Source: Candidatus Blackburnbacteria bacterium (GTDB taxonomy: Bacteria > Patescibacteriota > Microgenomatia > UBA8517 > UBA10165). From it: DNA of 64,000 nt. The stretch spans positions 422,479 through 486,478 of the forward strand of contig JACPEJ010000001.1 in NCBI GenBank assembly GCA_016183565.1. The letters are read 5' to 3'. Both the position numbers and the translations under genes were made by a program. The notes beneath the pieces are model-generated. The model saw nothing but the letters and a program-made list of their open reading frames with translations. It ran no database searches and had not been told where the DNA came from. Shown here piece after piece: positions 1-64,000 of this stretch (position 1 is the first letter of the stretch; every line of letters starts with the position of its first letter).

Positions 1-58
1 TAGTTTAGAACTTATTTCTATTCTAAATCCCTTATTTCTTTTTTCACCGCACTGGCCT

Positions 59-1921
59 TTGAACGAGTTTGGAAAAACTTTTCCGCCGCCGTGGTTTTTT
101 GTGGGAATTCCTCTTTTAATATTTAGTAATCTGTTTTTTAAAAAGAACCGACAGGTTTTTGTTTTAACTTTCATTTTTCTGTTTTTTGTTTTTCTTGCGA
201 AGGGGGAGACAGGATTCCTTGGTAGTCTTTATGCTTGGGGGGTTGATACAGTACCATTAGTAGGAGGAGCGTTTCGGGATTCAACTAAATTTTTTGCACC
301 TCTTCTTTTGTTTGCTGGGATTCTTATCGGTTTAGGTGTTCAGAATTTTCAGCAGATATTTAAGAAACAGGTGTTCTCCTGGCTGGTGGTGATTGTAGCT
401 TATATCTACCTTCTCTTTTTGGTGTATCCGGCTGTTTTTGGTGGCATGAACGGAGTTTTAGCTGCAAGAGCTTTTCCAGAGGATCTTAATGCGATTGCTA
501 GCAATATTTCTGGAGAAGATCGTTTTTTAAGAACTGTTTGGTTTCCCGAGCGTCATCCTCTTGCGTTTAGCACAGAGAGAGCGCCGGCTTTAGATGCAAA
601 AAGCTTGGTTAATCTTCGACCTTTTGCCTCCCTTAATACGGGGACACTTGATGCTTTTAACTTTCTTCATGACGATGAGTCTTTGGAGTGGTTTAAGTTG
701 TTTGGGGTTAAATATTTGATTTTCTCTGGAGATACTAGAAAAGCTAGCTCAAGTCAAGAAGACCAAGAAGATTGGAATGACTTACTAAGGTTGGTTGACG
801 ACAACAAGGACTTGCGTCGAGTGAGTTGGGGTACGGAGATCCCAGTTTACGAAGTTCCAGAAAGCAAACCGAGAATTTTTGGTGTGAGCAAGGTAATAGC
901 AGTTGTGGGGTCGGATGATATTTATACGAAGTTGAAGAACGTAAACCCGGAGTTTTCAATTGGGAATCAGGGTTTTGTTTTTTTAGAAGATGGTAAGTTT
1001 GACCCTGGTGTTTTGGCAAAATATAGTCCTGATTCAGCACTTCTTGTTTTAAATAACAAACACGAAGAGGATATGGCTTTAAGCTTTCTTCAAAAACACT
1101 TTGTATCTCCCTCAGAAAGTATAAGTGCGGATTGGGCGGTTAGGAGATCGAAGGACTATCTTTCATGGAAATATGAGTTGTTAGTGAATGGAGTAAATAC
1201 GAGGGAATTTGACTATAACAAAGGGATTGCTTTTTCCTCAAAGATGGGGGAGAGGATAAGTTTTAATGTTGATGTAGACGACGAGGGTGAATATGTTCTT
1301 TTGGTAAGGTCGATGTCAAATTCGAATGGTGGGTTGAAGGCTTATTTGGATAATAACTCGTTTGAGATTTACTCACATACCCCTAATAACTTTGAGTGGG
1401 CTACAAAAGATGGTCTGATGCTTAAGAAGGGTCATCATGAACTTGTTTTCGAAAACTTAGGCAGTTTTGGAGTTTTAAACACTTTTGCAATTGTCAGAAA
1501 ACAAGAGTGGGAAGGGGCTTGGAATAAATCGTGGCAACTCACAACCAAATTCAAGGTTGTAACAGTAGGGGACAATGTAGACCTGAAGGAAGCTTTGGAG
1601 ATCCAAGAGGGAAACAAGTGGGTGGAGGTGGAATATCAATTTGTTAATCCCGCAAAATATCAATTAAATCTGCCGGTTGGAGCACGATGGATTGTGTTCA
1701 CTGATTCGTATCATCCACAATGGATAGCTAGAGAAAGGGAGGATGTTTTGCCTTCTCTTCCGTTTTATTCTTCTGTCAATGGCTTTGGTTTTACAGATCC
1801 AGGTAATGCAGAACTTGTATTTACTGGTCAAAAAGAGGTACGGTTAGGAGTGTATATAACAGTTATTTCGATTGTAGTCATTGCTGCTTTTTTCGTTGCG
1901 GCAAGGATTAGAAATGCTTAA
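59..1921 (+). CDS. Hypothetical membrane-anchored protein. N-terminal TM helices precede a large extracytoplasmic domain. The 5' end may lie upstream of the window.
   Basis: 620-aa ORF. The N-terminal ~130 aa are hydrophobic and the rest hydrophilic. The called start is TTG and no in-frame stop occurs in bases 2-58, so the ORF may extend beyond the window start. Confidence 0.5.
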   Translation: MNEFGKTFPPPWFFVGIPLLIFSNLFFKKNRQVFVLTFIFLFFVFLAKGETGFLGSLYAWGVDTVPLVGGAFRDSTKFFAPLLLFAGILIGLGVQNFQQIFKKQVFSWLVVIVAYIYLLFLVYPAVFGGMNGVLAARAFPEDLNAIASNISGEDRFLRTVWFPERHPLAFSTERAPALDAKSLVNLRPFASLNTGTLDAFNFLHDDESLEWFKLFGVKYLIFSGDTRKASSSQEDQEDWNDLLRLVDDNKDLRRVSWGTEIPVYEVPESKPRIFGVSKVIAVVGSDDIYTKLKNVNPEFSIGNQGFVFLEDGKFDPGVLAKYSPDSALLVLNNKHEEDMALSFLQKHFVSPSESISADWAVRRSKDYLSWKYELLVNGVNTREFDYNKGIAFSSKMGERISFNVDVDDEGEYVLLVRSMSNSNGGLKAYLDNNSFEIYSHTPNNFEWATKDGLMLKKGHHELVFENLGSFGVLNTFAIVRKQEWEGAWNKSWQLTTKFKVVTVGDNVDLKEALEIQEGNKWVEVEYQFVNPAKYQLNLPVGARWIVFTDSYHPQWIAREREDVLPSLPFYSSVNGFGFTDPGNAELVFTGQKEVRLGVYITVISIVVIAAFFVAARIRNA

Positions 1922-3185
1922 CGTACTTTTTCGTTTTCGCAAACTGGTTTTTTCAAGGACTGCAAAGGATACCTCTATTATTCTTGTAGGGAATAGTGTT
2001 GCGTCTTTTTTGGCTATAGCTTTTACTATTCTTGCAGCACGCTATCTTGGACCTGCCGACTGGGGGACTGTAGCAGCAGTTATAAGTTTTGTGATTATTG
2101 TTGAGGCTATTGGCGATTTAGGCTTAGGGTCAAGTCTTTTTCGGTTTGTTTCGGCGGATTGGAGTAATAACAATAAGGAGAAGGTAAGCTCAACAATGTC
2201 ATTAATTTTTTTAATAAGACTGGCAACGGCTATAATACTTTTTGCGGTATTAATTGCAGGCTCTGCTTTTTTTACAAAAATAATATTTAAGTCAGATGAG
2301 CCGCTTCTTGTAGTATTTGGCGCTCTTAGTGTTTTTGCCTATCTTCTTTTGGAGTTTCAAATAGTGGCTTTGCAAGCGAAACATTCTTGGGTACTGGCGT
2401 CTTTTTTTACAGCTTTTACCAACCTGTTGCGTCTTTTTATGGTTGTTGCTCTTGTTTTTTTAGATAAGGTTTCGGTGTTGAGTATTTTGGCGGTGTTTTC
2501 TGGAAGTCCACTGGTTATCTTTTTTGTTACCTTGGGTTGGCAAAGGACTAGTTTGCGTCTTCCTGCAAACTGGAAACTAGCTGCCAAGAATATAATTCCC
2601 TTCTCTGGTTGGTTGGGTGTAAACCGCATAGCTGGTTCGATAATCGCAAGACTTGATGTTCTTTTGTTGCTTTCGTTTTTAGGAGCTTACCAGACTGGGA
2701 TTTTTGCTGCGGCAAAACAATTGGCGATTGGAGTGCCAATGATTGTTGGCAGTATGGCTGTTGCGATAGCACCTCGTTTAGCGATTTTGGAAAAGGAAGC
2801 TCTTGTTCTTTATTTTAAGAAAGCGGTTTTGTTGTCTGTTTTGATAACGATAGGGTTGGGTGTAGGAATTCTTTTAACCCCGTACATCGTACAGTTGTTT
2901 GGGCCGCAATATAGTTCTTCTACTCCTGTATTACAACTATTATTGCTTGGGTATGTTCCGTTTGTTTTATCAATGCCTGCTGTGAATTTGTTGATTTATT
3001 CCTTAGGAAAACCCCAAGTTGTTGCCATCATAAGCTTAGTGCAGTTGCCTGTTGTTTATGTAAGCTATTTGTTGATCATTCCGTTATTTGGTCTTTGGGG
3101 GGCTGCAGCGATTAACGGTGTGTGGCAACTCTCGACTATGATATTTGGATACTTTTTTGCTATGTATTATATTAGACAAAAATGA
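1914..3185 (+). CDS. Polysaccharide biosynthesis protein / oligosaccharide flippase (Wzx-like, MOP superfamily)
   Basis: About 420 aa, multi-pass membrane protein with more than 10 predicted TM segments; its position inside a glycosyltransferase cluster is typical for Wzx. Start is the internal ATG at 1914, which overlaps the upstream stop. Confidence 0.65.
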   Translation: MLNVLFRFRKLVFSRTAKDTSIILVGNSVASFLAIAFTILAARYLGPADWGTVAAVISFVIIVEAIGDLGLGSSLFRFVSADWSNNNKEKVSSTMSLIFLIRLATAIILFAVLIAGSAFFTKIIFKSDEPLLVVFGALSVFAYLLLEFQIVALQAKHSWVLASFFTAFTNLLRLFMVVALVFLDKVSVLSILAVFSGSPLVIFFVTLGWQRTSLRLPANWKLAAKNIIPFSGWLGVNRIAGSIIARLDVLLLLSFLGAYQTGIFAAAKQLAIGVPMIVGSMAVAIAPRLAILEKEALVLYFKKAVLLSVLITIGLGVGILLTPYIVQLFGPQYSSSTPVLQLLLLGYVPFVLSMPAVNLLIYSLGKPQVVAIISLVQLPVVYVSYLLIIPLFGLWGAAAINGVWQLSTMIFGYFFAMYYIRQK

Positions 3186-4027
3186 CAATAACAGCCCATT
3201 GTTTGGTTAAAAACGAAGCGCGGTTTTTATGGTATTCGGTTATGTCCGTTATAAAACACGTTGATAAAATTTTATTGTGGGATACAGGAAGTACGGATGA
3301 GACTCTTGAGATTATAAACGTGATACGGAAAACGGAAAATGGAAAACGGAAGGTAGAGTTTAGGGAGTATGGTGAGGTTACACCAGATACGTTTGCTCAT
3401 GTGAGGCAGGAGATGCTGGATAGCACAGAGACCGATTGGATCATTATGGTAGATGGGGATGAAGTTTGGTGGGAAGGTACCATACGGCACCTTCTTTCAG
3501 AGATAAAGGAAAAAGGAGATACTATCGAGTCAATTGTTGTTCCTACTATAAATTTGGTTGGGGATATTTTTCATTATCAGGAACCTCAGGCTGGAAAGTA
3601 TCGATTAGCGGGCAAGATCGGCCACCTAAATTTGCGCGGAGTAAATAGAAAAATTCCTGGTTTGAAATCGTTTGGTTCACATGGACAATGGGGGTGGGTT
3701 GATGGGGAAAATAGGATGATACAGTACAGAGATTCTAAGAATATTTTATTTATAGACGCTCCTTATCTTCACGCAACCAATATACCAAGAGCAGGAAATT
3801 TCCAAAAAGAAGAGGATGTGCCCAAAAGAAAGATGAAAAGAAAATATGAACTTGGCATACCTTTTCCCTTAGACTTTTACTACCCTGAAGTTTTTTTTCG
3901 TCCAAAGCCCCGTATTGTCCCTTCACCCTGGGAAAAGATGAGTATATCCTTCAAAATACGGGCGGCTGTTGAAACTCCATTGCGCAAGATCAAAAGAAGA
4001 TTTCTTCCGGGGAAAGTGGGTTATTAA
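3182..4027 (+). CDS. Glycosyltransferase family 2-like
   Basis: N-terminal 'CLVKNEARFL...DTGSTDETLEI' resembles the GT2 nucleotide-sugar-binding region (DxGSTD). The start overlaps the previous stop, suggesting translational coupling. Confidence 0.55.
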   Translation: MTITAHCLVKNEARFLWYSVMSVIKHVDKILLWDTGSTDETLEIINVIRKTENGKRKVEFREYGEVTPDTFAHVRQEMLDSTETDWIIMVDGDEVWWEGTIRHLLSEIKEKGDTIESIVVPTINLVGDIFHYQEPQAGKYRLAGKIGHLNLRGVNRKIPGLKSFGSHGQWGWVDGENRMIQYRDSKNILFIDAPYLHATNIPRAGNFQKEEDVPKRKMKRKYELGIPFPLDFYYPEVFFRPKPRIVPSPWEKMSISFKIRAAVETPLRKIKRRFLPGKVGY

Positions 4028-4028
4028 A

Positions 4029-4850
4029 ATGCTTTCCAAAAATTGTCTAATTTGTGGTAACGGGCTTAATTTGCTTGGAGAGAACGGTGGGTTCAAGATT
4101 TATAAATGTTCTTCTTGTGGTCTGGGTGTAACTGAGGGGAGTATGGAAGGAGATTATGACCAGTACCACAGGGATTTTGTTTATGTGAAGGAAAATGTTC
4201 AGTTTAAAAATGTATTTGCAAGGCGAGCAAGACTAGTTTCTAAATTCCAGAAAACCGGGAGGGTGCTTGAAGTAGGTTCGTCTACTGGTGTTTTGTTGTC
4301 TGTTTTGAAAGATAAAGGTTGGGAGGTTTTGGGTATAGAACCTTCTTTGGAAGCGCAACAAATTGCAGTAGAGCAGGGTATTCCAACACTTAAGACTACT
4401 TTTGAGAGAGCTAAACTTGCAAGTAATCGGTTTGATGTGATTATTTTTAATCATGTTTTAGAGCACCTAGCTGATCCACTTGATGTGATCACAAAAGCTA
4501 ATCGGGTTTTGAAAAAGGATGGAATTTTGTTTATAGATGTTCCAAACTTTGGGGGTTTGAGTGCTTTTTTGTGGGGGGCTCGGTGGCTGTATGTTTTGCC
4601 TAATGAACATAGGTGGCATTTTACTTACAAGGCTTTAGAGACTTTACTAGGAAGAACAGATTTTAAGATAGTGCATTGGGAAGCAACTTCTGGTGTTTGG
4701 GATTATGCGGATCTATGGGGAGAAATTTGGGATAGTTTTGTTCATTTGAAAAAGAGGTTTTTTACAAATGTTTTAACTCTCATACCAACTTACTTTATAA
4801 CCAAGTTAAACTTAGGTACAGGATTGACAGTTCTTGCCCGGAAAATCTGA
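4029..4850 (+). CDS. Class I SAM-dependent methyltransferase with N-terminal CxxC...CxxC zinc ribbon
   Basis: Motif I 'LEVGSSTGVLL' and the later 'FDVIIFNHVLEHLADP' are characteristic of Methyltransf_11/23. An N-terminal 'CLICG...CSSCG' zinc ribbon is present. Start chosen at the internal ATG at 4029, just after the upstream stop. Confidence 0.75.
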   Translation: MLSKNCLICGNGLNLLGENGGFKIYKCSSCGLGVTEGSMEGDYDQYHRDFVYVKENVQFKNVFARRARLVSKFQKTGRVLEVGSSTGVLLSVLKDKGWEVLGIEPSLEAQQIAVEQGIPTLKTTFERAKLASNRFDVIIFNHVLEHLADPLDVITKANRVLKKDGILFIDVPNFGGLSAFLWGARWLYVLPNEHRWHFTYKALETLLGRTDFKIVHWEATSGVWDYADLWGEIWDSFVHLKKRFFTNVLTLIPTYFITKLNLGTGLTVLARKI

Positions 4851-4853
4851 TAT

Positions 4854-6233
4854 ATGCGTAACAAATTTTTGTTTCTTTTACCTGTTTTTTTGTTAGTACA
4901 TCTTTTTTTTCTTGCAAACCTTCGCTTTACTGCTTGGCCGGAAATGTTCTCCTATCCCTATTTAAAAAACCACAACTATTTGCTTTATCGTGATATAGTT
5001 CACCCATACACACCAGTTCTGACTTTAGCCCTTGCTTACGTTTATAGAATTTTTGACTACAACCTCGCGACTTTGGAGTGGTTTTCGTGGGGGATTATTT
5101 TGTTCTCCACGGTTTGTGTATGGTTTCTCACGCGGCAGGTAGCCAAGAGCACGAAAGCTGCAGTCATTTCTACTTCTTTATACGTTTTGCTTCAACCATT
5201 TCTTGACGGCAATATGTTGTGGTTTGATATTGCAATTGTCCCACCAGTTTTACTGGGAACACTTTTTTTGTTTAGAAATAAACTTTTGTGGTCGGGAATA
5301 TTTTTTGCTCTAGCCGCCTTTACCAAACAAACCGCAGGATTGTTCTACCTTGCTGCACTATTGTTTGTTGCAAGGGGACGCCTTGCACGCACGTCAAGGC
5401 GTCCCCTTGCAGAGTTTCTGGTTGGTCCACTGGTTTTTAGTGTCCCTCTTTTAGTTAGATTGTGGCAGGAAAATGCGCTGACGGGGTTTTGGAAGTGGGT
5501 TGTCTGGTATCCTGCGACCCAATGGTCGAAGTTCCCCGGGTATGTACAAATGAATATTGGTGTGGCTGACCAAAAGATTCTTCTATTATTACTTGCACTA
5601 TTGGTTTTAGCTTGTTGGTGGGGTAAGAAGGGAATGAACAAAGACACAAGTTTACTCTTTGCGCTCGGTGGTTTATCGCTTGTGACGATTTATCCACGAT
5701 TTTCTTTCTTTCATTTCCAGCTGGCTCTGGCCTTTTGGAGCATCCTGTGTGGACTATTTTTGGCTAAGGTAACGGCTCGGATCTTTGTTCCCACAGTCAC
5801 GGCATTTGCTCTTATTATGATTTATCTTCTGCATTATCCGGCTATTCGTGTTGCTTGGAGAAAAGAAGCACGATTTGCGGGTGCAGGGGATAGGGAATTT
5901 GCACGGAACGTTGCACAGGTTACGAAAGAGAACGAAACGGTATTTTTACAGGGTGCCCCTTCTCAGCTATATGTGATGGCCAGGCGTCTTCCCCCAAAAC
6001 CATGGGCAGATAATTATGTGTGGTACTTGGAGATTCCAGGGGTTCAGGAGGAAATACTCTCAAGGTGGGACCAAAACCCTCCGTTGTATATATTTTGGCG
6101 CATTCCGACAAGTGGAAACTGGTTTGATTTGGGCACGTATCAGCCTGAAAAGATTGTTGAATATATAAAAACCAACTACAATTTTGAGAGGAAGGTTGAT
6201 TCGGGGATACAAATATGGAAAAGAAAAAGCTGA
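4854..6233 (+). CDS. Polytopic membrane protein, putative GT-C fold glycosyltransferase
   Basis: 459 aa with about 10 TM helices, adjacent to other glycosyltransferases. Carries an in-frame 16-nt perfect inverted repeat at 5370-5409. Confidence 0.45.
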   Translation: MRNKFLFLLPVFLLVHLFFLANLRFTAWPEMFSYPYLKNHNYLLYRDIVHPYTPVLTLALAYVYRIFDYNLATLEWFSWGIILFSTVCVWFLTRQVAKSTKAAVISTSLYVLLQPFLDGNMLWFDIAIVPPVLLGTLFLFRNKLLWSGIFFALAAFTKQTAGLFYLAALLFVARGRLARTSRRPLAEFLVGPLVFSVPLLVRLWQENALTGFWKWVVWYPATQWSKFPGYVQMNIGVADQKILLLLLALLVLACWWGKKGMNKDTSLLFALGGLSLVTIYPRFSFFHFQLALAFWSILCGLFLAKVTARIFVPTVTAFALIMIYLLHYPAIRVAWRKEARFAGAGDREFARNVAQVTKENETVFLQGAPSQLYVMARRLPPKPWADNYVWYLEIPGVQEEILSRWDQNPPLYIFWRIPTSGNWFDLGTYQPEKIVEYIKTNYNFERKVDSGIQIWKRKS

Positions 6234-7288
6234 AGATTGCCTTTTTGAGTTTTTATAGTGGTGAAGTTTATCGTGGAGTTGAAACTTTTGTGCATGAGGT
6301 GGCTAACAGACTTTCCGCGTTTGGGCATACGGTGATAGTACTGCAGAATGGATCGGCAGCCCCCGGCTCTTTGTATAAGACTGTGTCTTTGGGTTTGCCG
6401 CTTGATTTGAAGAGAAAACCACAGTGTACTTCCTTTGTGTTTAACTACTACGCATTTTGTGTAAGACAATTTACTCAAGAGGCTTTAAGACTTGTTGAAG
6501 AAGATGTAGATATTCTGTTTCCCATAAATGGCCAGTGGCAAAGCCTACTTTGTCGATTGTGGTCATGGAAGAGAGGAACGCGAATGGTTCTTGTTGGTCA
6601 ATCTGGCCTTGGAATTGATGATCGTTTGAACCTTTGGACATTTCCAAATGTATTTGTAGGATTGACTAGATTCCAGATACAATGGTCAAAGCGTGTAAAT
6701 CCTTTTGTAAGGGTGGTGACTATACCGAATGGTGTTGATCTTGCGAAATTCAAGCCGAGAGCGAAGGCTATAAAAATAGAGCTTCCTAAACCTGTGATTT
6801 TAAGCGTTGCGGCGTTAACTTCTTGGAAGCGCTTGGACTTGGCAATGAAGGCGGTGGCTAGCTTGAAACAGGGTTCGCTTCTTTTAGTAGGACAGGGTGA
6901 GGACAGAGAGAAGTTACAGAAACTAGGAGACGACTTGCTGCCTGGGCGTTTTCAAATTTCCTCTTTCCCCTATCAGCAGATGCCTGGAGTTTATGCCTCG
7001 GCTGATTTGTTCACTTTTCCGACTGTTCCGTGGGAATCTTTTGGCATAGCTATGGTTGAAGCAATGGCTACGAATTTGCCTGTGGTTGCGAGTGATGATC
7101 CTATAAGGCGAGAAATTGTGGGTAATGCAGGGCTTTTTGTTGATCCCTTAGATACTAGCGCGTATGCTAACGTACTAAAGGAGGCCTTGGATACTAATTG
7201 GGGTAATAAGCCGAGGGAGCAAGCGAAGAAGTTTTCTTGGGATGAAATTGCTAAGTCTTATGATAGACTTTTTAGGAATTTAGTTTAA
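6215..7288 (+). CDS. Glycosyltransferase family 4 (GT-B fold)
   Basis: C-terminal 'WESFGIAMVEAMATNLPVVASD' is the E-x7-E/GT4 signature. Confidence 0.8.
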   Translation: MEKKKLKIAFLSFYSGEVYRGVETFVHEVANRLSAFGHTVIVLQNGSAAPGSLYKTVSLGLPLDLKRKPQCTSFVFNYYAFCVRQFTQEALRLVEEDVDILFPINGQWQSLLCRLWSWKRGTRMVLVGQSGLGIDDRLNLWTFPNVFVGLTRFQIQWSKRVNPFVRVVTIPNGVDLAKFKPRAKAIKIELPKPVILSVAALTSWKRLDLAMKAVASLKQGSLLLVGQGEDREKLQKLGDDLLPGRFQISSFPYQQMPGVYASADLFTFPTVPWESFGIAMVEAMATNLPVVASDDPIRREIVGNAGLFVDPLDTSAYANVLKEALDTNWGNKPREQAKKFSWDEIAKSYDRLFRNLV

Positions 7289-7289
7289 A

Positions 7290-7320
7290 TTGATATCATG
7301 ATTCGAATCATGATATCAAG
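7290..7320. promoter_or_regulatory. Perfect 30-nt palindrome 'ttgatatcatgattcgaatcatgatatcaa' in the intergenic region upstream of the GT2 gene. It is duplicated inside a coding region at 19489-19518.
   Basis: Direct reading of the sequence; the arms are exactly self-complementary. Confidence 0.5.
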
Positions 7321-7325
7321 TCAAT

Positions 7326-8174
7326 ATGCATGTATCTATAATAATTCCGGTATATAACGAGGAAGATGTGATTCTTGAGTGTTTGGAATCATTGTTGGGA
7401 CAAACACAGAGAGATTTGGAAATAATCGTTGTTGATGATGGGTCAACAGATAATTCAAAAGTCAAAATTCAAAATGCAAAATTGCAGTTAAAAATTCAAA
7501 ATTTAAAGATTCTTACTCAAAAACATAGAGGGCCAGGGCCGGCGAGGAATTTGGGGGTGAAGCATGCCAAAGGGGAAATTCTAGTTTTTGTTGATGCTGA
7601 TATGACCTTTGCGCCGGATTTTGTTGGAAAGTTAATTCAACCAATTGAAGAGGGGGAAAGTCGCGGTACTTTTAGCAAACTTGAGTATGTTAAAAATTCT
7701 GAAAATGTGTGGGCTCAATGTTGGGGAGTGAACGAGGGATGGGTAAAAGGAATGCGGCATCCAAAGGATTATCCTGATAAGCAAAAGGTTTTCCGCGCTG
7801 TCTTGAAAAGTGAGTTTGAGAGGGTTGGGGGTTTTTCTCCTACCGGGGAGTATACGGATGATTGGACACTTTCTGAGAAGTTGGGATATTTGGCGGAAAG
7901 TGCGCCGGGGGCAGTTTTTTATCATAAAAATCCTGATAGTTTAGAAGATGTTTTTTTTCAAGCAAAATGGATTGGAAAGAGGCAATATAAACTTGGGAAG
8001 GTTGGTACGACTGTTTCAATTGTACGATCTTCTTTTCCTATTTCTCTTGTTTGGGGTATGGTGAAAGCGGTAGAAAATAAGTTGCCTCAGTTTGTTGTGT
8101 TTAAGATTGTTTATGATTTTGGAATTTTCTCTGGGGCGTTTTTGTCTTTTATAGGAGGTAGTAATGCAAAGTGA
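7326..8174 (+). CDS. Glycosyltransferase family 2
   Basis: 'VSIIIPVYNEEDVILECLESLLGQT...EIIVVDDGSTDNS' is the classic GT2 N-terminus. Confidence 0.85.
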   Translation: MHVSIIIPVYNEEDVILECLESLLGQTQRDLEIIVVDDGSTDNSKVKIQNAKLQLKIQNLKILTQKHRGPGPARNLGVKHAKGEILVFVDADMTFAPDFVGKLIQPIEEGESRGTFSKLEYVKNSENVWAQCWGVNEGWVKGMRHPKDYPDKQKVFRAVLKSEFERVGGFSPTGEYTDDWTLSEKLGYLAESAPGAVFYHKNPDSLEDVFFQAKWIGKRQYKLGKVGTTVSIVRSSFPISLVWGMVKAVENKLPQFVVFKIVYDFGIFSGAFLSFIGGSNAK

Positions 8175-9576
8175 CTTAGCAAAGAAAGATATTTTAGTTC
8201 TACTTATAGTTTCCTTGATTTTTCGTCTTCCAGCGCTTAATCAATCTCTTTGGTTGGATGAAGCAACCAGTGTTTTGGCAGCAAAGAATTTAGGTATTAC
8301 GGAGCTTTTGACAGCATTTGCTCCCGGAGATTTTCACCCGCCTTTGTATTACCTTCTGTTAAAGATTTGGATTAGTGTTTTTGGAGCGGGTGAGATTGCT
8401 GTGCGCATGCTCTCTGTAACTTTTGGGGTGCTAACTGTTTATTTTGTGTATCGTTTGGGCACTTTTTTGTTCAATAGAACAGTTGGGATTGTTACAGCGC
8501 TTTTTCTTGCTACGGCGCCTTTGCATGTTTATTATTCCCAAGAAGCCAGAATGTATGCTCTGGCAACACTCTTTGCGACGCTAAGTGTGCTTTATTTTGC
8601 AAAGCTGGTTGCAACTGACAAACCCTCTTATAGGGAATGGCTATTGTTTGTTGTTACCACTGTTCTTCTTTTATATACCGACTACTTGCCTGTTCTCTTA
8701 CTACCTTTTTATGCTCTGATTTTACTAAAACAGAGAATGCATTTTAGGAAATACAAAAAGGAATGGTTGACTGCTGGTGTAAGTATTTTTCTTTTGCTTC
8801 TTCCTTGGTTGCCGGTTTTTATAGAACAAGTAAAGACAGGGTTGTTAGTTAAATCCAATGCTCCTCTTTGGTGGAGTACTCTTGGTAGAACAAGCATAAA
8901 GCAGGTTTTGTTGGTACCAGTGAAATTTATGATTGGCAGAGTGTCTTTGTACAACAAGATGTTGTATGGAGGATTGATGCTTCTGGTCTCAGGTTTTTTT
9001 GGTGTTCTTTTTTTTCAAGCTGGCCGCTTTTTTTCTAAGAACAAGTTTTTGTGGTATTGGCTTTTTGTGCCACTTTTAGTTGGTTCGATTCTTGGGGTCT
9101 GGCTTTCGGTTTTCTCTTACTTCAGGTTTTTGTTTTTGCTGCCTGCATTTTATATGCTCGTTTCCTACGGAGTCATTTCTGTGGGCAAGAGAAAATTGCG
9201 AATTTTTGCTGCGACTGTTGTTATAGTGCTTAACTTTTTAACAACTTATGCGTATCTTACAACTCCTCGTTTTCAGAGAGAAAACTGGAAAGGTGCGGTT
9301 TCCTGGATTGAGGAGCAGCCAATTGGAGAGAGAGCAGTTTCTATTTTTGTGACAAGGAATCAACGGGATCCATACTTTTACTATGCTAAACGTGTTCCAG
9401 CTTATGGTCCTGAGGGGTTAGATGATAATACTATTGATACAATATATCTTGTTCGCTATGTTCAACCTATGTTTGATCCGGAGGATAGGTTGCGCCGGAA
9501 AGTAGAGAATATGGATTACAAGAAGCAGGAAGAACGAGATTTTAATGGTGTCACAATTTGGAGATACACGAAATGA
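8164..9576 (+). CDS. GT-C membrane glycosyltransferase (GT39/GT83 ArnT/PMT-like)
   Basis: 470 aa with more than 10 TM segments. An N-terminal 'LWLDEATSV' DE motif sits in the first periplasmic loop, as in ArnT/PMT_2 proteins. Confidence 0.7.
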   Translation: MQSDLAKKDILVLLIVSLIFRLPALNQSLWLDEATSVLAAKNLGITELLTAFAPGDFHPPLYYLLLKIWISVFGAGEIAVRMLSVTFGVLTVYFVYRLGTFLFNRTVGIVTALFLATAPLHVYYSQEARMYALATLFATLSVLYFAKLVATDKPSYREWLLFVVTTVLLLYTDYLPVLLLPFYALILLKQRMHFRKYKKEWLTAGVSIFLLLLPWLPVFIEQVKTGLLVKSNAPLWWSTLGRTSIKQVLLVPVKFMIGRVSLYNKMLYGGLMLLVSGFFGVLFFQAGRFFSKNKFLWYWLFVPLLVGSILGVWLSVFSYFRFLFLLPAFYMLVSYGVISVGKRKLRIFAATVVIVLNFLTTYAYLTTPRFQRENWKGAVSWIEEQPIGERAVSIFVTRNQRDPYFYYAKRVPAYGPEGLDDNTIDTIYLVRYVQPMFDPEDRLRRKVENMDYKKQEERDFNGVTIWRYTK

Positions 9577-10655
9577 GAATAGCAATAGACGTATCACCTG
9601 TGGTTTATGAGACAGGTGTTTCGTACTATACCAAGAACCTCGTTAATGCTCTACTTCAATTAAATGAAGAGGATGAGTTTGTGTTATTTGGGGGTGCTCT
9701 TCGAAGGAAAGGCGAACTGGATAATTTTGTAAATTCTCTACGACAGAAGAATGTTAGAAAAAGAACTTTTTTTCTCCCTCCCAGTGCGCTATCTTTTGTT
9801 TGGAATGATTTGCACAAATTTCCAATTGAAAATTTTACTGGTAGTTTGAATGTGTTTCATTCTTCTGATTGGACACAGCCTCCAACGAGTGCTTACAAAG
9901 TAACAACAATTCATGATCTTGTTCCTTTAAGGTTCCCGGAAATTTCACATCCTAAAATTGTTGAAACGCATAAGAAAAGGCTTTCTTGGGTTGTGAAAGA
10001 AGTAGATAAAATTATCGCGGTTTCTACTTTTACAAAGGATGAGATAGTCGGGTTATTGGGTATAGAACCTAAGCGAATTGTGGTAATCCCGGAGGCAGCG
10101 GATCCGGGTCTGGTGCCAGTTTCAAGGGAACGTGTGCGAAGGGTAATTAAAAATTTGGGGCTTACGAGAGATTATTTGTTAGTGGTTGGTGCAGATCCAA
10201 GGAAGAATATTCCTGCTATTATCCAGGCCTTTGGGAAGATTAGAAAAGAAGCTGATTTGGATTTGGTTATTACGGGGAGGTTTTGGGAAGATGTTCCGAA
10301 AGAACCGGGAATTATTGCTCTTGGTCATATGCCCAGAGAAGATTTAAGGAGTCTTTATGCTGGAGCGCAAGCATTGGTTTACACATCGTTGTATGAGGGT
10401 TTTGGGTTGCCAATTCTTGAGGCGATGCAGTTGGGTTGTCCTGTTGTAACTTCTAATATATCTTCTATGCCGGAAGTTGCGGGAGAGGCAGCAGTGCTTG
10501 TTGACCCAACAAATCCGACAGTGATTGCAAGTGGTATTGAAAAAGTTTTGTCGGAAAGAGAAATTTGGATTGAAAAAGGATTAGGCCGCGCTAAAGAATT
10601 TTCATGGGAGAATACTGCGAAGTTGACGTTTAAGGTGTATAAGGAAGGTGTTTAG
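9573..10655 (+). CDS. Glycosyltransferase family 4
   Basis: 'EGFGLPILEAMQLGCPVVTS' signature. The ATGA start/stop overlaps the upstream gene. Confidence 0.8.
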   Translation: MRIAIDVSPVVYETGVSYYTKNLVNALLQLNEEDEFVLFGGALRRKGELDNFVNSLRQKNVRKRTFFLPPSALSFVWNDLHKFPIENFTGSLNVFHSSDWTQPPTSAYKVTTIHDLVPLRFPEISHPKIVETHKKRLSWVVKEVDKIIAVSTFTKDEIVGLLGIEPKRIVVIPEAADPGLVPVSRERVRRVIKNLGLTRDYLLVVGADPRKNIPAIIQAFGKIRKEADLDLVITGRFWEDVPKEPGIIALGHMPREDLRSLYAGAQALVYTSLYEGFGLPILEAMQLGCPVVTSNISSMPEVAGEAAVLVDPTNPTVIASGIEKVLSEREIWIEKGLGRAKEFSWENTAKLTFKVYKEGV

Positions 10656-10664
10656 AGTGTCATC

Positions 10665-11789
10665 ATGATTATTGGCATAGATGGTAACGAGGCAAATATA
10701 GAGAATCGTGTTGGTGTAAATCAATACGCCGCGGAGCTTTTGTGTGCTCTTGAGAGACTACCTGAGGCTCAAAAACACATGTGGATTGTTTATCTTACAG
10801 GTCCACCGCTTTCGCATTTGCCAAAGGAACGTGACGGATGGAAATATAAAGTTTTGCCGGGGGGTGGTTTTTGGGTGTTAAGAAAACTAACCCCTCATTT
10901 GTGGCTGGACAAGCCCCGACCGGATGTGTTTTTTGCACCCAGCCACTATGCGCCGCCGTTTTTACCGATGCCTCTGGTTGTGTCTATTATGGATCTTGGT
11001 TATCTAGAATTTCCTGAACAATTTAGGAAGTATGACTTTTATCAGTTGAAGTATTGGGGCGCTTGGTCAGTAAGAATTGCCAAGAGAGTTATTGCCATAT
11101 CGGAAGCAACTAAGAGGGATATTACCAAGCATTACCCTTGGGCCAAAGGTAAAGTTGATGTAACGTATTTGGGGTACGATAAAAATAAATTCAAAGCTCA
11201 AAAGTCAAAAGTCAAAATTGAGGAAGTCAGAAGAAAGTATGGGATAAGTGGTGATTACATTCTTTATTTGGGCACGTTAAAACCTAGTAAGAATATAGAA
11301 GGCTTGGTCGATGCGTTTGCACTCGTCACCCATCACTTATCACCTGTCACTCTTGTAATTGTTGGGAAAAAGGGCTGGCTTTATGATTCTATTTTTGAAA
11401 AGGTGCGGGAGTTGGGGTTAGAGCGGAAGGTGTTGTTTACAGACTTCGTTGGGGAGAAAGATAAATTGGCTTTGATATCGGGAAGCAAGGTTTTAGTAAG
11501 TCCGAGTTTTTGGGAGGGTTTTGGGCTGCATGCTCTTGAGGCGATGGCATGTGGTGTCCCTGTTGTGGTATCAAACATTGGGAGTTTTCCGGAAGTTGTT
11601 GGGGATGTAGGAATATTGGTTGATCCTGCTGATTCTGGTGACATAGCAAAAGGTATAGAAAAAGTGGTTTCAGCAAGTCGCAGTCAGTATGATGAAATGG
11701 TAAAAAAGAGTGTGGTGCAGGCAAAGAAATTTAGTTGGGAGAAAACAGCGCGTCAGACTATTGAAACTTTAGAAGCTGCTTCTGTTTAG
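10665..11789 (+). CDS. Glycosyltransferase family 4
   Basis: 'EGFGLHALEAMACGVPVVVS' signature. Confidence 0.8.
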   Translation: MIIGIDGNEANIENRVGVNQYAAELLCALERLPEAQKHMWIVYLTGPPLSHLPKERDGWKYKVLPGGGFWVLRKLTPHLWLDKPRPDVFFAPSHYAPPFLPMPLVVSIMDLGYLEFPEQFRKYDFYQLKYWGAWSVRIAKRVIAISEATKRDITKHYPWAKGKVDVTYLGYDKNKFKAQKSKVKIEEVRRKYGISGDYILYLGTLKPSKNIEGLVDAFALVTHHLSPVTLVIVGKKGWLYDSIFEKVRELGLERKVLFTDFVGEKDKLALISGSKVLVSPSFWEGFGLHALEAMACGVPVVVSNIGSFPEVVGDVGILVDPADSGDIAKGIEKVVSASRSQYDEMVKKSVVQAKKFSWEKTARQTIETLEAASV

Positions 11790-11818
11790 AACCTTTGGGA
11801 AAATTGGTATACTAAGAC

Positions 11819-12421
11819 ATGAGTCTTTTCCGTGATCGAATGGGTCGGTCGCTGACCATTGCTCATGCAGCTAGGAAAATTTTGAGCAGATTGTACAGTT
11901 ACCTTGGCGATTTTGGTCTTTTCTGGGTGAATCTTTCTTCGTTTGTTCCTTTCCACCATTTTCGTCGTTTTGTTTATCGTGTTGCTGGTGCGAAGATAGG
12001 TAGAGGTACGAGTATCCATATGGGTGGTAGGTTCTTCTCGCTAAAGAATCTGAGTATAGGAGAAGACACTATAGTAGGCGACTGTGCTTTTTTGGATGGT
12101 CGGGCGCTGTTGAAGATAGGCAATCATGTTGATATTGCTTCGCAGGTTCTTATTTATAATTCAGAGCACGATGTGCACTCGGAAGATTTTCGACCTGTTC
12201 TTGCTTCGGTTGAAATTGGGGACTATGTTTTTATCGGTCCACGGGTAGTTATTTTGCCGGGAGTTAAAATTGGCAAAGGTGCAGTTGTTGCTGCTGGTGC
12301 TGTGGTAACTCGCGATGTTCCTGATTTTGCAATCGTTGGCGGAGTACCTGCAAAGATAATTGGAGAACGTGAACTTAAGGATCCGAAGTATAGACTGGGT
12401 AGGGCGAGGTGGTTTCAGTAA
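11819..12421 (+). CDS. Hexapeptide-repeat (left-handed beta-helix) O-acetyltransferase, WcaF/MaaA-like
   Basis: Repeated [LIV]-G-x-x-x-x hexapeptides, e.g. 'IGDYVFIGPRVVILPGVKIGKGAVVAAGAVV'. Confidence 0.75.
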   Translation: MSLFRDRMGRSLTIAHAARKILSRLYSYLGDFGLFWVNLSSFVPFHHFRRFVYRVAGAKIGRGTSIHMGGRFFSLKNLSIGEDTIVGDCAFLDGRALLKIGNHVDIASQVLIYNSEHDVHSEDFRPVLASVEIGDYVFIGPRVVILPGVKIGKGAVVAAGAVVTRDVPDFAIVGGVPAKIIGERELKDPKYRLGRARWFQ

Positions 12422-12428
12422 CTGTTGT

Positions 12429-12989
12429 ATGAGATCTTTTTTTATGGTTTTTAGCCGTGTGTGTGCTGGGATATTGATATTTGCATCTTTTGTGTATTTA
12501 GTTGTACCTTCACCGTCTTTCCCACAACAGCCTCCGGATTCTGTTCAGTCAATTGAAACGGGTGATAGTGAAGTGACTCAGGTACGGAGAGCATATTTTA
12601 CGAATTATAGTCGGGCGCAAGCATTACAATACTACCAGGATAAAATACGAACTGGAATTTTACCGGTTCCAACATATAGGCTTAATTATCCACCTGAAGA
12701 TGCACAGATGATGATTCGTGACCAAACTCGAAGTACCTTTTTGGAGGAGATTGTGCATCCGTTTAGAGAGTCTGTTTTTGTTAATGGATTTGAACCAAAA
12801 GTGGCTAAAGATGCGATAAATTACAGAGGTATTCCTTATAGGCAAAAGATAACTATAAAATATAATTCCTCGTCGATTTTTTTAAGGATTCCGATTATTT
12901 TATTAGCTGTGGTTCTATTTTTAGTAATCAGTCGTGAGATTTTTAGAACTACTATGAGGCTTATTCAAGGGTGTTTTTGTAGATATTAG
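12429..12989 (+). CDS. Hypothetical membrane protein
   Basis: An N-terminal TM and a C-terminal TM flank a soluble domain. Start trimmed to the ATG after the upstream stop. Confidence 0.4.
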   Translation: MRSFFMVFSRVCAGILIFASFVYLVVPSPSFPQQPPDSVQSIETGDSEVTQVRRAYFTNYSRAQALQYYQDKIRTGILPVPTYRLNYPPEDAQMMIRDQTRSTFLEEIVHPFRESVFVNGFEPKVAKDAINYRGIPYRQKITIKYNSSSIFLRIPIILLAVVLFLVISREIFRTTMRLIQGCFCRY

Positions 12990-12993
12990 GAAC

Positions 12994-13905
12994 ATGCAAG
13001 AAATTGATTTGTCAGTTATTGTTTTAAATTTTAATACCAAACGTATAACTGTTGACTGTTTAACGTCTATTTTTAAATATACAAAAGGCATTAGTTATGA
13101 GGTGATAGTGGTAGATAATGCGTCGACAGATGGATCGGGCCGCATGTTGCGGAATTTTCAATTTTTAATTTCCAATTTTCAATTAATAAGAAATAGAAAG
13201 AACTTGGGGTTTGCAGCGGGAAATAATGTTGGGATTAAGAAAGCTCGAGGAAGATATGTTCTGCTTCTTAACTCCGATACCTACCTTAGCGGAAACTCTC
13301 TCAAAGAGATGGTTGAATTTATGGATGAGCACCCGGATGTTGGTGTATCTAGTTGCCGTCTGGCTAATCCTGATGGGACAACTCAAGCAACAGGTGGTTT
13401 TTTCCCTACTTTGCCAAGGGTTTTTGCTTGGATGTTTTTTCTTGACGATATACCATTAATATCCAGTCTTTTAAAACCCGTGCATCCATATTCAAAGAGT
13501 GGATTTTATGACAAGGATCACGAACAGGATTGGATTACAGGCGCCTTTTTTATGATACGAGATAAGGTTATCGATCAAATTGGGCTGTTGGATGAGGATT
13601 ATTTTATGTATATGGAGGATGTTGATTACTGTTACCGTGTGAGGCAAAAAAGCTGGAGGGTGTTTTATACAACAAGAACTAAAATTACGCATATTGGTGG
13701 GGCTTCAGGCGGATCGGAAAACACAATCATAAGTGAGTTGAAAAATCTTAAACTGTTTTATAAGAAGCACTATCCTCATTGGCAGGGGGCGATTCTTTCG
13801 GTGTTGATGAAGGTGGGTGTATTTTTGCGCGCAGTCTTTTTTGGTGTTTTGCTCGGCAGGCGTAACCATTTAAAAATCTATGCGAAAGCTTTTGCAATAC
13901 TTTAA
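12994..13905 (+). CDS. Glycosyltransferase family 2
   Basis: 'LSVIVLNFN...YEVIVVDNASTDGS' and 'DEDYFMYMEDVDYCYR' motifs. Confidence 0.85.
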   Translation: MQEIDLSVIVLNFNTKRITVDCLTSIFKYTKGISYEVIVVDNASTDGSGRMLRNFQFLISNFQLIRNRKNLGFAAGNNVGIKKARGRYVLLLNSDTYLSGNSLKEMVEFMDEHPDVGVSSCRLANPDGTTQATGGFFPTLPRVFAWMFFLDDIPLISSLLKPVHPYSKSGFYDKDHEQDWITGAFFMIRDKVIDQIGLLDEDYFMYMEDVDYCYRVRQKSWRVFYTTRTKITHIGGASGGSENTIISELKNLKLFYKKHYPHWQGAILSVLMKVGVFLRAVFFGVLLGRRNHLKIYAKAFAIL

Positions 13906-15241
13906 TCAAACAAACATACTTAAATACGGTCTGGCGGCTATTTTGCTTGCTATACCAATTTATCCTAAATTTCCACTTTTTAACATCCCAGGGACGTATG
14001 TTGCTGTGCGGGCGGAGGATTTTTTGATATTCAGCCTTGGGTTTTATTGGCTCACTTCTGTGTTTCGCTTTTGTTCAAAGAAGATGTTTAGAGATGAACT
14101 TGTACAGGCTATGCTTTTGTTTTTTGCTGTGGGTTTGCTTTCTATCGTAAGTGCTATTTTTTTAACACATAGTGTCAAGCCGCATCTTGGGTTTTTTCAC
14201 TGGTTTAGGAGGGTGGAGTATATTTTGCCTTTTTTTATTTCTCTTTCTGCGGTATGGGTTCTAAAGCGGGTTAAGTTTTTTGGTGAGACATTATTTGCTG
14301 GTTCCTTGTTTGTTTTTATTTATGGTTTAGGACAAATTTATTTGCATTGGCCTGTTATTTCCACCCAAAATCAGGAGTATGCGAAGGGATTGGCCTTGCG
14401 TTGGATTCCTGGTGCAAGGCTCCACTCAACTTTTGGAGGGCATTATGACTTGGCTGCTTTTTTAGTGTTGCTTCTTCCTCTTGCTGTTGCGTTCTTTTTT
14501 AACTACAAGAAGTGGTCACGCAAGCTCCTCTTGTTTGTTTTTTCTATAGTCCCTTCCTTTTGGTTGCTTTTGAAAACTGAATCTCGTGTATCTTTTATAG
14601 CTGTTTTGGTGGGTGTGTCTTTGACTTTGTGGTTTTTGAAGAAAAAGATTTTTATCGCACCTGTGTTAATAATAAGTGTAGGTGTGGCTCTTTTGTTTAC
14701 AGGTTTGGGAGATCGATATAAGTATAGTTTTGAGACCTATTGGCGGAAAATCAATAGTGTTCCGAAGATCAACTTGGTTGTAAAAAGTGCTTGGGCTCAG
14801 ACTGGGGAACTAAGGAAAAAGGAAGATGCGGTTCCAGTGCCGCTAGAGGATCGGTCTACTTCGATAAGGCTTAATATGGAGTGGCCGCGGGCAATTCGAG
14901 CTTTTTTGAAAAATCCACTTTTGGGGACTGGTTATTCTTCTATAACACTGGCAACTGATAATGACTATCTGAGGTTGTTGGGAGAGGTTGGTTTGGTGGG
15001 TAGTCTGGCTTTCTTTCTTGTAATTTTGCGTCTTTTCCATAGACTTTGTTGGTTTTTCCGGACAAAGATCGGTGGTCTTGACCGGGCTTTTGTTGCTGGT
15101 TTTCTTGGGGGTTTTGCGGGGATTTTAATTAATGCAATTTTTATTGATGTTTTTGAGGCATCAAAAGTTGCTATAATCTTTTGGACACTGGCTGGTATTG
15201 CTGTTGGTATTGTCGATGTGAAGGAAGCGAAAAATGGGTAA
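13880..15241 (+). CDS. O-antigen ligase / polymerase-like membrane protein (Wzy_C family)
   Basis: 453 aa with about 12 TM segments and a large loop near the C-terminus, in glycan-locus context. Confidence 0.6.
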   Translation: MRKLLQYFNQTNILKYGLAAILLAIPIYPKFPLFNIPGTYVAVRAEDFLIFSLGFYWLTSVFRFCSKKMFRDELVQAMLLFFAVGLLSIVSAIFLTHSVKPHLGFFHWFRRVEYILPFFISLSAVWVLKRVKFFGETLFAGSLFVFIYGLGQIYLHWPVISTQNQEYAKGLALRWIPGARLHSTFGGHYDLAAFLVLLLPLAVAFFFNYKKWSRKLLLFVFSIVPSFWLLLKTESRVSFIAVLVGVSLTLWFLKKKIFIAPVLIISVGVALLFTGLGDRYKYSFETYWRKINSVPKINLVVKSAWAQTGELRKKEDAVPVPLEDRSTSIRLNMEWPRAIRAFLKNPLLGTGYSSITLATDNDYLRLLGEVGLVGSLAFFLVILRLFHRLCWFFRTKIGGLDRAFVAGFLGGFAGILINAIFIDVFEASKVAIIFWTLAGIAVGIVDVKEAKNG

Positions 15242-16715
15242 AGTTCAATATGTACTTCTTATTTTAATCCTACTTGGTGGTTTTGCGATGCGTCTTTATA
15301 GGATTGATAACCCGGTTGCGGATTGGCATTCTTGGAGACAGGCGGATACTGCTTCGGTCACTAGGATTTATGTCCAAGAGGGGATTAACTTGTTGCGGCC
15401 CCGTTACCATGATATTTCAAACATCGCAAGTGGGTACGACAATCCTAATGGTTGGAGGTTTGTAGAGTTTCCAGTTTTTAATGCGGTTCATGCGCTTTTG
15501 TACAAAGCCTATCCAGTGTTTTCACTAGAAAAGTGGGGGAGATTAACTGCGGTATCGGCTTCTCTTGTCTCAGCTGTTTTTGTGTTTTTGATAGGAAAGA
15601 GATTTTTGGGGGTTCAGGGAGGTCTGTTGTCAGCTTTCTTTTTTACAGCTTTCCCTTTTAATGTTTATTTCTCAAGAGTAATTTTGCCTGAGCCATTTGC
15701 TGTGCTCTTTGTGGTAGCTGCTCTTTGGTTTTTTATTTATTGGCTCGATCCTCCTTCGTCCCGACGTCACGTCGGGACTTCGGAAGGACAAGTCTTGCCA
15801 GTATCGTGGTCACTTTTACTTTCTGGGGTGTTCTTTGCCTTGGCTCTTTTAATTAAGCCCTACATAGGTTTTTACGTTATTCCTATGCTTTATCTTGCCG
15901 TTTCTAGGTTTGGATTTGTTGGTGCGTTGACTAACACTGGATTGTGGATTTTTCTATCCTTATCTCTATCACCTTTTTTTTTCTGGCGCGGATGGATGTG
16001 GAACGAAGACTTTTTGCGTGGTATCCCGCATTGGAAATGGGCATTTAATGGGGATGATATTCGTTTTAAGCCTTCTTTTTGGTGGTGGATTGTTGCTGAG
16101 AGATTGGGGAGATTAATCTTGGGGATATGGGGGACAATCTTTTTAGTGGTAGGGCTTTTAAATAAAGGAAAGGGTAAGTTCCCTTGGTTTTTGCATATAC
16201 TTTTGGTGAGTCAATTTGCTTATGCCGCGACTGTAGCAACTGCGAGCGTACGCCATGATTATTATCAGACTTTGATGATTCCTGCAATTTCGCTTGTTGT
16301 TGCGGCGGGGGCAATAAAACTGTGGAATCTTGAGTCTTTTGATAAATCTTTGCGCCGAGCCGCTACTTTAGCCATTACCGCTTTGCTACTCTTTTTTTCC
16401 TTTTATCAAATTCGGGAGTTTTACAAAATCAATCATCCGGAAATAGTTAGGACAGGTGTAATAGTAGATCAGAAGTTGCCGAAAGAGGCGCTTGTTATTG
16501 CACCTTATAATGGAGATACTGCTTTTCTATATCAAACGAAACGGCGTGGTTGGCCTTATATAACGTATCCTTTGCATGAGATGGTTGAAAGATGGGGAGC
16601 TCAATATTATGTATCGGTTAATTACGATGCTCAGACGAAACAGGTTATGAACGAGTATACAGTGATAGATTCTACTCCTGAGTATGTGATAATTGATCTT
16701 ACTCAAAAGAAATGA
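15234..16715 (+). CDS. GT-C membrane glycosyltransferase (GT39-like)
   Basis: The N-terminal 'WHSWRQADTA' loop motif followed by many TM helices is typical of ArnT-like GT-C enzymes. Confidence 0.65.
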   Translation: MGKVQYVLLILILLGGFAMRLYRIDNPVADWHSWRQADTASVTRIYVQEGINLLRPRYHDISNIASGYDNPNGWRFVEFPVFNAVHALLYKAYPVFSLEKWGRLTAVSASLVSAVFVFLIGKRFLGVQGGLLSAFFFTAFPFNVYFSRVILPEPFAVLFVVAALWFFIYWLDPPSSRRHVGTSEGQVLPVSWSLLLSGVFFALALLIKPYIGFYVIPMLYLAVSRFGFVGALTNTGLWIFLSLSLSPFFFWRGWMWNEDFLRGIPHWKWAFNGDDIRFKPSFWWWIVAERLGRLILGIWGTIFLVVGLLNKGKGKFPWFLHILLVSQFAYAATVATASVRHDYYQTLMIPAISLVVAAGAIKLWNLESFDKSLRRAATLAITALLLFFSFYQIREFYKINHPEIVRTGVIVDQKLPKEALVIAPYNGDTAFLYQTKRRGWPYITYPLHEMVERWGAQYYVSVNYDAQTKQVMNEYTVIDSTPEYVIIDLTQKK

Positions 16716-17908
16716 ACGTATTAATGCTTACTCCGTATCTTCCTTATCCCCCTTCGTCTGGAGGACAGATCCGCTCTTATAATTTAATTAAGCAACTATC
16801 AAAAAAGCACAAGATAACTCTTTATTCTTTGATCAAACATGATGAAGAAAGAAGGTATATAGGGGAACTCGAGAAGCATTGTGTGAAGGTCAAGGTTTTT
16901 AAAAGACCAGCTAAACCATGGACATTTCAAAATATCTTAAAGACTGGTACAGGGCCTTATCCTTTTCTTATGATTCGGAATTTTTCACCTGAGGAAAAGA
17001 GGGATTTGTCTCGGGTGTTAAGGAAAGAAAAGTTTGATATTATTCATGCCGAAACGTTTTACGTAAGCCTTCATATTCCGAAAAACCAAATTCCGATTGT
17101 TTTGGTTGATCAAACAATAGAGTATGAGGTTTATCAGCACTTTGTTGAGAATTTTAAGTGGCCACTCCTTAAGCCCTTGTTGATGATTGATGTTTGGAAG
17201 ATTAAATTTTGGGAGACTTATTATTGGAAAAGGGCAACTGGGGTGATTGCGCTGTCGGAAAGGGATGCGCAATCTATGAAGAAGTTGGTTTCAGGGCTGA
17301 GGGTTTCGGTTGTACCAAATGGTGTAGGAGAAGATTTGATGAGGGATGTTCCTTTGCATTTTTGCAAAACAATTATTTTTGTTGGTAATTATGCTTGGTT
17401 ACAGAATGTTGAAGCTGTTGAGATTTTGGTTAAAGAGATTTATCCTCGGGTTGTGAAGGTAGTAAAAGATGTTAAATTGCTAATAGTTGGGCAGAATACT
17501 GATAAGATACCAGTGATTAATTCGCCTGGTATTGAGGTAGTAGACTTAAAAATTGAAGATGTTGCGGGTGTGCAGAAGGCGTATCACGAAGGAGGGATTA
17601 TGGTTGCGCCGCTTTATGGTCCAAGTGGAGCGAGGTTGAAGATTGTTGGCGCGATGGCTGCGAAGGTACCAGTTGTGACTACTTCTATAGGGATATTGGG
17701 TATAGATGCCACAGACAGAGAGGACGTTTTGTTGTCGGATACTTACGAGGGGATTTCGAAAAAAGCGATAAAACTGTTGACGGATGTGGGACTTTATCGA
17801 AAAATTGCTTTAAATGCTAGGAAGTTGGTAGAGAAGAAGTATACATATGAGGTAATTGCTGAGAAACTTGATGCGGTATATAAGGATGCTACACATGGTA
17901 AAAGTTGA
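16712..17908 (+). CDS. Glycosyltransferase family 4
   Basis: 'MNVLMLTPYLPYPPSSGGQIRSYNL' is a GT4 N-terminal Rossmann motif, and the fold is GT-B-like. Confidence 0.75.
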   Translation: MNVLMLTPYLPYPPSSGGQIRSYNLIKQLSKKHKITLYSLIKHDEERRYIGELEKHCVKVKVFKRPAKPWTFQNILKTGTGPYPFLMIRNFSPEEKRDLSRVLRKEKFDIIHAETFYVSLHIPKNQIPIVLVDQTIEYEVYQHFVENFKWPLLKPLLMIDVWKIKFWETYYWKRATGVIALSERDAQSMKKLVSGLRVSVVPNGVGEDLMRDVPLHFCKTIIFVGNYAWLQNVEAVEILVKEIYPRVVKVVKDVKLLIVGQNTDKIPVINSPGIEVVDLKIEDVAGVQKAYHEGGIMVAPLYGPSGARLKIVGAMAAKVPVVTTSIGILGIDATDREDVLLSDTYEGISKKAIKLLTDVGLYRKIALNARKLVEKKYTYEVIAEKLDAVYKDATHGKS

Positions 17909-18824
17909 CTTAAGCATAGTTATATTAAATTACAATTCTGAAGATTTTCTTGTGGGATGTATTCAGTCAATCCGGGAGGCGGACATGAAGGGTATTGTAT
18001 ACGAAATTATCGTGGTTGATAATGCATCGACAGATGGATCGCTGGAAGAAATACGAAGCACTAAATTCGAAATCCGAAACAAATTCAAAATTCAAATTAT
18101 CCAAAATGAAGAAAACTTGGGGTTTGCAAAGGGGAATAATGTTGGTGTGAATAAAGCTTCTGGGAGGTATGTTTTATTTTTGAATCCAGATACTGTTGTT
18201 TCGAAAGATGCAATTAAAACAGTTTTTAAGTTTATGGAAGATAATTCTGATGTTGGAGTTGCAACAGCGCGGTTGGAATTAGCAGATGGGAAGTTGGATG
18301 AATCATCGCACAGAGGGTTTCCCACTCCATGGAATGCATTTTCTTATTTTTCAGGTCTTGAACATTTGTTTCCAAGAAATAAATTGTTTGCTGGCTATAC
18401 ACAAGGTTGGTTAATTGGTAAAAAGGCACCGCATGAGGTGGATTCGATAGGAGGAGCCTTTTTCTTTGTGAGAAGAAAAGCAGCAGAGGAGGTTGGATGG
18501 TGGGATGAAGATTATCTTTGGTATGGAGAAGATATTGATTTCTCTTATAAACTCAAAAAGATGGGGTGGAAAGTTGTATTTATTCCTCAGGTTAAGGTTC
18601 TGCATTATCGAGGAGTTTCATCTGGTATTAAAAAGCACAGTAGGGGTATTTCGACTGCGAGCAAGGAAACTAAAATACTTGCTGCGCGGGCATCAACTCA
18701 AGCTATGCGAATTTTTTACAACAAACACTATGTGGGTGCTTATCCTAGGCCACTTACGTGGTTTGTGTTACAGGGTATAAGGATCCTTGAGCAGGTGAGA
18801 TTGGTTAAGGTGAAATTTTTTTAG
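17895..18824 (+). CDS. Glycosyltransferase family 2
   Basis: 'LSIVILNYNSEDFLVGCIQS...YEIIVVDNASTDGS' and 'DEDYLWYGEDIDFSYK' motifs. Confidence 0.85.
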   Translation: MVKVDLSIVILNYNSEDFLVGCIQSIREADMKGIVYEIIVVDNASTDGSLEEIRSTKFEIRNKFKIQIIQNEENLGFAKGNNVGVNKASGRYVLFLNPDTVVSKDAIKTVFKFMEDNSDVGVATARLELADGKLDESSHRGFPTPWNAFSYFSGLEHLFPRNKLFAGYTQGWLIGKKAPHEVDSIGGAFFFVRRKAAEEVGWWDEDYLWYGEDIDFSYKLKKMGWKVVFIPQVKVLHYRGVSSGIKKHSRGISTASKETKILAARASTQAMRIFYNKHYVGAYPRPLTWFVLQGIRILEQVRLVKVKFF

Positions 18825-18825
18825 A

Positions 18826-19956
18826 ATGGCAAAAATCGGTATTGACGCGAGAATTTGGGGTGTAAAAAATACTGGTATTGGAAGATACACGGAAGAACTT
18901 GTAAAAAATCTTCAATTGGTTGATGAGGCAAATGAATATGTTGTCTTCTGTCGGAGGAGCAATTATGACGAGATTCCAATTTGCTCTGGTTGGAAAAAAG
19001 TAATTGCTGATATTCCACACTATACTTTGCAAGAGCAAGTAGAACTTCCTGGGATTTTTGCGAGAGAGAGATTGGATCTTTTACATGTTCCTCATTTTAA
19101 TGTACCGCTTTTTTATAAGGGTCGGTTTATTGTCACTATTCACGATATTCTTTGGCATCATACAAAAGATCATACTGCTACAACGTTGTCAGCTCCAGTT
19201 TATTTGGTTAAACATCTGGGGTATAGATTGGTTGTGAGAAATGCTGTAACTAGAGCTCGGAATATTATAGTTCCGAGTAATGTTGTTAAAAAGGATTTGG
19301 TTAGACAGTTTGATTTACCAAAGAATAAGGTGGTTGTTACGCATGAAGGAGTTACCAACGCAGTGTTGAGCATGAAGTATATAGAATCAAGTGCTTTGGT
19401 AAGATATGGGATTGAGAAACCATACCTTTTATATGTTGGTAATTTATATCCTCATAAGAACATTGAAATGTTAGTACCAGCTCTTAAGCGATATCATGAT
19501 TCGAATCATGATATCAAGCTTGTGGTAGTTAGTGGGCGTGATATATTCAAAGAAAACTCGGAGAAGATTATCCATAAAGAAAAAATGGAAGGTAATGTTA
19601 AAATACTTCACAAGGTTAATGATGAAGACCTGGCAATCCTTTATAAAAATGCGGTGGCTTTTGTGTTTCCCACGCTGTCTGAGGGATTTGGTTTGCCGGG
19701 GTTGGAGGCAATGAATTGTGGAACTCCTGTCTTGTGTTCCAGTATCCCAGTTCTTAAGGAGATTTATGGTGATGCTGCGTTATATTTTGATCCTTTAGAC
19801 GTGAACGATATTGCGGATAAGATTATGCGGATTTTTGCGGATGGCGAACTTAGGAGATGTTTGGTTCGTTTAGGTAAACAGCAGGTTAAAAAGTATTCGT
19901 GGAGAAAGATGGCTTCGGCGACACTTGCGGTTTACAAGGGTGTTCTTGCTCAATGA
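18826..19956 (+). CDS. Glycosyltransferase family 4
   Basis: 'EGFGLPGLEAMNCGTPVLCS' signature. The gene contains an intragenic copy of the 7290-7320 palindrome at 19489-19518. Confidence 0.8.
   Translation: MAKIGIDARIWGVKNTGIGRYTEELVKNLQLVDEANEYVVFCRRSNYDEIPICSGWKKVIADIPHYTLQEQVELPGIFARERLDLLHVPHFNVPLFYKGRFIVTIHDILWHHTKDHTATTLSAPVYLVKHLGYRLVVRNAVTRARNIIVPSNVVKKDLVRQFDLPKNKVVVTHEGVTNAVLSMKYIESSALVRYGIEKPYLLYVGNLYPHKNIEMLVPALKRYHDSNHDIKLVVVSGRDIFKENSEKIIHKEKMEGNVKILHKVNDEDLAILYKNAVAFVFPTLSEGFGLPGLEAMNCGTPVLCSSIPVLKEIYGDAALYFDPLDVNDIADKIMRIFADGELRRCLVRLGKQQVKKYSWRKMASATLAVYKGVLAQ
19489..19518. repeat. Intragenic copy of the 7290-7320 palindrome ('gcgatatcatgattcgaatcatgatatcaag') inside the GT4 gene, encoding KRYHDSNHDIK
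   Basis: A 24-28-nt perfect palindrome, identical to the intergenic copy. Confidence 0.5.
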
Positions 19957-21020
19957 AAATTGCACTTGTATATGATAGGGTGAATAAGTGGGGTGGGGCG
20001 GAAAGAGTTCTTCTTGCGTTTCATGAGATGTTCCCAGGCGCTCCTCTTTATACGTCTGTTTGTAATTTTCCACAAGCAAATTGGGCAGAAGTTTTTCCTG
20101 AGGTAATACCTTCTTTTTTACAAAAAATGCCTCTTGCGAAAACTCGGCATGACCTGTATCCCTGGTTGATGCCGATGGCGTTTGAGTCTTTTAATTTTGA
20201 TCAGTATGATGTTGTCGTTTCTGTTACCTCTGAATTTGCTAAAGGGATTATTACTAAACCGGGAACTTTCCATATTTGCTATTGTCTTACTCCAACTCGG
20301 TATCTTTGGAGTGGTTACAAGGGTTACTTAGGTACTTTTTTTAGAAGAACTGTTAGTGCGCCGCTTGTTTCTTATTTAAGAGATTGGGATTTGGTTTCGG
20401 CTCAACGGCCGGACGTAATCGTAGCGATTTCGAATACTGTTGCTGAGAGGATAAAGAGATATTATGGACGCGAAAGTGAAGTTATATACCCTCCTGTTGA
20501 TATTAAAATTCCAGAGGTGAGGCAGGTTTCCGATACTTCGCAGGGGTATTTTTTAATTGTATCGCGGCTTGTTCCTTATAAGAAGGTGGATATGGTTGTA
20601 GATGTGTTTAATAAGTTAAACTGGCCTTTGATAATAGTTGGAACGGGTAGTGAGGAGAATAAACTTAAAAAGAGGGCGAGGAGTAATGTTCGATTTGTTG
20701 GTCAAGTTGGAGACGTGGAGCTTGCTAAATATTATTCTCAGTGTGAAGCGTTGATTTTTCCGCAAGAAGAGGATTTTGGTTTGGTGGTTGTTGAGGTGCA
20801 AAAGGCAGGTAGACCGGTAATTGCTTATAGGAGAGGAGGAGCAGTGGAAACCATAGAAGAGGGGAGAACTGGTATGTTTTTTGAGGAGCAGATAGAGGAA
20901 TCTTTAATGGGAGTGTTGAGGAAATTTGATGAAGATGACTTTGATGTTGACGATTGTAAAAAGAATGCTAGAAAATTTAGCAAGGAGAATTTTTTTCGAG
21001 AATTTGCTAAACTGATTTAG
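19953..21020 (+). CDS. Glycosyltransferase family 4
   Basis: 'MKIALVYDRVNKWGGAERVL' N-terminus and GT-B C-terminal domain. The ATGA start overlaps the upstream stop. Confidence 0.75.
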   Translation: MKIALVYDRVNKWGGAERVLLAFHEMFPGAPLYTSVCNFPQANWAEVFPEVIPSFLQKMPLAKTRHDLYPWLMPMAFESFNFDQYDVVVSVTSEFAKGIITKPGTFHICYCLTPTRYLWSGYKGYLGTFFRRTVSAPLVSYLRDWDLVSAQRPDVIVAISNTVAERIKRYYGRESEVIYPPVDIKIPEVRQVSDTSQGYFLIVSRLVPYKKVDMVVDVFNKLNWPLIIVGTGSEENKLKKRARSNVRFVGQVGDVELAKYYSQCEALIFPQEEDFGLVVVEVQKAGRPVIAYRRGGAVETIEEGRTGMFFEEQIEESLMGVLRKFDEDDFDVDDCKKNARKFSKENFFREFAKLI

Positions 21021-21030
21021 GTAAACAAAA

Positions 21031-21669
21031 ATGGATTACATCATTATCAAGAGAATTCTTGATATTTTTTTGGCGCTTTTCTTGCTTGTTTTGTTTCTTC
21101 CTATAATGTTGACTGCTGCAGCCTTAATAAAGCTTACCTCGCCTGGTCCTGTTTTTGCTGATATGCCTAAGAGAGCTGGTAAAAGAGGAAAACCATTTCG
21201 TCTTTATAAATTTCGCTCTATGATTCCCGGGGCATATAATGTGATAAGAAAAAACCCAGAGTATAAGAAGCTTTTTCAGGAGTATCAGAAATCTGGGTAT
21301 AAACTTTATCAGGATCCTCGAATAACTCCGATGGGTCATTTTATAAGGAAATACTCTATTGATGAGATGCCCCAGCTTATGAATGTTTTGCGAGGTGAGA
21401 TGAGCCTGGTTGGCCCGAGGCCGTATTTTCCAAAAGAACTTGAAGAGCAACAAAGAAGATATCCTGGAACAGGGTATCTGATAAAAGAAGCGTTATCGGT
21501 AAAACCTGGGATTACGGGGATTTGGCAAGTTTCAGGTCGTTCTAATATTAACTTTGACAAACGAATTGCACTTGATGCATACTATGCGAGGCGGAATTCT
21601 CTTTTTCTTGATTTTAAGATTTTGCTTAAGACTCCTTGGGCGATGATACGTGGCAAGGGGGCAGTTTAG
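21031..21669 (+). CDS. Undecaprenyl-phosphate sugar phosphotransferase, short PglC/WbaP C-terminal-domain type (priming transferase)
   Basis: N-terminal TM 'LDIFLALFLLVLFLPIM', then 'SPGPVF...RxGKxGKPFxxYKFRSM' and 'SLVGPRP', which are diagnostic for the bacterial sugar transferase family. Confidence 0.85.
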   Translation: MDYIIIKRILDIFLALFLLVLFLPIMLTAAALIKLTSPGPVFADMPKRAGKRGKPFRLYKFRSMIPGAYNVIRKNPEYKKLFQEYQKSGYKLYQDPRITPMGHFIRKYSIDEMPQLMNVLRGEMSLVGPRPYFPKELEEQQRRYPGTGYLIKEALSVKPGITGIWQVSGRSNINFDKRIALDAYYARRNSLFLDFKILLKTPWAMIRGKGAV

Positions 21670-21721
21670 GTCTGGAATAGGTCCTGGAAATTGTTTTATT
21701 TGTTCTGTTAAAATAAATAAC

Positions 21722-23740
21722 ATGCCCGAAACGGAATTTATAAAGAAGATATCTCTTCCTGAAGAAAGTACTACTGTTGTTCAATCTGATGATTCGGCTC
21801 AGTCTGGGTCTTCTTCTAGCCTGACTAAGACAAGCTTGTTCTCTTCGTTTGCTGGTGCGCGAGGGCGGTTTGGTTGGTCAAGTTTTCCTGGGGGTATTTT
21901 TGGTAAGTGGGGGGTTATGGTTCTTTCAATTTTGGTAGTTTTAGTACTTCTAGTTCTTCTACCGACTTTATACATAGCTAATAGCGCAAAGAAGGTTATT
22001 TCTTCAGGTCGGGAACTACAAAGCGCGTTCCAAGCCCAAGACTTAGATCAAATAGATGCAGCTTTGAAGAAAACAAAGGGTGATTTGGAATCGTTTGATA
22101 AGAGTGTCAATATTCTTGCGTGGATGAAGGTTGTACCGTTTGCAGGTGGATACTGGAGCGATTTGAAGCACTTGACTACGGGGAGTAAAGCAGGAATTGA
22201 AGCGGGTGAAATTGTTCTAAAAACCATCGAACCTTATGCAGATATTTTGGGATTTGCTGGAGGCAAGCAGGCAGCGGATGGATCACAGACTGCAGAGGAT
22301 AGAATTAATTTTATAGTAGAGACTGTTGATCAAATTATTCCCCAAATTGATTCAATCTCTGAGAAGACGCAGATTATGGCCGGGGAGTTTGGGAAGATAG
22401 ATCCTAATCGATACCCTCAGTATTTCCGAGGTAAAGAAATACAAGGTACTGTTCGGAAGGCAATTGAGGCAGTGGATCGTGTTAATGAGTTGGCAACTGA
22501 TGGCAAGCCAGTTCTTAAGCAGTTACCATATCTTCTTGGAATTGGGCAAGAGAGGGAGTATCTTTTTTTGTGGCAGAATGATAAAGAGCTCCGGCCGACT
22601 GGAGGTTTTATAACAGCGTATTCGATTGTTAAGGTTAAGGATGGCAAGATAGAGCCGGTAGCCTCAAACGATATCTACAATCTTGATAATCAGTTCAAAA
22701 GCAAGCTTCCAGCTCCTGAACCAATTAAAAAGTATTTGCCACTTGTTAATTATTGGAACTTGCGAGACATGAATCTTTCTCCTGATTTTAAGGTTTCTAT
22801 GGATACTTTTTCTGAGAATTATAATTCTATAAAGAAGGCTGCTCCGTATGATGGAATAATTTCTGTTGATTCATATCTTTTAGTGGATCTTCTCAAGGTA
22901 ATGGGTTGGATAGGTGTACCTGGGTTTGGTAATTTTTCTGCTGAGAATGATTCTAGATGCAACTGCCCGGTTGTTATCTACGAGCTGGAGTCTTATGCTG
23001 ATGTTGCGGGACCGATTGTTTGGGATGATATTTCAGGAAAAATTGTTTATAAGCCACCGCATGCTGATAACCGGAAGGCAATACTTGGACCATTGATGAA
23101 TACACTTGTGGCAAATGCGATGGGGCAGCCTAAGGAAAAAATACCTAGTCTTTTTGAGGCTGGGTGGAATGCTTTGATGCAGAAACATGTTATGTTTTAC
23201 TTCAAAGATAGCGAGGTACAGCGGGCTCTTGAGACTTTTAATTTGGCAGGTAGGGTGAAGGATTACGAAGGAGATTATCTTCATATAAATGACACTAATT
23301 TCGCGGGGGCGAAGTCTAATATGTATGTTGAGGAGGAAGCTGATTTGTCGGTTGAGGTGGGCAAGGATGGTACGACTAATATGTTGACAATTAAGTATAA
23401 GAACCCACAGAAAGCTGATGGGTGGCTTAATGGTCCGTACCGAGATTGGTTCAGAGTCTATGTTCCAAAAGGTTCGATTTTGGTGGATTCTTCAGGTTCG
23501 GAAGTTCCTGTGTCTGCTTCTGAAGATTTAGGCAAGACTGTTTTTGAAGGATTCTTTACTCTTAGGCCGATGGGGGTAGTTGAGGTTAAGTTGCAATATA
23601 AGACACCGATTAAGAAGAATGGTGATTATAAGCTTCTTGTTCAGAAACAGCCTGGGACAGGGGGTAACTTGTACAAAGTTCAGGTTGGTAGGAAGTCTGA
23701 GGAATTTAAACTTGTGACTGACAGAGAGCTGAAGTTTTAA
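21722..23740 (+). CDS. Membrane-anchored extracytoplasmic protein, DUF4012-like
   Basis: N-terminal TM, then a large soluble domain containing 'EREYLFLWQNDKELRPTGGFITAY', which resembles the DUF4012 core (YLxLxQNxxExRxTGGF). Start trimmed to the ATG at 21722. Confidence 0.5.
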   Translation: MPETEFIKKISLPEESTTVVQSDDSAQSGSSSSLTKTSLFSSFAGARGRFGWSSFPGGIFGKWGVMVLSILVVLVLLVLLPTLYIANSAKKVISSGRELQSAFQAQDLDQIDAALKKTKGDLESFDKSVNILAWMKVVPFAGGYWSDLKHLTTGSKAGIEAGEIVLKTIEPYADILGFAGGKQAADGSQTAEDRINFIVETVDQIIPQIDSISEKTQIMAGEFGKIDPNRYPQYFRGKEIQGTVRKAIEAVDRVNELATDGKPVLKQLPYLLGIGQEREYLFLWQNDKELRPTGGFITAYSIVKVKDGKIEPVASNDIYNLDNQFKSKLPAPEPIKKYLPLVNYWNLRDMNLSPDFKVSMDTFSENYNSIKKAAPYDGIISVDSYLLVDLLKVMGWIGVPGFGNFSAENDSRCNCPVVIYELESYADVAGPIVWDDISGKIVYKPPHADNRKAILGPLMNTLVANAMGQPKEKIPSLFEAGWNALMQKHVMFYFKDSEVQRALETFNLAGRVKDYEGDYLHINDTNFAGAKSNMYVEEEADLSVEVGKDGTTNMLTIKYKNPQKADGWLNGPYRDWFRVYVPKGSILVDSSGSEVPVSASEDLGKTVFEGFFTLRPMGVVEVKLQYKTPIKKNGDYKLLVQKQPGTGGNLYKVQVGRKSEEFKLVTDRELKF

Positions 23741-23751
23741 TAATTTTTCGG

Positions 23752-23862
23752 AAGCGGGGCCTGCCACTCGCCAGCCCCACGGCCATTCCACCGGCTAACA
23801 AGCACGGGGCCCCTTCCGTGGGGCTCCCCGTCTCGTGTCACCCGCTTTTTCTTAAAACTGGT
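23752..23862 (+). other. GC-rich structured element with nested inverted repeats (gccccacgg...ccgtggggc; gcgggg...cacccgc) ending in a T-tract. Candidate terminator or small structured RNA.
   Basis: About 110 nt at >65% GC in a ~40% GC background, with nested perfect inverted repeats followed by 'cttttt'. Confidence 0.3.
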
Positions 23863-23873
23863 AAAATTTCATT

Positions 23874-24431
23874 GTGGAATATCGTACATTTTCGACAGAA
23901 GGGATAATACTGGCGCGTCGTAATTTTGGCGAGGCTGATCGGCTTCTTACGGTTTTTTCTAAGCATTATGGAAAGATTCGCGCTATAGCAAAAGGGGTGC
24001 GGCGCCCCAGCTCGCGCAAGCGTGGTTCTTTAGAGCTTTTTAGTTGCGCGAAGCTATTGTTTACCAAAGGGAGAAATATAGACTTAATAACAGATGTTGA
24101 ACTTAAGGATGGTTTCTCTTCTTGGCGTAAAGATCTTTTGAGGGTAGGTATTGCATATCATCTTTGCGAGGTGGTTAATAGACTTACCGTAGAAGGTCAG
24201 GAGCATAGGGAGATTTTTGAGCTGCTTTTTGATTCTTTGGGAAGTTTGGCTGAAACAGATTATTGGCAATTGCATGGTCTTGTTTATTCATTTAAGGTTT
24301 TTGTGCTTCAAGAATTAGGGTTTTTGGAAAGAGAAAGGTCTGCACCTGGGGATATTGACCGATATATAGAAAGCATAATAGATGGGCCTTTGCGCACAAA
24401 GAGGTTTTTAAAGAATTTAAAGAACGGATGA
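23874..24431 (+). CDS. recO: DNA repair protein RecO (short form)
   Basis: The N-terminal OB-fold pattern 'EGIILARRNFGEADRLLTVFSKHYGKIRAIAKGVRRPSSRKRGSLELF' matches the conserved RecO N-domain. Confidence 0.75.
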   Translation: MEYRTFSTEGIILARRNFGEADRLLTVFSKHYGKIRAIAKGVRRPSSRKRGSLELFSCAKLLFTKGRNIDLITDVELKDGFSSWRKDLLRVGIAYHLCEVVNRLTVEGQEHREIFELLFDSLGSLAETDYWQLHGLVYSFKVFVLQELGFLERERSAPGDIDRYIESIIDGPLRTKRFLKNLKNG

Positions 24432-24625
24432 CATGGGGTGTTAGAATTATTTCTATGGCAACAGCGGAAAGAAGTGCTAGTGTTGAGAGGAAGACAAGGT
24501 GGGTTGATGTAGCAATTGCGGTTGCTGGTTTTGTAGTGGGAATTGATGTAATCCAAAAAAATTTAGTTGCTGGTGCCGCAATACTTCTCGGCAGTTATTG
24601 GGTTCTAAAAAACAGCAGATATTGA
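24428..24625 (+). CDS. Hypothetical small membrane protein
   Basis: 65 aa with two hydrophobic segments. Its start overlaps the recO stop, suggesting coupling. Confidence 0.3.
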   Translation: MTWGVRIISMATAERSASVERKTRWVDVAIAVAGFVVGIDVIQKNLVAGAAILLGSYWVLKNSRY

Positions 24626-24649
24626 TTATTGATTTGTTTTCTTCGTAAA

Positions 24650-24693
24650 ATCACCTTATAAAATCACCTTAGAGGTGGATTAGCTTGACACAT
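24650..24693. repeat. REP-like palindromic element flanking the 3' side of the transposase gene ('caccttagaggtgg' core plus 'attagcttgacac')
   Basis: The near-perfect palindrome 'ccacctNNNaggtgg' matches a dispersed family seen at 25405, 31404, 36373, 51590, 53920, 55551 and 61105. Confidence 0.6.
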
Positions 24694-24706
24694 CTGGTAA
24701 AACGTT

Positions 24707-25396
24707 TCATTCCAGGATCAGATGTTTAATTCTTTCTAATTGTCTTTGATAATCTGCTTGATCAAATATGAACTTTTTGAAGGTCTCTAAAGATTTGAAG
24801 TGAGCAAGGATAGTTTGAGTATCAATTGATTGATTTTCTTCTAAACCTAAGTATTTGCGGAGTGAGGAGTATTTGTAGGAGAGCAGGTCGTTAGTAGTCT
24901 TTACGATGTACGAGCTATAGGGATTTAGGTGGATGTATCTGGTGACATGAAGAAGCTGTTCCTCGCTTTCTATTCGCACAGCCTGAAATTTTCCTTTGAA
25001 TAGTGGTCCTTCTCTTTTGTTTTTGATATTGAAATAGCGAGTGTGGCTGTTTGTGATATTGGCTGTGTATTTGGCAGTGCCATTGTTTTCTGTCTGCTTG
25101 ATTAATAAATGGAAGTGGTTAGGCATCAGACAGTAGGCTACAATGTCCACAATAAATTGCTTTTTCTTGTTGAGGTAGTTTAGGATTTCTGACTTCTGTT
25201 CGGAGTGTAAAGTCGCAAGTTTAGATAGTCGGATTGGTATGTCTTTATTCTGGTAGTAGAACATTGTTTCAAGGAAACGGTTATAGTCTCTTTTTGTGTT
25301 AAAAGTTGGTTGTCCAGCAATGCCCTTGTTAAATATATGGTAAATTTCTCCGGTGACTAGGGGAATATCTCTTCCTGGCATTGTTCTATATTGCAC
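24707..25396 (-). CDS. IS200/IS605-family Y1 (HUH) transposase, REP-associated tyrosine transposase (RAYT)-like
   Basis: 'YCLMPNHFHLLIKQ' is the HUH motif of Transposase_17. At 229 aa the protein is larger than IS200 TnpA. The gene is flanked on both sides by REP-like palindromes. Confidence 0.8.
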   Translation of the reverse strand: MQYRTMPGRDIPLVTGEIYHIFNKGIAGQPTFNTKRDYNRFLETMFYYQNKDIPIRLSKLATLHSEQKSEILNYLNKKKQFIVDIVAYCLMPNHFHLLIKQTENNGTAKYTANITNSHTRYFNIKNKREGPLFKGKFQAVRIESEEQLLHVTRYIHLNPYSSYIVKTTNDLLSYKYSSLRKYLGLEENQSIDTQTILAHFKSLETFKKFIFDQADYQRQLERIKHLILE

Positions 25397-25404
25397 AAAA
25401 ATAC

Positions 25405-25438
25405 CAGAGGTGTCAATAGAGTTCCACCTTAGAGGTGT
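25405..25438. repeat. REP-like palindromic element flanking the 5' side of the transposase gene ('ccagaggtgtcaatagagttccaccttagaggtg')
   Basis: It has the same architecture as the elements at 31404-31461 and 36373-36410. Confidence 0.6.
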
Positions 25439-25507
25439 CTTTTTCTGACCAGATTTGCTGGGGTTGTAGCTTTGCTGTTAGCTTTGCTGAGGTGTTTTCT
25501 GGTATAG

Positions 25508-26806
25508 TTGGATCGTGATATGAAGAATTTATTAATGGAAAAGGTTGTTTCTTTGTGTAAGCGGCGGGGTTTTGTTTTTCCGGGCTCTCTGATTTATGGG
25601 GGGTTGGCGAATACTTGGGATTACGGGCCTTTGGGAACTTGTCTACTTCAAAATATTCGGAGTCTTTGGTGGGAGCGTTTTGTAACCAAAAGAGATGATA
25701 TTTATCCTTTGGAGACGGGGATAATTATGAATCCCAGGGTTTGGCAAGCATCGGGCCATACTGCTTCGTTTACAGATCCTCTTGTTGAGTGTAAGGTTTG
25801 TCACCAAAGATTTCGAGCGGACCATGAGGTTCCAGAGAGCGGTGATCATAAACACGATCTTACAGAGCCTCGAAGTTTTAATTTGATGTTTGAAACACAT
25901 ATTGGTCCGGTTGAGGATACTTCTAACGCGGCCTATCTTAGGCCGGAAACAGCACAAGGAATGTTTGTAAACTTCAAGAATGTTTTGACTACGGAACGTC
26001 CTAGCTTGCCGTTTGGTATTGCACAGATCGGAAAAGCTTTTAGAAACGAAATAACTCCTGGTAATTTTATTTTTAGAACTCTTGAGTTTGAGCAAATGGA
26101 GATTGAATATTTTGTGCATCCTGAACATTGGGAAGAAGCTTTTGAGAGTTGGAAAGAGTCTATGTGGAAGTGGCTTTTGGATTTGGGCGTAAAAGAAGAA
26201 AATCTTAAGTGGAGAGCTCATGCAAAAGATGAGCTCTCACACTATTCGAAAAGGACGGAAGATATTGAGTATGAGTTTCCGTTTGGGTGGGGAGAGCTTT
26301 ATGGGTTAGCATACAGAGCTGATTTTGATCTTAGAAATCATTCTGAGAAATCTTCTGAAGATCTTATGTTTACGGATCCGGCTACAAACGCGAAATTCTT
26401 TCCGCACGTTGTTGAACCAACATTTGGTGTTAACAGGACTGCCTTAACTTTGCTTTTGGATGCATATACAGAGGAGGGTGATCGTGTGGTGTTGAAGTTG
26501 AACCCTAAGGTGGCACCATACAAAGTTGCTGTATTTCCATTGGTTGCAAATAGAGAGGAGATAGTTGGTAAGGCAAGAGAAATCTATAATGGTTTTAGAC
26601 TTAGGCTGTCTACTGTTTGGGATAATAGAGGTAACATTGGGAAAAGATATTATGCTCAAGATGAGATAGGGACTCCTTGGTGTGTAACTGTTGATTATCA
26701 GACACTTGAAGATAAAACAGTAACAGTAAGAGATAGAGATAGTGCAGAACAGATTCGAGTGAAGATTGATAAATTGCTCGAGTGGTTTAGTGAGAAATTG
26801 AAGTAG
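25508..26806 (+). CDS. glyQS: Glycine--tRNA ligase (alpha2 GlyQS type)
   Basis: 'MEKVVSLCKRRGFVFPGSLIYGGLANTWDYGPLG' is the canonical GlyRS N-terminus, followed by class II motifs. Confidence 0.9.
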   Translation: MDRDMKNLLMEKVVSLCKRRGFVFPGSLIYGGLANTWDYGPLGTCLLQNIRSLWWERFVTKRDDIYPLETGIIMNPRVWQASGHTASFTDPLVECKVCHQRFRADHEVPESGDHKHDLTEPRSFNLMFETHIGPVEDTSNAAYLRPETAQGMFVNFKNVLTTERPSLPFGIAQIGKAFRNEITPGNFIFRTLEFEQMEIEYFVHPEHWEEAFESWKESMWKWLLDLGVKEENLKWRAHAKDELSHYSKRTEDIEYEFPFGWGELYGLAYRADFDLRNHSEKSSEDLMFTDPATNAKFFPHVVEPTFGVNRTALTLLLDAYTEEGDRVVLKLNPKVAPYKVAVFPLVANREEIVGKAREIYNGFRLRLSTVWDNRGNIGKRYYAQDEIGTPWCVTVDYQTLEDKTVTVRDRDSAEQIRVKIDKLLEWFSEKLK

Positions 26807-26849
26807 CGGACCACTTGACATGTTGTCTTTAAAAATGAAAGAATAGGTT

Positions 26850-27626
26850 TTGGATATGAAAAAAGCGCTGCCTGTTATTGTTGTAGTTTTGATCGGACTT
26901 TTGGTTGGTGGAGGTGCAGTTTTTGGTTGGAAGAGATTAAGTCAGCCGCCGAAAGAAGAGGGAGAAGTTTCTGCTCCGGAACAGGTTTTGAAAGAGCTTT
27001 CTCTTAGTGAGCGTCCCTATACTTCACTTACTCCTGGTTCCAGCTGCGAATATACATTAGTACTTCAAAGAATTCAGGGGAATCCAGATAAGATTGAGTA
27101 TGAGATTGTCTACAAGGATGAAAAGGGAGTGACCCAAGGCGCTTCTGGTACTATTACTCCGAAAGGAAAGACAAATGCAGAGAAGAAAGTTTTGTTTGGC
27201 ACAGAGTCTTCGGGTCATAGAAGGTGTGACAAGGGGGTAGAGGGAGGTAATATTGTTTTAAGATATAGAAATCCTGAGGGTAAGTTGACGGCGAAGATGG
27301 AGACGGAGTTTGGTGTATATGAGAATACACGTTTTATTAAATTAAGCAGCAATTTTGATTTGGCTTTGCCCTCATCAGTTACTCTGATTACTACCAAGTA
27401 TTTGAGTATGGGTACTATTGGATTGCCTGGATTGTCGGATGAGGCTCCAGGGAGAGTTGTGGCTGGCCCATATGCAGTTTTTCCGGATGGGTCTTTGAAA
27501 AGAGACGCGACAGTTGATATTTCTGGGAGTGGGAAGCTTTATGGTTGGGATGGTTCAAAATGGGTGGAACTTAGTGATGGTAAGTCTTCTTTCCTCGGGA
27601 CGTATATTCTTGTAGCTTCAGAGTAA
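26850..27626 (+). CDS. Hypothetical secreted or membrane-anchored protein
   Basis: N-terminal TM anchor 'LPVIVVVLIGLLVGGGAVFGW', then a soluble domain. Confidence 0.45.
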   Translation: MDMKKALPVIVVVLIGLLVGGGAVFGWKRLSQPPKEEGEVSAPEQVLKELSLSERPYTSLTPGSSCEYTLVLQRIQGNPDKIEYEIVYKDEKGVTQGASGTITPKGKTNAEKKVLFGTESSGHRRCDKGVEGGNIVLRYRNPEGKLTAKMETEFGVYENTRFIKLSSNFDLALPSSVTLITTKYLSMGTIGLPGLSDEAPGRVVAGPYAVFPDGSLKRDATVDISGSGKLYGWDGSKWVELSDGKSSFLGTYILVASE

Positions 27627-27767
27627 ATTTTTTATGACATCCACTCGTTGGTTGTGAAACTGCTACTTCCCGCCGCATTTTCGCATTCGGCTTTTTAGTA
27701 TTGTTCATACACGCCTCATGCCAAAATTGCTGGCGGGTGCGCCCCAATTGTGTTAACCAATTGGGGC

Positions 27768-27796
27768 TTGACATGTCGTGAAAACCGGGCAATAAT
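27768..27796 (+). promoter_or_regulatory. Candidate sigma70-type promoter of the dcw cluster (TTGACA-17 nt-AATAAT), preceded by a 9-nt inverted repeat
   Basis: 'ttgaca' at 27768, a 17-nt spacer, then 'aataat'. The inverted repeat 'ccccaattg...caattgggg' lies immediately upstream at 27741-27766. Confidence 0.4.
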
Positions 27797-27839
27797 GGAT
27801 AGAAGTAGTGAAAAGTAGTGACCTGTCCTACTAGATATC

Positions 27840-28280
27840 ATGCTTATTGGTCACTATATCCAAACACTTAATTTTAAGGGGCGTACGGCATTGCCTGCAC
27901 GCTTAAGGTATGAACTAGGAGACAAAGTAATTGTCTCTCGTTGGTATGAAGGTTCGATTGCAATTTTTGAACTGAGTAGGTGGGAGAAGATTGTGGAACA
28001 AGCAACGAGGGGTGTGTTTGTACTTGGTTCGGCTCGAGACACAGAGCGTTTCTTATTGGGTGGGGCGTATGAGGTAGAGTTGGATGGTCAGGGGAGATTT
28101 GTGATTCCGCCGCCTTTGCGGCAGCATGCTGGGATTGTTGATGCAACTGAGGTAGTTTTTGTAGGTCTTGGTAGCAGAGCAGAGATTTGGAGTAAGGTTC
28201 GCTGGGAGGAGAGAGAGAAGTATATTTTAGAGAATGCAGAGAAATTAATCGAGGAGGTTTCGAAGAATGATACTAGATGA
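27840..28280 (+). CDS. mraZ: Transcriptional regulator MraZ
   Basis: 'MLIGHYIQTLNFKGRTALPARLRYELG' matches the MraZ N-terminal DXXXR-type duplicated domain. It is the first gene of the dcw cluster. Confidence 0.85.
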   Translation: MLIGHYIQTLNFKGRTALPARLRYELGDKVIVSRWYEGSIAIFELSRWEKIVEQATRGVFVLGSARDTERFLLGGAYEVELDGQGRFVIPPPLRQHAGIVDATEVVFVGLGSRAEIWSKVRWEEREKYILENAEKLIEEVSKNDTR

Positions 28281-29239
28281 AAGAACACAAGTCGGTATTG
28301 CTCAAGGAAGTAATAGATTTTCTTGATGTAAGACCCGGTAAAAAATATATAGATGCCACCATTGGGGGAGGTGGACACACTGAGGCAATTTTGAAAGCTG
28401 GTGGAGAGGTGTTGGGATTTGATCAGGATCCCGACTCACTTAAACTAGCTTATAAACGCCTAAGCCTTCTCCAAAAGCAGGCCTGCCCTGACAGGTACCA
28501 GACGGTACCTGTCCCTGGCGTTTTTAAGCTTGTCCATAGTAACTTCTTCCGACTTCGTGAAGTTGTCTCCAGAGAAAATTTTAAACCTGTCCATGGGGCC
28601 TTATTTGATCTCGGATTTGCAAGTTTTCAAGTTGATGATCCGGGGCGTGGCCTATCCTTTCTTAAAGAAGGCCCGCTTGATATGAGGCTTGACCCTACTT
28701 TAGGGGTTAAAGCTGCAGATTTAATAAATGGTTTGTCTGAGAAGCAGATCGCGCAACTCTTTTGGGAGTTTGGGGAGGAAAGGGCTAGCCGGGTGATTGC
28801 GCAGGCAATTGTTAAGAGGCGTCTTGAAAAGCACTTTGAGACTACAGTTGAATTGGCTGAGTTGGTGGGGAATGCAAAACTAAAGACGGGAAACGAAAGA
28901 CGGGAAACGAAAGGGATTCATCCAGCAACTCGAGTTTTTATGGCCTTGCGGATTGTAGTTAATTCGGAGTTTGAAAATTTACGAGCAGCCTTGCCGCAAG
29001 CTGTGGAGATTTTAGAGGAGGGTGGAAGGTTGGCAGTTATTAGCTTCCATTCTGGGGAAGATAGGATAGTTAAGAATTTTATACGCAATCAAGCGCAGCG
29101 AGGTTTTTTAAAAATATTAACTAAAAAACCAGTTGTAGCAAGTGATGAGGAAAGAGGAGAGAATCCCAGAGCAAGAAGTGCCAAACTGCGGGTTGCAGAA
29201 AAGATTAGAAGTTATGACGAAACTAAAGACACATATTAG
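28277..29239 (+). CDS. rsmH: 16S rRNA (cytosine1402-N4)-methyltransferase RsmH (MraW)
   Basis: 'HKSVLLKEVIDFL...YIDATIGGGGHTEAIL' signature. Confidence 0.9.
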   Translation: MKEHKSVLLKEVIDFLDVRPGKKYIDATIGGGGHTEAILKAGGEVLGFDQDPDSLKLAYKRLSLLQKQACPDRYQTVPVPGVFKLVHSNFFRLREVVSRENFKPVHGALFDLGFASFQVDDPGRGLSFLKEGPLDMRLDPTLGVKAADLINGLSEKQIAQLFWEFGEERASRVIAQAIVKRRLEKHFETTVELAELVGNAKLKTGNERRETKGIHPATRVFMALRIVVNSEFENLRAALPQAVEILEEGGRLAVISFHSGEDRIVKNFIRNQAQRGFLKILTKKPVVASDEERGENPRARSAKLRVAEKIRSYDETKDTY

Positions 29240-29555
29240 GGGCAAGTTATGGATACTTTTGTTTATTCCTTTGGTTGGGTCTGTGATTCTACAATTGGTT
29301 ATTGTTAATGCGGTTGCAGGCGACGGAAAAGAGCTTTCGAAAATTGAGCGTCAGATTGAGAAGACAAGAAAAGAAAATAATATTTTAAGGGAAGAGACGG
29401 CACATGCCAGATCTCTTCGGGAGATTTCTAAAATAGGTGCGGAACTTGGTCTTTTAAAACCAACTTCGATTGTATACATTGATTTGTCGGCTGGCCAGGC
29501 AAGGAAGGCTATTCAGGTTGGTGTATTGCCTAATGCTGGGGAGTTGGGCCAGTGA
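29214..29555 (+). CDS. ftsL: FtsL-like cell division protein (single TM plus coiled coil)
   Basis: Small bitopic protein between rsmH and ftsI. The TM 'LWILLFIPLVGSVILQLVIV' is followed by a coiled coil. Confidence 0.5.
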   Translation: MTKLKTHIRGKLWILLFIPLVGSVILQLVIVNAVAGDGKELSKIERQIEKTRKENNILREETAHARSLREISKIGAELGLLKPTSIVYIDLSAGQARKAIQVGVLPNAGELGQ

Positions 29556-29565
29556 TCTCTGAGCC

Positions 29566-31389
29566 ATGGCTCTTCTGAATTTTTCTCACAAGTCGAAATC
29601 TAATAATGATAGCCGGTTTGCTATTTCGTCTACCTTCAGGGTAAAAATATTAGCTTTTCTGTTTTTGCTTCTGGGTTTTTTAATTTTATCTCGACTTTTT
29701 ACTTGGCAGGTTGTGCGTGGTGAAGAGTTGAGTAGGATTGGACGAGGGCAGCAAAAGGCACTGAAGACTTTGAGTGCAAGTCGAGGGTCGATTTTAGCTT
29801 CAGATAACTTCCCGCTTGCCTCTTCGTCGGTTGGTTGGTTGATTTGGGCTTCTTTGCCAGGTATTAAAGATCCTGTCGAGGTTGTGGAAAAGCTTGCACC
29901 ACTTTTTATAGATAGTATAGAGGATGTGAAGGAGGATGGGACAGAGAAGACAGTGGAAGAGAAAGAGGCAGAGGGGAAACAGATACTTTTAAAGGAAAGA
30001 GAGAGACTTTTAGGTTTGCTTATGAAGAAAGATGTTGTGTGGGTTCCCTTAAAGCGCCGAGTTAATAATCAAACGAAGGAGGTTATAGATGGTCTTAAAC
30101 TTCAGGGTATAGGGAGTGATATGGAGGAGAAGCGCAGCTACCCTGAGGGGACTATGGCTGCTTCGATTCTAGGTTTTGTTGGTAAGGATGCTGCGGGGAG
30201 TGATAAAGGTTATTTTGGTATGGAGGGACATTATGATGTTGCGCTCTCTGGAGTTACTGGAGAAAGAGCTTGGGAAAAGGACGCTTTAGGCAATCCGATT
30301 TTATCTGGGGATAGTCGGCAAATTCTAGCTTTGGATGGGGTGGATCTCAAAACTCATATTGATCGATCTATTCAGTTTTTGATTGAAAAACATTTGTTGG
30401 ATGGACTCCAGAAATATGGTGCATCACAAGGAACAGTGATAGTGATGCGGCCTTTTGATGGGGCGATACTGGGGATGGCTTCTTTTCCTTCTTATGACCC
30501 TATGGATTTTACAAAATATAAGCAGGACTTTTTTATTAATCCTGCAGTTAGTCAGTCTTTTGAGCCTGGGTCGATTTTTAAGGTTCTTATAATGGCATCT
30601 GCGTTTGATAGTGGTGCAGTTAAACCTTCGGATGAGTGTGATCAGTGTAGTGGGCCTGTGAAGATTGGGAGGTATACTATTGGTACTTGGGATGATAAAT
30701 ATTATCCTAACTCTACTCCTATTGAGATAATTCAACATTCAGATAATGTGGGTATGGTTTGGGTAGCAAGTCGTGTGGGGGCAGAGAAGCTTTATAACTA
30801 TTTGACAAAATTTGGTATTGGGGCTCCGACGGGAATAGATCTTCAGGGAGAGCTTACTCCTTCTTTCCGGCCTTGGGAGAAATGGGGGCAAATTGGGCTT
30901 GCGACGATAGGCTTTGGTCAGGGGATTGCGGTAACTCCGATTCAGATGGTAAGGGCGGTTTCGGCGATTGCAAATAAAGGCAAAATGCCAACTCCTCAGG
31001 TGGTTGATAAGTTGGCAGGTGAGGGTTGGGAGGAGGATGTTTCGCCACAACTTTCGGAGTCTATTATTTCTTCGGAAACTGCGGAGGAGATAACAGGGAT
31101 GATGGTTGATGCGGTCAAGGCTGGTGAGGCTAAGTGGACTGCTGCTAGAGGATATTCGGTTGCCGGCAAGACTGGGACGGCCCAGATTGCTGTTAGAGGG
31201 CTTTATGACGAGGAAAAGACGATTGCTTCTTTTATTGGTTTTGCCCTGTCTGATGATCCTAAATTTGTTATGTTGGTGACTTTAAGGGAGCCTGCGAGTT
31301 CTCCTTGGGCTTCGGAGACTGCTGCTCCGTTATGGTTTGCTATAGCTCGCGATCTTTTCTTCCATTTCGGTATTGCTCCAGAGAAGTAA
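29566..31389 (+). CDS. ftsI: Peptidoglycan D,D-transpeptidase FtsI / class B PBP
   Basis: SxxK ('SIFK'), SxN ('HSDN') and KTG ('AGKTGTAQ') transpeptidase motifs, plus an N-terminal TM anchor. Confidence 0.9.
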   Translation: MALLNFSHKSKSNNDSRFAISSTFRVKILAFLFLLLGFLILSRLFTWQVVRGEELSRIGRGQQKALKTLSASRGSILASDNFPLASSSVGWLIWASLPGIKDPVEVVEKLAPLFIDSIEDVKEDGTEKTVEEKEAEGKQILLKERERLLGLLMKKDVVWVPLKRRVNNQTKEVIDGLKLQGIGSDMEEKRSYPEGTMAASILGFVGKDAAGSDKGYFGMEGHYDVALSGVTGERAWEKDALGNPILSGDSRQILALDGVDLKTHIDRSIQFLIEKHLLDGLQKYGASQGTVIVMRPFDGAILGMASFPSYDPMDFTKYKQDFFINPAVSQSFEPGSIFKVLIMASAFDSGAVKPSDECDQCSGPVKIGRYTIGTWDDKYYPNSTPIEIIQHSDNVGMVWVASRVGAEKLYNYLTKFGIGAPTGIDLQGELTPSFRPWEKWGQIGLATIGFGQGIAVTPIQMVRAVSAIANKGKMPTPQVVDKLAGEGWEEDVSPQLSESIISSETAEEITGMMVDAVKAGEAKWTAARGYSVAGKTGTAQIAVRGLYDEEKTIASFIGFALSDDPKFVMLVTLREPASSPWASETAAPLWFAIARDLFFHFGIAPEK

Positions 31390-31403
31390 ATATTACTGCT
31401 TTT

Positions 31404-31461
31404 ACCGGAGGTGTCAATATAGATCCACCTCTAAGGTGGTTTGTCAAAGGTGGTTTGTCAC
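31404..31461. repeat. Compound REP-like element ('ccggaggtgtcaatatagatccacctctaaggtgg' plus a tandem 'tttgtcaaaggtgg' unit)
   Basis: Same family as the elements flanking the RAYT gene. Confidence 0.6.
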
Positions 31462-31529
31462 CGCAAGTGTTTCCGAGGTAAGGTGTTGAGTAATTGCTTC
31501 GTGTCCTCCCACGAAGTGTCCTATAATAC

Positions 31530-31558
31530 TTGACTTTTGGGTAGTTTTGTGGTATATT
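31530..31558 (+). promoter_or_regulatory. Near-consensus sigma70 promoter (TTGACT-17 nt-TATATT) driving transcription into the GC-rich island
   Basis: 'ttgact' at 31530-35, an exact 17-nt spacer, then 'tatatt' at 31553-58. Confidence 0.5.
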
Positions 31559-31639
31559 GTGCCCGTACATTTAAAGTACACTGTTGGGTTTGTGGAGCCG
31601 CTTTCGCTTGCTCGGGCCGAGTCATGAGCTTGCCGAAAG

Positions 31640-31939
31640 ATGTATGTTCCCGCCCAACCGGAGGCCGAAGTGCCAGGCCAAAACGTATTAGAGATGGAGC
31701 TTGAAACGGTAGTGAAGGACCACACGGTTTTCTCACGGGCTGAGACGAAGTACATCACAACCGTCGGTGGCATAAGCCACGTCGTCCGAGATGGCGAGGT
31801 GGTTGTCTACGCTCGTCGGGATCCGGAGTGGAGGCCCACCTACGCTACCTTCCGCGCATGCCACGAGCATCTCGTGGGCCTCATCGAGGCTGGCCAGGAG
31901 CCAACGCTGTCGGGCAGTGGGTTGCTCCCTAAGGCCTAG
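31640..31939 (+). CDS. Hypothetical 99-aa protein encoded in a GC-rich (~60% GC) island. It may instead be part of a structured RNA.
   Basis: Coherent ORF with high GC3 in an otherwise AT-rich genome, flanked by REP-like elements (31404-31461 and 32084-32114). No strong RBS is visible. Confidence 0.3.
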   Translation: MYVPAQPEAEVPGQNVLEMELETVVKDHTVFSRAETKYITTVGGISHVVRDGEVVVYARRDPEWRPTYATFRACHEHLVGLIEAGQEPTLSGSGLLPKA

Positions 31940-32234
31940 CCATCGCGCTGGGGGTGCTGTGAAGTAGCAGAGAATTCGATATCGATCGTTCTTAATCACT
32001 CTGCTTTTCCAGCATCCCCAGCCTACTTTTTCTTCTTTATTCTTCCTTAGTGTGGGATGAATTCTGCTATTACACTACAAACTACGAGCGGCCACTCCCG
32101 AGGTGTCTGTTCGAACGTGAAATGCAAAAGCGAATCATTATACTCATTATACTCCCCTATACCTTCCTTTCTTAAATTTGATACAATATGGATAGAATCT
32201 ATGGCTACTGTGACCTTCGATTTCACTTGGGGTC

Positions 32235-34718
32235 ATGGTGAGCAACAGTCGAACCATGCATACTTTAGAATTACGTCCTGATAGAAATTTTGAGGGGACG
32301 ACAGAGGCTTCTGCTCAAATCTTCTCGAGTTTAGCAAGCATCAAGTCCTCTTTTTTGAAAAAGCTGTTTGGGGAAGAAGAACCGATAGTTTTTGAAATCC
32401 TTTCGTTTGACCAAAAAACTCATTTTTTTGTGCATTTGCCTGAGGATATTGCTTCCTATGTGGAAAGCCAGATTGTTGCCCAGTATCCTAAGGTGAGTAT
32501 TTTGGGAACTTCGGATCCTTTGGTGTCAAGACTGGCGGGTAAGAAAGTTGCTTACTCGGGCTTAGGGCTTTCCGCAGCTTTCTACTATCCTTTGAAAACT
32601 TGGCGGGATTTTTCGGATTCTGATCCTTTGTCAGCGATTTTGGGTGCGATGGCAAAAGCTGAGAATGACGATATTTTGCTTGTGCAGATTGTTGTTTTGC
32701 CCGCTGGTTCGGGTTGGAGGAATGCTGGTTCAAGGGCAATTTCCCAGGGAATTGTTGGCAGTGATGGTTTGCCAAAGGCTCATCCCAAGGCAGCTTTAAT
32801 TGAGAGAAAACTTGCACAGAACGGTTTTCGTGTCGGGATAAGGCTTCTTGCCGCGTCGGCTGACGAAAAAAGAAGCAGACAGTTGGTTTCTTCACTTGCT
32901 GGTTCTTTTGGTGCTCTTACTTTGGGGGAAAGCAACAGTTTTTCTTTGTCCCAACCTCATTTTTATCAGCAAAAGAGTTATTTGGGTTCTATCATTGCAA
33001 GAACTGCTCGTTATGTCCCCTCTTCTCAATTTTTGACTGTTGATGAGTTGGCGACGATATTTCATTTGCCTTCCCTAGGGCTTTCGGGGATTAAAAATGT
33101 TTCCTGGGGTGGATCTCTTCTTGGAGAACCGCCGGATGATTTGCCGATTGCTATTGGTGCGACGGATGAAGAGCGGTCGAAAATTAATTTCTTGGCACGG
33201 ACTGAATTTAAGAATCAATTAATTGCTTTTGGTATTAAGAAAATAGATCGTAGGCGCCATGTTTATATAATTGGTAAGACTGGTACCGGAAAATCGACTC
33301 TTATTGCTAATATGGCGATAAATGACATGAGGAATGGGGAGGGGGTTGCTGTTGTTGATCCACATGGAGATTTGTCGGAAATTCTTCTTGATTACATACC
33401 TTCTTATCGAATTAATGATGTTGCTTATCTTGATGCTGCGTCTTCGGCTAAGAGGCCTTTTCGGATGAATCTTTTTGAGGTTAAAAATCCTGAGCATGGT
33501 GAGCTTGTTGCATCAGGAGTTGTTTCTATTTTCCAAAAACTTTATGGCTATTCTTGGGGGCCAAGGCTTGAGTATATCTTGAGAAACGCGATTTTGACTC
33601 TTGTTGCAAGACCTAATTCAACTTTGGTTGATGTGCCTCGAATTTTGACTGATCCTGGTTTTAGGAGGAGTGTTGTTGAGAATATCACTGACCCTGTTCT
33701 TAAAAATTTTTGGAGTGTAGAGTTTGAGCAGATGGGGGATCGTTTGCAAGCTGAGGCTATTTCACCAATTTTGAATAAGGTTGGGCAGTTTGTTTCTTCG
33801 CCAACAATTCGTGAGATTATTGGTTATCCGACTTCGACTATTGATCTTGAGGATGTGATGAATAACGGAAAGATTATTATTCTTAATCTTTCTCAGGGAC
33901 GACTTGGAGAAGACAATGCGGCGCTTCTCGGGGCATTGCTTATTACTAAGATACAGCTTGCTGCTATGAATAGGGCATCGATTCGTGAGGAGGAGAGGCG
34001 AGACTTTTATCTTTATGTTGATGAGTTCCAAAATTTTGCTACATCCAGTTTTATTAAGATTCTTTCTGAGGCGCGTAAGTATAGGTTGAATTTAACAGTT
34101 GCGAATCAGTATGCTGGGCAGGTTGCGGAGGATGTGCAAAAGGCTATTTTTGGTAATGTTGGGACATTAATTTCGTTTTTGGTTGGGGCGGAGGATGCAC
34201 AGATTTTGACTCGCGAGTTTGGGAGTACGTATAAAGAGGAAGATTTAGTTGGTTTGGATAATTTCCAAACGATTTTGAAACTTGCGATTGACGGGAAGAC
34301 CTCGCGGCCGTTTTTTGGTTATACACTTCCTTTGCCGAGAAGCAAGAATCAGAATAGGGAGAAGGTTGTGAGAGTTTCGCAGGAAAGGTATACGCGAGAG
34401 GCTGGGACGGGGTTTTTGGAACAGTACGCGCAGAGAGACGTAGGAAGAGATACAGATACAGGTACAGATAGGAGGAGAAATGAACGGCGGGGATCTTCGC
34501 GGCGTGATGGAGGAGGAAGTGACGAGGGAAGGCGTGGGCCGAGACGGGAACACGAGCGTGATATAGCGGTTGGTGTGCCCAGAAGAGATACAGGTACAGA
34601 TAAAGACAGGAGTGAGGAGGTTGTGGGGCAGAAGGTGGAAGTTAAAACTCCAGTGGTTGAGCAAAGCCAGGAGGATTCAAAAATACAAAAAGAGGGAACT
34701 GTTTACGAGGGGAAGTAG
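32235..34718 (+). CDS. FtsK-HerA superfamily P-loop ATPase (DUF87/HerA-like; distant TraG/VirB4-like). It has a ~330-aa N-terminal domain of unknown function and an Arg/Asp/Gly/Thr-rich C-terminal tail.
   Basis: Walker A 'IIGKTGTGKSTLIANM', 'VVDPHGDL', Walker B 'LYVDEFQNF', and 'SEARKYRLNLTVANQYAGQV' match HerA/DUF87 arrangements. The C-terminal tail 'RDTDTGTDRRRNERRGSSRRDGGG...RRDTGTDKDRSEE' includes GATACA-repeat codons. Confidence 0.6.
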   Translation: MVSNSRTMHTLELRPDRNFEGTTEASAQIFSSLASIKSSFLKKLFGEEEPIVFEILSFDQKTHFFVHLPEDIASYVESQIVAQYPKVSILGTSDPLVSRLAGKKVAYSGLGLSAAFYYPLKTWRDFSDSDPLSAILGAMAKAENDDILLVQIVVLPAGSGWRNAGSRAISQGIVGSDGLPKAHPKAALIERKLAQNGFRVGIRLLAASADEKRSRQLVSSLAGSFGALTLGESNSFSLSQPHFYQQKSYLGSIIARTARYVPSSQFLTVDELATIFHLPSLGLSGIKNVSWGGSLLGEPPDDLPIAIGATDEERSKINFLARTEFKNQLIAFGIKKIDRRRHVYIIGKTGTGKSTLIANMAINDMRNGEGVAVVDPHGDLSEILLDYIPSYRINDVAYLDAASSAKRPFRMNLFEVKNPEHGELVASGVVSIFQKLYGYSWGPRLEYILRNAILTLVARPNSTLVDVPRILTDPGFRRSVVENITDPVLKNFWSVEFEQMGDRLQAEAISPILNKVGQFVSSPTIREIIGYPTSTIDLEDVMNNGKIIILNLSQGRLGEDNAALLGALLITKIQLAAMNRASIREEERRDFYLYVDEFQNFATSSFIKILSEARKYRLNLTVANQYAGQVAEDVQKAIFGNVGTLISFLVGAEDAQILTREFGSTYKEEDLVGLDNFQTILKLAIDGKTSRPFFGYTLPLPRSKNQNREKVVRVSQERYTREAGTGFLEQYAQRDVGRDTDTGTDRRRNERRGSSRRDGGGSDEGRRGPRREHERDIAVGVPRRDTGTDKDRSEEVVGQKVEVKTPVVEQSQEDSKIQKEGTVYEGK

Positions 34719-34936
34719 ATAAGTAAACGGCCACCCCCGAGGTGCCCGCTTACTAGTAGGTTCACTACGACTACTGCCAATCCAGCTATACTTCCCGCGA
34801 CGAATCCATAGTTATTTCTCACCCTCCTTTACTCGTGATGTCAAGGTTCACCTGTAGTGTAGCATAGGGATAGATATAGATACAGTGTCGCTGTTACTGT
34901 GGAAGCTAGTTTTATGGTACAATTGCAGGGCTTGAT

Positions 34937-36352
34937 ATGGCTTCTAGTTCTTCTATTGTTGATTTGCACCATATTCACTTCACGGGTATCAAGGGGGTGG
35001 GGATGACTGCGCTTGCTCTTTGTGCTCAAGATTTGGGGATAAAAGTAACAGGTTCGGATGTTCAGGAGATTTTTGTAACAGACGAAACTCTCGAGAAGCG
35101 AGGGATAACTTGGGAAGTTGGGTTTTCCTCTCAGAACTTAAATCTTCATCCTGATTTGTTGATTACAACCGGTGCTCATGGAGGTTTGAATAACCCCGAA
35201 GTAGTTGCTGCACGCGGAATGGGCATACCTGTTATGACTCACGCAGAAGCTTTGGGGGAATTTGCAAAAGGAAAGAGTACGATTGCTGTTTGTGGGGTTG
35301 GGGGGAAATCTACAACTTCTGCGATGATTTCAACTATTCTTGATAGTGCTTTAAGAAACCCTTCGTTTGCTGTTGGAGTTGGGGATATTTTTTCTCTTGG
35401 TGTGCCAGGTCGCTATGATAAAGAGGGAAAAGAGTTTATTTGTGAAGCAGATGAGTTTGCTATTTCTCCGGGGGTTGATAACCGGCCTAGATGGTCTTAT
35501 CTTTTGCCGAAAGTGATTGTAGTTCCTAATGTAGAGCATGATCATCCGGATATTTACCCAACTTTTGAGGATACAAGGAGGGTGTTTTTAGAGTTTTTTA
35601 ATCGGATACCAAAAGATGGGTTATTGGTCGCGTGTGTGGATAATGAGAATGTGCGCTCTTTAGTCAAACAAACCAGTGTTCCTTTGCAAACGTATGGTTT
35701 TTCAAAGGATGCGGATTGGAGGATCGACAGTATGGAAATTAGAAATCAGAGAATAAATTGTACACTCATACATATGGGTGTAGAATGCAAAGTTGTATTG
35801 AATGTTCCGGGGAGATTTAATGTGTTGAATGCTACAGCTGCGATTGCTGTTGGGTCGTTTTTGGGTTTGTCCGAAGAAGAGTTGGTGCAGGGAATTAATG
35901 CGTATACGGGTTGTAAAAGGCGGATTGAAAAGGTTGCGGAGAAGGATGGAGTTATTTACTATGATGATTATGCTCATTATCCGACGGAGATTAACGCTAT
36001 TTTAAGGGCGCTTAAGGAGTGGTATCCGGACAAAAGAATTGTGGCGGTTTTCCAGCCGCACACTTACTCGCGGACGAAGGCTTTGTTTAAAGAGTTTGCG
36101 GAAAGTTTTAGCGATGCGAACAAGGTAGTTTTTGTTGATGTTTTTTCCTCTGCGCGCGAAACTGACACTCTTGGTGTGAATTCTGAGCTTCTTGCGGAAG
36201 AGACCAAGAAGTACCACGAACACGTGTATTATGGAGGGAATCTTAGAGATTCAGCTCGCGTTATTGGGGAGATTTCTAAATTTGGGGATATAGTTGTTAC
36301 ACTTGGTGCAGGAGATGTTTACAAGATGCAGGATTTGTTGTTGAATTGTTAG
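34937..36352 (+). CDS. murC: UDP-N-acetylmuramate--L-alanine ligase
   Basis: 'IHFTGIKGVGMTALALCAQDLGIKVTGSD' and P-loop 'GVGGKSTTSAMI'. Confidence 0.9.
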   Translation: MASSSSIVDLHHIHFTGIKGVGMTALALCAQDLGIKVTGSDVQEIFVTDETLEKRGITWEVGFSSQNLNLHPDLLITTGAHGGLNNPEVVAARGMGIPVMTHAEALGEFAKGKSTIAVCGVGGKSTTSAMISTILDSALRNPSFAVGVGDIFSLGVPGRYDKEGKEFICEADEFAISPGVDNRPRWSYLLPKVIVVPNVEHDHPDIYPTFEDTRRVFLEFFNRIPKDGLLVACVDNENVRSLVKQTSVPLQTYGFSKDADWRIDSMEIRNQRINCTLIHMGVECKVVLNVPGRFNVLNATAAIAVGSFLGLSEEELVQGINAYTGCKRRIEKVAEKDGVIYYDDYAHYPTEINAILRALKEWYPDKRIVAVFQPHTYSRTKALFKEFAESFSDANKVVFVDVFSSARETDTLGVNSELLAEETKKYHEHVYYGGNLRDSARVIGEISKFGDIVVTLGAGDVYKMQDLLLNC

Positions 36353-36372
36353 ATTGTTAAATGGGTTGTTTA

Positions 36373-36410
36373 CCGGAGGTGTCAATATAGTTCCACCTTA
36401 GAGGTGGTTT
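36373..36410. repeat. REP-like element 'ccggaggtgtcaatatagttccaccttagaggtgg'
   Basis: Near-identical to the element at 31404. Confidence 0.6.
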
Positions 36411-36446
36411 AGGTTGGCACTTTGGGGAAATAGAAAAAAATAGAAC

Positions 36447-37442
36447 ATGAGTGAGCCTAAGATTTTAGAAAATGTACCGCTTGCGAAATATACGACCTTG
36501 GGGATTGGGGGGCCGGCGAGGTATTTTGTGGAAGTCTTGTCGGAGAAAGATCTTAAGGGGGCGATTGCTTGGGCTCGTGAGAAAGGAGTGGAATACATTG
36601 TTATTGCCGGGGGAAGCAATCTTTTGGTAAGCGATGAGGGATACGAAGGATTGGTAATCCGCATCAAATTTTCGGGTATAGAACAGCAAGATGGGGCAAT
36701 AATTGTTAAAGCAGGAACACATCTTCAGAAACTTGTTGACTATACTATCGAGCATGGTTTGGATGGATTAAGTACTATGGTGGGTGTTCCAGGGAGTGTG
36801 GGCGGAGCCGTGTATGGGTGTGCTGGGGCCTATGGGGACAATATCAGAGATTATATAAAAGAAATCACCTATTTTGATGGAGAGAAAGTTGTTACGATAA
36901 CAAGAGATGATTATGTCACAGGCTATAGAGATAGTATTTTCAAGAGAAATAAAAATTGGATAATTCTAAAGATTAAGTTTGCAGGTCTACCTCACACAGA
37001 TAAGGAAGGGCTTGAAAGGGAAGCGGTGGAGGTTTTGGAAAGAAGAGCACAGAAGTACAATTCTGGTCTTAAGTCGCCGGGAAGTTTTTTTAAGAATATT
37101 CCTGAGGATGAACTGAGTTTAGGCCAACTGACTAAAGTGAGGAAACTTATTGCAGAGTGGGAGCATAATCCGGATTACATTAAAAGGTTTGGGAACACCT
37201 CAGTTGTCAGGTTTGGCAAAATTCCTGCTGGGAATTTGATTGATATGTTGGGGGGCAAGGGTGACCAAATTGGGCAAATAAAAATTAATGAATTTCATGC
37301 AAATACTTTTGTGAATTTAGGTGGGGGAGATGCGAAGGATTTTATAAGCTTGGCCAGAAAGTGGCGAGACAAAGTAAGGGAAGAATTTGGACTTATTTTA
37401 GAACCAGAAGTTCAGTTGGTCGGTTTTAAGGAGGATTTTTAA
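36447..37442 (+). CDS. murB: UDP-N-acetylenolpyruvoylglucosamine reductase
   Basis: FAD-binding N-terminus 'LAKYTTLGIGGPARYFVEV...IVIAGGSNLLVSDEG'. Confidence 0.9.
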   Translation: MSEPKILENVPLAKYTTLGIGGPARYFVEVLSEKDLKGAIAWAREKGVEYIVIAGGSNLLVSDEGYEGLVIRIKFSGIEQQDGAIIVKAGTHLQKLVDYTIEHGLDGLSTMVGVPGSVGGAVYGCAGAYGDNIRDYIKEITYFDGEKVVTITRDDYVTGYRDSIFKRNKNWIILKIKFAGLPHTDKEGLEREAVEVLERRAQKYNSGLKSPGSFFKNIPEDELSLGQLTKVRKLIAEWEHNPDYIKRFGNTSVVRFGKIPAGNLIDMLGGKGDQIGQIKINEFHANTFVNLGGGDAKDFISLARKWRDKVREEFGLILEPEVQLVGFKEDF

Positions 37443-38842
37443 TGCATTACTCAAAATACAAGGTGGCGATTGTTGGTTTTGGGGTTGAAGGACAGGATGC
37501 TGCTCGATACTTTTTGGGGCAAGAGAGCAAAAAGATAGTAGTGTTTGATAGAAATCCCGAAGAGAGTTTTAATACAGGGGAGTATGAGAAGAAAGGAGTT
37601 GAGTTTTTCTGCGGTCCGGATTATTTATCTTTGGGTTTGAAGGATTTTGATTACATTGTTCGTTCTCCGGGTGTGTATCGTTACTTGCCAGAAATTGTAG
37701 AAGCAGAAAGGAGTGGTGTTAAAATAATTTCAAACACTCAGCTTTTTTTTGAGGAATCGGAAGCAAATATAATTGGAATAACTGGGACAAAAGGTAAGGG
37801 TACAACAGCAAGGATGCTTGAGGCAGGATTGAAAAGTGCGGGGAAGAAAGTTTTGTTGTTAGGGAATATGGGGACACCGATGCTTGATAGAATTGATGAT
37901 GCGGATACTTTTGATTGGGTAATTTTGGAACTTTCTTCTTTTCAATTGATTGATCTTCCCTATAGTCCTCCGATTGCAATTGTTACAAATATTAAAACGG
38001 ACCATTTGAATTGGCACAAGGACAGAGAAGAATATATACACGCGAAAGAGAATCTTTGGAAGCATCAAAAATCTACTGATTATGTTGTGTTTAATAGAGA
38101 TGATGAGACCTGTCGGGAGTTTGGCAGGAGTGCTGTAGGAAGAGTGATATGGGTTGGGGAAGGGATAGATACAGATACAGATACAGATACAGAAAGAAAA
38201 AGAAAGGGTGGAGTATTTGTGGAAAATGGGGAGGTGGTTGTTCAAGTGAATGAAGTAGTGAATGTTGGCAAGGTTGCAGATTTAAAAGTACCGGGACAAC
38301 ACAATATTGCGAATGCTTTGGGTGCTTTGGTAGGTGGAGTGTTGGCAGGGGGAAATCCAAGTCAGGTTTGGGGGGGGATTTCATCTTTTGAGGGAGTCGA
38401 GCATAGATTAGAAAAAGTTGGAGAGATAGATGGTGTTGTTTATATTAACGATTCGGCAGCAACAACTTCTGAGGCAGCTATTGCTGCTTTGAGGACTTTT
38501 CCAAACCCTAAAGTACTTATTGCCGGTGGATCGCTAAAAGGCGTAGGATTTAAAACACTGGCTCAGGGGATTTTGGAAAATAATGTGAAGAGTGTGATTT
38601 TGATGGGGGAATCTGCGAAAGAGATACAGATACAGATAAAGAAACAGAAGATTAAAGAAGGGGGGAATCTGAAGATTATTAGGGGTATAGAGGAGATGGG
38701 AGAGATAGTTAAGAAGGCAAAGGAGTTGGCAAGGAGCGGTGATATTGTGCTTTTGTCGCCAGGGTGTGCATCGTTTGGACTTTTTAAAGATTATAAGGAT
38801 CGGGGAGATAAGTTTAAGGAAGTGGTGAGTAGGGAAGTATGA
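37442..38842 (+). CDS. murD: UDP-N-acetylmuramoylalanine--D-glutamate ligase
   Basis: 'KVAIVGFGVEGQDAARYF' and P-loop 'GITGTKGKGTTARML'. It contains in-frame (GATACA)n insertions at 38165-38191 (TDTDTDTE) and 38623-38640 (IQIQI). Confidence 0.9.
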   Translation: MHYSKYKVAIVGFGVEGQDAARYFLGQESKKIVVFDRNPEESFNTGEYEKKGVEFFCGPDYLSLGLKDFDYIVRSPGVYRYLPEIVEAERSGVKIISNTQLFFEESEANIIGITGTKGKGTTARMLEAGLKSAGKKVLLLGNMGTPMLDRIDDADTFDWVILELSSFQLIDLPYSPPIAIVTNIKTDHLNWHKDREEYIHAKENLWKHQKSTDYVVFNRDDETCREFGRSAVGRVIWVGEGIDTDTDTDTERKRKGGVFVENGEVVVQVNEVVNVGKVADLKVPGQHNIANALGALVGGVLAGGNPSQVWGGISSFEGVEHRLEKVGEIDGVVYINDSAATTSEAAIAALRTFPNPKVLIAGGSLKGVGFKTLAQGILENNVKSVILMGESAKEIQIQIKKQKIKEGGNLKIIRGIEEMGEIVKKAKELARSGDIVLLSPGCASFGLFKDYKDRGDKFKEVVSREV

Positions 38843-38905
38843 AGTATGAAGCGGCCACTCCCGAGGTGGACGCTGGACGCGGCGATTTTTAGGAAATAGT
38901 GGAAA

Positions 38906-40222
38906 ATGGATAATATGGACAATATTGATAGTATTAAAATTTTAGGTGGGAAACAACTTCGTGGAACAGTTGATGTTTGGGGGGCGAAGAATGTTGTTTC
39001 AAAGCTTATTGTTGCTTCACTTCTGACCTCTGAGTCGTGTATTATCCGCAATGTTTCGTATGTTGCTGACACGGAGTTGATGCTAAATGTGGTTAACTCT
39101 ATAGGCGGAGAAACCGAAAGTGTAGGAGATCGGGCGGTTAAACTTACAACGTCGACTATAAATCCTCTGAACCCACAAAATTTTACTGACATTGCTGGTA
39201 GAAGTCGGATACCAATCTTACTTTGCGGACCGATGCTCCATAGAACTGGGCAAGCTATGATTCCAGCTTTAGGTGGGGACAAAATTGGGGAGCGGGCAGT
39301 TAATTTTCATATCGAAGCAATCCGCAAACTTGGTGCTAAGTGCGAAGAAAGGTCGAACGGATTATATTTTGAAGCAAGGAAGCTTCATGGGGCAGAACTT
39401 CGTCTTGAATATCCAAGCGTTGGTGCAACCGAGCAAATTTTACTCGTGGCCGTGTTGGCTGAAGGTACAACAAGGCTTTTAAATGCAGCGATTGAACCTG
39501 AGGTATTGGATTTGGTTGGGGCGCTCAAGATGATGGGTGCAAAAATCGAGTACATGGGAGAGAGAGTGTTTGTAATAGAAGGAGTTGAGGCTCTTGGGGG
39601 GTTTGATCACACTGCGATTCCCGATCGGTTGGAGATTGCGTCTTGGGCATGTGCTGCCGTTGCTACTGATGGGGAAATTATGGTAAGAAATGCTGGTTCT
39701 GAGCATACGAAGGCTTTTCTTGAAAAGTACACAGAACTTGGTGGAGGATACAAAATATCAGATGAGGGCATTAATTTTTGGCGAGAGAGAGAGGTGTTGC
39801 AACCTGTGAATATTGATACGGATGTTTATCCTGGATTCGCTACTGATTGGCAGCCTCCATTTGTTGTTTGTCTTACCCAAGCTTTAGGAGAGTCGGTTGT
39901 GCATGAGACTGTTTATGAAAACCGGTTTGGATATACAGAAGCTCTTGTTGGAATGGGCGCAAATATTAAATTACAAACTGAGTGTCCCAATGGCCCTTGT
40001 CGGTTTTCGGATAAGTTTTTACATACTGCAATAATTACTGGCCCCAGTAAGCTTTCTCAGACCGATATAGAGGTTCCTGATATTCGTGCCGGGTTTTCGT
40101 ATGTAATTGCAGCTCTTGTGGCTCAGGGTGAGTCAAATATTAGGAATGTTAAAATATTGAGCCGGGGGTATGAAGGTTTTCTTGCTAAGCTACAGGCTTT
40201 GGGTGTAGATGTTGCTTCTTGA
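38906..40222 (+). CDS. murA: UDP-N-acetylglucosamine 1-carboxyvinyltransferase
   Basis: 'KILGGKQLRGTVDVWGAKNVVSKLIVASLL' N-terminus and EPT-fold length. Confidence 0.9.
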   Translation: MDNMDNIDSIKILGGKQLRGTVDVWGAKNVVSKLIVASLLTSESCIIRNVSYVADTELMLNVVNSIGGETESVGDRAVKLTTSTINPLNPQNFTDIAGRSRIPILLCGPMLHRTGQAMIPALGGDKIGERAVNFHIEAIRKLGAKCEERSNGLYFEARKLHGAELRLEYPSVGATEQILLVAVLAEGTTRLLNAAIEPEVLDLVGALKMMGAKIEYMGERVFVIEGVEALGGFDHTAIPDRLEIASWACAAVATDGEIMVRNAGSEHTKAFLEKYTELGGGYKISDEGINFWREREVLQPVNIDTDVYPGFATDWQPPFVVCLTQALGESVVHETVYENRFGYTEALVGMGANIKLQTECPNGPCRFSDKFLHTAIITGPSKLSQTDIEVPDIRAGFSYVIAALVAQGESNIRNVKILSRGYEGFLAKLQALGVDVAS

Positions 40223-40266
40223 CTTCTCGTCTCGCTCCAGACTGATTTTTGAGGTAGAATATAGGT

Positions 40267-40983
40267 ATGGTTTCTAAAAATATCGTACTTGTTCATGGGT
40301 GGGGGGCAGATGTGGAAAAGTTAGCGCCGCTTTCCCGTAGTTTTAAGAAGGAGGGTTGGAATGTGTTTGTGCCTAAACTTCCGGGGTTTGATTTGGTTTC
40401 TCCAAGAGTAGCATGGGGGACAGGTGAGTATGCAGAATATGTTTGGGAGAAGGCTCAGAAGCACTTTTCTGGGGGAAGATTTTTCCTTTTTGGGCATTCT
40501 TTTGGCGGTCGAATAGTTATAAAGCTTGCAGCAAAATATCAAAAAGGACTACCAGGGATAGTACTTTGCGCGACGGGCGGTATTTCTCGGGCGAATCCTG
40601 TAAAGAGGGGAATATTTTTCGTGCTGGCAAAAATGGGCAAGATTTTCCTTGTTTTGCCTGCTGTTTCGGGGATTTGGCAAACAGTTCTTTATAAGTTGGC
40701 CCGCGAGCATGATTATGAGAAGGCAAAGGGAATAATGCGGGAGGTTTTTAAGAAGGTTGTTAGTAAGAATGCGTTGCAAGATTTGCAGGAGATTAGCATT
40801 CCTACTTTGGTTTTGTGGGGTAGAAAAGACAGGATGACGAAAGTTGAGGATGCTTACGAAATAACAAAGAAAGTGAAAGGGTCAGAATTGTTTGTTTTTG
40901 AAAACGAAGGGCACAGACTCCCCTATCGAGAGCCCGATAGGGTAGTTGAGCAAATAAATACATGGGCCAAGAAAATACACTGA
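40267..40983 (+). CDS. Alpha/beta-fold hydrolase
   Basis: 'IVLVHGWGAD' oxyanion region, nucleophile elbow 'LFGHSFGG', and a C-terminal 'GHRLP' His. Confidence 0.75.
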   Translation: MVSKNIVLVHGWGADVEKLAPLSRSFKKEGWNVFVPKLPGFDLVSPRVAWGTGEYAEYVWEKAQKHFSGGRFFLFGHSFGGRIVIKLAAKYQKGLPGIVLCATGGISRANPVKRGIFFVLAKMGKIFLVLPAVSGIWQTVLYKLAREHDYEKAKGIMREVFKKVVSKNALQDLQEISIPTLVLWGRKDRMTKVEDAYEITKKVKGSELFVFENEGHRLPYREPDRVVEQINTWAKKIH

Positions 40984-42578
40984 CCATCTTGCTTTTTTGG
41001 ATACCGCAGGCGATAGAGCAATTGCTTCTATGGGTTTATTGGTGGCAAACGAAGGAATATAGGATAGATAGATTCCAAGTTTTGTTTTATACCTTTGAGG
41101 GAAGGAAGAACTTGGGGTTAAGTTCTATTGCAATTAAGCTTGCTATTTTGGGTGTTTCTTACTATTGGGGTAATTATCTTTTGCTTTTTGCCTTCTTTTC
41201 GTTTTTGGATATTAACTTCCTCTTAAATATTGTACGACACAAGGTGCGCAGGCCGGTTTTTACCTTGCGTGCTAAGGAACTTTTTGCAACTGGGATTTTT
41301 GGTGTGCTGCTTGTTGTTCTCTTGGTTTGGGGTGGATTTGCAGATTTTGTTTTTACATTAACCCTGGGAGAATTGTTTGTACTCTTAGCTCCTATTGTAG
41401 GGATAATTTGGACGTCACCCTTGGTATTTATTTCTAAAATTAGAGCGATTGGTCACGCTAAAAAAGTCTTGTCGACAGTTAAACCGATTGTTATTGGCGT
41501 AACCGGCAGTTACGGTAAGACGACAACTAAGGAGTTTATCGCGCACCTCTTATCATTTAAATACAAAGTTGTAAAAACAGAGAAAAGTGAGAACACGGAA
41601 TTTGGGGTAGCAAGACGAATTGTTGACTCTCTTAAGAAGGGTACTCAGATGTTGGTTGTAGAGATTGGGGCTTACAGGCGGGGAGAGATAAGACGGGTAG
41701 CTAATATTGTGCGACCCCAGTTGGCGATTGTTACTGGTGTTGAGCCCCAGCATTTTGCTTTGTTTGGGAGTTTGGAAGCGATAAATAAGGCTAAGTATGA
41801 ATTGGTTCAGAGTCTCCCCGACAAAGGACTTGCGATTTTTAATTACTCGAACCAACAGTGCAGGATTGTGGCACGTTGGGCAAGGAGGGATGGCAAAACA
41901 GTGGTTGGGTATGAGTTGAATGGGAAAGGGAGAAGGGAGAAGGGAGAAGGGAGAAGGGAGAAGGCAAGTGTGGTGGCACGGATTTTGTCGGCAGATTATA
42001 AAGGGGTTACGTTTGAAGTAAGTGAGGGGGATAAAAAACCTAAAAATTTGTTTGCTCCTGTACCGGGGGTTCATTTTGTAGAAAATTTAACTGGAGCTAT
42101 TTTGGTTGCCCGTAAATTAGGTGTGAATTGGGTTCAAATTGCTAAAGGTTGCAAGACGCTTGTAGTGCCCGAGGGAACTATGACTTTACGTCAAAACCGC
42201 AAGTTAACAATAATTGATGATTCTTATAATTCTACACCTCTAGGTTTTATATCCGCCATAGAATACTTATCTTTGTTGGATACAGAAGAAAAAGTAGTTA
42301 TCACTCCTGGTATTATTGAATTAGGGAAACTGTCTGATCGTATACATCAAGATCTTGGGCGAAGAATGGCACACGTTGTTGACAGAATCATTTTAACTAA
42401 TAGTGATGTTGCCAAAAGTTTTAAGAAAGGGCTTGGCAGTCGAGCTCGCATACTAGAAATTGTAGAAAATGCCGATTCATTAGCCCAAAGTATAAATAAT
42501 CTTGTAAATAAAAAAAGCGTGGTGCTTATAGAGGGTAGAATTCCTCAAAAAATGATGGATTTTTTTAAGAAAAAATGA
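40962..42578 (+). CDS. murF: Mur ligase, MurF-like (UDP-MurNAc-tripeptide--D-Ala-D-Ala ligase) with an unusual ~170-aa N-terminal polytopic membrane extension
   Basis: P-loop 'VIGVTGSYGKTTTKEF' is typical of MurF. The N-terminal 170 aa are strongly hydrophobic. An in-frame (GGGAGA)n repeat at 41926-41962 encodes GKGRREKGEGRREK. Confidence 0.6.
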   Translation: MGQENTLTILLFWIPQAIEQLLLWVYWWQTKEYRIDRFQVLFYTFEGRKNLGLSSIAIKLAILGVSYYWGNYLLLFAFFSFLDINFLLNIVRHKVRRPVFTLRAKELFATGIFGVLLVVLLVWGGFADFVFTLTLGELFVLLAPIVGIIWTSPLVFISKIRAIGHAKKVLSTVKPIVIGVTGSYGKTTTKEFIAHLLSFKYKVVKTEKSENTEFGVARRIVDSLKKGTQMLVVEIGAYRRGEIRRVANIVRPQLAIVTGVEPQHFALFGSLEAINKAKYELVQSLPDKGLAIFNYSNQQCRIVARWARRDGKTVVGYELNGKGRREKGEGRREKASVVARILSADYKGVTFEVSEGDKKPKNLFAPVPGVHFVENLTGAILVARKLGVNWVQIAKGCKTLVVPEGTMTLRQNRKLTIIDDSYNSTPLGFISAIEYLSLLDTEEKVVITPGIIELGKLSDRIHQDLGRRMAHVVDRIILTNSDVAKSFKKGLGSRARILEIVENADSLAQSINNLVNKKSVVLIEGRIPQKMMDFFKKK

Positions 42579-43885
42579 TGCGACCAATCATAATCTCATT
42601 ATCGCCCAACACGGAAAGAGATGACGTACTCCTTGCTATCAAAGTTCTTTTCTCTCCATGGTTATGGTTTTCAAAAAGAAACATTCATCTTTTAGAAGAA
42701 AAGTTCCCAAAAATGTTTAGTGGTAATTACAAGTCGTTTGCGACAAATAGCGGACGCAGTGCTCTTTATCTTATCTTAAAAAGTTTAGGAGTTAAAAAGG
42801 ACGATGAGGTTTTATTACAAGCGTTTACTTGTATAGCAGTTCCTAATGCTATTTTGTGGGCTGGAGCTATTCCTGTTTATGTTGATATTGACGAGACTTA
42901 CAACATTGACCCTAAAGATTTAGAGAAAAAAATTACCAAAAAAACAAAAGCGATTATTGTTCAACATACGTTTGGGATTCTTGGGGATGTGGGAGCAATA
43001 AAACGGATTGCTAGAAAAAATAATCTTGTTCTTATAGAAGATTGTGCACATAGCCTGGGAGCTACTTTTAATGGGAAAAGGGTCGGTACTTTAGGCGATG
43101 TAGCATTTTTCAGTTTTGGACGGGATAAAATTTTGTCCTCTGTTTTTGGCGGAATGATACTTGTTAAGACACAGACACAGACAGAGATACAGATACAGAT
43201 ACAGAAGATGTTCAATACACTAAAGTGGCCAAATACACTTTGGGGAATACAACAGCTGTTGCATCCGATTGCGTTTTCTGTTATTTTGCCACTCTATAAT
43301 AGCGGGTTGGGTAAATTAATTTTACTTATACTTCAAAAGTTTCACTTTCTTTCACGCGCTGTGTGCGAAGAAGAAAAAAGAGGTGAACAACCAAAGACAT
43401 TTCCTTCCAGGATGCCACCTGCGTTGTCTGTTTTGGCAATTAAACAATTAACAAAACTTGAAAGGTTTAATCGGCATCGTAGGGAGATAGCTAAGCTCTA
43501 TTTTTCAAAGTTTGCTAATATAGTTAAGGTTTTACCGCCAGATGTGAGTGGTGCAGTTTGGTTGAGGTTTCCAATAAGTATAAACGATGCTTTCGGTTTA
43601 ATAAGTTATGCTAAGAGGCGAGGAATTCTGTTTGGTGATTGGTACAAGAGTGTGGTTATGCCAGCAGAGAACTTGAGTAAAGTTGGTTACACATTTGGTA
43701 CTTGTCCGAATGCAGAAAAATTGTCAAAAATGGTGGTAAATTTGCCGACATACCCGGGGATGAAGGTAGAAGAGGTACTAAAGGTAGTAGAAGTAGTACG
43801 GGAGTGGGAGGGGGAGGAAGGTAAAAGGGGTGGAAAGGGTAATAGGGGTAGTAGAGGAATGGATGGGGCAACAGAGGTAGTATGA
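42575..43885 (+). CDS. DegT/DnrJ/EryC1/StrS-family PLP-dependent aminotransferase
   Basis: 'SGRSALYLILKSLGV...EVLLQAFTCIAVPNAI...AIIVQHTFG' matches the fold-type I sugar aminotransferase family. There is an in-frame (GAYACA)n insertion (TQTQTEIQIQIQ) at 43169-43206 and a Gly/Arg-rich C-terminal tail. Confidence 0.7.
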   Translation: MMRPIIISLSPNTERDDVLLAIKVLFSPWLWFSKRNIHLLEEKFPKMFSGNYKSFATNSGRSALYLILKSLGVKKDDEVLLQAFTCIAVPNAILWAGAIPVYVDIDETYNIDPKDLEKKITKKTKAIIVQHTFGILGDVGAIKRIARKNNLVLIEDCAHSLGATFNGKRVGTLGDVAFFSFGRDKILSSVFGGMILVKTQTQTEIQIQIQKMFNTLKWPNTLWGIQQLLHPIAFSVILPLYNSGLGKLILLILQKFHFLSRAVCEEEKRGEQPKTFPSRMPPALSVLAIKQLTKLERFNRHRREIAKLYFSKFANIVKVLPPDVSGAVWLRFPISINDAFGLISYAKRRGILFGDWYKSVVMPAENLSKVGYTFGTCPNAEKLSKMVVNLPTYPGMKVEEVLKVVEVVREWEGEEGKRGGKGNRGSRGMDGATEVV

Positions 43886-44901
43886 AATGTAGGGTAGAAG
43901 AGATTATAGACAAAGAAGTGTGGGATGGGTTTGTTTTGTCCCAGAAACCACAGTCTTTCTTGCAGTCGTGGAATTGGGGGGAGACGCAGAGATTGGTTGG
44001 TCACAAGATATTTCGACTCGGAATTTTTGATGGTGATTCTCTCCAGGGTGTTTGTTTGGCGATTCTAGAGGAAGCTCGGCGCGGTCCGCATTTGGTTGTA
44101 CCGGGGGGGCCTATTGTTAATTGGGGAGAGCTGGGGATAGTTAGGGAGGTTATAGACATTTTAGCTAGCTTGGCGAGAAGTGAGAAGGTGTGGTTTGTGA
44201 GGGTAAGGCCGGAACTTTTAGATAACAGTGAAGCCAAGCGATTGTTTAGTAGGTTAAACTTTGTTCCTGCTCCGATGCATCTTCATGCTGAAAATACTTG
44301 GGTACTTAATATTGACCGATCGGAGGAGGAGATTTTAGCCGGTATGCGCAAAACTACACGTTATTTAGTACGGCAGAGTTTGAAGATGGGGCTTGTTGTT
44401 GAGCAATATACAGACCCCGCAGATGTAAAAGTTTTAACCCGGCTTCAAGAGGAGACAGTCAGGAGACATAAATTTGTGCCTTTTTCGGAAAAACTTTTTG
44501 GGGCGCAGTTGGAAACTTTTGGCAAAGATGGGGAGGGTTCGCTTTTTGTTTGCAAGAAGGGGGAAGAGGAGGTGGCGGCTGCGATTATTATATTTTATGG
44601 TGATATTGCTTACTACCATCATAGTGGGTCGACTTCCAATTATAGAAATCTTCCCTTCTCTTATTTTCTGCAATGGAATATAATTCAAGAAGCAAGAAAA
44701 AGAGGGTGTAAATTCTACAATTTTTGGGGGATTGCGCCAACAGACGACCTCAAACATAGGTTTGCGGGGGTTACGGTTTTTAAAAAAGGGTTTGGAGGAG
44801 AGAGGATAGACTGGTTGCATGCCCAAGATCTTCCGATTTCGCCTCTTTACTGGTTGACTTATGGATTTGAGACAACACGGAAAGTTATGAGAAGATTGTG
44901 A
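43882..44901 (+). CDS. FemAB-family peptidyltransferase (FemX-like, aminoacyl-tRNA-dependent peptidoglycan branch addition)
   Basis: The size and spacing of conserved residues ('QSWNWGE', 'YYHHSGSTSNYRNLPFSYFLQWNIIQEARKRGCKFYNFWGI') match the FemX/FemAB family. Confidence 0.6.
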   Translation: MKCRVEEIIDKEVWDGFVLSQKPQSFLQSWNWGETQRLVGHKIFRLGIFDGDSLQGVCLAILEEARRGPHLVVPGGPIVNWGELGIVREVIDILASLARSEKVWFVRVRPELLDNSEAKRLFSRLNFVPAPMHLHAENTWVLNIDRSEEEILAGMRKTTRYLVRQSLKMGLVVEQYTDPADVKVLTRLQEETVRRHKFVPFSEKLFGAQLETFGKDGEGSLFVCKKGEEEVAAAIIIFYGDIAYYHHSGSTSNYRNLPFSYFLQWNIIQEARKRGCKFYNFWGIAPTDDLKHRFAGVTVFKKGFGGERIDWLHAQDLPISPLYWLTYGFETTRKVMRRL

Positions 44902-44902
44902 T

Positions 44903-45958
44903 ATGAGTACACCAAGTATTCTGCCCTTGGCTTTAGGTTTGGTTATTTTTTCGTTTTTAATAACTGGTATTTTGGTTGTTCCTTTTATTGATCTTCTTTA
45001 CAAATTGAAGCTGACTAGGCGGCGGGAGGCGCCCACTAAAGGCAAAGTCCCTCTCTTTGATCGACTTCACGATATAAAAGTCGGCACGCCGGTTGGAGGG
45101 GGAATACTTTTGATTTTGGTTGTGTCACTTCTTTTTGCGGCGGTATTTCCTTTGGCTTCTTATTTGGGGGTTTTTGTACAGAGTGCTTACGTTTTGAGAA
45201 CCGAACTTTTTGTAATATTTTTTACGTTTATTTCGTTTGGTCTTCTAGGATTATCGGATGATCTTGTCAAAATGTTTGGAAAACCTAGGCAGGGGAGTGT
45301 GGGAATGTGGGTAGGTTTGAGCAGAAGGAGTAAATTTGTTGTGCAGTGGATGTTGGCTTTTGCAATTGGCTTTGTTATTTATAGGGATTTGGGAATACAT
45401 ATTTTTCATGTACCTTTTGTTGGAAAGGTTTTTGATTTGGGAATATTTTATGTTCCGTTTTCGGCTTTTATGATTGTGGCGTTTACGAATGCTTTTAATA
45501 TTACTGATGGTTTGGATGGGTTGGCATCCGGGCTTTTGATGATTTGTCTTATTGCTTTTGGGGTGATTGCTGCGGGGAGTTTGGATACTCCCCTTTCTAT
45601 TTTTATTGCATTGTGGTTGGGTGCACTTCTTGCATTTTTGTATTTTAACGTTTGGCCGGCAAGAATTTTTCTTGGGGATGCTGGGTCTCTTTCTTTTGGG
45701 GCAACATTGGCTGTTTTGGGAATACTGACTGGTAGTATTATTGCTTTGGTGATAATAGGAGGAGTTTTTGTTGTGGAGATTGTTTCTGCTCTTATTCAGA
45801 TGATGGGTTGGAGGTTTCTCAAAAGGCCGATTTTCCCTCTTGCGCCTTTACATAATACTCTTCTTGCGATTGGTTGGGAGGAGCCAAAGATAGTAGCTAG
45901 AGCTTGGTTGGCGGGAATTATTTTAGCTGTCTTTGGGCTTTGGCTTTCGTTTATGTAA
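44903..45958 (+). CDS. mraY: Phospho-N-acetylmuramoyl-pentapeptide-transferase
   Basis: 'NAFNITDGLDGLASG' aspartate-rich motif and 10-TM topology. Confidence 0.9.
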   Translation: MSTPSILPLALGLVIFSFLITGILVVPFIDLLYKLKLTRRREAPTKGKVPLFDRLHDIKVGTPVGGGILLILVVSLLFAAVFPLASYLGVFVQSAYVLRTELFVIFFTFISFGLLGLSDDLVKMFGKPRQGSVGMWVGLSRRSKFVVQWMLAFAIGFVIYRDLGIHIFHVPFVGKVFDLGIFYVPFSAFMIVAFTNAFNITDGLDGLASGLLMICLIAFGVIAAGSLDTPLSIFIALWLGALLAFLYFNVWPARIFLGDAGSLSFGATLAVLGILTGSIIALVIIGGVFVVEIVSALIQMMGWRFLKRPIFPLAPLHNTLLAIGWEEPKIVARAWLAGIILAVFGLWLSFM

Positions 45959-47046
45959 AATGGGAGATAGTGAAACCTCAGGTTAACAGGATTGATAGGC
46001 CATTTCTTATAGCCCTTCTTTTATTGGTTTTTTTTGGTGTAGCGATGGTGTTTGATGCCTCGGCTGCAGACGGCGCAAGAAGTTTTAATGACAAGTTCTT
46101 TTATGTTAAGCGGCAAGTTCTTTGGATTAGTATTGGGATGGTTGTTATGTTTGTTTTCTCAAGAATCAAATATTCTTTTTGGGAAAAAACAGCTGTACCT
46201 TTTTTGCTTTTGGCTTTAGTTTTGTTGGTTTTGGTTCTTATACCAGGTCTTGGGATAGAGGCACTTGGTGCAAGAAGAAGGATGTCTTTAGGTTCGATAG
46301 GTATCCAACCTTCAGAGCTTGCGAAGTTGGCGATGAGTATTTTTTTATCGGCTTCCCTTTCAAGAAGCACAACAGTTATTCGTTTTTTGGTACCTCTTGT
46401 TCTGGTATGTAGTTTGGTGGTTGTTGAACCGGATTTGGGTACGACAACGATTATCGCCGGAATGGGTTTTTTGGTGTATTTTACAAGCGGTGCTCCTATT
46501 TTTCATTTTGTGTCACTTGGTGGAGGAGCGGGTCTATTGGCATTAATTCTTGCTTTTACCTCTTCTTATCGGCGCGAAAGAATAATGACTTTTTTAAATC
46601 CACATGTTGATCCGGTTAATACGTCGTATCACATTAGACAAGTGCTTATTGCATTAGGGTCTGGGGGTATTTTTGGTTTAGGGTTGGGACAATCGAGACA
46701 AAAGCAGCTTTTTTTGCCAGAGCCTGCTACGGACTCTATTTTTGCTATAATTGCTGAGGAGTTAGGTTTTTTGGGTTCGGTTCTTGTTTTGGTTCTTTTT
46801 ATGTTCTTGATTTGGAGGGGTTTTGCGATTGCGGCTAGGGCTCAAGATCAGTTTGGGAGGTTGCTTGCCGTTGCTATTACCTCATGGATTGCAATTCAAA
46901 CTATTATAAACTTGTCCGCGATGGTTGCGCTTGTTCCTTTGACAGGTATTCCCCTTCCGTTTGTTTCTTATGGAGGGTCTTCTTTGATTGTTCTTCTTGG
47001 GGCAGTGGGCATTCTTTTGAATATTTCAAAATATTGTAGAAAGTAA
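45904..47046 (+). CDS. ftsW: SEDS-family peptidoglycan polymerase FtsW
   Basis: 'GARRRMSLGSIGIQPSELAKLAM' and SEDS topology. The true start may be the in-frame GTG at 45970, since the ATG at 45904 overlaps mraY by 55 nt. Confidence 0.8.
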   Translation: MVGGNYFSCLWALAFVYVKWEIVKPQVNRIDRPFLIALLLLVFFGVAMVFDASAADGARSFNDKFFYVKRQVLWISIGMVVMFVFSRIKYSFWEKTAVPFLLLALVLLVLVLIPGLGIEALGARRRMSLGSIGIQPSELAKLAMSIFLSASLSRSTTVIRFLVPLVLVCSLVVVEPDLGTTTIIAGMGFLVYFTSGAPIFHFVSLGGGAGLLALILAFTSSYRRERIMTFLNPHVDPVNTSYHIRQVLIALGSGGIFGLGLGQSRQKQLFLPEPATDSIFAIIAEELGFLGSVLVLVLFMFLIWRGFAIAARAQDQFGRLLAVAITSWIAIQTIINLSAMVALVPLTGIPLPFVSYGGSSLIVLLGAVGILLNISKYCRK

Positions 47047-47057
47047 AAGAAGTAAAA

Positions 47058-48218
47058 ATGGTAAGTAAAAGAAGTAAAAATGCTAGAAAAAGTAAGATCA
47101 TTCCCTTCGGGAATGGAAAAGAAGTAAAAATTGTTGTGACGGGGGGGCATGTTACTCCTGCCCTTGCGGCTTTGGAGGTGATTTATAAGCGTGGTTTTCA
47201 GATTTGTTGGATTGGGGAAAAATGGGCTGTTCAGGGACAGCGGGCGAAAACACTTGAGTATCATATTATCCCCAGCCTAGGAGTTCCGTTCCTTACTATT
47301 GTTTCAGCAAAATTTAATAGACGGGCAAGATTTGCAAGTTTGTTGTTGTCGTGGAAGCTTATAGTTGGGTTTGTTCAGAGTTTGGGTATTTTAGTAAAAA
47401 TTAGACCTCATGCTGTTTTGTCTTTTGGGAGTTATGTTTCAGTACCTGTTGCTCTTGCTGCGAAGCTTTTAGGGATACCAGTAGTTCTTCATGAACAGAC
47501 GGCTGCGGCTGGACTTGCTAATAAGATTGTTGCAAAAGTTTCGGATCGAGTGGCTATTTCTTTTGAAGCGAGTAAAAAACATTTTCCTTTTGGAAAAACC
47601 TTTTTGACTGGTAATCCGATAAGAAAAAGTGTTTTAAAGATAAAACATAGAAGCAGGATACCTTTGCAAAAACCTGTTTTATATGTGACAGGTGGGAGCA
47701 GAGGTGCTCAGGTTATAAATAATGCTGTTGTTGGGATTCTTCCAGAGCTTCTGGGCCTTTTTAAGATTTATCACCAAACAGGAGAGGTAGATTATGAGAA
47801 GATGGTTGGTATCAAAAGTTCTTTGAATCTTCAGTTGCAAAGAGATTATGAGGTTAGTGGAGTTTACGCTCCGGACAAGGTTGATGAAATTTTTTCGAAA
47901 GCTGATTTGATTATATCGAGGGCTGGAGCTAATACAGTTTTAGAGATTGCGGCAGTTGGTGTACCCGCGATTCTTATTCCAATTCCTTGGGTTGGGGCAA
48001 ATGAGCAGGAGAAGAATGCTAAAGTGCTTTCTGAGGTTACGGGGGCTGTGGTGATTCAACAGGAATCTTTGACTGGTGAGCTTTTGTTAAAGACCGTGAG
48101 AGATATTCTTTCTGACCTTCCTTCTTATAAGGAAAGAGCTTTGAGGGGGCGTGTTCTTGTTAAAGAGGATGCTGCGGAGAGGTTGGTGGATTTGGTTGTG
48201 GAGGTTATTGGGAGATGA
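47058..48218 (+). CDS. murG: UDP-GlcNAc:lipid I N-acetylglucosaminyltransferase MurG
   Basis: 'KIVVTGGHVTPALAALEV' (G-G-x-G-G-H-like) N-terminus with a GT28 fold. Confidence 0.85.
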   Translation: MVSKRSKNARKSKIIPFGNGKEVKIVVTGGHVTPALAALEVIYKRGFQICWIGEKWAVQGQRAKTLEYHIIPSLGVPFLTIVSAKFNRRARFASLLLSWKLIVGFVQSLGILVKIRPHAVLSFGSYVSVPVALAAKLLGIPVVLHEQTAAAGLANKIVAKVSDRVAISFEASKKHFPFGKTFLTGNPIRKSVLKIKHRSRIPLQKPVLYVTGGSRGAQVINNAVVGILPELLGLFKIYHQTGEVDYEKMVGIKSSLNLQLQRDYEVSGVYAPDKVDEIFSKADLIISRAGANTVLEIAAVGVPAILIPIPWVGANEQEKNAKVLSEVTGAVVIQQESLTGELLLKTVRDILSDLPSYKERALRGRVLVKEDAAERLVDLVVEVIGR

Positions 48219-48973
48219 AAAGAAAAGTATTATCACACGGTGGGCGGGGCAAGAATATATTAAAGCTGTTGATTTGTGTGGTTGTGGTGGGGTTGTTTTT
48301 CTTGCTGTGGAAGATTGAGGTTTGGTCAAAGTTGAGGGTTTTTCTTGAATCAAGGCGGGTATTTACTGTTAAATCCATAGAGTGTAAAAGTCAGTATGGA
48401 CCTTGTTTAGAGGAAGATATTAGTGTTACTCGGGGTTTTTTGGGTTCTAGTCTGCTTTTTCTTGATACTTCCCAAGTTTCGGTGGCGCTTTCGCGGAGTT
48501 TTAAGAACCGAAAGGTATATGTGCAGAAAGTGTTTCCTGGTACTTTGCAAATTGTGATAGAGAAAAGGAGAACGTTTGTGGCTGTTGGGAAGACTTCTTT
48601 TAAGGACGGTATTTTTTTGACTAGCCAGGATGGGATGGTGCTTTCAGAGGTTTACGATACGGCACTTCCGAAATTGTTCTTGGATGATACTTATTCTCTT
48701 CCAGTTGTCGGAGGGAGGTTGACGGATGAAGAAATTGTTGCTGCTAGGCTACTTTTTTTAACCTACAAAGTGCAAGGTGTTTTATTTGGGTCTTTTCATA
48801 AGGACTACGTGGAAGTTAAATTGGAAGATGGTTCTTTGGTCTATTACGGCTTAGATAAGGATCCACAGGTGCTTATAGGTGCTTTACAACTTATCATTGC
48901 CAGAAGTAAAATGGAGAACAAACTACCTAAGATTATTGACTTACGGTATAGTAATCCAGTATTAAGGTATTAG
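48215..48973 (+). CDS. ftsQ: Cell division protein FtsQ/DivIB-like (bitopic, POTRA)
   Basis: The single TM 'LLICVVVVGLFFLLW' plus periplasmic domain and its position between murG and ftsA match FtsQ. Confidence 0.55.
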   Translation: MKRKVLSHGGRGKNILKLLICVVVVGLFFLLWKIEVWSKLRVFLESRRVFTVKSIECKSQYGPCLEEDISVTRGFLGSSLLFLDTSQVSVALSRSFKNRKVYVQKVFPGTLQIVIEKRRTFVAVGKTSFKDGIFLTSQDGMVLSEVYDTALPKLFLDDTYSLPVVGGRLTDEEIVAARLLFLTYKVQGVLFGSFHKDYVEVKLEDGSLVYYGLDKDPQVLIGALQLIIARSKMENKLPKIIDLRYSNPVLRY

Positions 48974-48974
48974 A

Positions 48975-50279
48975 ATGGCTAGATCTAGAGTTGTTGCCGG
49001 AATTGATATAGGTTCTTCGAGAGTGGCAAGTCTTATTGCTCAGTATGATGATGTGGAGAACAAAATTAGTGTGTCTGGTGTAGGAACGGTCGCTTCACGA
49101 GGTATTAGAAAGGGACAAATTGTTGATATTGATGAGGCTGCTTCGGCGATAATAGAGTCTGTTGAACAGGCCGAGAGGATGGCTGGCTATTCTCTTGAAC
49201 GGGCATATGTAGCTATTAACGGTGGACATATTGATTCTCGAAATTCCAATGGTGTGGTTGCTGTTGCGGATCCTTCTGGGGAGATTTCTAGAACAGATGT
49301 AGATAGGGTTATTGATGCTGCTAGGGCTGTCTCTTTGCCGGAAGTGCGGGAGATTCTTCATGTTATTCCAAAAGAGTATAGGGTGGATAGTGAAACTCAG
49401 ATTAAAAATCCAGAGGGAATGAGTGGGGTAAGGCTTGAGGTTGAGACGCACCTTATTACCGGGTCTTCAATAGCAGTTAAAAACATTCAGAAAAGTGTTT
49501 CGGAGGTTGGGGTGGATGTGAGTGGTGTTGTTTTTACTGGGCTTGCTTCGGCTCATGCTGTTTTGACCGATACTGAGCGAGAGCTGGGAGTGGTTTTGGT
49601 TGACATTGGGGCTGGGACAACCTCTATTGTTGTTTATGTTGAGGGATCGCTTACTCACTCATTTGTGTTGCCGATAGGAGGTAAGAATGTAACTAATGAC
49701 ATTGCGGCGGGTTTGCGAGTTTCTTTGGATGAGGCGGAGAAGGTAAAGATTAGATTAGGGGAAAGGGGAACCCTTCGGCTTCGCTCAGGGCGAGAGGGGA
49801 AAGCGGAAAGGGGAAAAGATGAAGATGAAGAGCTTGAGTTTGGTAATTTAAACGATGACTTTTCGCAAAGGAAGGTGTCGGAGAAGACTTTAGTTGAGGG
49901 GATCATAAAACCTAGGCTTAATGAGATATTTACGATGGTTGGTATGAATTTAAGTGAGATGGGGGTTTTGGGAAAAACTCCGTCGGGTGTTGTTTTGACT
50001 GGTGGTGGGGCGCTTTGTATTGGGACGCCGGAGGCGGCGCGGCGGATGTTGTCTTTGCCTATGAGGGTTGGGAGTCCTACTGGGGTTGGGGGATTGGTTG
50101 AGGAGATAAGCACTCCAGCTTTTGCGGCAAGTGTTGGGCTTCTTATTTATGCAACTCAGGAGGGGGGTATTCCTGAGAGTAAATGGTCTCCTTCGGGGTT
50201 TATATCTAAGGTTCGCATCGGGGTTCCGAAGGGATTGGCAGGTCGTGCTTCAGATTTGATTAGGAAGATTTTGCCTTGA
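48975..50279 (+). CDS. ftsA: Cell division protein FtsA
   Basis: 'VVAGIDIGSSRVASLIAQ' actin-fold N-terminus, plus a Lys/Glu/Asp-rich insertion 'GKAERGKDEDEELEF'. Confidence 0.9.
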   Translation: MARSRVVAGIDIGSSRVASLIAQYDDVENKISVSGVGTVASRGIRKGQIVDIDEAASAIIESVEQAERMAGYSLERAYVAINGGHIDSRNSNGVVAVADPSGEISRTDVDRVIDAARAVSLPEVREILHVIPKEYRVDSETQIKNPEGMSGVRLEVETHLITGSSIAVKNIQKSVSEVGVDVSGVVFTGLASAHAVLTDTERELGVVLVDIGAGTTSIVVYVEGSLTHSFVLPIGGKNVTNDIAAGLRVSLDEAEKVKIRLGERGTLRLRSGREGKAERGKDEDEELEFGNLNDDFSQRKVSEKTLVEGIIKPRLNEIFTMVGMNLSEMGVLGKTPSGVVLTGGGALCIGTPEAARRMLSLPMRVGSPTGVGGLVEEISTPAFAASVGLLIYATQEGGIPESKWSPSGFISKVRIGVPKGLAGRASDLIRKILP

Positions 50280-50288
50280 CCCTTTTTC

Positions 50289-50325
50289 TCTTGACAAAGA
50301 GCCTTGTAGTTTGTGCTATAGTGTA
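50289..50325 (+). promoter_or_regulatory. Promoter/RBS module 'cttgacaaagag(c/t)cttgtagttt(g/a)tg(c/a)tatagtgtaag ... aaagctctttgaaaaggagg', duplicated at 59858-59929
   Basis: There is a near-identical 70-nt block at both locations. Confidence 0.5.
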
Positions 50326-50366
50326 AGTGGAGGTTCAATTAAAGCTCTTTGAAAAGGAGGTTGAGC

Positions 50367-50810
50367 GTGGACGCGGGTGTAGCTCTCCTGGTTGTTGGTA
50401 TTCTCCTGCTTGTTGTGGGTGGGTATCAACTGTTACCTCAAGCGCCGTTCGCAGCATACAGGCTTGCTGCAGCGGAGGGGTTTCTTCTTCTACTCGTAGG
50501 TTTGGGTGTAGTGGTTCAACAAAGGAGGATGGCTGTTGTGACAAAGGAAGGCGCTACTGGTTGGCTGGTTGTTGGTGTCATCCTTGCCTTGGTGGGAGTC
50601 CTGGTGTTTATATCACAAGGAGGTGCGGTCGGTGAGTGCCAGACGTTTTTCGGCCAACTTGGGAGAGCGTTGAGTGCTGAGGTTCAACAGCGCTGCAGTA
50701 CAGCAAACCTCCTCCGGACTGTCGGCGGAGTTGTAGCTGTCGGCGGTTTCATCGTCACCCTTGTAGGCATTGTGTGGCTAGCAGCTTCCAGTTCATTAAA
50801 AAGCGCATGA
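50367..50810 (+). CDS. Small polytopic membrane protein with an internal repeat (GTG start). It equals a fusion of the two ORFs at 60458-60688 and 60695-60976.
   Basis: Four Gly/Val/Leu-rich TM segments; the halves align to 'MGAMLLAVGIILLVVGGYQL' and 'VVVTKEGATGWLVVG...' of the second copy. An RBS 'aaaggagg' lies 6 nt upstream of the GTG. Confidence 0.55.
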   Translation: MDAGVALLVVGILLLVVGGYQLLPQAPFAAYRLAAAEGFLLLLVGLGVVVQQRRMAVVTKEGATGWLVVGVILALVGVLVFISQGGAVGECQTFFGQLGRALSAEVQQRCSTANLLRTVGGVVAVGGFIVTLVGIVWLAASSSLKSA

Positions 50811-50833
50811 TGCCGATTGGGGTTTCGTGTTCT

Positions 50834-50905
50834 TAAGGCCACTGATTCCGGTAATGTATTTGCCAATTGGCAAGTGCTCAAAGGTCAGTGGCCTTCTCTC
50901 TTTGC
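50834..50905 (+). terminator. Hairpin (aaggccactga...tcagtggcctt) followed by a T-rich tract
   Basis: 11-nt perfect inverted repeat, then 'ctctctttgctttaatctttt'. Confidence 0.4.
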
Positions 50906-50987
50906 TTTAATCTTTTACGCTTGCAAGGGGACGCCTTATAAGGCTGGGGATATGGAGGAAGTGATTTTGTTTGTTTGACGATCAGCC

Positions 50988-51335
50988 CTAAGTACGATTT
51001 ATCAAGCCAATTATAAGTATGAGGCTGGTGTAAATTACATATACCCAAAAGCTGAATTTCAAAAAGCTCCAGACAGCAGAAGCCTTTTTATTGATTAATC
51101 TTCTTATTAGGGTGAGAAGTATTGGAAGAGGTAGTAGAGCCAAGGCGAATGCCAAGCCTGCTTGGTATGGTTCCACTCCCACAGGAAACGCAAGACCTGC
51201 GATTATGGCCAGTGATAAATACGAAGCAATGATCAGGAGTAAGAAGAGTGCTAAGTTAATCAAGAATCTTACGAAGTTGTCGCTTAGCGTTGTGTTCATT
51301 TTTGTCAAGGGTATGGTATTTCCTAATATTATCAT
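50988..51335 (-). CDS. Hypothetical small membrane protein (3 TM)
   Basis: 115-aa ORF, mostly hydrophobic helices, on the same strand as and downstream of the ECF sigma gene. Confidence 0.35.
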   Translation of the reverse strand: MIILGNTIPLTKMNTTLSDNFVRFLINLALFLLLIIASYLSLAIIAGLAFPVGVEPYQAGLAFALALLPLPILLTLIRRLINKKASAVWSFLKFSFWVYVIYTSLILIIGLINRT

Positions 51336-51380
51336 GTTCTCGAAAGTATTGCAGAAAAAGTCGGATTGAAAAGAAGAATA

Positions 51381-51650
51381 CTTGACACAGAGTTACGTCA
51401 TCGCGTAAAACGAATCAGAATTTGTTTTCAACTGCGTATAAAATGTGTCGAGTGTTGGCGTGTTTGAGTGGCTACCTGTCTCGACTGGCCTGTCTCGTTT
51501 GGTGCAAGCCAAGGTGGACTCCCGAGGTGCAAACCTATTCCACCTCCCAGGTGGAAGATTGTAAGAGTGAGCTTGGTGGTGGGTCGTATACCAAAGGTGT
51601 CAAGCTAATCCACCTCTAAGGTGTCCAAAAGGTGTGCTTGATATACCTTC
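51381..51650. repeat. Cluster of compound REP-like palindromes: a 'cttgacacag...ctgtgtcaag' hairpin, 'gttggcgtg...cactcccgaggtgcaaac', 'attccacctcccaggtggaa', and 'ggtgtcaagctaatccacctctaaggtg'
   Basis: The same modules recur at 53807-53960, 57431-57550, 58664-58765, 59768-59812 and 61105-61152. Confidence 0.6.
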
Positions 51651-52168
51651 TTAAAAGCAAGTTTTGCCCGGTAGAGCCGTCCCTCTATTGCCTTCTCGCT
51701 AACACCCAAAAGCCTCGCTATTTTTTTTAGAGTGAGGTTTTCCCAATATCTGAGGTAAAGTAGTTGCTGCTTATTCGGTGGAAGCAAATTAAAGCATATT
51801 CTTACACTTGCCCTAAGTTCATCAAGTGCCAGTTTTTCCTCAAAAGATAAATCAGTCGTCCCAACTTGGGCAATTTTTTCCAAAACCGGAGCTACAACAA
51901 ACGAATTTTTGTTTACCTGACTTCTGTAATAATCAGCAGTTTTGTTTAATGCAATCCGGCACAACCAAGTAAAATAGCTGCTTTTATTTTTAAATGTATG
52001 CCAACCATGCCATGCCGAGGCCACAGTTTCTGCGAATACTTCCTCAGCAGCTGAGTAATCACCACCCATTTTTTTAAGCAAGAATTTCATTAACGGCAAA
52101 GCAAATTTTCTATACGCTGCTTCAAAATTTTCGTTCTCAAAAGTTTTGATCCGTGGGGTTTTGCTCAT
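51605..52168 (-). CDS. ECF (sigma-24 / RpoE-like) RNA polymerase sigma factor
   Basis: Region 2 'FAETVASAWHGWHTFKNKSSYFTWLCRIALNKTADYYR' and region 4 'LPPNKQQLLYLRYWENLTLKKIARLLGVSEKAIEGRLYRAKLAF'. Start trimmed to MSKTPRIK. Confidence 0.8.
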   Translation of the reverse strand: MSKTPRIKTFENENFEAAYRKFALPLMKFLLKKMGGDYSAAEEVFAETVASAWHGWHTFKNKSSYFTWLCRIALNKTADYYRSQVNKNSFVVAPVLEKIAQVGTTDLSFEEKLALDELRASVRICFNLLPPNKQQLLYLRYWENLTLKKIARLLGVSEKAIEGRLYRAKLAFKKVYQAHLLDTLEVD

Positions 52169-52208
52169 GTACACGACTAATAAAATAATGACAGACAACA
52201 AGTAGTAT

Positions 52209-52655
52209 ATGGTCATTTTAAGAAAAATTGCAATTACAAGTTCGGATACAGTCCCTGAATTTATTGACATAACAAATCGTGTTGAGGAAGAGGTGGGCAA
52301 AAGTGGCATAAAGATTGGGCAGGCTCTAATTTTTTCTCAGCATACGACTGCAGCAATTGTTATTCAAGAGCCAGAGCCAGGTGTACAAAAAGACTTGCAG
52401 GAATTACTTTCTAAAATAGCTCCTAAAAATGGGGACTATAAACATACGTTTGCTCCAGATCATATAAAAGACGGAATGCCAAATGCACACTCTCACTGCC
52501 AACATGCCTTACTTGGCGCATCGCAAACAATACCGATTGTTGATGGACAACTAATGCTTGGTCAGTACCAGAGGATATTTTTGGTAGAACTTGACCGCTC
52601 GCGGGTAAGATTTGTAATCATTCAGATCTTGGGAGATATGAAGCAGTCTTCTTAA
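52209..52655 (+). CDS. YjbQ/UPF0047-family protein (secondary thiamine-phosphate synthase-like)
   Basis: 'ITSSDTVPEFIDITNRV...ALIFSQHTTAAIVIQE...DGMPNAHSHCQHALLGASQTIPIVDGQLMLGQYQRIFLVELD' matches the UPF0047 pattern. Confidence 0.8.
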   Translation: MVILRKIAITSSDTVPEFIDITNRVEEEVGKSGIKIGQALIFSQHTTAAIVIQEPEPGVQKDLQELLSKIAPKNGDYKHTFAPDHIKDGMPNAHSHCQHALLGASQTIPIVDGQLMLGQYQRIFLVELDRSRVRFVIIQILGDMKQSS

Positions 52656-52670
52656 CAGACACAGCTAGAC

Positions 52671-52703
52671 ATAGCCTCGCAAGGTCTCACCTTGCGAGGC
52701 TAT
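52671..52703 (+). terminator. 14-bp perfect stem hairpin 'atagcctcgcaagg-tctca-ccttgcgaggctat'
   Basis: It lies immediately after the yjbQ stop. A related hairpin occurs at 57567-57594, with partial copies at 50921-50940 and 5370-5409. Confidence 0.5.
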
Positions 52704-52788
52704 GTGTATTAGTGTGTATTACAGTGTTAAATAGAATCACTCGGTCTTGACAGAGGGGTGGGGGTTGAATTGAATATTTGCGCTTCAA

Positions 52789-53014
52789 TGATATACTTCT
52801 ATCAGAAGACAGACGGGCTGTCTTTGAGTACTTTAACGTTAGTAGGAAGGGGGTGATGCCCAAAAGAGAGTTTGCCTCTTTTCCCTGCATTGGGCAGGAA
52901 GTGGTTGTGTTTGGTCTGAAAGATCCAGAGCTTGGAGAGAAGTCGACAGACTGGGCACAGCCAGAGGCCTTGGGTTAATAACCCTGTTCAACCTAGACTC
53001 AAGGAGTTAGGGAA
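52789..53014 (+). promoter_or_regulatory. Conserved ~225-nt 5' leader (copy 1). It starts with an extended -10 'tgatatact' and contains hairpins that vary compensatorily between copies.
   Basis: Paralogous leaders at 53985-54186, 55606-55845 and 57648-57875 share blocks 'ttgacgttag..ggaagg.ggtg.t.cccaa.agag...tctcttttcctgcattgggcaggaa.tgg...gtcgaca...gggttaa.aaccct'. Reading frames are not conserved between copies, so conservation is at the RNA level. Confidence 0.5.
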
Positions 53015-53293
53015 ATGTCTGACAGGGACAGTGATCGCTCGAGTGATCGGGACCGTGGTGGTGACCGGGACAGGGACCGTGGCCAGGAGAGAAGTGGAGA
53101 TATCTACGTGTCCGATATTACCGGTAACGCTGGTAACCAGGAAGGCACAACGTCATTTCGCGACGACGGGTCTTCCCACACCAGCGTACACGGAACAGGT
53201 GACAACTCCGGCTGGCATACCTCGTGGGGTACGTCGGATCGCCACAGCGACAGGCACCACACCAAGGACCACCAAGCCGACCGATACCTATAG
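53015..53293 (+). CDS. Small Asp/Arg/Ser/Gly-rich low-complexity protein (paralog family, copy 1)
   Basis: Protein begins 'MSDRDSDRSSDRDRGGDRDRDRG...'. RBS 'aaggag' lies 8 nt upstream. Differences from the 57876 paralog are mostly synonymous, arguing for real translation. Confidence 0.65.
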   Translation: MSDRDSDRSSDRDRGGDRDRDRGQERSGDIYVSDITGNAGNQEGTTSFRDDGSSHTSVHGTGDNSGWHTSWGTSDRHSDRHHTKDHQADRYL

Positions 53294-53319
53294 GTAGGTA
53301 GCTAGACCTGCAGATCCCA

Positions 53320-53365
53320 GAGGGAAGGAGAGCGTAACGCACCATCATTACAACCTCTCCTTCCC
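53320..53365 (+). other. Intergenic hairpin 'agggaaggagag...ctctccttcccc' (12-bp perfect stem) between the DR-rich gene and its helical partner gene
   Basis: Direct reading of the sequence. An analogous hairpin sits at 58204-58272 in the paralogous cassette. Confidence 0.45.
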
Positions 53366-53382
53366 CGACTTAATTTATTCTT

Positions 53383-53769
53383 ATGAAGTCAACCAGCACA
53401 AGAACACCTCTTGAAAATTTTTATTGGAAATACTTAAGAAGCGCTCTAAGGGATTCGAAAACCTTTTCATCTGAAGATGTCACTAAAATATTTTTGAGAG
53501 CCCTTAAAGACTATTTTGTTGGCAAAGCTGAACTTAAAGACGTTAGTATGATAGCAACACAACTATATTACGAAATCCGTGACCCCTTGAGCTTCGGTTA
53601 TCACCACCGTGAATTGGGCAATGCTCTAGAAACCGCAACAGAAATTGATTATGTGTACGGGCATATAAATGAAAGTGAAAAAGCCAGAGAGGAATATGAG
53701 GAGCAACTTGCAAGCTTGAGGGAATTTTATTCTAAGTACAAACACTTAATTGAAAAGGTTGGTAAGTAG
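53383..53769 (+). CDS. Hypothetical ~127-aa alpha-helical protein (paralog family A; partner of the DR-rich protein)
   Basis: Shares 'IFLRALKDYFVGKAELKDVSMIATQLYYEI' with 58284-58664 and 59223-59624. Start context is 'tatgaagtc'. Confidence 0.6.
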   Translation: MKSTSTRTPLENFYWKYLRSALRDSKTFSSEDVTKIFLRALKDYFVGKAELKDVSMIATQLYYEIRDPLSFGYHHRELGNALETATEIDYVYGHINESEKAREEYEEQLASLREFYSKYKHLIEKVGK

Positions 53770-53806
53770 AGGCATTAGCGGAAAGTAAGCAATTACCTTT
53801 TTCTTG

Positions 53807-53960
53807 CTTGATACAAAGTTACGTCATCGCGTAAAACAAATCAGAATTTGTTTTCAACTGCGTATAAAACTGTGTCAAGTGTTGGTGTGTTCGAGCGACC
53901 ACTCCCGAGGTGCCAACTTAATCCACCTCTAAGGTGTCCAGAAAAGGTGTCCAGAAATAT
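53807..53960. repeat. Compound REP-like cluster (same modules as 51381-51650)
   Basis: 'cttgatacaaagttacgtcatcgcgtaaaac...ctgtgtcaagtgttggtgtgttcgagcgaccactcccgaggtgccaacttaatccacctctaaggtgtccag'. Confidence 0.6.
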
Positions 53961-53984
53961 CGAATTACTTGGCCTTGACAGAAA

Positions 53985-54186
53985 TGATATACTTCTTTTA
54001 GAAGGCAGATGATCTGTCTTTGGGCACCTTGACGTTAGTCGGAAGGAGGTGGTACCCAAGAGAGATAGTGTCTCTTTTTCCTGCATTGGGCAGGAACTGG
54101 CTAGGTTTTAGGTTGAGGTCGACAACTTAGGGCTTAGTTGGTAATCCTAGGGTTAACAACCCTACTTGCCCCTTACGAGGTAGATA
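53985..54186 (+). promoter_or_regulatory. Conserved structured 5' leader (copy 2)
   Basis: See 52789-53014. Confidence 0.5.
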
Positions 54187-54495
54187 ATGCCTGATCGGGA
54201 TCGCTCCAGCGACCGCGGTGGTCGGGATTCTGACAGTGGGAGCCGTAGCGGCGATGTCTACTCCTCTGATTTTGCCGATCGTGGTGACTACGAGAGGCAG
54301 GATGGTGGAGTGAGTTTCAGCCGAGATGGTTCGTCAACCCACAACACCGCTGCGGCCAGCAATCCCAGCGAAGACGACAAGGGTGGCCGCTTTAGCTGGG
54401 ACACCGACAGGTACGGTAGAGTTTCCGACCCACACTTTACCGACCAGAACGCAGGGCGGCACGACCGAGACCGCCATCCATTCGGGGATAGGTAG
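54187..54495 (+). CDS. Small Asp/Arg/Ser/Gly-rich low-complexity protein (copy 2)
   Basis: 'MPDRDRSSDRGGRDSDSG...DKGGRFSWDTDRYG...RHDRDRHPFGDR' shares the KGG...(F/I)SWDxD motif with copies 4 and 5. Confidence 0.6.
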   Translation: MPDRDRSSDRGGRDSDSGSRSGDVYSSDFADRGDYERQDGGVSFSRDGSSTHNTAAASNPSEDDKGGRFSWDTDRYGRVSDPHFTDQNAGRHDRDRHPFGDR

Positions 54496-54617
54496 GTCAA
54501 GATCGCGCCGGATTACACTGTGTGATGGCTTGGGGGAGATTGGGATGTCCAATGTGGCCGTCGTACCGCCAAACGACACAAAAACCCAGTCTCCCCCTTC
54601 CACCAAAGATCACTTAG

Positions 54618-54637
54618 TTCACCTCTAAGGTGTCTGA
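54618..54637. repeat. REP-like core 'gttcacctctaaggtgtctg'
   Basis: Member of the dispersed family. Confidence 0.5.
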
Positions 54638-54638
54638 A

Positions 54639-55457
54639 TTAACTCCAAACAACATATCCGTGTGTGATTTTTACTTTATAGACTATGTCTTTAATTTGTT
54701 TTGTTAAAAATTCATATTCTAAATAATCATGACTTTTGCCTTCAATTTCCATGAAGGCGTATCCAACTCTTTTATTATTTTGTAAATATTGCTTGAGTTC
54801 ATCGGAGGAATAAACAGGATCGTTTTTATGTTGGATGTAAAGAGTATAAATGTTATATTTTTGGATCCAGTCATCCACAGCAAAATCATTTTTCCTTACC
54901 CCTCTAATTGGAGTTCCGACAAAAATACATTTGTCTGGTTTGATAGCCCCTTCAAATACTCCCCTCATAGTCAGTAAAGTGCCAGCAGACTTTGCAAAAA
55001 TAATATAGTTTTTCCTGTCTTTTACAAACTCGCTCAATTTATTTAATTCATAATCAAAATCTATTATCTCTTTTCCAGTTTCCCAATGTTTATAATAGTG
55101 AACATAAGTGTCTGGAAAAACTGGTTTTACTTTCTTTTCTATTTTCTCTATCCAACTTTTATTTTTTAGACTATTTCCTCCAAGTAAAATTATTGAAAAT
55201 CTCTTGTCTGGATATTTTGCCTTTTCGTATTTTTTGATAATTCTTTCTACATAATCTGTCTCAGGAACATTTGGAAACTTATCAACTATCTCAAGAGGCA
55301 TAAGATAACGATAATATTTATCACCTTCGTCAATAATAAGTCCCCACCCCCTACCAAAAACATTTACTTTCTTTCTAATTTGCAAAGCCCATTCATAAAC
55401 CTTTTTAAGAGGAACTCTTTTTAATTTTCCAATTTGACCAACTGTTAAAAGTTTCAT
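54639..55457 (-). CDS. Hypothetical protein, possible alpha/beta-hydrolase-like. The gene is AT-rich (Lys-rich) and may be cargo.
   Basis: 272 aa. 'IIFAKSAGTLLTMRG' (G/A-x-S-x-G-like) and a C-terminal 'KSHDY' suggest a serine hydrolase. Codon usage is much more AT-rich than the flanking DR-rich genes. Confidence 0.4.
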   Translation of the reverse strand: MKLLTVGQIGKLKRVPLKKVYEWALQIRKKVNVFGRGWGLIIDEGDKYYRYLMPLEIVDKFPNVPETDYVERIIKKYEKAKYPDKRFSIILLGGNSLKNKSWIEKIEKKVKPVFPDTYVHYYKHWETGKEIIDFDYELNKLSEFVKDRKNYIIFAKSAGTLLTMRGVFEGAIKPDKCIFVGTPIRGVRKNDFAVDDWIQKYNIYTLYIQHKNDPVYSSDELKQYLQNNKRVGYAFMEIEGKSHDYLEYEFLTKQIKDIVYKVKITHGYVVWS

Positions 55458-55550
55458 ATCGTCAAATAGGCAGGCGTCGGACTTGGACCGCCACTTTAAG
55501 AAAGGCTCTTTTTCACCTGCCTATTTGCATTTTAATACAAATTCACAAGT

Positions 55551-55600
55551 ATGCCAACCTAATCCACCTCTAAGGTGTCTAGACCTCTAAGGTGTCTAGA
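55551..55600. repeat. Tandem REP-like cores 'aatccacctctaaggtgtctagacctctaaggtgtctag'
   Basis: Direct reading of the sequence. Confidence 0.55.
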
Positions 55601-55605
55601 TAATA

Positions 55606-55845
55606 TGATATACTTCATTAGAGGCAAAAGACTCGCCTCTAGATAGCACTTTGACGTTGATTGGAAGGAGGTGATACCCAAGAGAAGATACTGTCTCTTT
55701 TTCCTGCATTGGGCAGGAACTGGCTAGGTTTTAAGTTGAGGTCGACAGCCTAGGGCTTAGTCGGAAGTTTTCGGGTTAACCGACCCTGTGACATTCTAAC
55801 CAACTTGCTTGGTTAGGCCTGTCGAGTGTCCCGTAAGGAGGACTA
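55606..55845 (+). promoter_or_regulatory. Conserved structured 5' leader (copy 3)
   Basis: See 52789-53014. It carries the compensatory hairpin 'agaggcaaaagactcgcctct'. Confidence 0.5.
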
Positions 55846-56064
55846 ATGGGACCACAAAAAGGCGGAGGTGAAGGTCGTACCGATTACATAGACGCTGGTG
55901 GGTACGTTCACGAAAGCCCGTCGGAAGCAATTTCGGCAAGCCTGGGATTCGAGTCGGTCTCCGGTACAGGAGCGGGTTGTAGCCAGAGCCCCGACAACGT
56001 TTCTGACGACGGCGACAGCGCTTCTGACAACGGCTCCAGCGACAGCGACGGCAACGACGAGTAG
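55846..56064 (+). CDS. Small highly acidic Ser/Asp/Gly-rich low-complexity protein (copy 3, divergent)
   Basis: 'MGPQKGGGEGRTDYIDAGGYVHE...SDDGDSASDNGSSDSDGNDE'. RBS 'aaggagg' lies 5 nt upstream. Confidence 0.5.
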   Translation: MGPQKGGGEGRTDYIDAGGYVHESPSEAISASLGFESVSGTGAGCSQSPDNVSDDGDSASDNGSSDSDGNDE

Positions 56065-56161
56065 TCTCGCATGGGATGGAGAAAAGGTGGGTCGCCCAAC
56101 CCCTCAAAGCGCAAGCTTACCTTTTCTCCTTTCTTCTTTTTGGGGTAAAATAAGCACAATA

Positions 56162-57373
56162 ATGTCGCCAAAAATTCTACAATCAATTTATTTGAAATAT
56201 CTCCCGCGCTATACATCCGAAGTAAAATCGTTTCAACCTGACAGGCTCCGAAGTTTGATTAAAAAGGCTGCAAAAGATGCTAGAGAAAACTACAAAAAAT
56301 TATCCCAGCCCAAGGCATGCTCTATTGGCCTCTATACCGAAATCTGGGTCGGACAAGAAGTTCGAAAAGACTTAGCAGTTAAAACTCTCAAAAAAATTTC
56401 CGTCGACAATCCTCCGCCAGAATTCAAAGCACAAATAAATTACTTTGCTATCATGCCGCATGAACGGCACGGTGAGCTTAGAAAGAAATTATATGATTCA
56501 CCAATAAACAAACGAGGAGATATTTGGGACAGCTTTAAACTTCCCTTGGATGAAATAGAAAAGCGATTTATACAAATGACAATCTCGCGTAATGAATTTG
56601 CAAAAAGAAAAGGTTATAGATCTTATATTGACATACTTTTAGACAGTCACAAAATACCCCAATCGGATTACAAGAAACTTATTGAGAAATCTGACAAGCT
56701 TATCGGATATTGCAACAGTCAACTACCCAAAATTGGCAAATTGCCAACTTGGTTTTATTCCAAATTTAATATACCTTGTTTTATGTGTCAATTGCCTGTG
56801 TTCCCGTTCAAGACATTGGATGAAACATTCAGCTACTGCGCCAAGAAACATAACGTCTTAGACAAATTCAAATACAAAATAAAGGTTAAGTTGGACGATG
56901 ACTCGAGGATGCTCTATAGAAAGGAAACTGATAGTTTTGAAATAGCCATCAATAAAAATAACAATATTCGTCACCAATCAATTGAGCTTATACACGAACT
57001 TGCCCATGTAATAAATTATCTTCGTGATTTTAAAAAAGAAATTGACCCCCTTGTAGGAGGAGCACGCCTGCACGAAAAAGAAGCATTAGCTGTTGAGCTT
57101 TCTATATTAAAGGAACTATCACCAGAGTTGTTTTATACACACTTTACCGATGCTCTCCTTACTATTCGCCGAACCTTGTTTGAAATTGAACTCTATACTA
57201 ACCCAAAACAAAATTTAAGCAAACTCTACGCCGAAACACTTAATCGTTGTTTTAAAAAAGCAAATCAAAAGGAAAACCCAACCTATTTACTCGACGAGCG
57301 TATTGTGTTGCGCCCTCTCTCCACCTTGCCTCACGCAGTTGCCTATGCAACGTATCTTGACAAAAAGATTTAA
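56162..57373 (+). CDS. Hypothetical protein with an HExxH zinc-metallopeptidase-like motif. The gene is AT-rich and Lys-rich (cargo).
   Basis: 'LIHELAHVINYL' HExxH motif. Start trimmed to MSPKILQS at 56162; the longer GC-rich N-terminal extension overlaps the acidic small ORF in another frame and is probably not translated. Confidence 0.5.
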   Translation: MSPKILQSIYLKYLPRYTSEVKSFQPDRLRSLIKKAAKDARENYKKLSQPKACSIGLYTEIWVGQEVRKDLAVKTLKKISVDNPPPEFKAQINYFAIMPHERHGELRKKLYDSPINKRGDIWDSFKLPLDEIEKRFIQMTISRNEFAKRKGYRSYIDILLDSHKIPQSDYKKLIEKSDKLIGYCNSQLPKIGKLPTWFYSKFNIPCFMCQLPVFPFKTLDETFSYCAKKHNVLDKFKYKIKVKLDDDSRMLYRKETDSFEIAINKNNNIRHQSIELIHELAHVINYLRDFKKEIDPLVGGARLHEKEALAVELSILKELSPELFYTHFTDALLTIRRTLFEIELYTNPKQNLSKLYAETLNRCFKKANQKENPTYLLDERIVLRPLSTLPHAVAYATYLDKKI

Positions 57374-57430
57374 TACATCTAGAGGATTATACCATTTTGG
57401 CTATTGTCTAGGCTAATCATGAAGTCGAAT

Positions 57431-57550
57431 TTGACACAAAGTTATGCGATGACATAGAACTGTGTCAAGTGTTGGCGTGTTCGAGCGGCCACTCCCGAGG
57501 TGCAAACGTATTCCACCTCCCAGGTGGAAGATTCACAGGTGGAAGATTTT
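57431..57550. repeat. Compound REP-like cluster
   Basis: 'tttgacacaaagttatgcgatgacatagaactgtgtcaagtgttggcgtgttcgagcggccactcccgaggtgcaaacgtattccacctcccaggtggaagattcacaggtggaagatt'. Confidence 0.6.
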
Positions 57551-57647
57551 AACAAGTGGTCGTTAAGCTCTTTACGCTTGCAAGGTCTCACCTTGCGAGG
57601 CTAGTTCCTACTTGGTTTCTACTTCTCAAAAAGTGTTTGCACTCCGA

Positions 57648-57875
57648 TGATATACTACATTAGAGGTAAATGCTTGCCTCTAGATAGCACCTTGACGTTA
57701 GCCGGAAGGAGGTGATACCCAAGAGAAGATACTGTCTCTTTTTCCTGCATTGGGCAGGAAGTGGTTGTGTTTGGTCTGAAAGCTCCAGTGGTTGGAGAGA
57801 AGTCGACAGTCTCGGGCTTAAGTTAGAGGCCTTGGGTTAACAACCCTGTTCAACCTAGACTCAAGGAGTTGGGAA
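57648..57875 (+). promoter_or_regulatory. Conserved structured 5' leader (copy 4). Its 3' half is nearly identical to copy 1.
   Basis: See 52789-53014. Confidence 0.5.
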
Positions 57876-58175
57876 ATGTCTGACAGGGACAGTGATCGCT
57901 CCAGCGGTCGTGATCGTGATGGCGACCGTGACCGGGACCGGGACTCCGGCAGCCGGGACCGTGGTGGTGATCTTTACAGCTCCGACTTTGGCGATGATGT
58001 CAAGGGCGGTAACCTTGACCTAGACAAAGGCGGCAAAGGTAAGGATCATGCTAGTGTCTTTGGCGACGACCGCCATTTCTCTTGGGACATCGATACTAAG
58101 ACTGGCGAGGTCTCAAGGGTACATGGTTGGGAGCATCGAGACAAGGACACCGGTCGCGAGCGTAGTCGCTGGTAA
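57876..58175 (+). CDS. Small Asp/Arg/Ser/Gly-rich low-complexity protein (copy 4)
   Basis: 'MSDRDSDRSSGRDRDGDRDRDRDSGSRDRGGD...KGGNLDLDKGGKGKD...RHFSWDIDTKTG'. The N-terminus matches copy 1 with mostly synonymous nucleotide differences. Confidence 0.65.
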   Translation: MSDRDSDRSSGRDRDGDRDRDRDSGSRDRGGDLYSSDFGDDVKGGNLDLDKGGKGKDHASVFGDDRHFSWDIDTKTGEVSRVHGWEHRDKDTGRERSRW

Positions 58176-58283
58176 CCAGGCTAACAACTGAATATGTGAC
58201 TAAGGAGGGGGAGTACTCCATATGGAGATAAAGCGTATGGTCACTACGCAAGGACACAAGTCCTACCCCTCCACCTTTAAAGT

Positions 58284-58664
58284 ATGAAGTCGCTAAATTC
58301 AACAATGTCAAAGTTTGATAGATATTTAAGTGAGACTGTGTTTTCTTCAAAAAACGAGCTGACACAAAAGCAAACAAGAGAGATACTTCTTAGGGCATTA
58401 AAAGACTTTTTCGAAGGCAAGCTCGCTTTAGAGGAACTGGCAAGTATTGCTACTGATATATATTACACTCTGAACAGTCCTTTCAGAATTACAACAGAGT
58501 GGGAACACAGTTTGGGTAATATTCTCGAGAATCTAACCGAAGTTGACTATTATAAAGAGGAAGGAAGAAAAGACAAATATGCTAGGGATATGCATGAGAC
58601 TGTAATGAAAGAACTTGAGGAGTACTACGAAAAGAACAAATGGCGGATTGAGAAGAAAGAATAG
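58284..58664 (+). CDS. Hypothetical ~126-aa alpha-helical protein (paralog family A)
   Basis: 'ILLRALKDFFEGKLALEELASIATDIYYTL'; paralog of 53383-53769. Confidence 0.6.
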   Translation: MKSLNSTMSKFDRYLSETVFSSKNELTQKQTREILLRALKDFFEGKLALEELASIATDIYYTLNSPFRITTEWEHSLGNILENLTEVDYYKEEGRKDKYARDMHETVMKELEEYYEKNKWRIEKKE

Positions 58665-58765
58665 TTGACACAGAGTTACGTTATCGCGTAAAACTATGTC
58701 AAGTGTTGGTGTGTTCGAGCGGCCACTCCCGAGGTGCCAACGTATTCCACCTCCCAGGTGGAATT
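58664..58765. repeat. Compound REP-like cluster
   Basis: 'ttgacacagagttacgttatcgcgtaaaactatgtcaagtgttggtgtgttcgagcggccactcccgaggtgccaacgtattccacctcccaggtggaa'. Confidence 0.6.
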
Positions 58766-58879
58766 GTAGCACATGCTTGACATGACGGAAGGCGACGGCG
58801 TAAAATAGAGCCGGGGAATAAGCGAAAGCAAAGGGAGTAGTACTTTAACACAAAAATCAGCGGCAACTAGGAGGAGCAA

Positions 58880-59155
58880 GTGCCTAGGGATAGCGGACCC
58901 GCTGAACCGGCTGACCTTTTAAGCGATGGCGGGTCAAGCTCGCGGGATAAAGGTGGCGGTATCACTCACGAAACGATCTACGATAGAGAGCGTGGTACCC
59001 ACATCAGCTGGGATCACGACAAGGACGGCGACTACATCTCGGGTTCTGGTCACACTCGCGACGACCGAGCGAAGAGTACCATCTCGGACTGGGATCAAGG
59101 TCGTGATCGAGATCGGGATCGGGATAGAGGAAAGGACAAAGATTACAGGGGATAA
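58880..59155 (+). CDS. Small Asp/Arg/Gly-rich low-complexity protein (copy 5, GTG start, no conserved leader)
   Basis: '...SSRDKGGGITHETIYDRERGTHISWDHDKDGDY...DWDQGRDRDRDRDRGKDKDYRG'. Upstream there is an 'aggagg' RBS and a TTGACA-18 nt-TAAAAT promoter at ~58789-58819. Confidence 0.5.
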   Translation: MPRDSGPAEPADLLSDGGSSSRDKGGGITHETIYDRERGTHISWDHDKDGDYISGSGHTRDDRAKSTISDWDQGRDRDRDRDRGKDKDYRG

Positions 59156-59222
59156 AGGCAAAGGTTGGGGATGGTTCTAGACCTCTGAACAAATGAAAGC
59201 AGAAAGGGTTTCCCTTTAAAAA

Positions 59223-59624
59223 CTACTCTTCCCTTTCTGCCCTACCTTTTGTTTTGTCTTCGTAGAACTCGAGTACGTCTTTGAGGAAACTTAGGAAAAT
59301 AGTATCTAACTTTGGTCTTAAAACCCGTCTGACATAGAAATCCATCTCTTCTCCAGCAATTAAGATATCAAGGAATTCCTTACTGAAACTTTTCTCTTTT
59401 TCTATTGCGTTCCACCACAGCTTTCCTGCAACAAAACTTAAGTCGTCAAGAGATATGGCCTCGTCCATAAAATCTCGTACTGCTTTGAGGAATATTCCCT
59501 CAGTTTGTTTTTCATCTACGTCATCGATTGATACTACGCCAACCGAGTGGAGATACTCTGAAAGCCTTTGTTCTATAAACTCTGTCTTTCTCATTCGTTT
59601 TTCTGGGTGTTGATCCTCTTTCAT
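59223..59624 (-). CDS. Hypothetical ~133-aa alpha-helical protein (paralog family A, convergent orientation)
   Basis: 'IFLKAVRDFMDEAISLDDLSFVAGKLWWNAI' aligns with the (I/L)(F/L)LRALKD(Y/F)F core of the other two paralogs. Confidence 0.55.
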   Translation of the reverse strand: MKEDQHPEKRMRKTEFIEQRLSEYLHSVGVVSIDDVDEKQTEGIFLKAVRDFMDEAISLDDLSFVAGKLWWNAIEKEKSFSKEFLDILIAGEEMDFYVRRVLRPKLDTIFLSFLKDVLEFYEDKTKGRAEREE

Positions 59625-59767
59625 TAGCCAATTATACCATTGTTAAGTCGAAGCTGGCAGTCCTTGTACAGTATCAGAGTTTCGTTGACGTTAGGTAAGT
59701 TGGACTGTGACTTGTTTGCAAGTATCCGGTCTCCAATTATTTGCTGCGGTGTTCTGCCCTTCATTCC

Positions 59768-59812
59768 ATTATACCGGAGGTGCCAACGTATTTCACCTCC
59801 CAGGTGGAAAAT
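59768..59812. repeat. REP-like element 'ccggaggtgccaacgtatttcacctcccaggtggaaaatc'
   Basis: Same family. Confidence 0.55.
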
Positions 59813-59857
59813 CATTGCTTTTGTATGGCTTCTGGTTGGGTTATCAAAATTTTCCTT

Positions 59858-59929
59858 CTTGACAAAGAGTCTTGTAGTTTATGATATAGTGTAAGAGAAG
59901 GTCTAATTAAAGCTCTTTGAAAAGGAGGT
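59858..59929 (+). promoter_or_regulatory. Second copy of the promoter/RBS module seen at 50289-50360
   Basis: Near-identical sequence. Confidence 0.5.
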
Positions 59930-59934
59930 GGGCG

Positions 59935-60429
59935 ATGGCTGGCAATGTACAGGGGCTTTGTTTGTCTCGGCGGCGGTTGGGGTTACTGGCAATAGTTGGT
60001 TCTCCAATCTTTGTTGGTGCATGTGCGTGGGGTGACTCGCCGGAAAAAGCTGCGAAGGAGTGGCTTAGTGCTATCTTCAATTCCAGCTTGGCAGTTGATA
60101 AGAAGGTTGGTGAGCGGACTTGTAGAAGTCAGCAGGAAACAGTGTTATCAATTGTCAAGGTTGGTACATCTGGCTTAGTTGAGCGCTACACTGGTGGCAG
60201 AGTTAAGGTGGCGCAAGTAACCACAGTAAGCGTGGGCATCTACAGCTTCTTCTTTGAGACTCTTGCTGTCGTGGGTGATGTTGCCGAGGTACGTGCTCGC
60301 GGGACGTTTGGTTTTACTACGCGTAGTTCTTCGCAAACTATTGAGGTTGACGAGGTATGGCGGATGATCCGCGAAGGAGGGATATGGAAGTGGTGTGGAC
60401 TAGCTTCGTCGGCCTCTAAGCTGCGTTGA
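59935..60429 (+). CDS. Putative lipoprotein
   Basis: Signal peptide with lipobox-like 'LAIVGSPIFVGAC', preceded by RBS 'aaaggagg'. It is present only in the second copy of the duplicated module. Confidence 0.5.
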   Translation: MAGNVQGLCLSRRRLGLLAIVGSPIFVGACAWGDSPEKAAKEWLSAIFNSSLAVDKKVGERTCRSQQETVLSIVKVGTSGLVERYTGGRVKVAQVTTVSVGIYSFFFETLAVVGDVAEVRARGTFGFTTRSSSQTIEVDEVWRMIREGGIWKWCGLASSASKLR

Positions 60430-60457
60430 CTTGGCTGCGTAGTGGAAGGAGGAGCTG

Positions 60458-60688
60458 ATGGGAGCTATGCTTTTGGCTGTCGGGATTATCCTCTTGGTTG
60501 TTGGGGGATACCAACTGATGTCCATTGGTTCCCAGTACCCGGCTTTTGCAACGCCTGCTCAGGTTCTAGGGGAAGTAGAGGTGCAGCTAAACCTATGGCG
60601 GATTGTTGCTCTGGGTGGGCTTGTTTCGATAGCCGTGGGGCTTGTCATGTTGCTCCGTCGGCCGTCCAAGCCCACTTCACTATCCTAG
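60458..60688 (+). CDS. Small 2-TM membrane protein (homologous to the N-terminal half of 50367-50810)
   Basis: 'MGAMLLAVGIILLVVGGYQLM...' with RBS 'ggaaggagg'. Confidence 0.5.
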   Translation: MGAMLLAVGIILLVVGGYQLMSIGSQYPAFATPAQVLGEVEVQLNLWRIVALGGLVSIAVGLVMLLRRPSKPTSLS

Positions 60689-60694
60689 AGGAGG

Positions 60695-60976
60695 ATGGTT
60701 GTCGTGACAAAGGAAGGTGCTACTGGTTGGCTGGTGGTTGGTGCCGTCCTTGCCTTGGTAGGTGTTCTGGTATTTCTGGCACAAGGGAGTACGGTGGGTG
60801 AGTGCCAAACGTTTCTAGGGCAGTTGGGTCGAGCTCTGAGTCCAGAGGTTCAGCAGCGCTGTGGTACAGCGAACCTTCTCCGGACTGTCGGCGGAGTTGT
60901 AGCTGTTGGTGGGGTTATTGTAGCTCTAGTTGGCATTGTGCGGCTGGCAGCTTCTAGTACGTCAGAGAAAACGTGA
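60695..60976 (+). CDS. Small 2-TM membrane protein (homologous to the C-terminal half of 50367-50810)
   Basis: 'MVVVTKEGATGWLVVGAVLALVGVLVF...GECQTFLGQLGRALSPEVQQRCGTANLLRTVGGVVAVGG' is about 90% identical to the first copy. Confidence 0.5.
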   Translation: MVVVTKEGATGWLVVGAVLALVGVLVFLAQGSTVGECQTFLGQLGRALSPEVQQRCGTANLLRTVGGVVAVGGVIVALVGIVRLAASSTSEKT

Positions 60977-61001
60977 TCGCCCGACTCGGTCTCTCATCTC
61001 T

Positions 61002-61072
61002 GAGGCCACTGTCGTTGATGGTAAATTCGCTAGTTGCGAATACTCAAAAACGATAGTGGCCTTTTCTTTTTG
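61002..61072 (+). terminator. Rho-independent terminator (aggccactgtcg...cgatagtggcct plus ttttctttttg)
   Basis: 12-bp stem with one G-U wobble, then a T-tract. Confidence 0.55.
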
Positions 61073-61104
61073 TAAATTTTATAGAACCTACTGCACTCTT
61101 ACTA

Positions 61105-61152
61105 AAGGTGTCAAGCTATAATCCACCTCTAAGGTGTTTAAAAGGTGTCTGA
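61105..61152. repeat. REP-like element 'aaaggtgtcaagctataatccacctctaaggtgtttaaaaggtgtctg'
   Basis: Near-identical to the element at 51590-51640. Confidence 0.6.
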
Positions 61153-61156
61153 ACAA

Positions 61157-61870
61157 TTAGGGCTTTTCTCCCTTGAAGATCCACTGTGCTGATGTATAAG
61201 TTGGTAGATTACCCCGGGGTGGTGAAGTATGCACACTGTATGCCAAATCAATTGTTCTAAAAGTAGACATTTGTGAGACTACTTCCTCTTGCGTAGCAAA
61301 GTGGTGGGTGATTCCAGCTTCGGGTCCATTTGCGAGAATGAAGGTGTTTGGTTCTATTTCTTTGCCATTTCCATAATCAGAGCATTCAGGAGCAGTGAAC
61401 GTGACATAAACTAGTCCTCCGGAACACAGGGTTCTATGTATCTCGTGTATGCATTTTTGGATATTTGGTGTGGTGTTGTGAGTGATGACACTTCTACACA
61501 CTATTGCGTCAAAGAAATTGTCTGGACATGGGATTTTGGTCATGTCTGCGAAGAATAAACTGGCTTTTAACCCCTCTCGTTGTAACCAATCCTGCGCGTA
61601 TTTGAGACCATTATGGGAAATATCAGAGCCGAACACTTCAAATCCGTGTCTGGCTAATAAAATAACATGTCTGCCAATGCCACACCCTAGATCATAAACT
61701 CGCCTAACCCCTCTTGCCCTTAGCTCATCAGCGAGTACTAAGATTCTGGGGTCACATTTACTTTCTATCTGTATGAATTCAGGCCACCTAAATAGTTCAT
61801 TCCATGCCGGCATCTTTATTTCTCCTTGTTTTCTATAAGGACTATACTCTGTTCTTAAGTAATTTATCAA
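61157..61870 (-). CDS. Class I SAM-dependent methyltransferase
   Basis: Motif I 'RVYDLGCGIGRHVILLA' and motif II 'FDAIVCRSVITH'. The start may be the internal ATG at 61813. Confidence 0.75.
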   Translation of the reverse strand: MINYLRTEYSPYRKQGEIKMPAWNELFRWPEFIQIESKCDPRILVLADELRARGVRRVYDLGCGIGRHVILLARHGFEVFGSDISHNGLKYAQDWLQREGLKASLFFADMTKIPCPDNFFDAIVCRSVITHNTTPNIQKCIHEIHRTLCSGGLVYVTFTAPECSDYGNGKEIEPNTFILANGPEAGITHHFATQEEVVSQMSTFRTIDLAYSVHTSPPRGNLPTYTSAQWIFKGEKP

Positions 61871-61962
61871 GTTACTGCAGAATTACAGGCTTTGATTTCT
61901 CTAGGTTTTCTCTTATAATTTGTGGACACGAGTTATTACCTGGAAAGAGGAAAACTTAATAG

Positions 61963-63282
61963 ATGAAAAAAGTTTATGTGGCAGATATATTGAGGAGGAA
62001 ATGCGGAAACGTAGAGTTGCTTGGTTGGGTAAGTAGAATCCACAGACTTGGGAAGATTGTCTTCATTACTGTTGACGATTCAACGGGTAGTATACAAATA
62101 GTTATCAATAAAAATTCTGTTGATAAACAACTCTGGGACAAAGCTGGTAAGTTGGTGTTGGAAACCGCTGTCAAGGTAAAGGGCAAAATGGCAAATAATT
62201 CCCTTCACAAAAATAAAGAAATTCTAGCAGATGAACTGGAAATTGTAGGGTCATCAGACTTTTCCCTTTCTCCCTCGCCTAGAAGCGACATAGATATATT
62301 TGACCCTCGATTTGCAAAGTTATTACTTGATAAGCGTCACATATATATCAGAAACCCGAGGTATATATACATTTTAAAAGTTCGGCACATCATCATTGGC
62401 TTTATAAGACGTTGGTTTGACGGTGAGGGGTTTGTAGAAATTCAAGCGCCGATTCTGACACCAGTCAATTTATATGAGGACAAGTCTGCAATGCAGATTA
62501 AGATAGATAAGAGGCAGGTATTTCTCACCCAATGTGTTGGTTTTTATTTGGAAGCTGCTGTTCATGCACTAGAGAAGGTTTATAACATTGGTCCAAGTTT
62601 TAGAGCGGAGGAGACGCACTCCCCACGCCATCTTATGGAGTATTGGCACATAAAGTCGGAGGTAGCATTTGCTAACCTAGAGGATATAATAGACCTTGTA
62701 GAAAGATTAATTAAAGATTTAACAATAGAATTAGGAAAAAACCAATGTTTTAACACACCAATTTTGGGTACTAAATTTTGCCTTGACGGATGCAATATCC
62801 CCTTCCCTCGTATAAAGTACACGGAGGCTATAGATTATCTTCATGCAAAGGGTGTAAAAGTTGAATTTGGCAGAAGCCTGGGACCAAAAGGTGAAGTAGA
62901 GCTATCAAGGAAATTTAAAGACACACTATTTTGGATAACCGGCATGCCCCGAAAAGTTGAACCTTTCCCCTATGTAGTAGATTCTGCTGACAGCAGAGTG
63001 ACACGAACAGCTGATCTTATTGCAAGTAGAGGTTTTGGTGAACTGCTGGGTGTCGCTGAGAAGATCTCAGATATTAATAGTCTTAAAGGGAGGATGAGGG
63101 AAAAGGGTAAGCTGAATGATCTTCGATACAAATGGGTAGAAGAGGTGCACCAATTGGGTTGTGTACCTCATGCCGCAATGGGGATGGGGGTTGAAAGATT
63201 AGTCAGATGGATATTGGGCATTCCCCATGTCAAAGACACAATACCGTTTCCACGCCTTTTTAGGAGGAGAGTTTATCCTTAG
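61963..63282 (+). CDS. asnS: Asparagine--tRNA ligase (class IIb)
   Basis: N-terminal OB fold, then motif 2 'FRAEETHSPRHLMEYWHIKSEVAF', which resembles AsnRS 'RHLAEFWMLEPEVAF'. Confidence 0.65.
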   Translation: MKKVYVADILRRKCGNVELLGWVSRIHRLGKIVFITVDDSTGSIQIVINKNSVDKQLWDKAGKLVLETAVKVKGKMANNSLHKNKEILADELEIVGSSDFSLSPSPRSDIDIFDPRFAKLLLDKRHIYIRNPRYIYILKVRHIIIGFIRRWFDGEGFVEIQAPILTPVNLYEDKSAMQIKIDKRQVFLTQCVGFYLEAAVHALEKVYNIGPSFRAEETHSPRHLMEYWHIKSEVAFANLEDIIDLVERLIKDLTIELGKNQCFNTPILGTKFCLDGCNIPFPRIKYTEAIDYLHAKGVKVEFGRSLGPKGEVELSRKFKDTLFWITGMPRKVEPFPYVVDSADSRVTRTADLIASRGFGELLGVAEKISDINSLKGRMREKGKLNDLRYKWVEEVHQLGCVPHAAMGMGVERLVRWILGIPHVKDTIPFPRLFRRRVYP

Positions 63283-64000
63283 GGGAAAAGTCTGTTGGGG
63301 CCTCGATAGAGAAAGGTGGCTTCCCTCACATTTTTTAGTCCAAGCATTTGCATTAGCATCCTGGTTAGTCCAAAGCCATACCCGCCATGCGGTGGCGTCC
63401 CATACTTAAATATGTCTAAATAAAATTTCATTGAATCCAACCTGGCTCCTTTTTCCGTAGCTTGGCTTACTAAGACTTCATGCCTGTGTTCCCTTTGTGC
63501 ACCAGTAGTTATCTCGAGGCCTTTCCAGAGCAGATCAAAACTTCTGGTTAATTTTGGATTGTCCGGATAACGCATGTGGTAAAACGGCCTTAGATTTATC
63601 GGCCAGTCAACCACAAAGACAAATTCATGGCCGTAGTTCCTTTTTGCATACGCTCCGAGAAGCTTTTCTCCTTGTGGATCTAAATCACCTGGTTTGGTGT
63701 CAGGGGGAGGAGTATGACCAAGTTCGTCTTTCAAAATCCTTTGTGCATCCTCCATAGACAACCTAGGAAAAGGTATGGAAGGTACGACAATCTCAGTGTT
63801 ATAGTACTTTCTTATCTGGTCGCCATGCACACCTACGACTCTTTCAAACACAAACTTTAACCATCTTTCCTCGAATGCCATTACATCGTGGTGTGAATTT
63901 ATCCATGCGATTTCAACATCAACACTTGTAAACTCAGTGTCATGTCTTGATGTGAACGACGGATTTGCCCTAAACACTGGTCCTATTTCAAAAACGCGGT
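63279..64000 (-). CDS. aspS: Aspartate--tRNA ligase, C-terminal catalytic part. The N-terminus lies beyond the window end.
   Basis: Motif 2 'FRANPSFTSRHDTEFTSVDVEIAW' matches AspRS 'R..EFTQ.D.E'. Motif 3 is 'HGGYGFGLTRMLMQMLGL...FLYRG'. The ORF is still open at 64000. Confidence 0.6.
   Translation of the reverse strand, partial: RVFEIGPVFRANPSFTSRHDTEFTSVDVEIAWINSHHDVMAFEERWLKFVFERVVGVHGDQIRKYYNTEIVVPSIPFPRLSMEDAQRILKDELGHTPPPDTKPGDLDPQGEKLLGAYAKRNYGHEFVFVVDWPINLRPFYHMRYPDNPKLTRSFDLLWKGLEITTGAQREHRHEVLVSQATEKGARLDSMKFYLDIFKYGTPPHGGYGFGLTRMLMQMLGLKNVREATFLYRGPNRLFP

What the first reader, a model, noticed from the sequence alone, without database searches (positions are those of the whole stretch)
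24650..25438. RAYT-like HUH transposase flanked by REP-like palindromes, with the same palindrome family dispersed at gene ends across the window
The 229-aa minus-strand gene carries 'YCLMPNHFHLL', the Transposase_17 HUH motif. It is bounded by 'caccttagaggtgg'-containing elements at 24650-24693 and 25405-25438. The palindrome 'ccacct-NNN-aggtgg', with extended flanks 'ggtgtcaagcta(a/t)aatccacctctaaggtg' or 'ccggaggtgtcaatataga.tccacct.ta.aggtgg', recurs at 31404, 36373, 51590, 53920, 54618, 55551 and 61105. A second module, 'cactcccgaggtg' plus 'attccacctcccaggtggaa', recurs at 32084, 34727, 38848, 51500, 53895, 57481, 58720 and 59768. Most copies sit just after stop codons. This is the classic REP/BIME-RAYT arrangement. 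Here the REPs are also the junctions of the amplified DR-rich cassettes, so they may mediate that amplification.
Basis: partly seen in the sequence, partly recalled or inferred. Interest (0 to 1): 0.6.

Follow-up and report, generated by a model that had tools for sequence, protein, structure and literature searches.

The report
Tyrosine transposase gene with dispersed hairpin repeats
A candidate-phyla-radiation bacterium (Candidatus Blackburnbacteria) carries one gene for a RAYT-like single-strand-DNA transposase, bracketed by a ~42-base hairpin repeat that is also scattered between genes; this is a known kind of system, but I found no report of it in this group, where the gene-repeat pairing is conserved across many lineages.

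Summary
The ORF at 24707-25396(-), probably a 224-aa gene ending at 25381, is a Y1 HUH transposase (Pfam Y1_Tnp above cut-off; NHFH and YIHLNP motifs). It is bracketed by inverted ~42-nt repeats, each made of an AGGTG half-site, a YCAA spacer and a CACCT-NNN-AGGTG hairpin. The core palindrome occurs 13 times in the window against 0.06 expected, and 12 of 13 copies share one orientation.

The gene-repeat pairing is conserved. In a sample of homologs chosen by protein alone, 53 of 73 have the same-stem hairpin on both flanks, and the stem changes between lineages by compensatory substitutions. Solo copies are about 74% intergenic and do not sit at orthologous positions.

The interpretation needs correcting. 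This is not the classic E. coli REP/BIME-RAYT system:
- The motifs match class 2 subclass 2.1 (Bertels Group 1, the "TIRYT" type), which was reported as not REP-associated.
- There is no GT[AG]G guide, and REPIN or BIME doublets are almost absent.
- Copy density elsewhere is modest.
- The "second module" is a related hairpin type, not a separate element.
- A role in cassette amplification is not shown.

Verdict: a real REPtron/TIRtron-type system, and a new member of a known kind in a phylum where I found no earlier report. Mobilisation by the enzyme is inferred, not demonstrated.

The parts
24707..25381 (-). Y1 HUH tyrosine transposase-like gene (224 aa; the mechanical ORF extends to a GVG start at 25396). 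It has the HUH motif NHFH, the catalytic-Tyr motif RYIHLNPY, and a C-terminal helical tail with a conserved Y..SS.
25400..25440 (+). Upstream (5') terminal repeat of the gene, read on the + strand as ACCAGAGGTGTCAA-TAGAGT-TCCACCT-TAG-AGGTG. On the gene strand the hairpin is distal and TTGACACCT is proximal.
25388..25416 (-). Putative promoter of the gene. The -35 box TTGACA (25416-25411) lies inside the repeat. A 17-nt spacer follows, then the -10-like CAATAT (25393-25388), which ends 6 nt before the ATG at 25381. There is no Shine-Dalgarno motif, so the mRNA is probably leaderless.
   Evidence: Read. The same geometry is seen in 55 of 78 homolog loci, and only 1 of 80 has an SD-like motif. 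Inference; no transcript data.
24663..24703 (-). Downstream (3') terminal repeat of the gene, inverted relative to the upstream one (ACCAGATGTGTCAAGCTAATCCACCT-CTA-AGGTG on the - strand). The outer half-stem and adjacent bases are tandemly duplicated (AGGTGATTTTAYR x2, reaching about 24650).
31398..31441 (+). Dispersed solo copy, starting 12 nt after the stop codon of the PBP/FtsI-like gene. It is followed by an outer tandem duplication (AGGTGGTTTGTCA x2, to about 31463).
36369..36431 (.). Two-armed ('double-foot') copy between the Mur ligase and MurB genes, with one arm on each side of a single shared hairpin. It is the only copy with a significant ssDNA fold (-10.2 kcal/mol, z = -3.7).
51517..51555 (+). 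Dispersed copy, CCC-loop subtype (8-bp stem TTCCACCT/AGGTGGAA).
51585..51625 (+). Dispersed copy, CTA-loop subtype, 70 nt downstream of the previous copy in direct orientation. It overlaps the last codons and the stop codon of the minus-strand sigma-70-family gene 51605..52309.
53896..53949 (+). Composite copy: type-II motif CCACTCCCGAGGTG, spacer, then a CTA-loop hairpin. A perfect 13-nt outer tandem duplication follows (AGGTGTCCAGAAA x2).
54598..54635 (+). Degenerate copy (left arm decayed, hairpin intact), 4 nt from the stop codon of the minus-strand gene 54639..55457.
55546..55600 (+). Copy with a decayed left arm, followed by a 17-nt tandem duplication of loop, 3' half-stem and flank. Its TTGGCA on the minus strand is followed after 17 nt by TAAAAT, facing the gene 54639..55457(-).
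   Evidence: (D3). The promoter reading is my inspection only.
57488..57545 (+). Composite copy: type-II motif, then a CCC-loop hairpin, then an outer tandem duplication (AGGTGGAAGATT x2).
58721..58763 (+). Composite copy: type-II motif followed by a CCC-loop hairpin. The ~100-nt conserved unit it terminates begins right after the stop codon at 58664.
   Evidence: (D5)
59767..59808 (+). Dispersed copy, CCC-loop subtype, between divergent gene starts.
61095..61148 (+). Dispersed copy, CTA-loop subtype, with a partial outer duplication. It lies 21 nt from the 3' end of the minus-strand methyltransferase gene.
32092..32105 (+). Solo type-II motif CCACTCCCGAGGTG (a degenerate hairpin).
34731..34744 (+). 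Solo type-II motif CCACCCCCGAGGTG, 13 nt after the stop codon at 34718.
38855..38868 (+). Solo type-II motif CCACTCCCGAGGTG, 13 nt after the MurD stop codon at 38842.

Best explanation
This is a REPtron/TIRtron-type system. A probably single-copy class-2 (TnpA-REP/RAYT-like, subclass-2.1-type) Y1 HUH tyrosine transposase gene is bracketed by inverted copies of its cognate ~42-nt repeat. Each repeat consists of an AGGTG half-site, a YCAA-N5-7 spacer and a short CACCT-NNN-AGGTG hairpin. Solo copies of the same unit are scattered as non-autonomous elements in intergenic DNA.

Shown: the protein fold and catalytic motifs; the bracketing; the dispersal; the intergenic bias; conservation of the gene-repeat pairing across Microgenomates; compensatory evolution of the hairpin in step on both flanks.

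Inferred from IS608/ISDra2 TnpA and E. coli TnpA-REP biochemistry: the enzyme binds the hairpin on single-stranded DNA, for example on the lagging-strand template. It cleaves next to it through a 5'-phosphotyrosine intermediate and rejoins the ends, so copying or moving the repeat in trans while the gene itself stays put.

Also inferred: the upstream repeat supplies the -35 box of the gene's promoter, and the mRNA is leaderless. Enzyme binding to that repeat could then autoregulate expression.
For: Protein:
- Pfam Y1_Tnp scores 33.9 bits against a cut-off of 23.
- The best NCBIfam hit is REP_Tyr_transpos, at 50.8 bits.
- H89, H91, Y149 and N153 are invariant in 34 homologs.
- The AF2 model has pLDDT 79. 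Its best PDB match is 4ER8, E. coli TnpA-REP bound to a REP hairpin (E 2.5e-4), ahead of ISDra2, IS608 and IS200 TnpA.

Repeat:
- 13 copies against 0.06 expected.
- Conservation has sharp boundaries, identical for solo and gene-flanking copies.

Pairing with the gene:
- 35 of 111 pattern-selected loci from other Microgenomates have a homolog (42-65% identity) directly next to the repeat.
- In a protein-selected sample, 53 of 73 homologs have the same-stem hairpin on both flanks.
- Stem variants are CACCT, CAACC, CACAC and CCACAT.
- Formal covariation: 87% of cells paired against 74% in shuffles; 62 double-sided changes against 24; 0 of 500 shuffles reach either value; 6 of 8 pairs show compensatory changes.

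Behaviour unlike an IS:
- One gene against 11 solo copies in this window.
- No near-identical second gene copy in about 412 kb around homologs; extra copies are 32-46% paralogs.
- The same synteny (RecO-gene-GlyRS) in five lineages at 50-57% identity, each with a diverged hairpin.

Solo copies:
- 74% intergenic, against about 11% non-coding sequence.
- Not at positions orthologous to those in the window.
- 12 of 13 share one orientation on the G-rich strand.

Promoter geometry is conserved.
Against: - No activity data exist, and no insertion polymorphism could be observed. Every strain-level contig retrieved is 100% identical to the window.
- Away from this window the repeat is only moderately abundant: 13 solo copies in 412 kb around homologs.
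- The hairpins are thermodynamically weak, and most are no better than shuffled sequence.
- The NCBIfam RAYT equivalog cut-off is not reached.
- Subclass 2.1 has been reported not to be REP-associated (PMC6006769).
- The gene's neighbourhood differs in most other genomes, so the gene-plus-repeats unit may itself move occasionally.
- The orientation bias is confounded with transcription direction.
Confidence: 0.75

Rival explanations
1. An autonomous IS200/IS605-like insertion sequence. The gene plus its two end repeats is the mobile unit, and the solo repeats are remnants of decayed or excised copies.
For: The gene is bracketed by terminal repeats with subterminal hairpins, and its promoter lies in one end, as in many IS elements. 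The gene's neighbourhood differs in most genomes sampled. Some contigs carry two family members.
Against: - The Y motif is Y-x3-NP (class 2), not the Y-x3-Q of IS200 transposases (PMC6006769).
- The protein is 224 aa with a conserved tail, against about 150 aa for IS200 TnpA.
- There is no tnpB partner.
- No near-identical gene copies occur in about 412 kb; co-resident copies are 32-46% paralogs with their own hairpin types.
- The window has 11 solo repeats for one gene.
- Five lineages keep the gene in the same RecO-GlyRS slot.
- The end repeats are inverted, whereas IS200/IS605 ends carry their hairpins on one strand.
Confidence: 0.1
2. A host cis-element (terminator, promoter or protein-binding site) kept by selection, which also happens to flank the transposase-like gene. 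Dispersal would then reflect function, not mobilisation.
For: The ~30-nt core is conserved across many candidate phyla of Microgenomates, which is unusual for REPs. Many copies start 0-30 nt after a co-oriented stop codon. The unit contains a consensus -35 box that appears to drive the Y1 gene, and possibly the gene 54639..55457(-).
Against: - Solo copies are not at orthologous positions between genomes.
- The hairpins are weak and have no T-tract.
- Orientation relative to the neighbouring genes is mixed in other genomes: 37 co-oriented against 19 opposed.
- The hairpin variant tracks the variant flanking the resident Y1 gene.
- The upstream hairpin lies 5' of the -35 box, so it is outside the gene's own transcript.
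- Exaptation of some copies is compatible with the main explanation and does not compete with it.
Confidence: 0.1
3. The repeats drive duplication and shuffling of the Asp/Arg-rich gene cassettes in 50-62 kb.
For: Nine of the 11 solo copies lie in 51.5-61.2 kb, where GC skew collapses. Several homology blocks begin or end exactly at the hairpin: 53864-53936 with 57454-57526, 57431-57529 with 58665-58763, and 53911-54157 with 55552-55780.
Against: Other cassette boundaries have no repeat, for example the leader copy starting at 52787, and 50284 paired with 59850. Blocks that end at a mobile repeat are expected from independent insertions into a region that tolerates them. No polymorphic arrangement was available to compare.
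Confidence: 0.2

Closest known systems
TIRtron / TIRYT (Di Nocera et al. 2013, PMC3733652), equivalent to TnpA-Y1 subclass 2.1 (Quentin et al. 2018, PMC6006769) and Group 1 RAYT (Bertels et al. 2017, PMC5581495)
   Same: - The protein is about 225-240 aa with NH[YF]H, FQ (in place of WQ) and Y[IV]HLNP motifs and an 'SS' tail (compared with Table 1 of PMC6006769).
- The gene is flanked by terminal inverted repeats that include a self-complementary tract.
- The repeats also form a moderately abundant dispersed family.
- Copy number of the gene is low, and paralogs are diverged.
   Different: - The GGGGWSAS motif shared by many described TIRs is absent.
- Subclass 2.1 was reported to have no REP-like structures nearby, whereas here a covarying hairpin is the core of the repeat.
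- No HTH or DnaA_C-like tail domain was detected by Pfam.
- The host is a roughly 1 Mb CPR genome, while these genes were reported to be enriched in large genomes.
- The assignment rests on motifs and length, not on a phylogeny.
E. coli REPtron: TnpA-REP (RAYT, subclass 2.2 / Group 2, PDB 4ER8) with REP/BIME
   Same: - It is the best structural match of the model.
- It shares the class-2 Y-x3-NP motif.
- The gene is single-copy and flanked by inverted copies of a dispersed extragenic palindrome.
   Different: - No GT[AG]G guide at the hairpin foot.
- A 5-8 bp stem with a 3-nt loop, instead of a long bulged stem.
- Almost no BIME or REPIN doublets.
- The repeat is bipartite (half-site plus hairpin).
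- The protein is 60 aa longer, and sequence similarity is marginal (profile E = 0.09).
- The repeat sequence is conserved across many candidate phyla, whereas REPs are described as species-specific (PMC6006769).
IS200/IS605 family (IS608, ISDra2) TnpA
   Same: The Y1 HUH fold, recognition of short DNA hairpins at element ends, and a strong orientation bias of the kind expected from single-strand (lagging-strand template) transposition.
   Different: The Y motif is Y-x3-Q in IS200 but Y-x3-NP here. IS200 TnpA is about 150 aa. IS200 elements occur as multiple near-identical copies, often with tnpB. None of these is seen here.
REPIN-RAYT systems of Pseudomonas (Group 3 / subclass 2.5)
   Same: A vertically inherited single gene with a co-evolving family of short repeats. 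Different paralogs in one genome each have their own repeat type.
   Different: The replicating unit in Pseudomonas is an inverted REP doublet present in hundreds of copies. Here the copies are mostly singletons, and density around homologs is about 0.3 per 10 kb.

Membership tests
Y1 HUH transposase superfamily (Pfam PF01797 Y1_Tnp) | A match to the family profile above the curated cut-off | tested here: met
   33.9 bits against a cut-off of 23, E = 3.8e-8. All listed homologs carry PF01797.
Y1 HUH transposase superfamily | An HUH metal-binding motif and a catalytic Tyr on a following helix | tested here: met
   H89-F-H91 and Y149 are invariant in 34 homologs. The fold matches 4ER8, 2XM3 and 2A6M.
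Class 2 TnpA-Y1 (TnpA-REP / RAYT-like), Quentin 2018 | Y motif Y-x3-NP, in contrast to the Y-x3-Q of IS200 class 1 | tested here: met
   RYIHLNPY, with Y149, N153 and P154 invariant. The signature is taken from PMC6006769.
Subclass 2.1 / Group 1 RAYT / TIRYT | Median length about 238 aa; NH[YF]H; FQ replacing WQ; Y[IV]HLNP; a proximal tail with conserved SS | tested here: met
   224 aa; NHFH; family consensus PLFQGKF (this protein has FK); YIHLNP; Y169, S172 and S173 invariant (compared with Table 1 read). This is a motif-level test only; no phylogeny with reference members was possible.
Subclass 2.1 / TIRYT | A C-terminal HTH (Bac_DnaA_C, HTH_23 or HTH_28-like) domain, and the TIR motif GGGGWSAS | tested here: not met
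   No Pfam hit other than Y1_Tnp at E <= 0.01. The flanking repeats contain no GGGGWSAS. Both features are described as frequent, not universal (PMC6006769, PMC3733652).
NCBIfam NF047646 REP_Tyr_transpos (equivalog) | A score at or above the curated cut-off of 80 bits | tested here: not met
   50.8 bits, E = 1.6e-13. It is the best-scoring family but falls below the cut-off.
REPtron (RAYT with its cognate REPs) | The gene is flanked by copies of the repeat in inverted orientation | tested here: met
   Window copies at 24663-24703(-) and 25400-25440(+). 53 of 73 protein-selected homologs have the same-stem hairpin on both flanks.
REPtron | The same repeat is dispersed in many copies, mainly extragenic | tested here: met
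   13 copies against 0.06 expected in the window. 60 of 81 solo copies in other genomes are intergenic, against about 11% non-coding sequence. 13 solo copies occur in 412 kb around homologs, against about 0.4 expected by my own estimate. The genome-wide copy number could not be obtained.
REPtron | The gene is single-copy per genome, or present only as diverged paralogs each with its own repeat type | tested here: inconclusive
   There is one copy in the 64 kb window, and all contigs encoding the identical protein show a single context. No near-identical second copy occurs in 412 kb; co-resident paralogs are 32-46% identical.
Canonical REP (Quentin 2018; Di Nocera 2013) | A 5' GT[AG]G tetranucleotide at the foot of the hairpin | tested here: not met
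   The bases 5' of the stem are TA(A/T)T(C/T). The outer side of the hairpin is not conserved.
REPIN / BIME | The repeat occurs as inverted doublets that form a long hairpin | tested here: not met
   Only 1 of the 11 solo copies is two-armed (36369-36431). The others are singletons, or direct tandems such as 51517 and 51585.
IS200/IS605 insertion sequence | Several near-identical copies per genome, a transposase of about 150 aa, and often a tnpB partner | tested here: not met
RAYT / TnpA-REP function | Sequence- and structure-specific binding, cleavage and rejoining of single-stranded repeat DNA | not testable with these tools
   Needs biochemistry.

The most novel reading that the evidence does not exclude
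One bipartite hairpin repeat and its Y1 enzyme may have co-evolved as a vertically inherited partnership across the whole Microgenomates radiation. In one lineage the gene has stayed in the same RecO-GlyRS slot. This would have happened in genomes of about 1 Mb, where such genes were thought to be rare. The repeat would be recognised through AGGTG half-sites plus a hairpin rather than a GTAG guide. The host would use it, as the gene's own promoter and as break-points in a variable cassette region. That would make this a distinct, functionally integrated variant of the REP-RAYT idea rather than just another member.
Probability: 0.2. Interest if true: 0.7.

Novelty: new member of a known kind. 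Interest (0 to 1): 0.45.

Why it matters
RAYT/REP-type systems have been characterised mainly in Proteobacteria, Cyanobacteria and Bacteroidetes, and were reported to be enriched in large genomes. In this case:
- A subclass-2.1-type enzyme, from a group reported to lack REPs, is tied to a covarying hairpin repeat.
- The pairing is conserved over a very deep radiation, in ultra-small CPR genomes.
- The repeat supplies what looks like the gene's promoter.

This gives a compact substrate (a ~42-nt DNA and a 224-aa protein) for testing how non-GTAG repeats are recognised. It also offers a marker repeat for studying genome plasticity in uncultivated Microgenomates. On the practical side, these repeats break short-read assemblies: contigs end at them.

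Tried and rejected
- Rfam (gathering thresholds) and tRNA/tmRNA scans of the whole window found nothing, so no known RNA family explains the repeats.
- A single-sequence search against PDB sequences gave no meaningful hit. Only the profile and the fold search reached Y1 enzymes.
- Thermodynamics: most copies fold no better than shuffled sequence as ssDNA. The case for the hairpin therefore rests on covariation, not on energy.
Per-genome counts are only lower bounds, and no tile from the source genome was returned.
- Strain polymorphism: five contigs from other samples are 100% identical to the window. The contig covering the cassette region is only 1.6 kb. Repeat-bounded indels could not be tested.
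- I first concluded that the gene's neighbourhood is not conserved. The protein-selected sample corrected this: five loci share the RecO-gene-GlyRS synteny.
- Plasmid and phage collections hold only remote relatives at 26-36% identity. These collections contain little or no CPR DNA, so this says little.
- Chance, or a Shine-Dalgarno-related motif (GGAGGTG), as the source of the enrichment is rejected. The conserved unit spans about 42 nt with fixed architecture, and occurs 13 times against 0.06 expected.
Full report
1. WHAT IS IN THE SEQUENCE

The minus-strand ORF 24707..25396 (229 aa) is real and contains YCLMPNHFHLL. Public assemblies call the gene from the internal Met (24707..25381, 224 aa). 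That product is 100% identical to a 'transposase' of Candidatus Blackburnbacteria found on a 686 kb contig. Three other contigs that encode it show the same context: DUF4012, RecO, a 65-aa ORF, the gene, then GlyRS.

The palindrome CACCTNNNAGGTG occurs 13 times in the window against 0.06 expected. Two of these copies bracket the gene, at 24665 and 25425. An nhmmer profile of the 13 copies finds no more. There are none in the first 24.6 kb, and nine lie in 51.5-61.2 kb.

2. THE PROTEIN

- It passes Pfam Y1_Tnp (33.9 bits against a cut-off of 23).
- Its best NCBIfam family is REP_Tyr_transpos, but below the equivalog cut-off (50.8 bits against 80).
- An alignment of 34 homologs keeps H89-F-H91 (HUH), Y149 with N153 and P154 (RYIHLNPY), a PLFQGKF motif, and Y169, S172 and S173 in the tail.
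- A profile search of PDB sequences reaches ISDra2 TnpA (E = 0.015) and E. coli TnpA-REP 4ER8 (E = 0.09) only marginally.
- The AlphaFold model (pLDDT 79, pTM 0.79) has 4ER8, the REP-associated tyrosine transposase bound to a REP hairpin, as its best PDB match (E = 2.5e-4, TM 0.57 on the target). ISDra2, IS608 and IS200 transposases follow.

Against the published classification (Quentin 2018, PMC6006769, Table 1, read), the Y-x3-NP motif places the protein in class 2 (TnpA-REP-like) and excludes IS200 class 1 (Y-x3-Q). The combination of NH[YF]H, FQ, Y[IV]HLNP, an SS tail and a length near 238 aa is the signature of subclass 2.1. That subclass equals Bertels' Group 1 and largely overlaps the 'TIRYT' proteins of Di Nocera 2013 (PMC3733652). 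This assignment rests on motifs, not on a phylogeny.

3. THE REPEAT

Aligning the copies gives a unit of about 42 nt: (A)AA(T)ACC-nn-AGGTG-YCAA-N5-7-TY-CACCT-NNN-AGGTG-G(aa). Across 88 solo and 39 gene-adjacent copies from other genomes, conservation starts about 8 nt before the first AGGTG. It stops 2-3 nt after the hairpin, with nothing conserved beyond, and the boundaries are the same for both classes.

The unit is bipartite. A left 'half-site' (nnAGGTG) repeats the loop and 3' half-stem, and a complete short hairpin follows after a spacer.

It stands alone at 32092, 34731 and 38855. It is itself a degenerate hairpin. It is also exactly the hairpin that flanks the orthologous gene in sister lineages (L181 and L187).

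One copy (36369-36431) has an arm on each side of a single hairpin, and it is the only one with a significant ssDNA fold (-10.2 kcal/mol, z = -3.7). The other copies are weak, at -3.3 to -9.6 kcal/mol and not distinguishable from shuffles.

4. THE GENE-REPEAT PAIRING IS CONSERVED AND CO-EVOLVES

Those whose record titles name a lineage are almost all Microgenomates or Patescibacteria MAGs: Levy-, Davies-, Gottesman-, Woese-, Curtiss-, Chisholm- and Shapirobacteria. In 35 of them a homolog of the protein (42-65% identity) lies directly next to the repeat.

Read on the gene strand, every case has the same layout:
- Upstream: hairpin, GAAnnCTA, TTGACACCTnnGGTA, about 25 nt, then ATG.
- Downstream: stop, (T)ACCARAGGTGnC...TC, then hairpin.

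Because that scan fixed the stem sequence, I drew a second sample by the protein alone: 80 metagenome loci. Of 73 with enough flanking DNA, 56 have a hairpin of at least 5 bp with a 3-nt loop on both sides, and 53 have the same stem on both sides. The stems are CACCT (45), CACAC (4), CAACC (3) and CCACAT (1).

I then aligned the upstream regions, defined only by their distance from the ATG, and scored an 8-bp stem:
- 87% of cells pair, against 74% in shuffles.
- There are 62 double-sided changes, against 24 in shuffles.
- The covariation score is 0.32, against 0.13 in shuffles.
- 0 of 500 shuffles reach any of these three values.
- All slid registers score lower.
- 6 of 8 pairs show compensatory changes.

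So the hairpin is under structural constraint, and it changes in step on both flanks of a given gene. The upstream hairpin lies 5' of the -35 box, which argues for recognition at the DNA level rather than in the gene's own mRNA.

5. THE GENE BEHAVES LIKE A RESIDENT GENE, THE REPEAT LIKE A MOBILE ONE

The window has one gene and 11 solo repeats. In about 412 kb around homologs there is no near-identical second gene copy; the three extra hits are 32-46% paralogs. One contig has two paralogs, each with its own hairpin type.

Five protein-selected loci (50-57% identity) keep the gene in the same slot as here: DUF4012, RecO, gene, GlyRS, MraZ, MraW, FtsI. Their hairpins have diverged. Most other homologs sit in different neighbourhoods, so either paralogous lineages exist or the unit moves occasionally.

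Solo copies in other genomes are 74% intergenic by a crude gene caller that assigns 89% of the sequence as coding. They often start 0-30 nt after a co-oriented stop codon, and they are not next to orthologs of the genes that flank the window's copies.

Around homologs, solo copies of the locus's own hairpin number 13 in 412 kb. My own estimate of the chance expectation is about 0.4, for ten specified bases. That is about 0.3 per 10 kb, against about 1.7 per 10 kb in this window.

In the window, 12 of 13 copies have the arm-to-hairpin reading on the + strand. That strand is strongly G-rich (GC skew +0.22 to +0.33 over 1-52 kb) and carries most genes. The bias fits single-strand, replication-coupled insertion, but it is confounded with transcription direction.

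6. PROMOTER

In 55 of 78 homolog loci an exact TTGACA lies in the upstream repeat, usually 34-40 nt before the ATG. A -10-like hexamer (at least 4 of 6 matches in 47 of the 55) follows after 16-18 nt and most often ends 6-7 nt before the ATG. Only 1 of 80 loci has a Shine-Dalgarno-like motif.

In the window the layout is TTGACA (25416-25411), 17 nt, CAATAT, 6 nt, then ATG at 25381. I infer a leaderless mRNA driven from a promoter whose -35 box lies inside the repeat. That arrangement would let the enzyme regulate itself. There is no transcript evidence.

7. THE 50-62 KB REGION

This region holds paralogous cassettes. Each has a conserved ~230-nt leader, a small Asp/Arg-rich ORF, a small helical ORF, and a ~100-nt unit that begins with a promoter-like TTGACA-N17-TAAAAC and ends in the type-II and type-I hairpins. 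The proteins have no Pfam family. The neighbours are a sigma-70-family protein, a UPF0047 protein and a methyltransferase.

Several homology blocks start or stop exactly at the hairpin, and others do not. This is compatible with repeat-mediated shuffling. It is equally compatible with repeated insertion of a mobile unit into a permissive, variable region. The evidence does not separate the two.

8. LIKELY MECHANISM

By analogy with IS608/ISDra2 TnpA and E. coli TnpA-REP (established biochemistry; my knowledge, and PMC6006769, PMC8266576), I infer the following. The enzyme recognises the folded hairpin together with adjacent single-stranded bases. It cuts through Tyr149 with metal bound by H89, H91 and N153, and it rejoins the ends, mobilising the ~42-nt unit in trans.

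Two unexplained details may be footprints of that chemistry:
- The outer half-stem plus the following 5-16 nt is tandemly duplicated in 13 of 119 copies elsewhere, against 0.6% at control AGGTG sites, and in 6 of 13 copies here.
- The loop is identical, rather than reverse-complementary, on the two flanks in 34 loci against 15. Loop orientation is therefore uncoupled from arm orientation, as if both hairpins were read on the same strand.

9. COMPARISON AND NOVELTY

The system works like a REPtron, but it is not the canonical E. coli type. It has no GT[AG]G guide, no BIMEs or REPINs, a short stem and a bipartite unit.

The best-fitting named category is the TIRtron/TIRYT of Di Nocera 2013, which is subclass 2.1. 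Its authors already noted that some terminal repeats are self-complementary and belong to dispersed families. Quentin 2018, however, found no REP-like structures for that subclass, and found that non-IS family members favour large genomes.

Full-text searches found no paper linking RAYT, REP or IS200-type repeats with Patescibacteria, CPR or Microgenomates. I therefore class this as a new member of a known kind. Two less ordinary aspects stand out: conservation of one repeat core across a very deep radiation, and its presence in ~1 Mb genomes.

10. LIMITS

- There are no functional data and no insertion polymorphism.
- The genome-wide count was not obtainable.
- Gene calling for the intergenic statistics was crude.
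- The subclass assignment is at motif level only.
- Some MAG titles ('uncultured Gammaproteobacteria', one 'Omnitrophota') are probably placeholders or binning errors, and I did not check them.

Noticed in passing
window 52787-53015, 53983-54186, 55605-55846, 57647-57875: A conserved ~230-nt leader (…GATATACTTC…TTGACGTT…GGAAGGAGGTG.TACCCAAGAGA…CTGTCTCTTTTTCCTGCATTGGGCAGGAA…) precedes each small Asp/Arg-rich ORF. It is 75-89% identical between copies and has no Rfam match. It could be a cis-regulatory RNA or a shared promoter/5'UTR.
   Followed up: no
window 51381-51410, 53807-53836, 57431-57460, 58665-58694: A promoter-like TTGACA-N17-TAAAAC heads a ~100-nt conserved unit that ends in the type-II and type-I hairpins. 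The unit starts immediately after the stop codons of small helical ORFs. It could be a small transcript or a composite repeat.
   Followed up: partly
window 24650-24680, 31434-31463, 53932-53957, 55565-55600, 57522-57548, 61132-61150; also loci L006, L032, L042, L068, L081, L095, L098: The outer half-stem (AGGTG) plus the next 5-16 nt is tandemly duplicated just outside the hairpin. This occurs in 13 of 119 copies in other genomes, against 0.6% at control AGGTG sites. It may be a footprint of cleavage and rejoining, or of slippage at the hairpin.
   Followed up: partly
protein-selected loci L118-L197, and window 24665 and 25425: On the gene strand, the 3-nt loops of the upstream and downstream hairpins are identical in 34 loci and reverse-complementary in 15, although the arms are inverted. 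In oriented solo copies CCC loops occur 26 times and GGG never. Loop orientation is therefore uncoupled from arm orientation.
   Followed up: partly
loci L127, L178, L181, L185, L187: The Y1 gene keeps the same chromosomal slot (DUF4012-RecO-gene-GlyRS-MraZ-MraW-FtsI) at only 50-57% protein identity. The flanking hairpins differ between these loci (CACACCTCTAAGGTGTG, CCCACTTCGGGAGTGG, CAACACCGGGTGTTG).
   Followed up: partly
window 1-52000 against 52000-64000: GC skew is unusually strong (+0.22 to +0.33) and nearly all genes are co-oriented up to about 52 kb. The skew then collapses to 0.03-0.16 where gene orientation is mixed and the repeats cluster. A published Microgenomates genome reports similar strand disparity (PMC7143001; title only, not read).
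   Followed up: no
window 34442-34621, 38155-38208, 38610-38663, 43155-43220: GATACA-type hexamer repeats lie inside coding regions. In the MurD-like gene they encode low-complexity inserts, (DT)n at 38167 and (IQ)n at 38622. Similar runs occur in two other genes.
   Followed up: partly
window 52676-52702 and 57577-57603: A strong G+C-rich hairpin (GCCTCGCAAGGTCTCACCTTGCGAGGC) is repeated at two cassette ends. It looks like a terminator and is unrelated to the transposase-associated repeat.
   Followed up: no
window 50284-50361 with 59850-59929, and 50523-50792 with 60689-60958: Paralogous small membrane-protein genes, with an 89%-identical promoter/5' region, lie 9.6-10.2 kb apart and bracket the repeat-rich region.
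   Followed up: no
locus L033 2945-3026; locus L053 1505-5831: Local clusters of the core palindrome occur in other genomes: four in tandem about 22-25 nt apart in a Microgenomates MAG, and eight within 4.3 kb in a Chisholmbacteria MAG. Repeat-dense regions like 50-62 kb here may be common.
   Followed up: no
window 55546-55577 (minus strand) and gene 54639-55457(-): On the minus strand the repeat's TTGGCA is followed after 17 nt by TAAAAT, facing the start of the gene 54639..55457(-). This is the same configuration as upstream of the Y1 gene, so a solo copy may act as a promoter here.
   Followed up: no

What the first reader, a model, noticed from the sequence alone, without database searches (positions are those of the whole stretch)
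52789..59624. Tandem cassettes encode paralogous Asp/Arg/Ser/Gly-rich disordered small proteins; most are behind a conserved structured leader and three have ~127-aa helical partners
Five + strand genes (53015, 54187, 55846, 57876, 58880) encode 72-102-aa low-complexity proteins rich in D, R, S and G, e.g. 'MSDRDSDRSSDRDRGGDRDRDRG'. They share a recurrent 'KGG...(F/I)SWDxD' motif. Copies 1 and 4 differ mostly by synonymous substitutions (tcg/tcc, agt/agc, cgg/cgt, agg/cgg), which indicates purifying selection on the protein. Four of the five sit behind a ~225-nt conserved leader. Three are followed, or convergently faced, by a second paralog family of ~127-aa helical proteins that share '(I/L)(F/L)LRALKD(Y/F)F.GK..L......IAT..YY' (53383, 58284, 59223). 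The loci are separated by compound REP-like palindromes and interleaved with AT-rich cargo genes. I do not recognise either protein family. The KGG motif gives a weak resemblance to YciG/YmdF-type general stress proteins. Possible roles are hydrophilin-like stress protectants, metal or nucleic-acid binders, or antitoxin-like partners of the helical proteins. This looks like an undescribed, amplifying two-gene system.
Basis: partly seen in the sequence, partly recalled or inferred. Interest (0 to 1): 0.85.

Follow-up and report, generated by a model that had tools for sequence, protein, structure and literature searches.

The report
Conserved small-protein/helical-partner gene pair in CPR
This stretch of a Candidatus Blackburnbacteria (candidate phyla radiation) genome carries several old copies of an undescribed gene pair, a small folded His/Asp/Trp-rich protein with charged tails next to a helical-bundle partner, and four genes here share a private promoter and structured leader; the function is unknown.

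Summary
The ORFs, the leader and the helical paralogs are real, but the description needs correcting. The window is Candidatus Blackburnbacteria (CPR).

- **Small proteins.** Four of the five (53015, 54187, 57876, 58880) form one family. The fifth (55846) belongs to another family that always precedes a ~400-aa HExxH protein.
- **Fold.** The family is not simply disordered. 28 homologs share a ~55-residue core with invariant His, Ser and His and a near-invariant Trp. AlphaFold2 predicts a five-strand beta core (pLDDT 85-93). The Asp/Arg tails are lineage-specific additions.
- **Pairing.** In all eight other distinct genomic contexts with enough flank, a member of the ~125-aa helical family (332 clusters, no Pfam or NCBIfam match) lies directly adjacent, convergent or in tandem. 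The two families co-diversify (Mantel r 0.76).
- **Age.** The paralogs are old (dS saturated, pN well below pS), so this is not a currently amplifying element.
- **Leader.** The ~215-nt leader is absent from Rfam and from every other locus and collection searched. It diverges less than adjacent synonymous sites and also precedes the unrelated fifth gene.
- **Not supported.** KGG/YciG membership, a toxin-antitoxin system, a phage origin and a defence system.

Best reading: a co-regulated pair of interacting proteins, possibly stress- or metal-related. Function is inferred, not shown.

The parts
52770..53014 (+). Leader copy 1. Promoter TTGAAT-16-TGaTATACT (-10 at 52792-52797), then a ~215-nt structured 5' UTR up to the ATG of small gene c1.
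   Evidence: Fold z -2.9.
53015..53293 (+). Small protein c1 (92 aa). Divergent member of the H-x-SW family (HTSWGTS) with an N-terminal Asp/Arg tail and a His-rich C-terminus. P0182 is the retrieved homolog that resembles it most.
   Evidence: (E 5e-15).
53383..53769 (+). Helical partner h1 (128 aa), in tandem 90 nt downstream of c1, with a hairpin between them.
   Evidence: E 5e-36.
53988..54186 (+). Leader copy 2 (TGATATACT -10 at 53988-53993, then the 5' UTR).
   Evidence: Fold z -4.3.
54187..54495 (+). Small protein c2 (102 aa, '...RFSWDTD..G.VSDPHFTDQ...DRHPFG' type). It has no helical partner here. Its relative in L010 has one.
   Evidence: E 3e-23.
55609..55845 (+). Leader copy 3, in front of an unrelated gene. 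It is a mosaic: the 5' half is closest to copy 4 and the 3' half to copy 2.
   Evidence: (D5, D8).
55846..56064 (+). c3 (72 aa). An acidic small protein of a different family ('FE.xSGTGAGCSQSxDNV'), not a paralog of the other four.
   Evidence: no hit to the small-family profile. (68% to the L013 65-aa ORF, E 4e-19; 37% to the L005 77-aa ORF).
56162..57373 (+). 403-aa HExxH (HELAH) protein, a putative metallopeptidase. It is the conserved downstream partner of c3-type genes.
   Evidence: weak Peptidase_M78, E 0.007; PHROG metalloprotease, E 8e-4; 37-41% to L005, L013 and L011 proteins, E 1e-72 to 1e-97.
57651..57875 (+). Leader copy 4 (-10 at 57651-57656, then the 5' UTR). Its last ~50 nt are 98% identical to copy 1.
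57876..58175 (+). Small protein c4 (99 aa; 'DRHFSWDIDTKTGEVSRVHG...W' type with an Asp/Arg N-tail).
   Evidence: (E 6e-25).
58284..58664 (+). Helical partner h2 (126 aa; = HYU80_02485). AlphaFold2 predicts a five-helix bundle.
   Evidence: (pLDDT 76, pTM 0.73).
58777..58879 (+). Separate promoter (TTGACA-18-TAAAAT) and short ~75-nt 5' UTR of c5. Unrelated to the shared leader, and conserved only with the close relative L002.
58880..59155 (+). Small protein c5 (91 aa; = HYU80_02490), of the most widespread subtype. Predicted beta core at residues ~17-70, with an Asp/Arg C-tail.
   Evidence: (E 3e-27).
59223..59624 (-). Helical partner h3 (133 aa), convergent with c5. The same convergent pair is found in L002-L005 and L011-L014.
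   Evidence: E 5e-38.

Best explanation
**Shown**
- The region holds three full copies and one half copy of a gene pair found in several Patescibacteria/CPR genomes (named sources: Blackburnbacteria, Shapirobacteria, an unclassified Patescibacteria genome).
- Gene A encodes a ~70-aa cytoplasmic protein. Its ~55-residue core is predicted to fold into a five-strand antiparallel beta meander. The core carries two invariant His, an invariant Ser and a near-invariant Trp (H...H-x-SW-D...G...H).
- In this genome gene A has gained Asp/Arg-rich polyampholyte tails, and these tails are themselves under purifying selection.
- Gene B encodes a ~125-aa five-helix bundle from a larger undescribed family. 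Gene B always sits next to gene A, either convergent or in tandem with its own signals, and has diversified in step with it.
- Four neighbouring genes (three A genes and the unrelated c3 gene) share one extended -10 promoter and a ~215-nt multi-hairpin 5' UTR. In other genomes the c3/HExxH-protease pair lies within ~3 kb of the A/B pair.
- The leader diverges less than adjacent synonymous sites and is a mosaic between copies.

**Inferred**
- A and B form a specific protein complex. B probably acts as a dimer, because fused two-domain and tandem versions exist.
- The shared leader makes these genes a small regulon with coordinated, probably high or conditional, expression. It may act through mRNA stabilisation by the 5'-terminal hairpin and/or a structure-dependent switch.
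- The His/Asp-rich, extremely hydrophilic A proteins act as stress-related or metal-binding protectants. B holds, loads or regulates them.
For: - **Family and organism:**
- **Conserved core:** (H30, S43 and H58 invariant, W44 and G50 at >=90% across 28 sequences).
- **Fold of A:** (core blocks at pLDDT 85-93, all five models 71-77).
- **Fold of B:**
- **Size of the B family:** (332 clusters at E<=1e-3, 111 at <=1e-10).
- **Adjacency:**, summarised by hmmsearch. All 8 other distinct contexts with enough flank have B next to A.
- **Co-diversification:** (Mantel r 0.755, permutation p 1e-4; c4/h2 group with L006 and L009, c5/h3 with L002, L005, L011 and L013).
- **Selection:** (pN 0.17-0.38 against pS 0.67-0.95 for A; similar for B; tails).
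- **Dimer hint:** (P0025, P0079, P0121 and P0154 have two domains; L015 has two tandem copies).
- **Leader:** (4 pairs with compensatory changes, mainly in the 5'-terminal hairpin; z -1.2 to -4.3; 76-89% identity against background-level coding identity), 92 against 79 (pS 0.55 beside a leader segment 98% identical).
- **Link to c3/HExxH:**
- **Hydrophilicity, Gly and His content:**
Against: - No experiment or complex prediction shows that A binds B. Mirror-tree correlation is partly expected from shared species history.
- L001 has a solo, truncated B, and window copy c2 has no B, so the pairing is not obligatory.
- The B family appears larger than the A family, though A was only searched with the word-limited tool, so B may also work without A.
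- No metal-binding or stress family matches. The two invariant His could be structural.
- The leader was found only in this genome. With four related copies, covariation is weak evidence, and recent gene conversion rather than function could explain part of its conservation.
- There are no expression data.
Confidence: 0.5

Rival explanations
1. Stand-alone hydrophilin or general-stress proteins (YciG/YmdF/KGG-like or LEA-like). The small proteins protect the cytoplasm by themselves, and the helical neighbour is functionally unrelated.
For: All four proteins, and their tail-less homologs, meet the operational hydrophilin criteria: Gly 11-19% and GRAVY -1.2 to -1.8. They have strong promoter-like sites and long 5' UTRs.
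Against: - No KGG or other stress-protein family hit even at E<=1.
- The KGG motif is not conserved in the family.
- The core is predicted to be folded.
- The helical gene is adjacent in all 8 other distinct contexts and co-diversifies.
Confidence: 0.15
2. The helical protein is a dedicated regulator of the adjacent small-protein gene (transcriptional, or an anti-sigma or adaptor type), not a structural partner.
For: The genes are adjacent but independently transcribed, in variable orientation, which is typical of regulator-target pairs. An ECF sigma gene lies just upstream in the window (51605-52309).
Against: - No helix-turn-helix or other DNA-binding domain is detected.
- Leader-driven copy c2 lacks any adjacent helical gene.
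Confidence: 0.1
3. Effector/immunity-like pair. The small beta-meander protein resembles a YD/Rhs-type repeat fragment, and the helical bundle resembles an immunity protein.
For: - The c5 type contains a 'YDRERG' motif.
Against: - No RHS_repeat Pfam hit.
- There is no toxin domain, no signal peptide and no secretion genes nearby.
- The small protein is more conserved than the helical one, the opposite of typical toxin/immunity arms races.
- No PADLOC hit for the pair.
Confidence: 0.08
4. Type II toxin-antitoxin module, with the small protein as a disordered antitoxin and the helical protein as the toxin (or the reverse).
For: It is a two-gene unit of small proteins, present in multiple copies in one genome, with a charged low-complexity partner.
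Against: - The arrangement is convergent in the window's c5/h3 pair and in L002-L005 and L011-L014, so the genes are not co-transcribed.
- Tandem pairs are separated by 90-170 nt containing hairpins, and by a clear terminator in L010.
- No toxin or antitoxin domain is found in Pfam, NCBIfam or PADLOC.
- The pair sits in a conserved chromosomal neighbourhood near mreB.
- It is absent from the phage, plasmid and viral collections tried.
Confidence: 0.05
5. Spurious ORFs in recently duplicated non-coding repeats.
For: Low-complexity GA/CG-rich sequence with overlapping ORFs in other frames. NCBI annotated only some of the copies.
Against: - pN is well below pS in every comparison, with the excess of differences at third codon positions.
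- 27 homologs in other Patescibacteria share invariant residues.
- The structure prediction is confident.
- The DR tail itself shows 8 synonymous against 2 nonsynonymous changes.
Confidence: 0.02

Closest known systems
Hydrophilins / LEA-like and bacterial small general-stress proteins (YciG/YmdF KGG-repeat family, PF10685)
   Same: Small, extremely hydrophilic, Gly-rich, charged cytoplasmic proteins (Gly 13-15%, GRAVY about -1.7). Several copies per genome and strong promoter-like sites.
   Different: No sequence match to KGG or any stress family. The KGG motif is not conserved. The core is predicted to be a folded beta meander with invariant His/Ser/Trp. The protein is tied to a helical partner gene.
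YD/Rhs-repeat beta-hairpin proteins (teneurin, Rhs shells) and OspA-type single-layer beta sheets
   Same: The predicted fold is a short antiparallel beta meander, and the best structural neighbours are of this kind. The c5 type has a 'YD..G' motif.
Four-helix-bundle immunity or binding proteins (e.g. colicin D immunity protein, 1tfk_B)
   Different: No sequence similarity. The score is in the range of generic helical bundles. No cognate toxin is present.
Type II toxin-antitoxin operons
   Same: Two small adjacent genes present in multiple paralogous copies.
   Different: Mostly convergent or separated by terminator-like hairpins, with no autoregulated bicistronic operon. No known toxin or antitoxin domains.
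Structured cis-regulatory leaders (riboswitches, attenuators, stabilising 5' stem-loops)
   Same: A ~215-nt multi-hairpin 5' UTR immediately after a strong promoter. It is shared by functionally linked genes and diverges less than neighbouring synonymous sites, with compensatory changes in the 5'-terminal hairpin.
   Different: No Rfam family at E<=5. It is not found in any other genome or metagenome searched. No ligand or mechanism can be assigned.

Membership tests
KGG-repeat general stress proteins (YciG/YmdF, Pfam PF10685) | Match to the KGG repeat profile | tested here: not met
   No Pfam family for any of the five small proteins at E<=1. None in NCBIfam. KGG is not a conserved column in the 28-sequence alignment.
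Hydrophilins (operational definition from my own knowledge: Gly >6% and hydrophilicity index >1) | Gly content above 6% and mean hydropathy below -1 | tested here: met
   c1, c2, c4, c5: Gly 12.7-15.2%, GRAVY -1.70 to -1.79. Tail-less homologs: Gly 11-19%, GRAVY -1.17 to -1.38.
Hydrophilins | Accumulation under water deficit or osmotic stress, and protection of other proteins | not testable with these tools
   No expression or biochemical data are available.
   AlphaFold2 with a 28-sequence alignment gives five strands at residues 17-70 of c5, with 10-residue block means of pLDDT 85-93. Only the termini are low, at 53-60.
Type II toxin-antitoxin systems | Co-transcribed, closely spaced or overlapping two-gene operon | tested here: not met
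   Convergent in the window (c5/h3) and in L002-L005 and L011-L014. Tandem pairs are 90-170 nt apart with hairpins or a terminator between them.
Type II toxin-antitoxin systems | Recognisable toxin or antitoxin domain | tested here: not met
   No Pfam, NCBIfam or PADLOC match for either partner. There is one sub-threshold JAB hit for c2, E 0.001.
Rhs/YD-repeat proteins | RHS_repeat sequence profile, or strong structural match to a YD shell | tested here: not met
Colicin D immunity-like helical immunity proteins | Sequence or strong fold similarity, plus an adjacent nuclease toxin | tested here: inconclusive
Any Rfam RNA family (for the leader) | Covariance-model match | tested here: not met
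   No match at gathering thresholds over the whole window, and none at E<=5 over 51000-61000.
Riboswitch-like conserved cis-regulatory RNA | Recurrence in different genomes with covariation that supports a common structure | tested here: inconclusive
   Only four copies exist, all in this window. There are none in L001-L017, and pattern scans of metagenome and genome collections gave only chance hits. Among the four copies, 4 of 40 predicted pairs show compensatory changes.
Phage or mobile-element cargo | Homologs in phage, viral or plasmid collections, or phage protein families | tested here: not met
   No PHROG hit for either family. No relatives in IMG/VR. No tblastn match in the phage collection (helical h2) or the plasmid collection (small-family member P0166). 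The chromosomal neighbourhood is conserved.

The most novel reading that the evidence does not exclude
The A/B pair, the c3 peptide and the HExxH protease may together form a previously unknown functional system specific to this group of Patescibacteria, for example a processed or metal-loaded small-protein system used in stress survival or in the episymbiotic lifestyle. In Blackburnbacteria it would be controlled by a new class of structured RNA leader that senses a signal (a riboswitch- or attenuator-like element absent from Rfam).
Probability: 0.15. Interest if true: 0.75.

Novelty: categorically new. Interest (0 to 1): 0.5.

Why it matters
CPR/Patescibacteria genomes are tiny, and a large share of their genes have no known function. 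This work defines two such families concretely. One has a conserved folded core with invariant residues, the other is its helical partner, and the two show a strict neighbourhood rule and co-diversification. There is also a link to a second conserved pair (an acidic peptide plus an HExxH protease). Together these turn 'hypothetical proteins' into a testable hypothesis of an interacting, co-regulated module.

The private leader diverges less than adjacent synonymous sites and is shared with a non-homologous gene, so it is a candidate new cis-regulatory RNA. 'Categorically new' here means only that nothing known matches. It does not mean that a new mechanism has been demonstrated.

Tried and rejected
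- **Curated families.** Pfam, NCBIfam, PADLOC and PHROGs scans of all ten proteins in the region gave no family for either partner. Scanning 81 diverse helical-family members individually against Pfam gave only scattered single sub-threshold hits.
- **RNA families.** Rfam at gathering thresholds and at E<=5 found nothing. No tRNA in the window.
- **Leader outside this window.** nhmmer on L001-L017 found nothing. A gapped pattern scan of metagenome contigs gave 14 hits and a P4 pattern scan of GTDB genomes gave 2. All matched only the pattern itself and are chance.
- **Other 5' UTRs.** A search for a common 5' UTR among small-protein genes of other genomes found none, apart from window c5 against its close relative L002.
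- **Exact look-ups.** Look-ups of h1 and of P0001 found no contig.
- **Cluster names.** Names for ten helical representatives were only 'hypothetical protein'.
- **Fusions.** No fusion of a small domain to a helical domain was found.
- **Leader peptide.** A conserved upstream ORF in the leader is ruled out by indels that shift the frame between copies.
- **Terminator switch.** An antiterminator/terminator switch around hairpin P4 was considered. The alternative pairing GGAAGGAG:CUUUUUCC exists but is not mutually exclusive with P4 in all copies, so I do not claim it.
- **Literature.** A search for Blackburnbacteria found nothing relevant.

Full report
**Source and context.** The helical ORF 58284-58664 is identical to HYU80_02485, and the small ORF 58880-59155 is identical to HYU80_02490, both of a Candidatus Blackburnbacteria MAG with a 686-kb contig. 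Upstream lies the end of a cell-division cluster (FtsW, MurG, FtsA). After it come a small membrane protein, an ECF-type sigma factor on the minus strand and a UPF0047/YjbQ gene. The strong positive GC skew of the first 51 kb collapses over 51-60 kb. The window contains no tRNA and no Rfam match.

**The observation.** All the ORFs exist as described.
- The ~215-225-nt leader is real. Four copies precede 53015, 54187, 55846 and 57876. They share an extended -10 promoter (TGATATACT) and a series of hairpins.
- The three ~127-aa proteins are genuine paralogs.
- The synonymous-substitution pattern between copies 1 and 4 holds. Their first 22 codons differ by 8 synonymous and 2 nonsynonymous changes (pS 0.55, pN 0.04, Fisher p 2e-5).
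- The REP-like palindrome occurs 13 times in the window, against 0.05 expected.

**Four paralogs, not five.** A profile of the family core hits 53015, 54187, 57876 and 58880 (E 5e-15 to 3e-27) but not 55846. ORF 55846 (c3) is 68% identical over 47 residues (E 4e-19) to a 65-aa ORF in L013 and 37% identical to a 77-aa ORF in L005. In all three genomes that ORF sits directly upstream of a ~400-aa protein with an HExxH motif, and these large proteins are 34-38% identical to one another (E 1e-81 to 1e-97). c3 therefore belongs to a second conserved pair.

**The small family is folded, not simply disordered.**
- A core-only profile recovers 27 proteins. Where a source names them they come from Patescibacteria, for example Candidatus Shapirobacteria and the complete 786-kb genome AP024680. 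Most are only 68-76 aa and lack Asp/Arg tails.
- Across 28 sequences, H30, S43 and H58 (c5 numbering) are invariant, and W44 and G50 are conserved in at least 90%.
- AlphaFold2 with this alignment predicts five beta strands between residues 17 and 70, with block pLDDT of 85-93. Only the termini are low.
- The Asp/Arg-rich tails are additions mainly seen in this lineage. They are nevertheless under purifying selection.
- The proteins meet the operational hydrophilin criteria. They do not match the KGG/YciG family or any other curated family or any PDB sequence.

**The paralogs are old.** Between window copies, pS is 0.67-0.81 (saturated) and pN is 0.35-0.37. Against homologs in other loci, pN is 0.17-0.38 and pS is 0.71-0.95. 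Each window copy has retrieved homologs that align best with it:
- c1 with P0182.
- c2 with P0010, P0176 and P0177.
- c4 with P0014, P0016, P0017 and P0170.
- c5 with P0011-P0015 and P0166-P0175.

This is a family with at least four long-standing subtypes, not a currently amplifying element.

**The pairing is real and conserved.** Every locus reached through a small-family protein, and long enough to judge, has a helical-family gene immediately next to it (profile confirmation).
- Convergent: L002/L003/L004, L005, L011/L012 and L013/L014.
- Tandem: L006/L007, L009, L010 and L015-L017.

That gives eight distinct contexts, plus three pairs in the window. The exceptions are window copy c2, whose L010 relative does have a partner, and a solo truncated helical gene in L001. 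Pairwise similarities of the small and helical proteins correlate across ten pairs (Mantel r 0.755, permutation p 1e-4). The window's three pairs fall into matching subgroups, so the two genes duplicated as a unit. The small protein is the better conserved of the two. In L005, L011 and L013 the pair lies beside mreB and within about 3 kb of the c3/HExxH pair.

**What the arrangement excludes.** The commonest orientation is convergent. Tandem pairs are separated by 90-170 nt containing hairpins, and L010 has a clear terminator between the two genes. The genes are therefore generally not co-transcribed, which argues against a classical toxin-antitoxin operon. No defence, phage or plasmid link was found.

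**The leader.**
- The four copies are 76-89% identical. In the same kind of alignment the downstream coding regions score at background level: about 69% is obtained even against the unrelated c3.
- The copies are mosaics. The 5' core of copy 3 resembles copy 4 and its 3' half resembles copy 2. The last 50 nt of copies 1 and 4 are 98% identical.
- Immediately after that 98% segment, synonymous sites of c1 and c4 differ at pS 0.55. The leader is therefore either constrained as a sequence or was exchanged more recently than the coding region. Its presence before a non-homologous gene shows that it has moved independently of the coding region at least once.
- Each copy folds into a 5'-terminal hairpin, a CACCUU/AAGGUG helix, two short conserved hairpins (one being UUCCUGC-AUUGG-GCAGGAA), a variable long hairpin and a GGGUU-AAC-AACCC hairpin. 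Fold z-scores are -1.2 to -4.3. Four predicted pairs show compensatory changes, mostly in the 5' hairpin.
- No conserved upstream ORF exists, because frames differ between copies.
- The leader has no Rfam match. It was not found in any related locus or in pattern scans of metagenome and genome collections, where all hits were chance. Copy c5 uses a different, short 5' UTR shared only with its close relative L002.
- The leader is therefore private to this lineage as far as the data go, and its mechanism cannot be settled by comparison.

**Most likely mechanism.**
- Shown: a conserved, co-diversifying pair of a folded His/Asp/Trp-rich mini-protein and a helical bundle, plus a shared promoter-leader that links three of these genes with the c3/HExxH pair.
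- Inferred, about 0.5 for the physical and regulatory association and about 0.25 for the specific role: the two proteins bind each other, with the helical partner probably acting as a dimer. The leader creates a small co-regulated set with stabilised or conditionally expressed mRNAs. The very hydrophilic, His/Asp-rich proteins act as stress- or metal-related protectants that the partner holds or regulates.
- Rivals, in order: stand-alone hydrophilins (0.15), helical protein as regulator (0.10), effector/immunity-like pair (0.08), toxin-antitoxin (0.05), spurious ORFs (0.02).

**Novelty and score.** Neither protein family nor the leader belongs to any curated family that I could test, and the gene-pair architecture fits no known two-gene system. 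I therefore rate it 'categorically new', meaning only that nothing known matches. Uncharacterised conserved pairs are common in CPR genomes, no mechanism is demonstrated, and the leader lacks comparative support.

Noticed in passing
window 59140-59180: c5 ends '...GKDKDYRG*'. The next frame reads 'DKGKGWGWF*', which is the conserved C-terminus of orthologs P0011-P0013. A 1-nt indel in the G-run near 59146-59154 is implied, either an assembly error or a real frameshift that removes a conserved aromatic tail.
   Followed up: partly
window 55846-57373; L005 4095-5801; L013 3005-4561; L011 6514-7311: A second conserved pair: a ~65-77-aa acidic protein with a 'FE..SG.GAGCSQSxDNV' motif containing a single Cys, directly upstream of a ~400-aa HExxH (HELAH) protein with no solid family match. 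It lies within ~3 kb of the small-protein/helical pair in other genomes, and here it shares their leader. It could be a peptide with its protease.
   Followed up: partly
window 50289-50811 and 59857-60977: The whole 9.6-kb block (ECF sigma, YjbQ and the cassettes) is bracketed by partial duplicates. A promoter/start segment is 90% identical between the two sides. The C-terminal half of the 153-aa membrane protein (50349-50810) closely matches the 93-aa ORF 60695-60976; the underlying DNA repeat (50523-50811 vs 60689-60977) is 80% identical.
   Followed up: partly
window 1-51000 versus 51000-60000: GC skew is strongly positive (0.15-0.5) and nearly all genes are on the + strand up to ~51 kb. 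The skew then drops to about 0 across the cassette region and gene orientation becomes mixed.
   Followed up: no
window, 13 sites (e.g. 51540, 53923, 55564, 57513, 58747, 59793, 61123): The REP-like palindrome CCACCTC(TA/CC)AGGTG, often within a longer ~100-nt repeat (family D4 at 53841, 57431 and 58665), marks gene ends. Nine of the 13 copies lie between 51.5 and 61.2 kb.
   Followed up: partly
window 53015-59624: Strong compositional contrast. The small-protein genes are 56-60% GC, while their helical partners, the 403-aa gene and the 272-aa gene are 30-39% GC, in a window whose 1-kb blocks mostly run 38-46% GC.
   Followed up: partly
window 54639-55457 (-): A 272-aa, 30% GC gene with no family or PDB match occupies the position where the L010 relative of c2 has its helical partner. 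It is possibly a foreign insertion that displaced the partner.
   Followed up: partly
L001 9195-10270 (FWPV01000087.1): In another CPR genome a helical-family gene is solo and truncated (89 aa, stop inside the conserved 'TEVD' region). It lies next to a YjbQ/UPF0047 gene and a tRNA. YjbQ is also the gene just upstream of the first cassette in the window.
   Followed up: partly
window 52846-52856, 54041-54051, 55662-55672, 57703-57713: Inside every leader a perfect Shine-Dalgarno-like GGAAGG(A/G)GGTG is paired with an upstream CACCTT-type segment. No conserved ORF follows it.
   Followed up: partly

Follow-up and report, generated by a model that had tools for sequence, protein, structure and literature searches.

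A repeated promoter and candidate structured 5′ leader carrying a decoy Shine-Dalgarno sequence ahead of four small-protein genes in a Candidatus Blackburnbacteria genome

Why is nearly the same stretch of some 200 nt repeated ahead of four small-protein genes in one genome of Candidatus Blackburnbacteria? The locus lies in a 64,000-nt stretch of DNA that was analysed as a whole (the window), where an initial annotation had proposed four copies of a cis-regulatory RNA. The four copies (c1 to c4) were confirmed on the + strand at 52789-53014, 53985-54186, 55606-55845 and 57648-57875. Each starts, as had been proposed, with an extended -10-like element, which is TGATATACT at 52789-52797 in c1 and lies at 53985-53993, 55606-55614 and 57648-57656 in c2 to c4, and the similarity between the copies begins there. 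With zero mismatch, ATGATATACT occurred in the window solely at 52788, 53984, 55605 and 57647. The length from TGATATACT to the ATG was 226, 202, 240 and 228 nt in c1 to c4, and each unit (202-240 nt) stops at the ATG of a small-protein gene. The ordered blocks that the copies had been said to share were also found far above expectation, with 4 occurrences of CCTGCATTGGGCAGGAA against 0.12 expected and 4 of the GGAAGG.GGTG.T.CCCAA.AG block against 0. In the alignments, ACGTT, the SD-like block, CCCAA, the P4 hairpin, GTCGACA and GGGTTAA kept near-fixed offsets. When a covariance model of the core was run on the 64-kb window, it recovered the four leader sites alone (92.9-104.3 bits), and the next site scored 12 bits (E about 0.7). 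All copies have one orientation and one position relative to the gene start, and a terminator-like hairpin precedes every leader. Neither terminal inverted repeats nor target-site duplications were found at the unit ends in any copy.

The genes downstream of leaders 1, 2 and 4 encode small hydrophilic proteins of 92 aa (D/R/S/G-rich; 53015-53293), 102 aa (54187-54495) and 99 aa (57876-58175), all on the + strand. Leader 3 stands ahead of an unrelated + strand gene for a small acidic protein of 72 aa (55846-56064), which has no clear homology to the other three and is followed by a gene for a 403-aa HExxH protein (56162-57373). The small proteins belong to no Pfam or NCBIfam family, and their predicted structure, a small beta-meander, had no significant match in the PDB. 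The identity between copies was 59-82% over the leaders and 78-98% over the core (+40 to +120), compared with 30-57% in the coding sequences and 16-51% in the 150-nt flanks. The indels reported to shift the reading frame between copies are real: owing to a 1-nt indel the conserved block lies in different frames in c1/c2 and c3/c4, a 20-nt indel sets c1/c4 against c2/c3, and the lengths and stops of the ORFs within the leader vary among the copies.

All four leaders contain a 13-nt sequence, GGAAGGAGGTGAT (GGAAGGAGGUGAU in the RNA; consensus GGAAGG(A/G)GGTG(A/G)T), which resembles a Shine-Dalgarno (SD) sequence and lies 158-171 nt upstream of the ATG, at 52845-52857, 54041-54053, 55663-55675 and 57704-57716. 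No ATG, GTG or TTG was found 4-10 nt past its GGAGG in any copy, and we refer to it as the decoy SD. Its duplex with the canonical 16S tail, which may not be that of the host, was calculated at -22.0 to -22.6 kcal/mol, while by the same measure the best of the window's 53 real start sites reached -12.0 kcal/mol (median -6.1 kcal/mol). At 0-1 mismatch, AAGGAGGTGAT matched the decoy SDs and a single further site (30076) in the window. With respect to the predicted 5′ end, the decoy SD is not terminal but lies about 45 nt inside. Its two variable positions change from A to G, so that pairing with a pyrimidine partner would survive.

Six hairpins (P1 to P6) were predicted to be possible in all four copies at equal offsets. 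P1 (52805-52825, 54001-54021, 55618-55642 and 57660-57683 in c1 to c4) starts 7-11 nt past TATACT in every copy, the transcription start itself being predicted. It occurs in two sequence versions, one in c1/c2 and the other in c3/c4, each with a folding energy of -9 to -11 kcal/mol. The changes in this first hairpin had been described as compensatory; pairing is kept in both versions, but they cannot be aligned base by base and represent alternative hairpins. P2 (52829-52855, 54025-54051, 55647-55673 and 57688-57714) is predicted to pair the decoy SD with CACCUU, which mimics the 16S tail, and 4 of the 4 substitutions in its stem keep pairing. The predicted unpaired probability of the decoy SD was 0.2-0.4, in line with the earlier proposal that the SD-like element could be sequestered, here partly and within P2. 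P3 (52862-52882, 54058-54078, 55680-55699 and 57721-57740) and P4 (52883-52900, 54078-54096, 55701-55719 and 57742-57760) are nearly invariant and thus uninformative on structure. P5 (52902-52963, 54097-54141, 55720-55764 and 57762-57825) is a long G.U-rich stem with a conserved GUCGA loop, and P6 follows at 52972-52984, 54150-54162, 55773-55786 and 57834-57846. The real SD lies in hairpins at 52992-53011 (c1) and 57854-57873 (c4), in the region 54162-54183 of c2 and in an SD/AUG hairpin at 55828-55852 of c3, which has an additional hairpin at 55796-55816. Beyond these helices, CCCAA could pair with UUGGG of the P4 loop as a linker-loop pseudoknot, and the pyrimidine tract CUCUUUUUCC could pair alternatively with the decoy SD or the real SD. 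The palindromic GUCGAC and the AUUGG loop are invariant.

An independent small RNA or attenuator that ends at P4, or a leader peptide translated from the decoy SD, is scarcely credible on this evidence. Only in copy 4 does P4, with GUGGUUGUGUUU after it, receive a terminator-like score; the U-rich tail is missing in c2 and c3, no intrinsic terminator is conserved across the leaders, and the terminator count of 9 is not in excess of the 7.2 in shuffles. ORFs of 18-42 codons do lie past the decoy SD, but the start codon that they would need is absent, their frame and length differ by copy, and their translations are unlike the small proteins.

P5 was informative on the strand on which the leader folds. 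Compared with shuffles, its z-scores in c1 to c3 were -3.8, -4.8 and -3.0 on the + strand, against -1.2, -0.8 and -1.9 on the - strand. In these copies 5-8 of its pairs are G.U (8 in the 19-bp stem of c2; the stem of c1 has 17 bp and an inner hairpin), and all the non-complementary positions of the P5 DNA arms are G.U pairs on the + strand. In copy 4, P5 is degenerate (two U.U mismatches and two bulges) and weak, with a z-score of +1.0 and a hand-built helix of -6 to -9, where the MFE was -11. The whole leaders were more stable on the + strand by 10-23 kcal/mol, and their z-scores were modest in c3 and c4. Of the cells in the basal 12 bp of P5, 93.8% were paired, with 3 pairs altered on both sides and 8 extra pair types, while sliding the 3′ partner by 1-3 columns as a control left 9-63% paired. 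In addition, a U-A pair of P6 is C-G in L022, a strain variant of the same species. The alignment and covariation analysis of these 4-5 sequences was suggestive but below significance, since shuffles equalled the observed values in 57/500, 94/500 and 205/500 trials. These results indicated that conservation acts on a non-coding + strand transcript and that the ORF in copy 1 is incidental, as had been proposed, because the promoter is where the similarity starts, conservation is higher in the leader than in genes and flanks, copy 3 precedes a non-homologous gene, and the fold of P5 is strand-specific.

The copies are mosaics, since the P1 type pairs c1 with c2 and c3 with c4, while the 20-nt indel groups c1 with c4 and c2 with c3. 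L022 was the only other source of the leader. At its c1 locus the P5 is of the c3 type and the linker of the c2 type, and yet the coding sequence past about +75 is 100% identical. Judged from L022, this shows that the leaders recombine. The high identity of the leaders could therefore arise without strong purifying selection, and part of it may be concerted evolution. Farther afield, pattern scans of genome, metagenome, viral and phage collections gave no matches or chance matches, and the covariance model gave E>=0.09, so that the search for homologs advised in the initial annotation found none outside the species. In three relatives (L001, L007 and L008) the orthologous genes carry unrelated leaders. 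Relatives have TGTTATACT or TATATACT upstream of homologous genes.

It is conceivable, though unlikely, that the unit is no more than the promoter and 5′ region of a gene family that was duplicated in tandem and is kept alike by gene conversion, and that its hairpins have no specific regulatory role other than to carry a promoter and a ribosome site. The mosaic copies, the recombinant locus of L022, the restriction to one species, the orthologs without the leader and the covariation statistics all fit such an origin. Nevertheless, it leaves unexplained why every mismatch between the P5 arms is G.U on the + strand and why this strand alone folds, why double changes in P5 and P6 keep pairing, how the unit came to be transplanted with sharp boundaries to an unrelated gene, and why a perfect 13-nt SD stands without a start codon in 4 of 4 copies.

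The initial annotation had also suggested a riboswitch or a thermometer-like element of no recognised class. The latter point held: Rfam 15 (4227 families) gave no match at the gathering score over the whole window, and at E<=10 over 51300-59300 the lone match was a chance mir-4433 on an unrelated hairpin. The ROSE, fourU and cspA families gave no match, and neither did T-box, ykkC and ydaO. A new class of riboswitch that senses a metabolite or second messenger is very improbable. The length, conservation and structure of the leader, in which loops and linkers do not vary, would suit such a switch, and the CCCAA/UUGGG pseudoknot and the alternative pairings of CUCUUUUUCC are possible. However, the element is found in one species only and the orthologs lack it, no closing helix, multi-helix junction or intrinsic terminator is conserved across the copies, and the downstream genes encode orphan mini-proteins without a metabolic link.

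We give even less credence to an RNA thermometer in which a hairpin of the real SD or AUG melts with temperature. The SD is in a 7-8-bp hairpin in c1, c4 and L022 (with a bulged G in c1 and c4), and the SD is paired in c2 and the AUG in c3. However, the unpaired probability of the SD in silico was flat from 4 to 45 °C (0.30-0.38; 0.83 in c3), the SD-proximal part is the least conserved of the leader, and the 150 nt of conserved structure upstream would be unexplained. Thus, of the earlier proposal of a cis-regulatory RNA, the conserved 5′ leader transcript stood, while the riboswitch and thermometer classes were not borne out, given the lack of an Rfam match and of wider homologs, the orphan genes and the flat accessibility of the SD.

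A factor acting in trans was also considered, with the P2-P4 core as the site at which a protein (e.g., a CsrA-like binder of GGA) or a small RNA would bind and so co-regulate the four operons. The 78-98% identity of the core, loops included, is consistent with such a site, as are six GGA motifs per leader, the real SD among them, the invariant GUCGAC palindrome and AUUGG loop, and the possible CCCAA/UUGGG pairing. But no regulator gene was found in the window, the duplex predicted with a neighbouring repeat element was no better than with shuffles, and the invariance could be recent conversion. We consider this explanation distinctly unlikely.

The explanation that we favour, tentatively, is a lineage-specific portable promoter whose structured 5′ UTR would influence how stable the mRNA is or how ribosomes load, in the manner of STAB-SD elements and 5′ stabilisers. 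Its basis is what the sequence and folding calculations show: repeats with their boundaries, a set of predicted hairpins, folding specific to one strand and a strong decoy SD. From these we infer the transcription start, the docking of 30S and the effect on stability or translation. The cassette would consist of an extended -10 promoter (TGnTATACT) and an untranslated structured leader of about 190-225 nt, and would head four operons of tiny orphan proteins in this one genome (Patescibacteria, Microgenomates group). P1 would lie within a few nt of the predicted 5′ end and be followed by P2-P6 as a row of hairpins, the last hairpin involving the real ribosome-binding site. The leader would act in cis after transcription: the mRNA would be protected by the 5′-terminal hairpin together with a 30S bound at the decoy SD, and/or a ribosome would be kept on standby for the real start site, which is partly occluded. 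The result would be a common expression setting for the four operons, and the copies may be kept alike partly by selection on the RNA and partly by gene conversion. A more elaborate riboregulator, which we regard as improbable, would hold the 13-nt SD by the 16S-tail mimic and swap partners with CUCUUUUUCC, which is predicted to be able to cover the real SD too. It would sense the availability of free 30S, or some ligand or protein, and accordingly turn a regulon of tiny beta-hairpin proteins, specific to the CPR, on or off.

The proposed stabilising leader resembles several known systems. The STAB-SD of cry3A, an SD-like element about 125 nt upstream, is described as stabilising the mRNA via 30S binding (PMC12970973, citing Agaisse and Lereclus 1996), while a 5′ stem-loop together with ribosome binding is described for aprE, and a strong SD that blocks RNase J1 for hbs (PMC5737220 and its references). 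Like these Gram-positive elements (cry3A, the ermC polypurine stabiliser, aprE and hbs), the leader is predicted to pair strongly with the 3′ end of a canonical 16S rRNA and to have a hairpin at the 5′ end of its transcript, and like STAB-SD it has an SD-like sequence in the 5′ UTR that is remote from the start codon and lacks a start codon of its own. In contrast to STAB-SD elements, it shows no sequence homology to them and its host is a CPR bacterium; the decoy SD, which has 13 nt, shares a hairpin with a 16S-tail mimic, lies some 45 nt in from the predicted 5′ end, and has additional conserved hairpins over about 130 nt on its 3′ side.

Other comparisons were less close. The 5′ UTRs of the cspA family are long, occur in several paralogous small-protein genes of one genome, and act on mRNA stability and translation. 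The leader is likewise long, present at several genes and conserved beyond the needs of a promoter, but it has no cold-box-like sequence, the proteins have no cold-shock domain, and no temperature response was predicted. Ribosome standby sites (e.g., in the tisB 5′ UTR) are unstructured stretches, not perfect SD sequences. Here too an upstream site could load 30S before a structured real ribosome-binding site, but that site is a perfect SD and the distance is about 150-185 nt. With the riboswitches and thermometers in Rfam the leader would share a cis-acting structured 5′ position and a usable anti-SD/SD pairing, but it lacks the phylogenetic breadth, conserved junction and metabolic gene context of the riboswitches. 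Correia elements (MITEs) are intergenic repeats that carry promoters and a long hairpin in the 5′ UTR. As a multi-copy intergenic promoter module of about 200 nt with a long 5′ UTR hairpin, the leader is similar to them, but differs in its unit ends and in its fixed orientation and position.

Bacteria of the candidate phyla radiation have tiny genomes with few recognisable regulators, and to our knowledge almost nothing is known of their post-transcriptional control. Four copies of a 200-nt leader are a sizeable investment for a genome whose assembly is a contig of about 0.7 Mb. The practical value of the element is limited, because it seems confined to one species-level lineage. If docking of 30S on the decoy SD does set mRNA stability, the principle of STAB-SD elements and 5′ stabilisers would extend well beyond the Firmicutes, and a co-regulated set of orphan mini-proteins would be defined.

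The four leader copies proposed in the initial annotation were confirmed at 52789-53014, 53985-54186, 55606-55845 and 57648-57875 (copies 1-4, all on the + strand). Each begins at the -10-like element ATGATATACT, which was found without mismatch only at these four starts, and the distance from this element to the ATG was 226, 202, 240 and 228 nt, respectively. The blocks ACGTT, GGAAGG, CCCAA, P4, GTCGACA and GGGTTAA recurred in the same order and at near-identical offsets (P1-P6 are the predicted leader hairpins in 5' to 3' order). There were exactly four occurrences of the P4 block CCTGCATTGGGCAGGAA (0.12 expected) and exactly four of the SD-like block (0.00 expected), and a search of the window with R1, a covariance model of the leader core, returned the four leader sites and no others. 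The identity between copies was 59-82% in the leader and 78-98% in its core (+40 to +120), compared with 30-57% in the coding sequences and 16-51% in the flanks, and the jump in identity coincided with the -10 element.

The argument that indels shift the reading frame between copies also held. A 1-nt indel places the conserved block in different frames in copies 1/2 and copies 3/4, and a 20-nt indel distinguishes copies 1/4 from copies 2/3. The resulting leader ORFs vary between copies in length and stop position, and a leader peptide or attenuator was rejected. P4 as an attenuator terminator was also rejected, as it is not conserved from copy to copy, and no antisense ORF is common to all four copies. 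The view that the leader derives from a paralogous gene whose 5' end decayed was unsupported, since neither tblastn nor blastn with the small genes as queries gave a significant match in the leaders. The leader unit is not a MITE, because it has no terminal inverted repeats.

According to the predicted folding, the same series of hairpins can form in all four copies. P1 begins 7-11 nt past TATACT and has two sequence versions, one in copies 1/2 and one in copies 3/4, each at -9 to -11 kcal/mol. The changes in this first hairpin had been described as compensatory; the altered sequence with folding kept was borne out, but no base-by-base alignment of the two versions is possible, and they are therefore better termed alternative hairpin versions than compensatory substitutions. 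In P2, CACCUU is paired with GAGGUG, and all four stem substitutions preserve pairing via G.U. P3 and P4 are essentially invariant and thus uninformative on structure. The clearest structural signal is P5, a 17-19-bp stem with 5-8 G.U pairs in copies 1-3, whose energy relative to shuffles gave z values of -3.8, -4.8 and -3.0 on the + strand, while the - strand was no better than shuffles. Both arms of P5 diverge between copy 1 and copies 2/3 with pairing preserved. In the excerpt alignment, 93.8% of the cells of the basal 12 bp were paired, with 3 double-sided pair changes and 8 extra pair types, compared to just 9-63% when the 3' partner was slid by 1-3 columns. The apical GUCGA is conserved. 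P5 of copy 4 is degenerate (two U.U mismatches and two bulges), and a hand-built helix reached -6 to -9 kcal/mol compared with an MFE of -11. P6 reads GGGUU-AAC-AACCC in all four copies of the window and GGGCU-AAC-AGCCU, with a U-A to C-G swap, in L022 (Logan SRR4343435), a strain variant of the copy 1 locus from the same species. A long-range CCCAAG/CUUGGG closing helix was discarded, being confined to copies 1 and 4. The proposed covariation check drew on four or five sequences, and its shuffle controls did not reach significance (57/500, 94/500 and 205/500), so that the leader structure is supported but not proven.

L022 was aligned to window positions 52880-53420. Its copy 1-type gene is 100% identical to the window past about +75, as is the 3' hairpin after this gene, while a different mosaic, with a copy 3-type P5 and a copy 2-type linker, occupies its leader and the initial 70 nt of the gene. 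Together with the mosaic pattern across the four copies, this shows that the leaders undergo active recombination or gene conversion with one another. Four further Logan contigs (L002, L004-L006), which represent this organism in other samples, do not differ from the window and end inside the repeat, and therefore give no microdiversity information. The main rival explanation is that concerted evolution alone keeps the duplicated 5' regions alike. It fails to explain the double changes of the P5 and P6 stems, the strand asymmetry of P5 and its imperfections, which are G.U only, and the retention of a perfect SD lacking a start codon. The element is interpreted as a structured 5' leader that would be transcribed from a predicted start, is specific to the + strand and moves with its promoter as a cassette.

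The SD-like 13-mer by P2, GGAAGG(A/G)GGUG(A/G)U, is here called the decoy SD. It complements 13 nt of the canonical 16S tail with a predicted energy of -22.0 to -22.6 kcal/mol, the host's own tail lying outside the window, and this reading requires a 16S 3' tail of ...AUCACCUCCUU(U)C. By the same prediction, the window's 53 real start sites had a best value of -12.0 kcal/mol and a median of -6.1 kcal/mol. With at most one mismatch, the 11-mer AAGGAGGTGAT was present in the window only in the leaders and at one other site. Both variant positions of the decoy SD are A to G changes, with which pairing to a pyrimidine partner would persist. No ATG, GTG or TTG lies 4-10 nt 3' of GGAGG in any leader copy, so the decoy SD cannot serve as a normal start site. 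STAB-SD is described in PMC12970973 as an SD-like element located about 125 nt 5' of cry3A, to which mRNA stabilisation via 30S binding is attributed. The remote, start-less decoy SD has the defining anatomy of STAB-SD, its 16S complementarity assuming a canonical tail. It also resembles other Gram-positive 5' stabilisers, in which a 5' stem-loop is coupled to ribosome binding (references in PMC5737220). The suggestion of a thermometer was not supported in silico, because the predicted accessibility of the real SD was flat from 4 to 45 C.

The genes after copies 1, 2 and 4 encode paralogs of 92-102 aa (53015-53293, 54187-54495 and 57876-58175), whose N-terminus is disordered and D/R/S/G-rich and whose conserved C-terminal part carries an FSWD motif. 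Downstream of copy 3 lies the gene for an unrelated acidic protein of 72 aa (55846-56064), and after it that for an HExxH protein. A fifth small-protein paralog (HYU80_02490, 58880-59155) has a different, short leader. This short leader has GTACTTTAAC (58836-58850) in common with copy 1, where it belongs to the 5' arm of P2 (52828-52838), a marginal match (E about 0.06). Its UACUU can pair with AAGUG, which contains the GUG start codon, and this may represent a simpler form related to P2. The downstream proteins matched no Pfam or NCBIfam family. AlphaFold modelled the small protein as a four-strand beta-meander with medium confidence (pLDDT about 80-85 at residues 40-88), for which a PDB fold search gave no significant match. 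When 1.84 billion representatives were searched with a profile, only 68 relatives were found, about half of them stand-alone proteins of 63-148 aa and the remainder RCC1-repeat proteins matched over a single 30-residue blade; the four small proteins may therefore be single-blade mini-proteins. An orphan helical protein of 126-133 aa has three paralogs (53383-53769; HYU80_02485, 58284-58664; and 59223-59624 on the - strand) that adjoin small-protein genes, a pairing also seen in the related contigs L001 and L007. Among 5.8 billion protein clusters, this neighbour family (127-aa query) has about 7 members, and it had no match in species-representative genomes. With no family, no PDB match and few relatives, the regulated genes offer no clue to a signal.

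The distribution of the leader is narrow. Exact or degenerate patterns found no real leader homolog in 185,579 species-representative genomes, and a two-block pattern had no match in JGI metagenome contigs. With a looser core pattern there were 12 metagenome matches and 1 viral match, all of which R1 scored as chance (E>=1). In viral contigs, 17-mer matches were confined to the P4 hairpin, and blastn against phage genomes gave no match. Thus, the genome, metagenome, viral and phage sequences searched contained no detectable homolog beyond the species. Contigs L001, L007 and L008, from three related organisms, encode small-protein homologs with -10 elements of the same type and unrelated leaders, whose similarity to the window leaders was not significant. 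Sharing of the P2/P3 blocks by L007 was unsupported (shuffle test z 2.6 at best, with R1 also against), and the leader is absent from L003, a distant relative. Just 2-7 close relatives were found for the small-protein and neighbour families.

The window is a segment of bacterial chromosome that carries a mur/fts cluster for cell division (FtsW, MurG, FtsA), and the leaders sit within a 10-kb stretch rich in small orphan genes and short repeats. This stretch looks like a variable island, because GC skew, which lies between +0.15 and +0.40 across 1-50 kb, falls to about 0 across 52-58 kb. It is bracketed by a duplicated promoter region (90% identical) and membrane-protein gene (80% identical) at 50289-50811 and 59857-60977. 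Elsewhere, (GATACA)n-type hexamer runs at 34442-34621, 38155-38663 and 43155-43220 lie within three large + strand ORFs and are presumably low-complexity linker segments. A strong hairpin, TAGCCTCGCAAGGT-ctc-ACCTTGCGAGGCTA, at 52672-52702, 3' of a YjbQ-family gene, has a related copy at about 57578-57600 upstream of leader copy 4, and both look like terminators insulating leader promoters.

A second hairpin, CACCT(C/T)NNAGGTG, occurs at 13 sites compared with 0.06 expected (24665, 25425, 31426, 36394, 51541, 51611, 53924, 54620, 55565, 57514, 58748, 59794 and 61124), mostly intergenic or at gene ends where checked. It includes an anti-SD-like CACCUCC, and at 6 of the 13 sites it is preceded by GAGGTG(C/T)CAA, whose GAGGUG then pairs with CACCUC in a larger hairpin. 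This is probably a terminator or REP-like element of the organism. It also lies at the end of a repeat of about 100-140 nt (51375-51640, with a 44-nt insertion; 53801-53985; 57395-57650; 58655-58790; partial copy 59738-59815), which has its own promoter-like TTGACA-N17/18-TAAAAC and a conserved body TGTCAAGTGTTGG(T/C)GTGTTCGAGCGGCCACTCCCGAGGTGCCAAC. Located directly upstream of leaders 2 and 4 and of the fifth small gene, this repeat is a candidate small RNA gene; its pairing with the leader was rejected, the duplex being no better than shuffles. In the window and in the relatives, a 10-12-bp hairpin lies downstream of every small-protein gene, its 5' arm rich in purines, its 3' arm rich in pyrimidines and its loop large (53327-53367, about 54531-54600, 56080-56130, about 58205-58275 and 59198-59245; L001 1516-1560, L007 about 500-555 and L008 1128-1170). 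The sequence differs each time (e.g., GGGAAGGAGAG...CTCTCCTTCCC), a U-run follows some of them, and they are likely terminators or attenuators. The genes next after them at 53383, 56162 and 58284 have no recognisable SD. Pairing between the 5' and 3' UTRs is conceivable, since the pyrimidine arm complements the decoy SD.

That the leader had not been recognised as a known riboswitch class was in agreement with Rfam, where it had no match at the gathering score or at E<=10. The suggestion of a riboswitch is itself unlikely, because Rfam match, phylogenetic breadth, conserved junction and metabolic gene context are all lacking. A T-box was rejected as well, the T-box-like GGUGGUACC being present in copy 2 only and not conserved, with no Rfam T-box match. 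These results indicate that the leader is real, previously undescribed and narrowly distributed, with a predicted function. The most economical mechanism would be post-transcriptional, in which the 5'-terminal hairpin and a decoy SD that docks the 30S subunit would confer stabiliser or standby behaviour, and the conserved P2-P6 array may provide a platform for a trans-acting factor.
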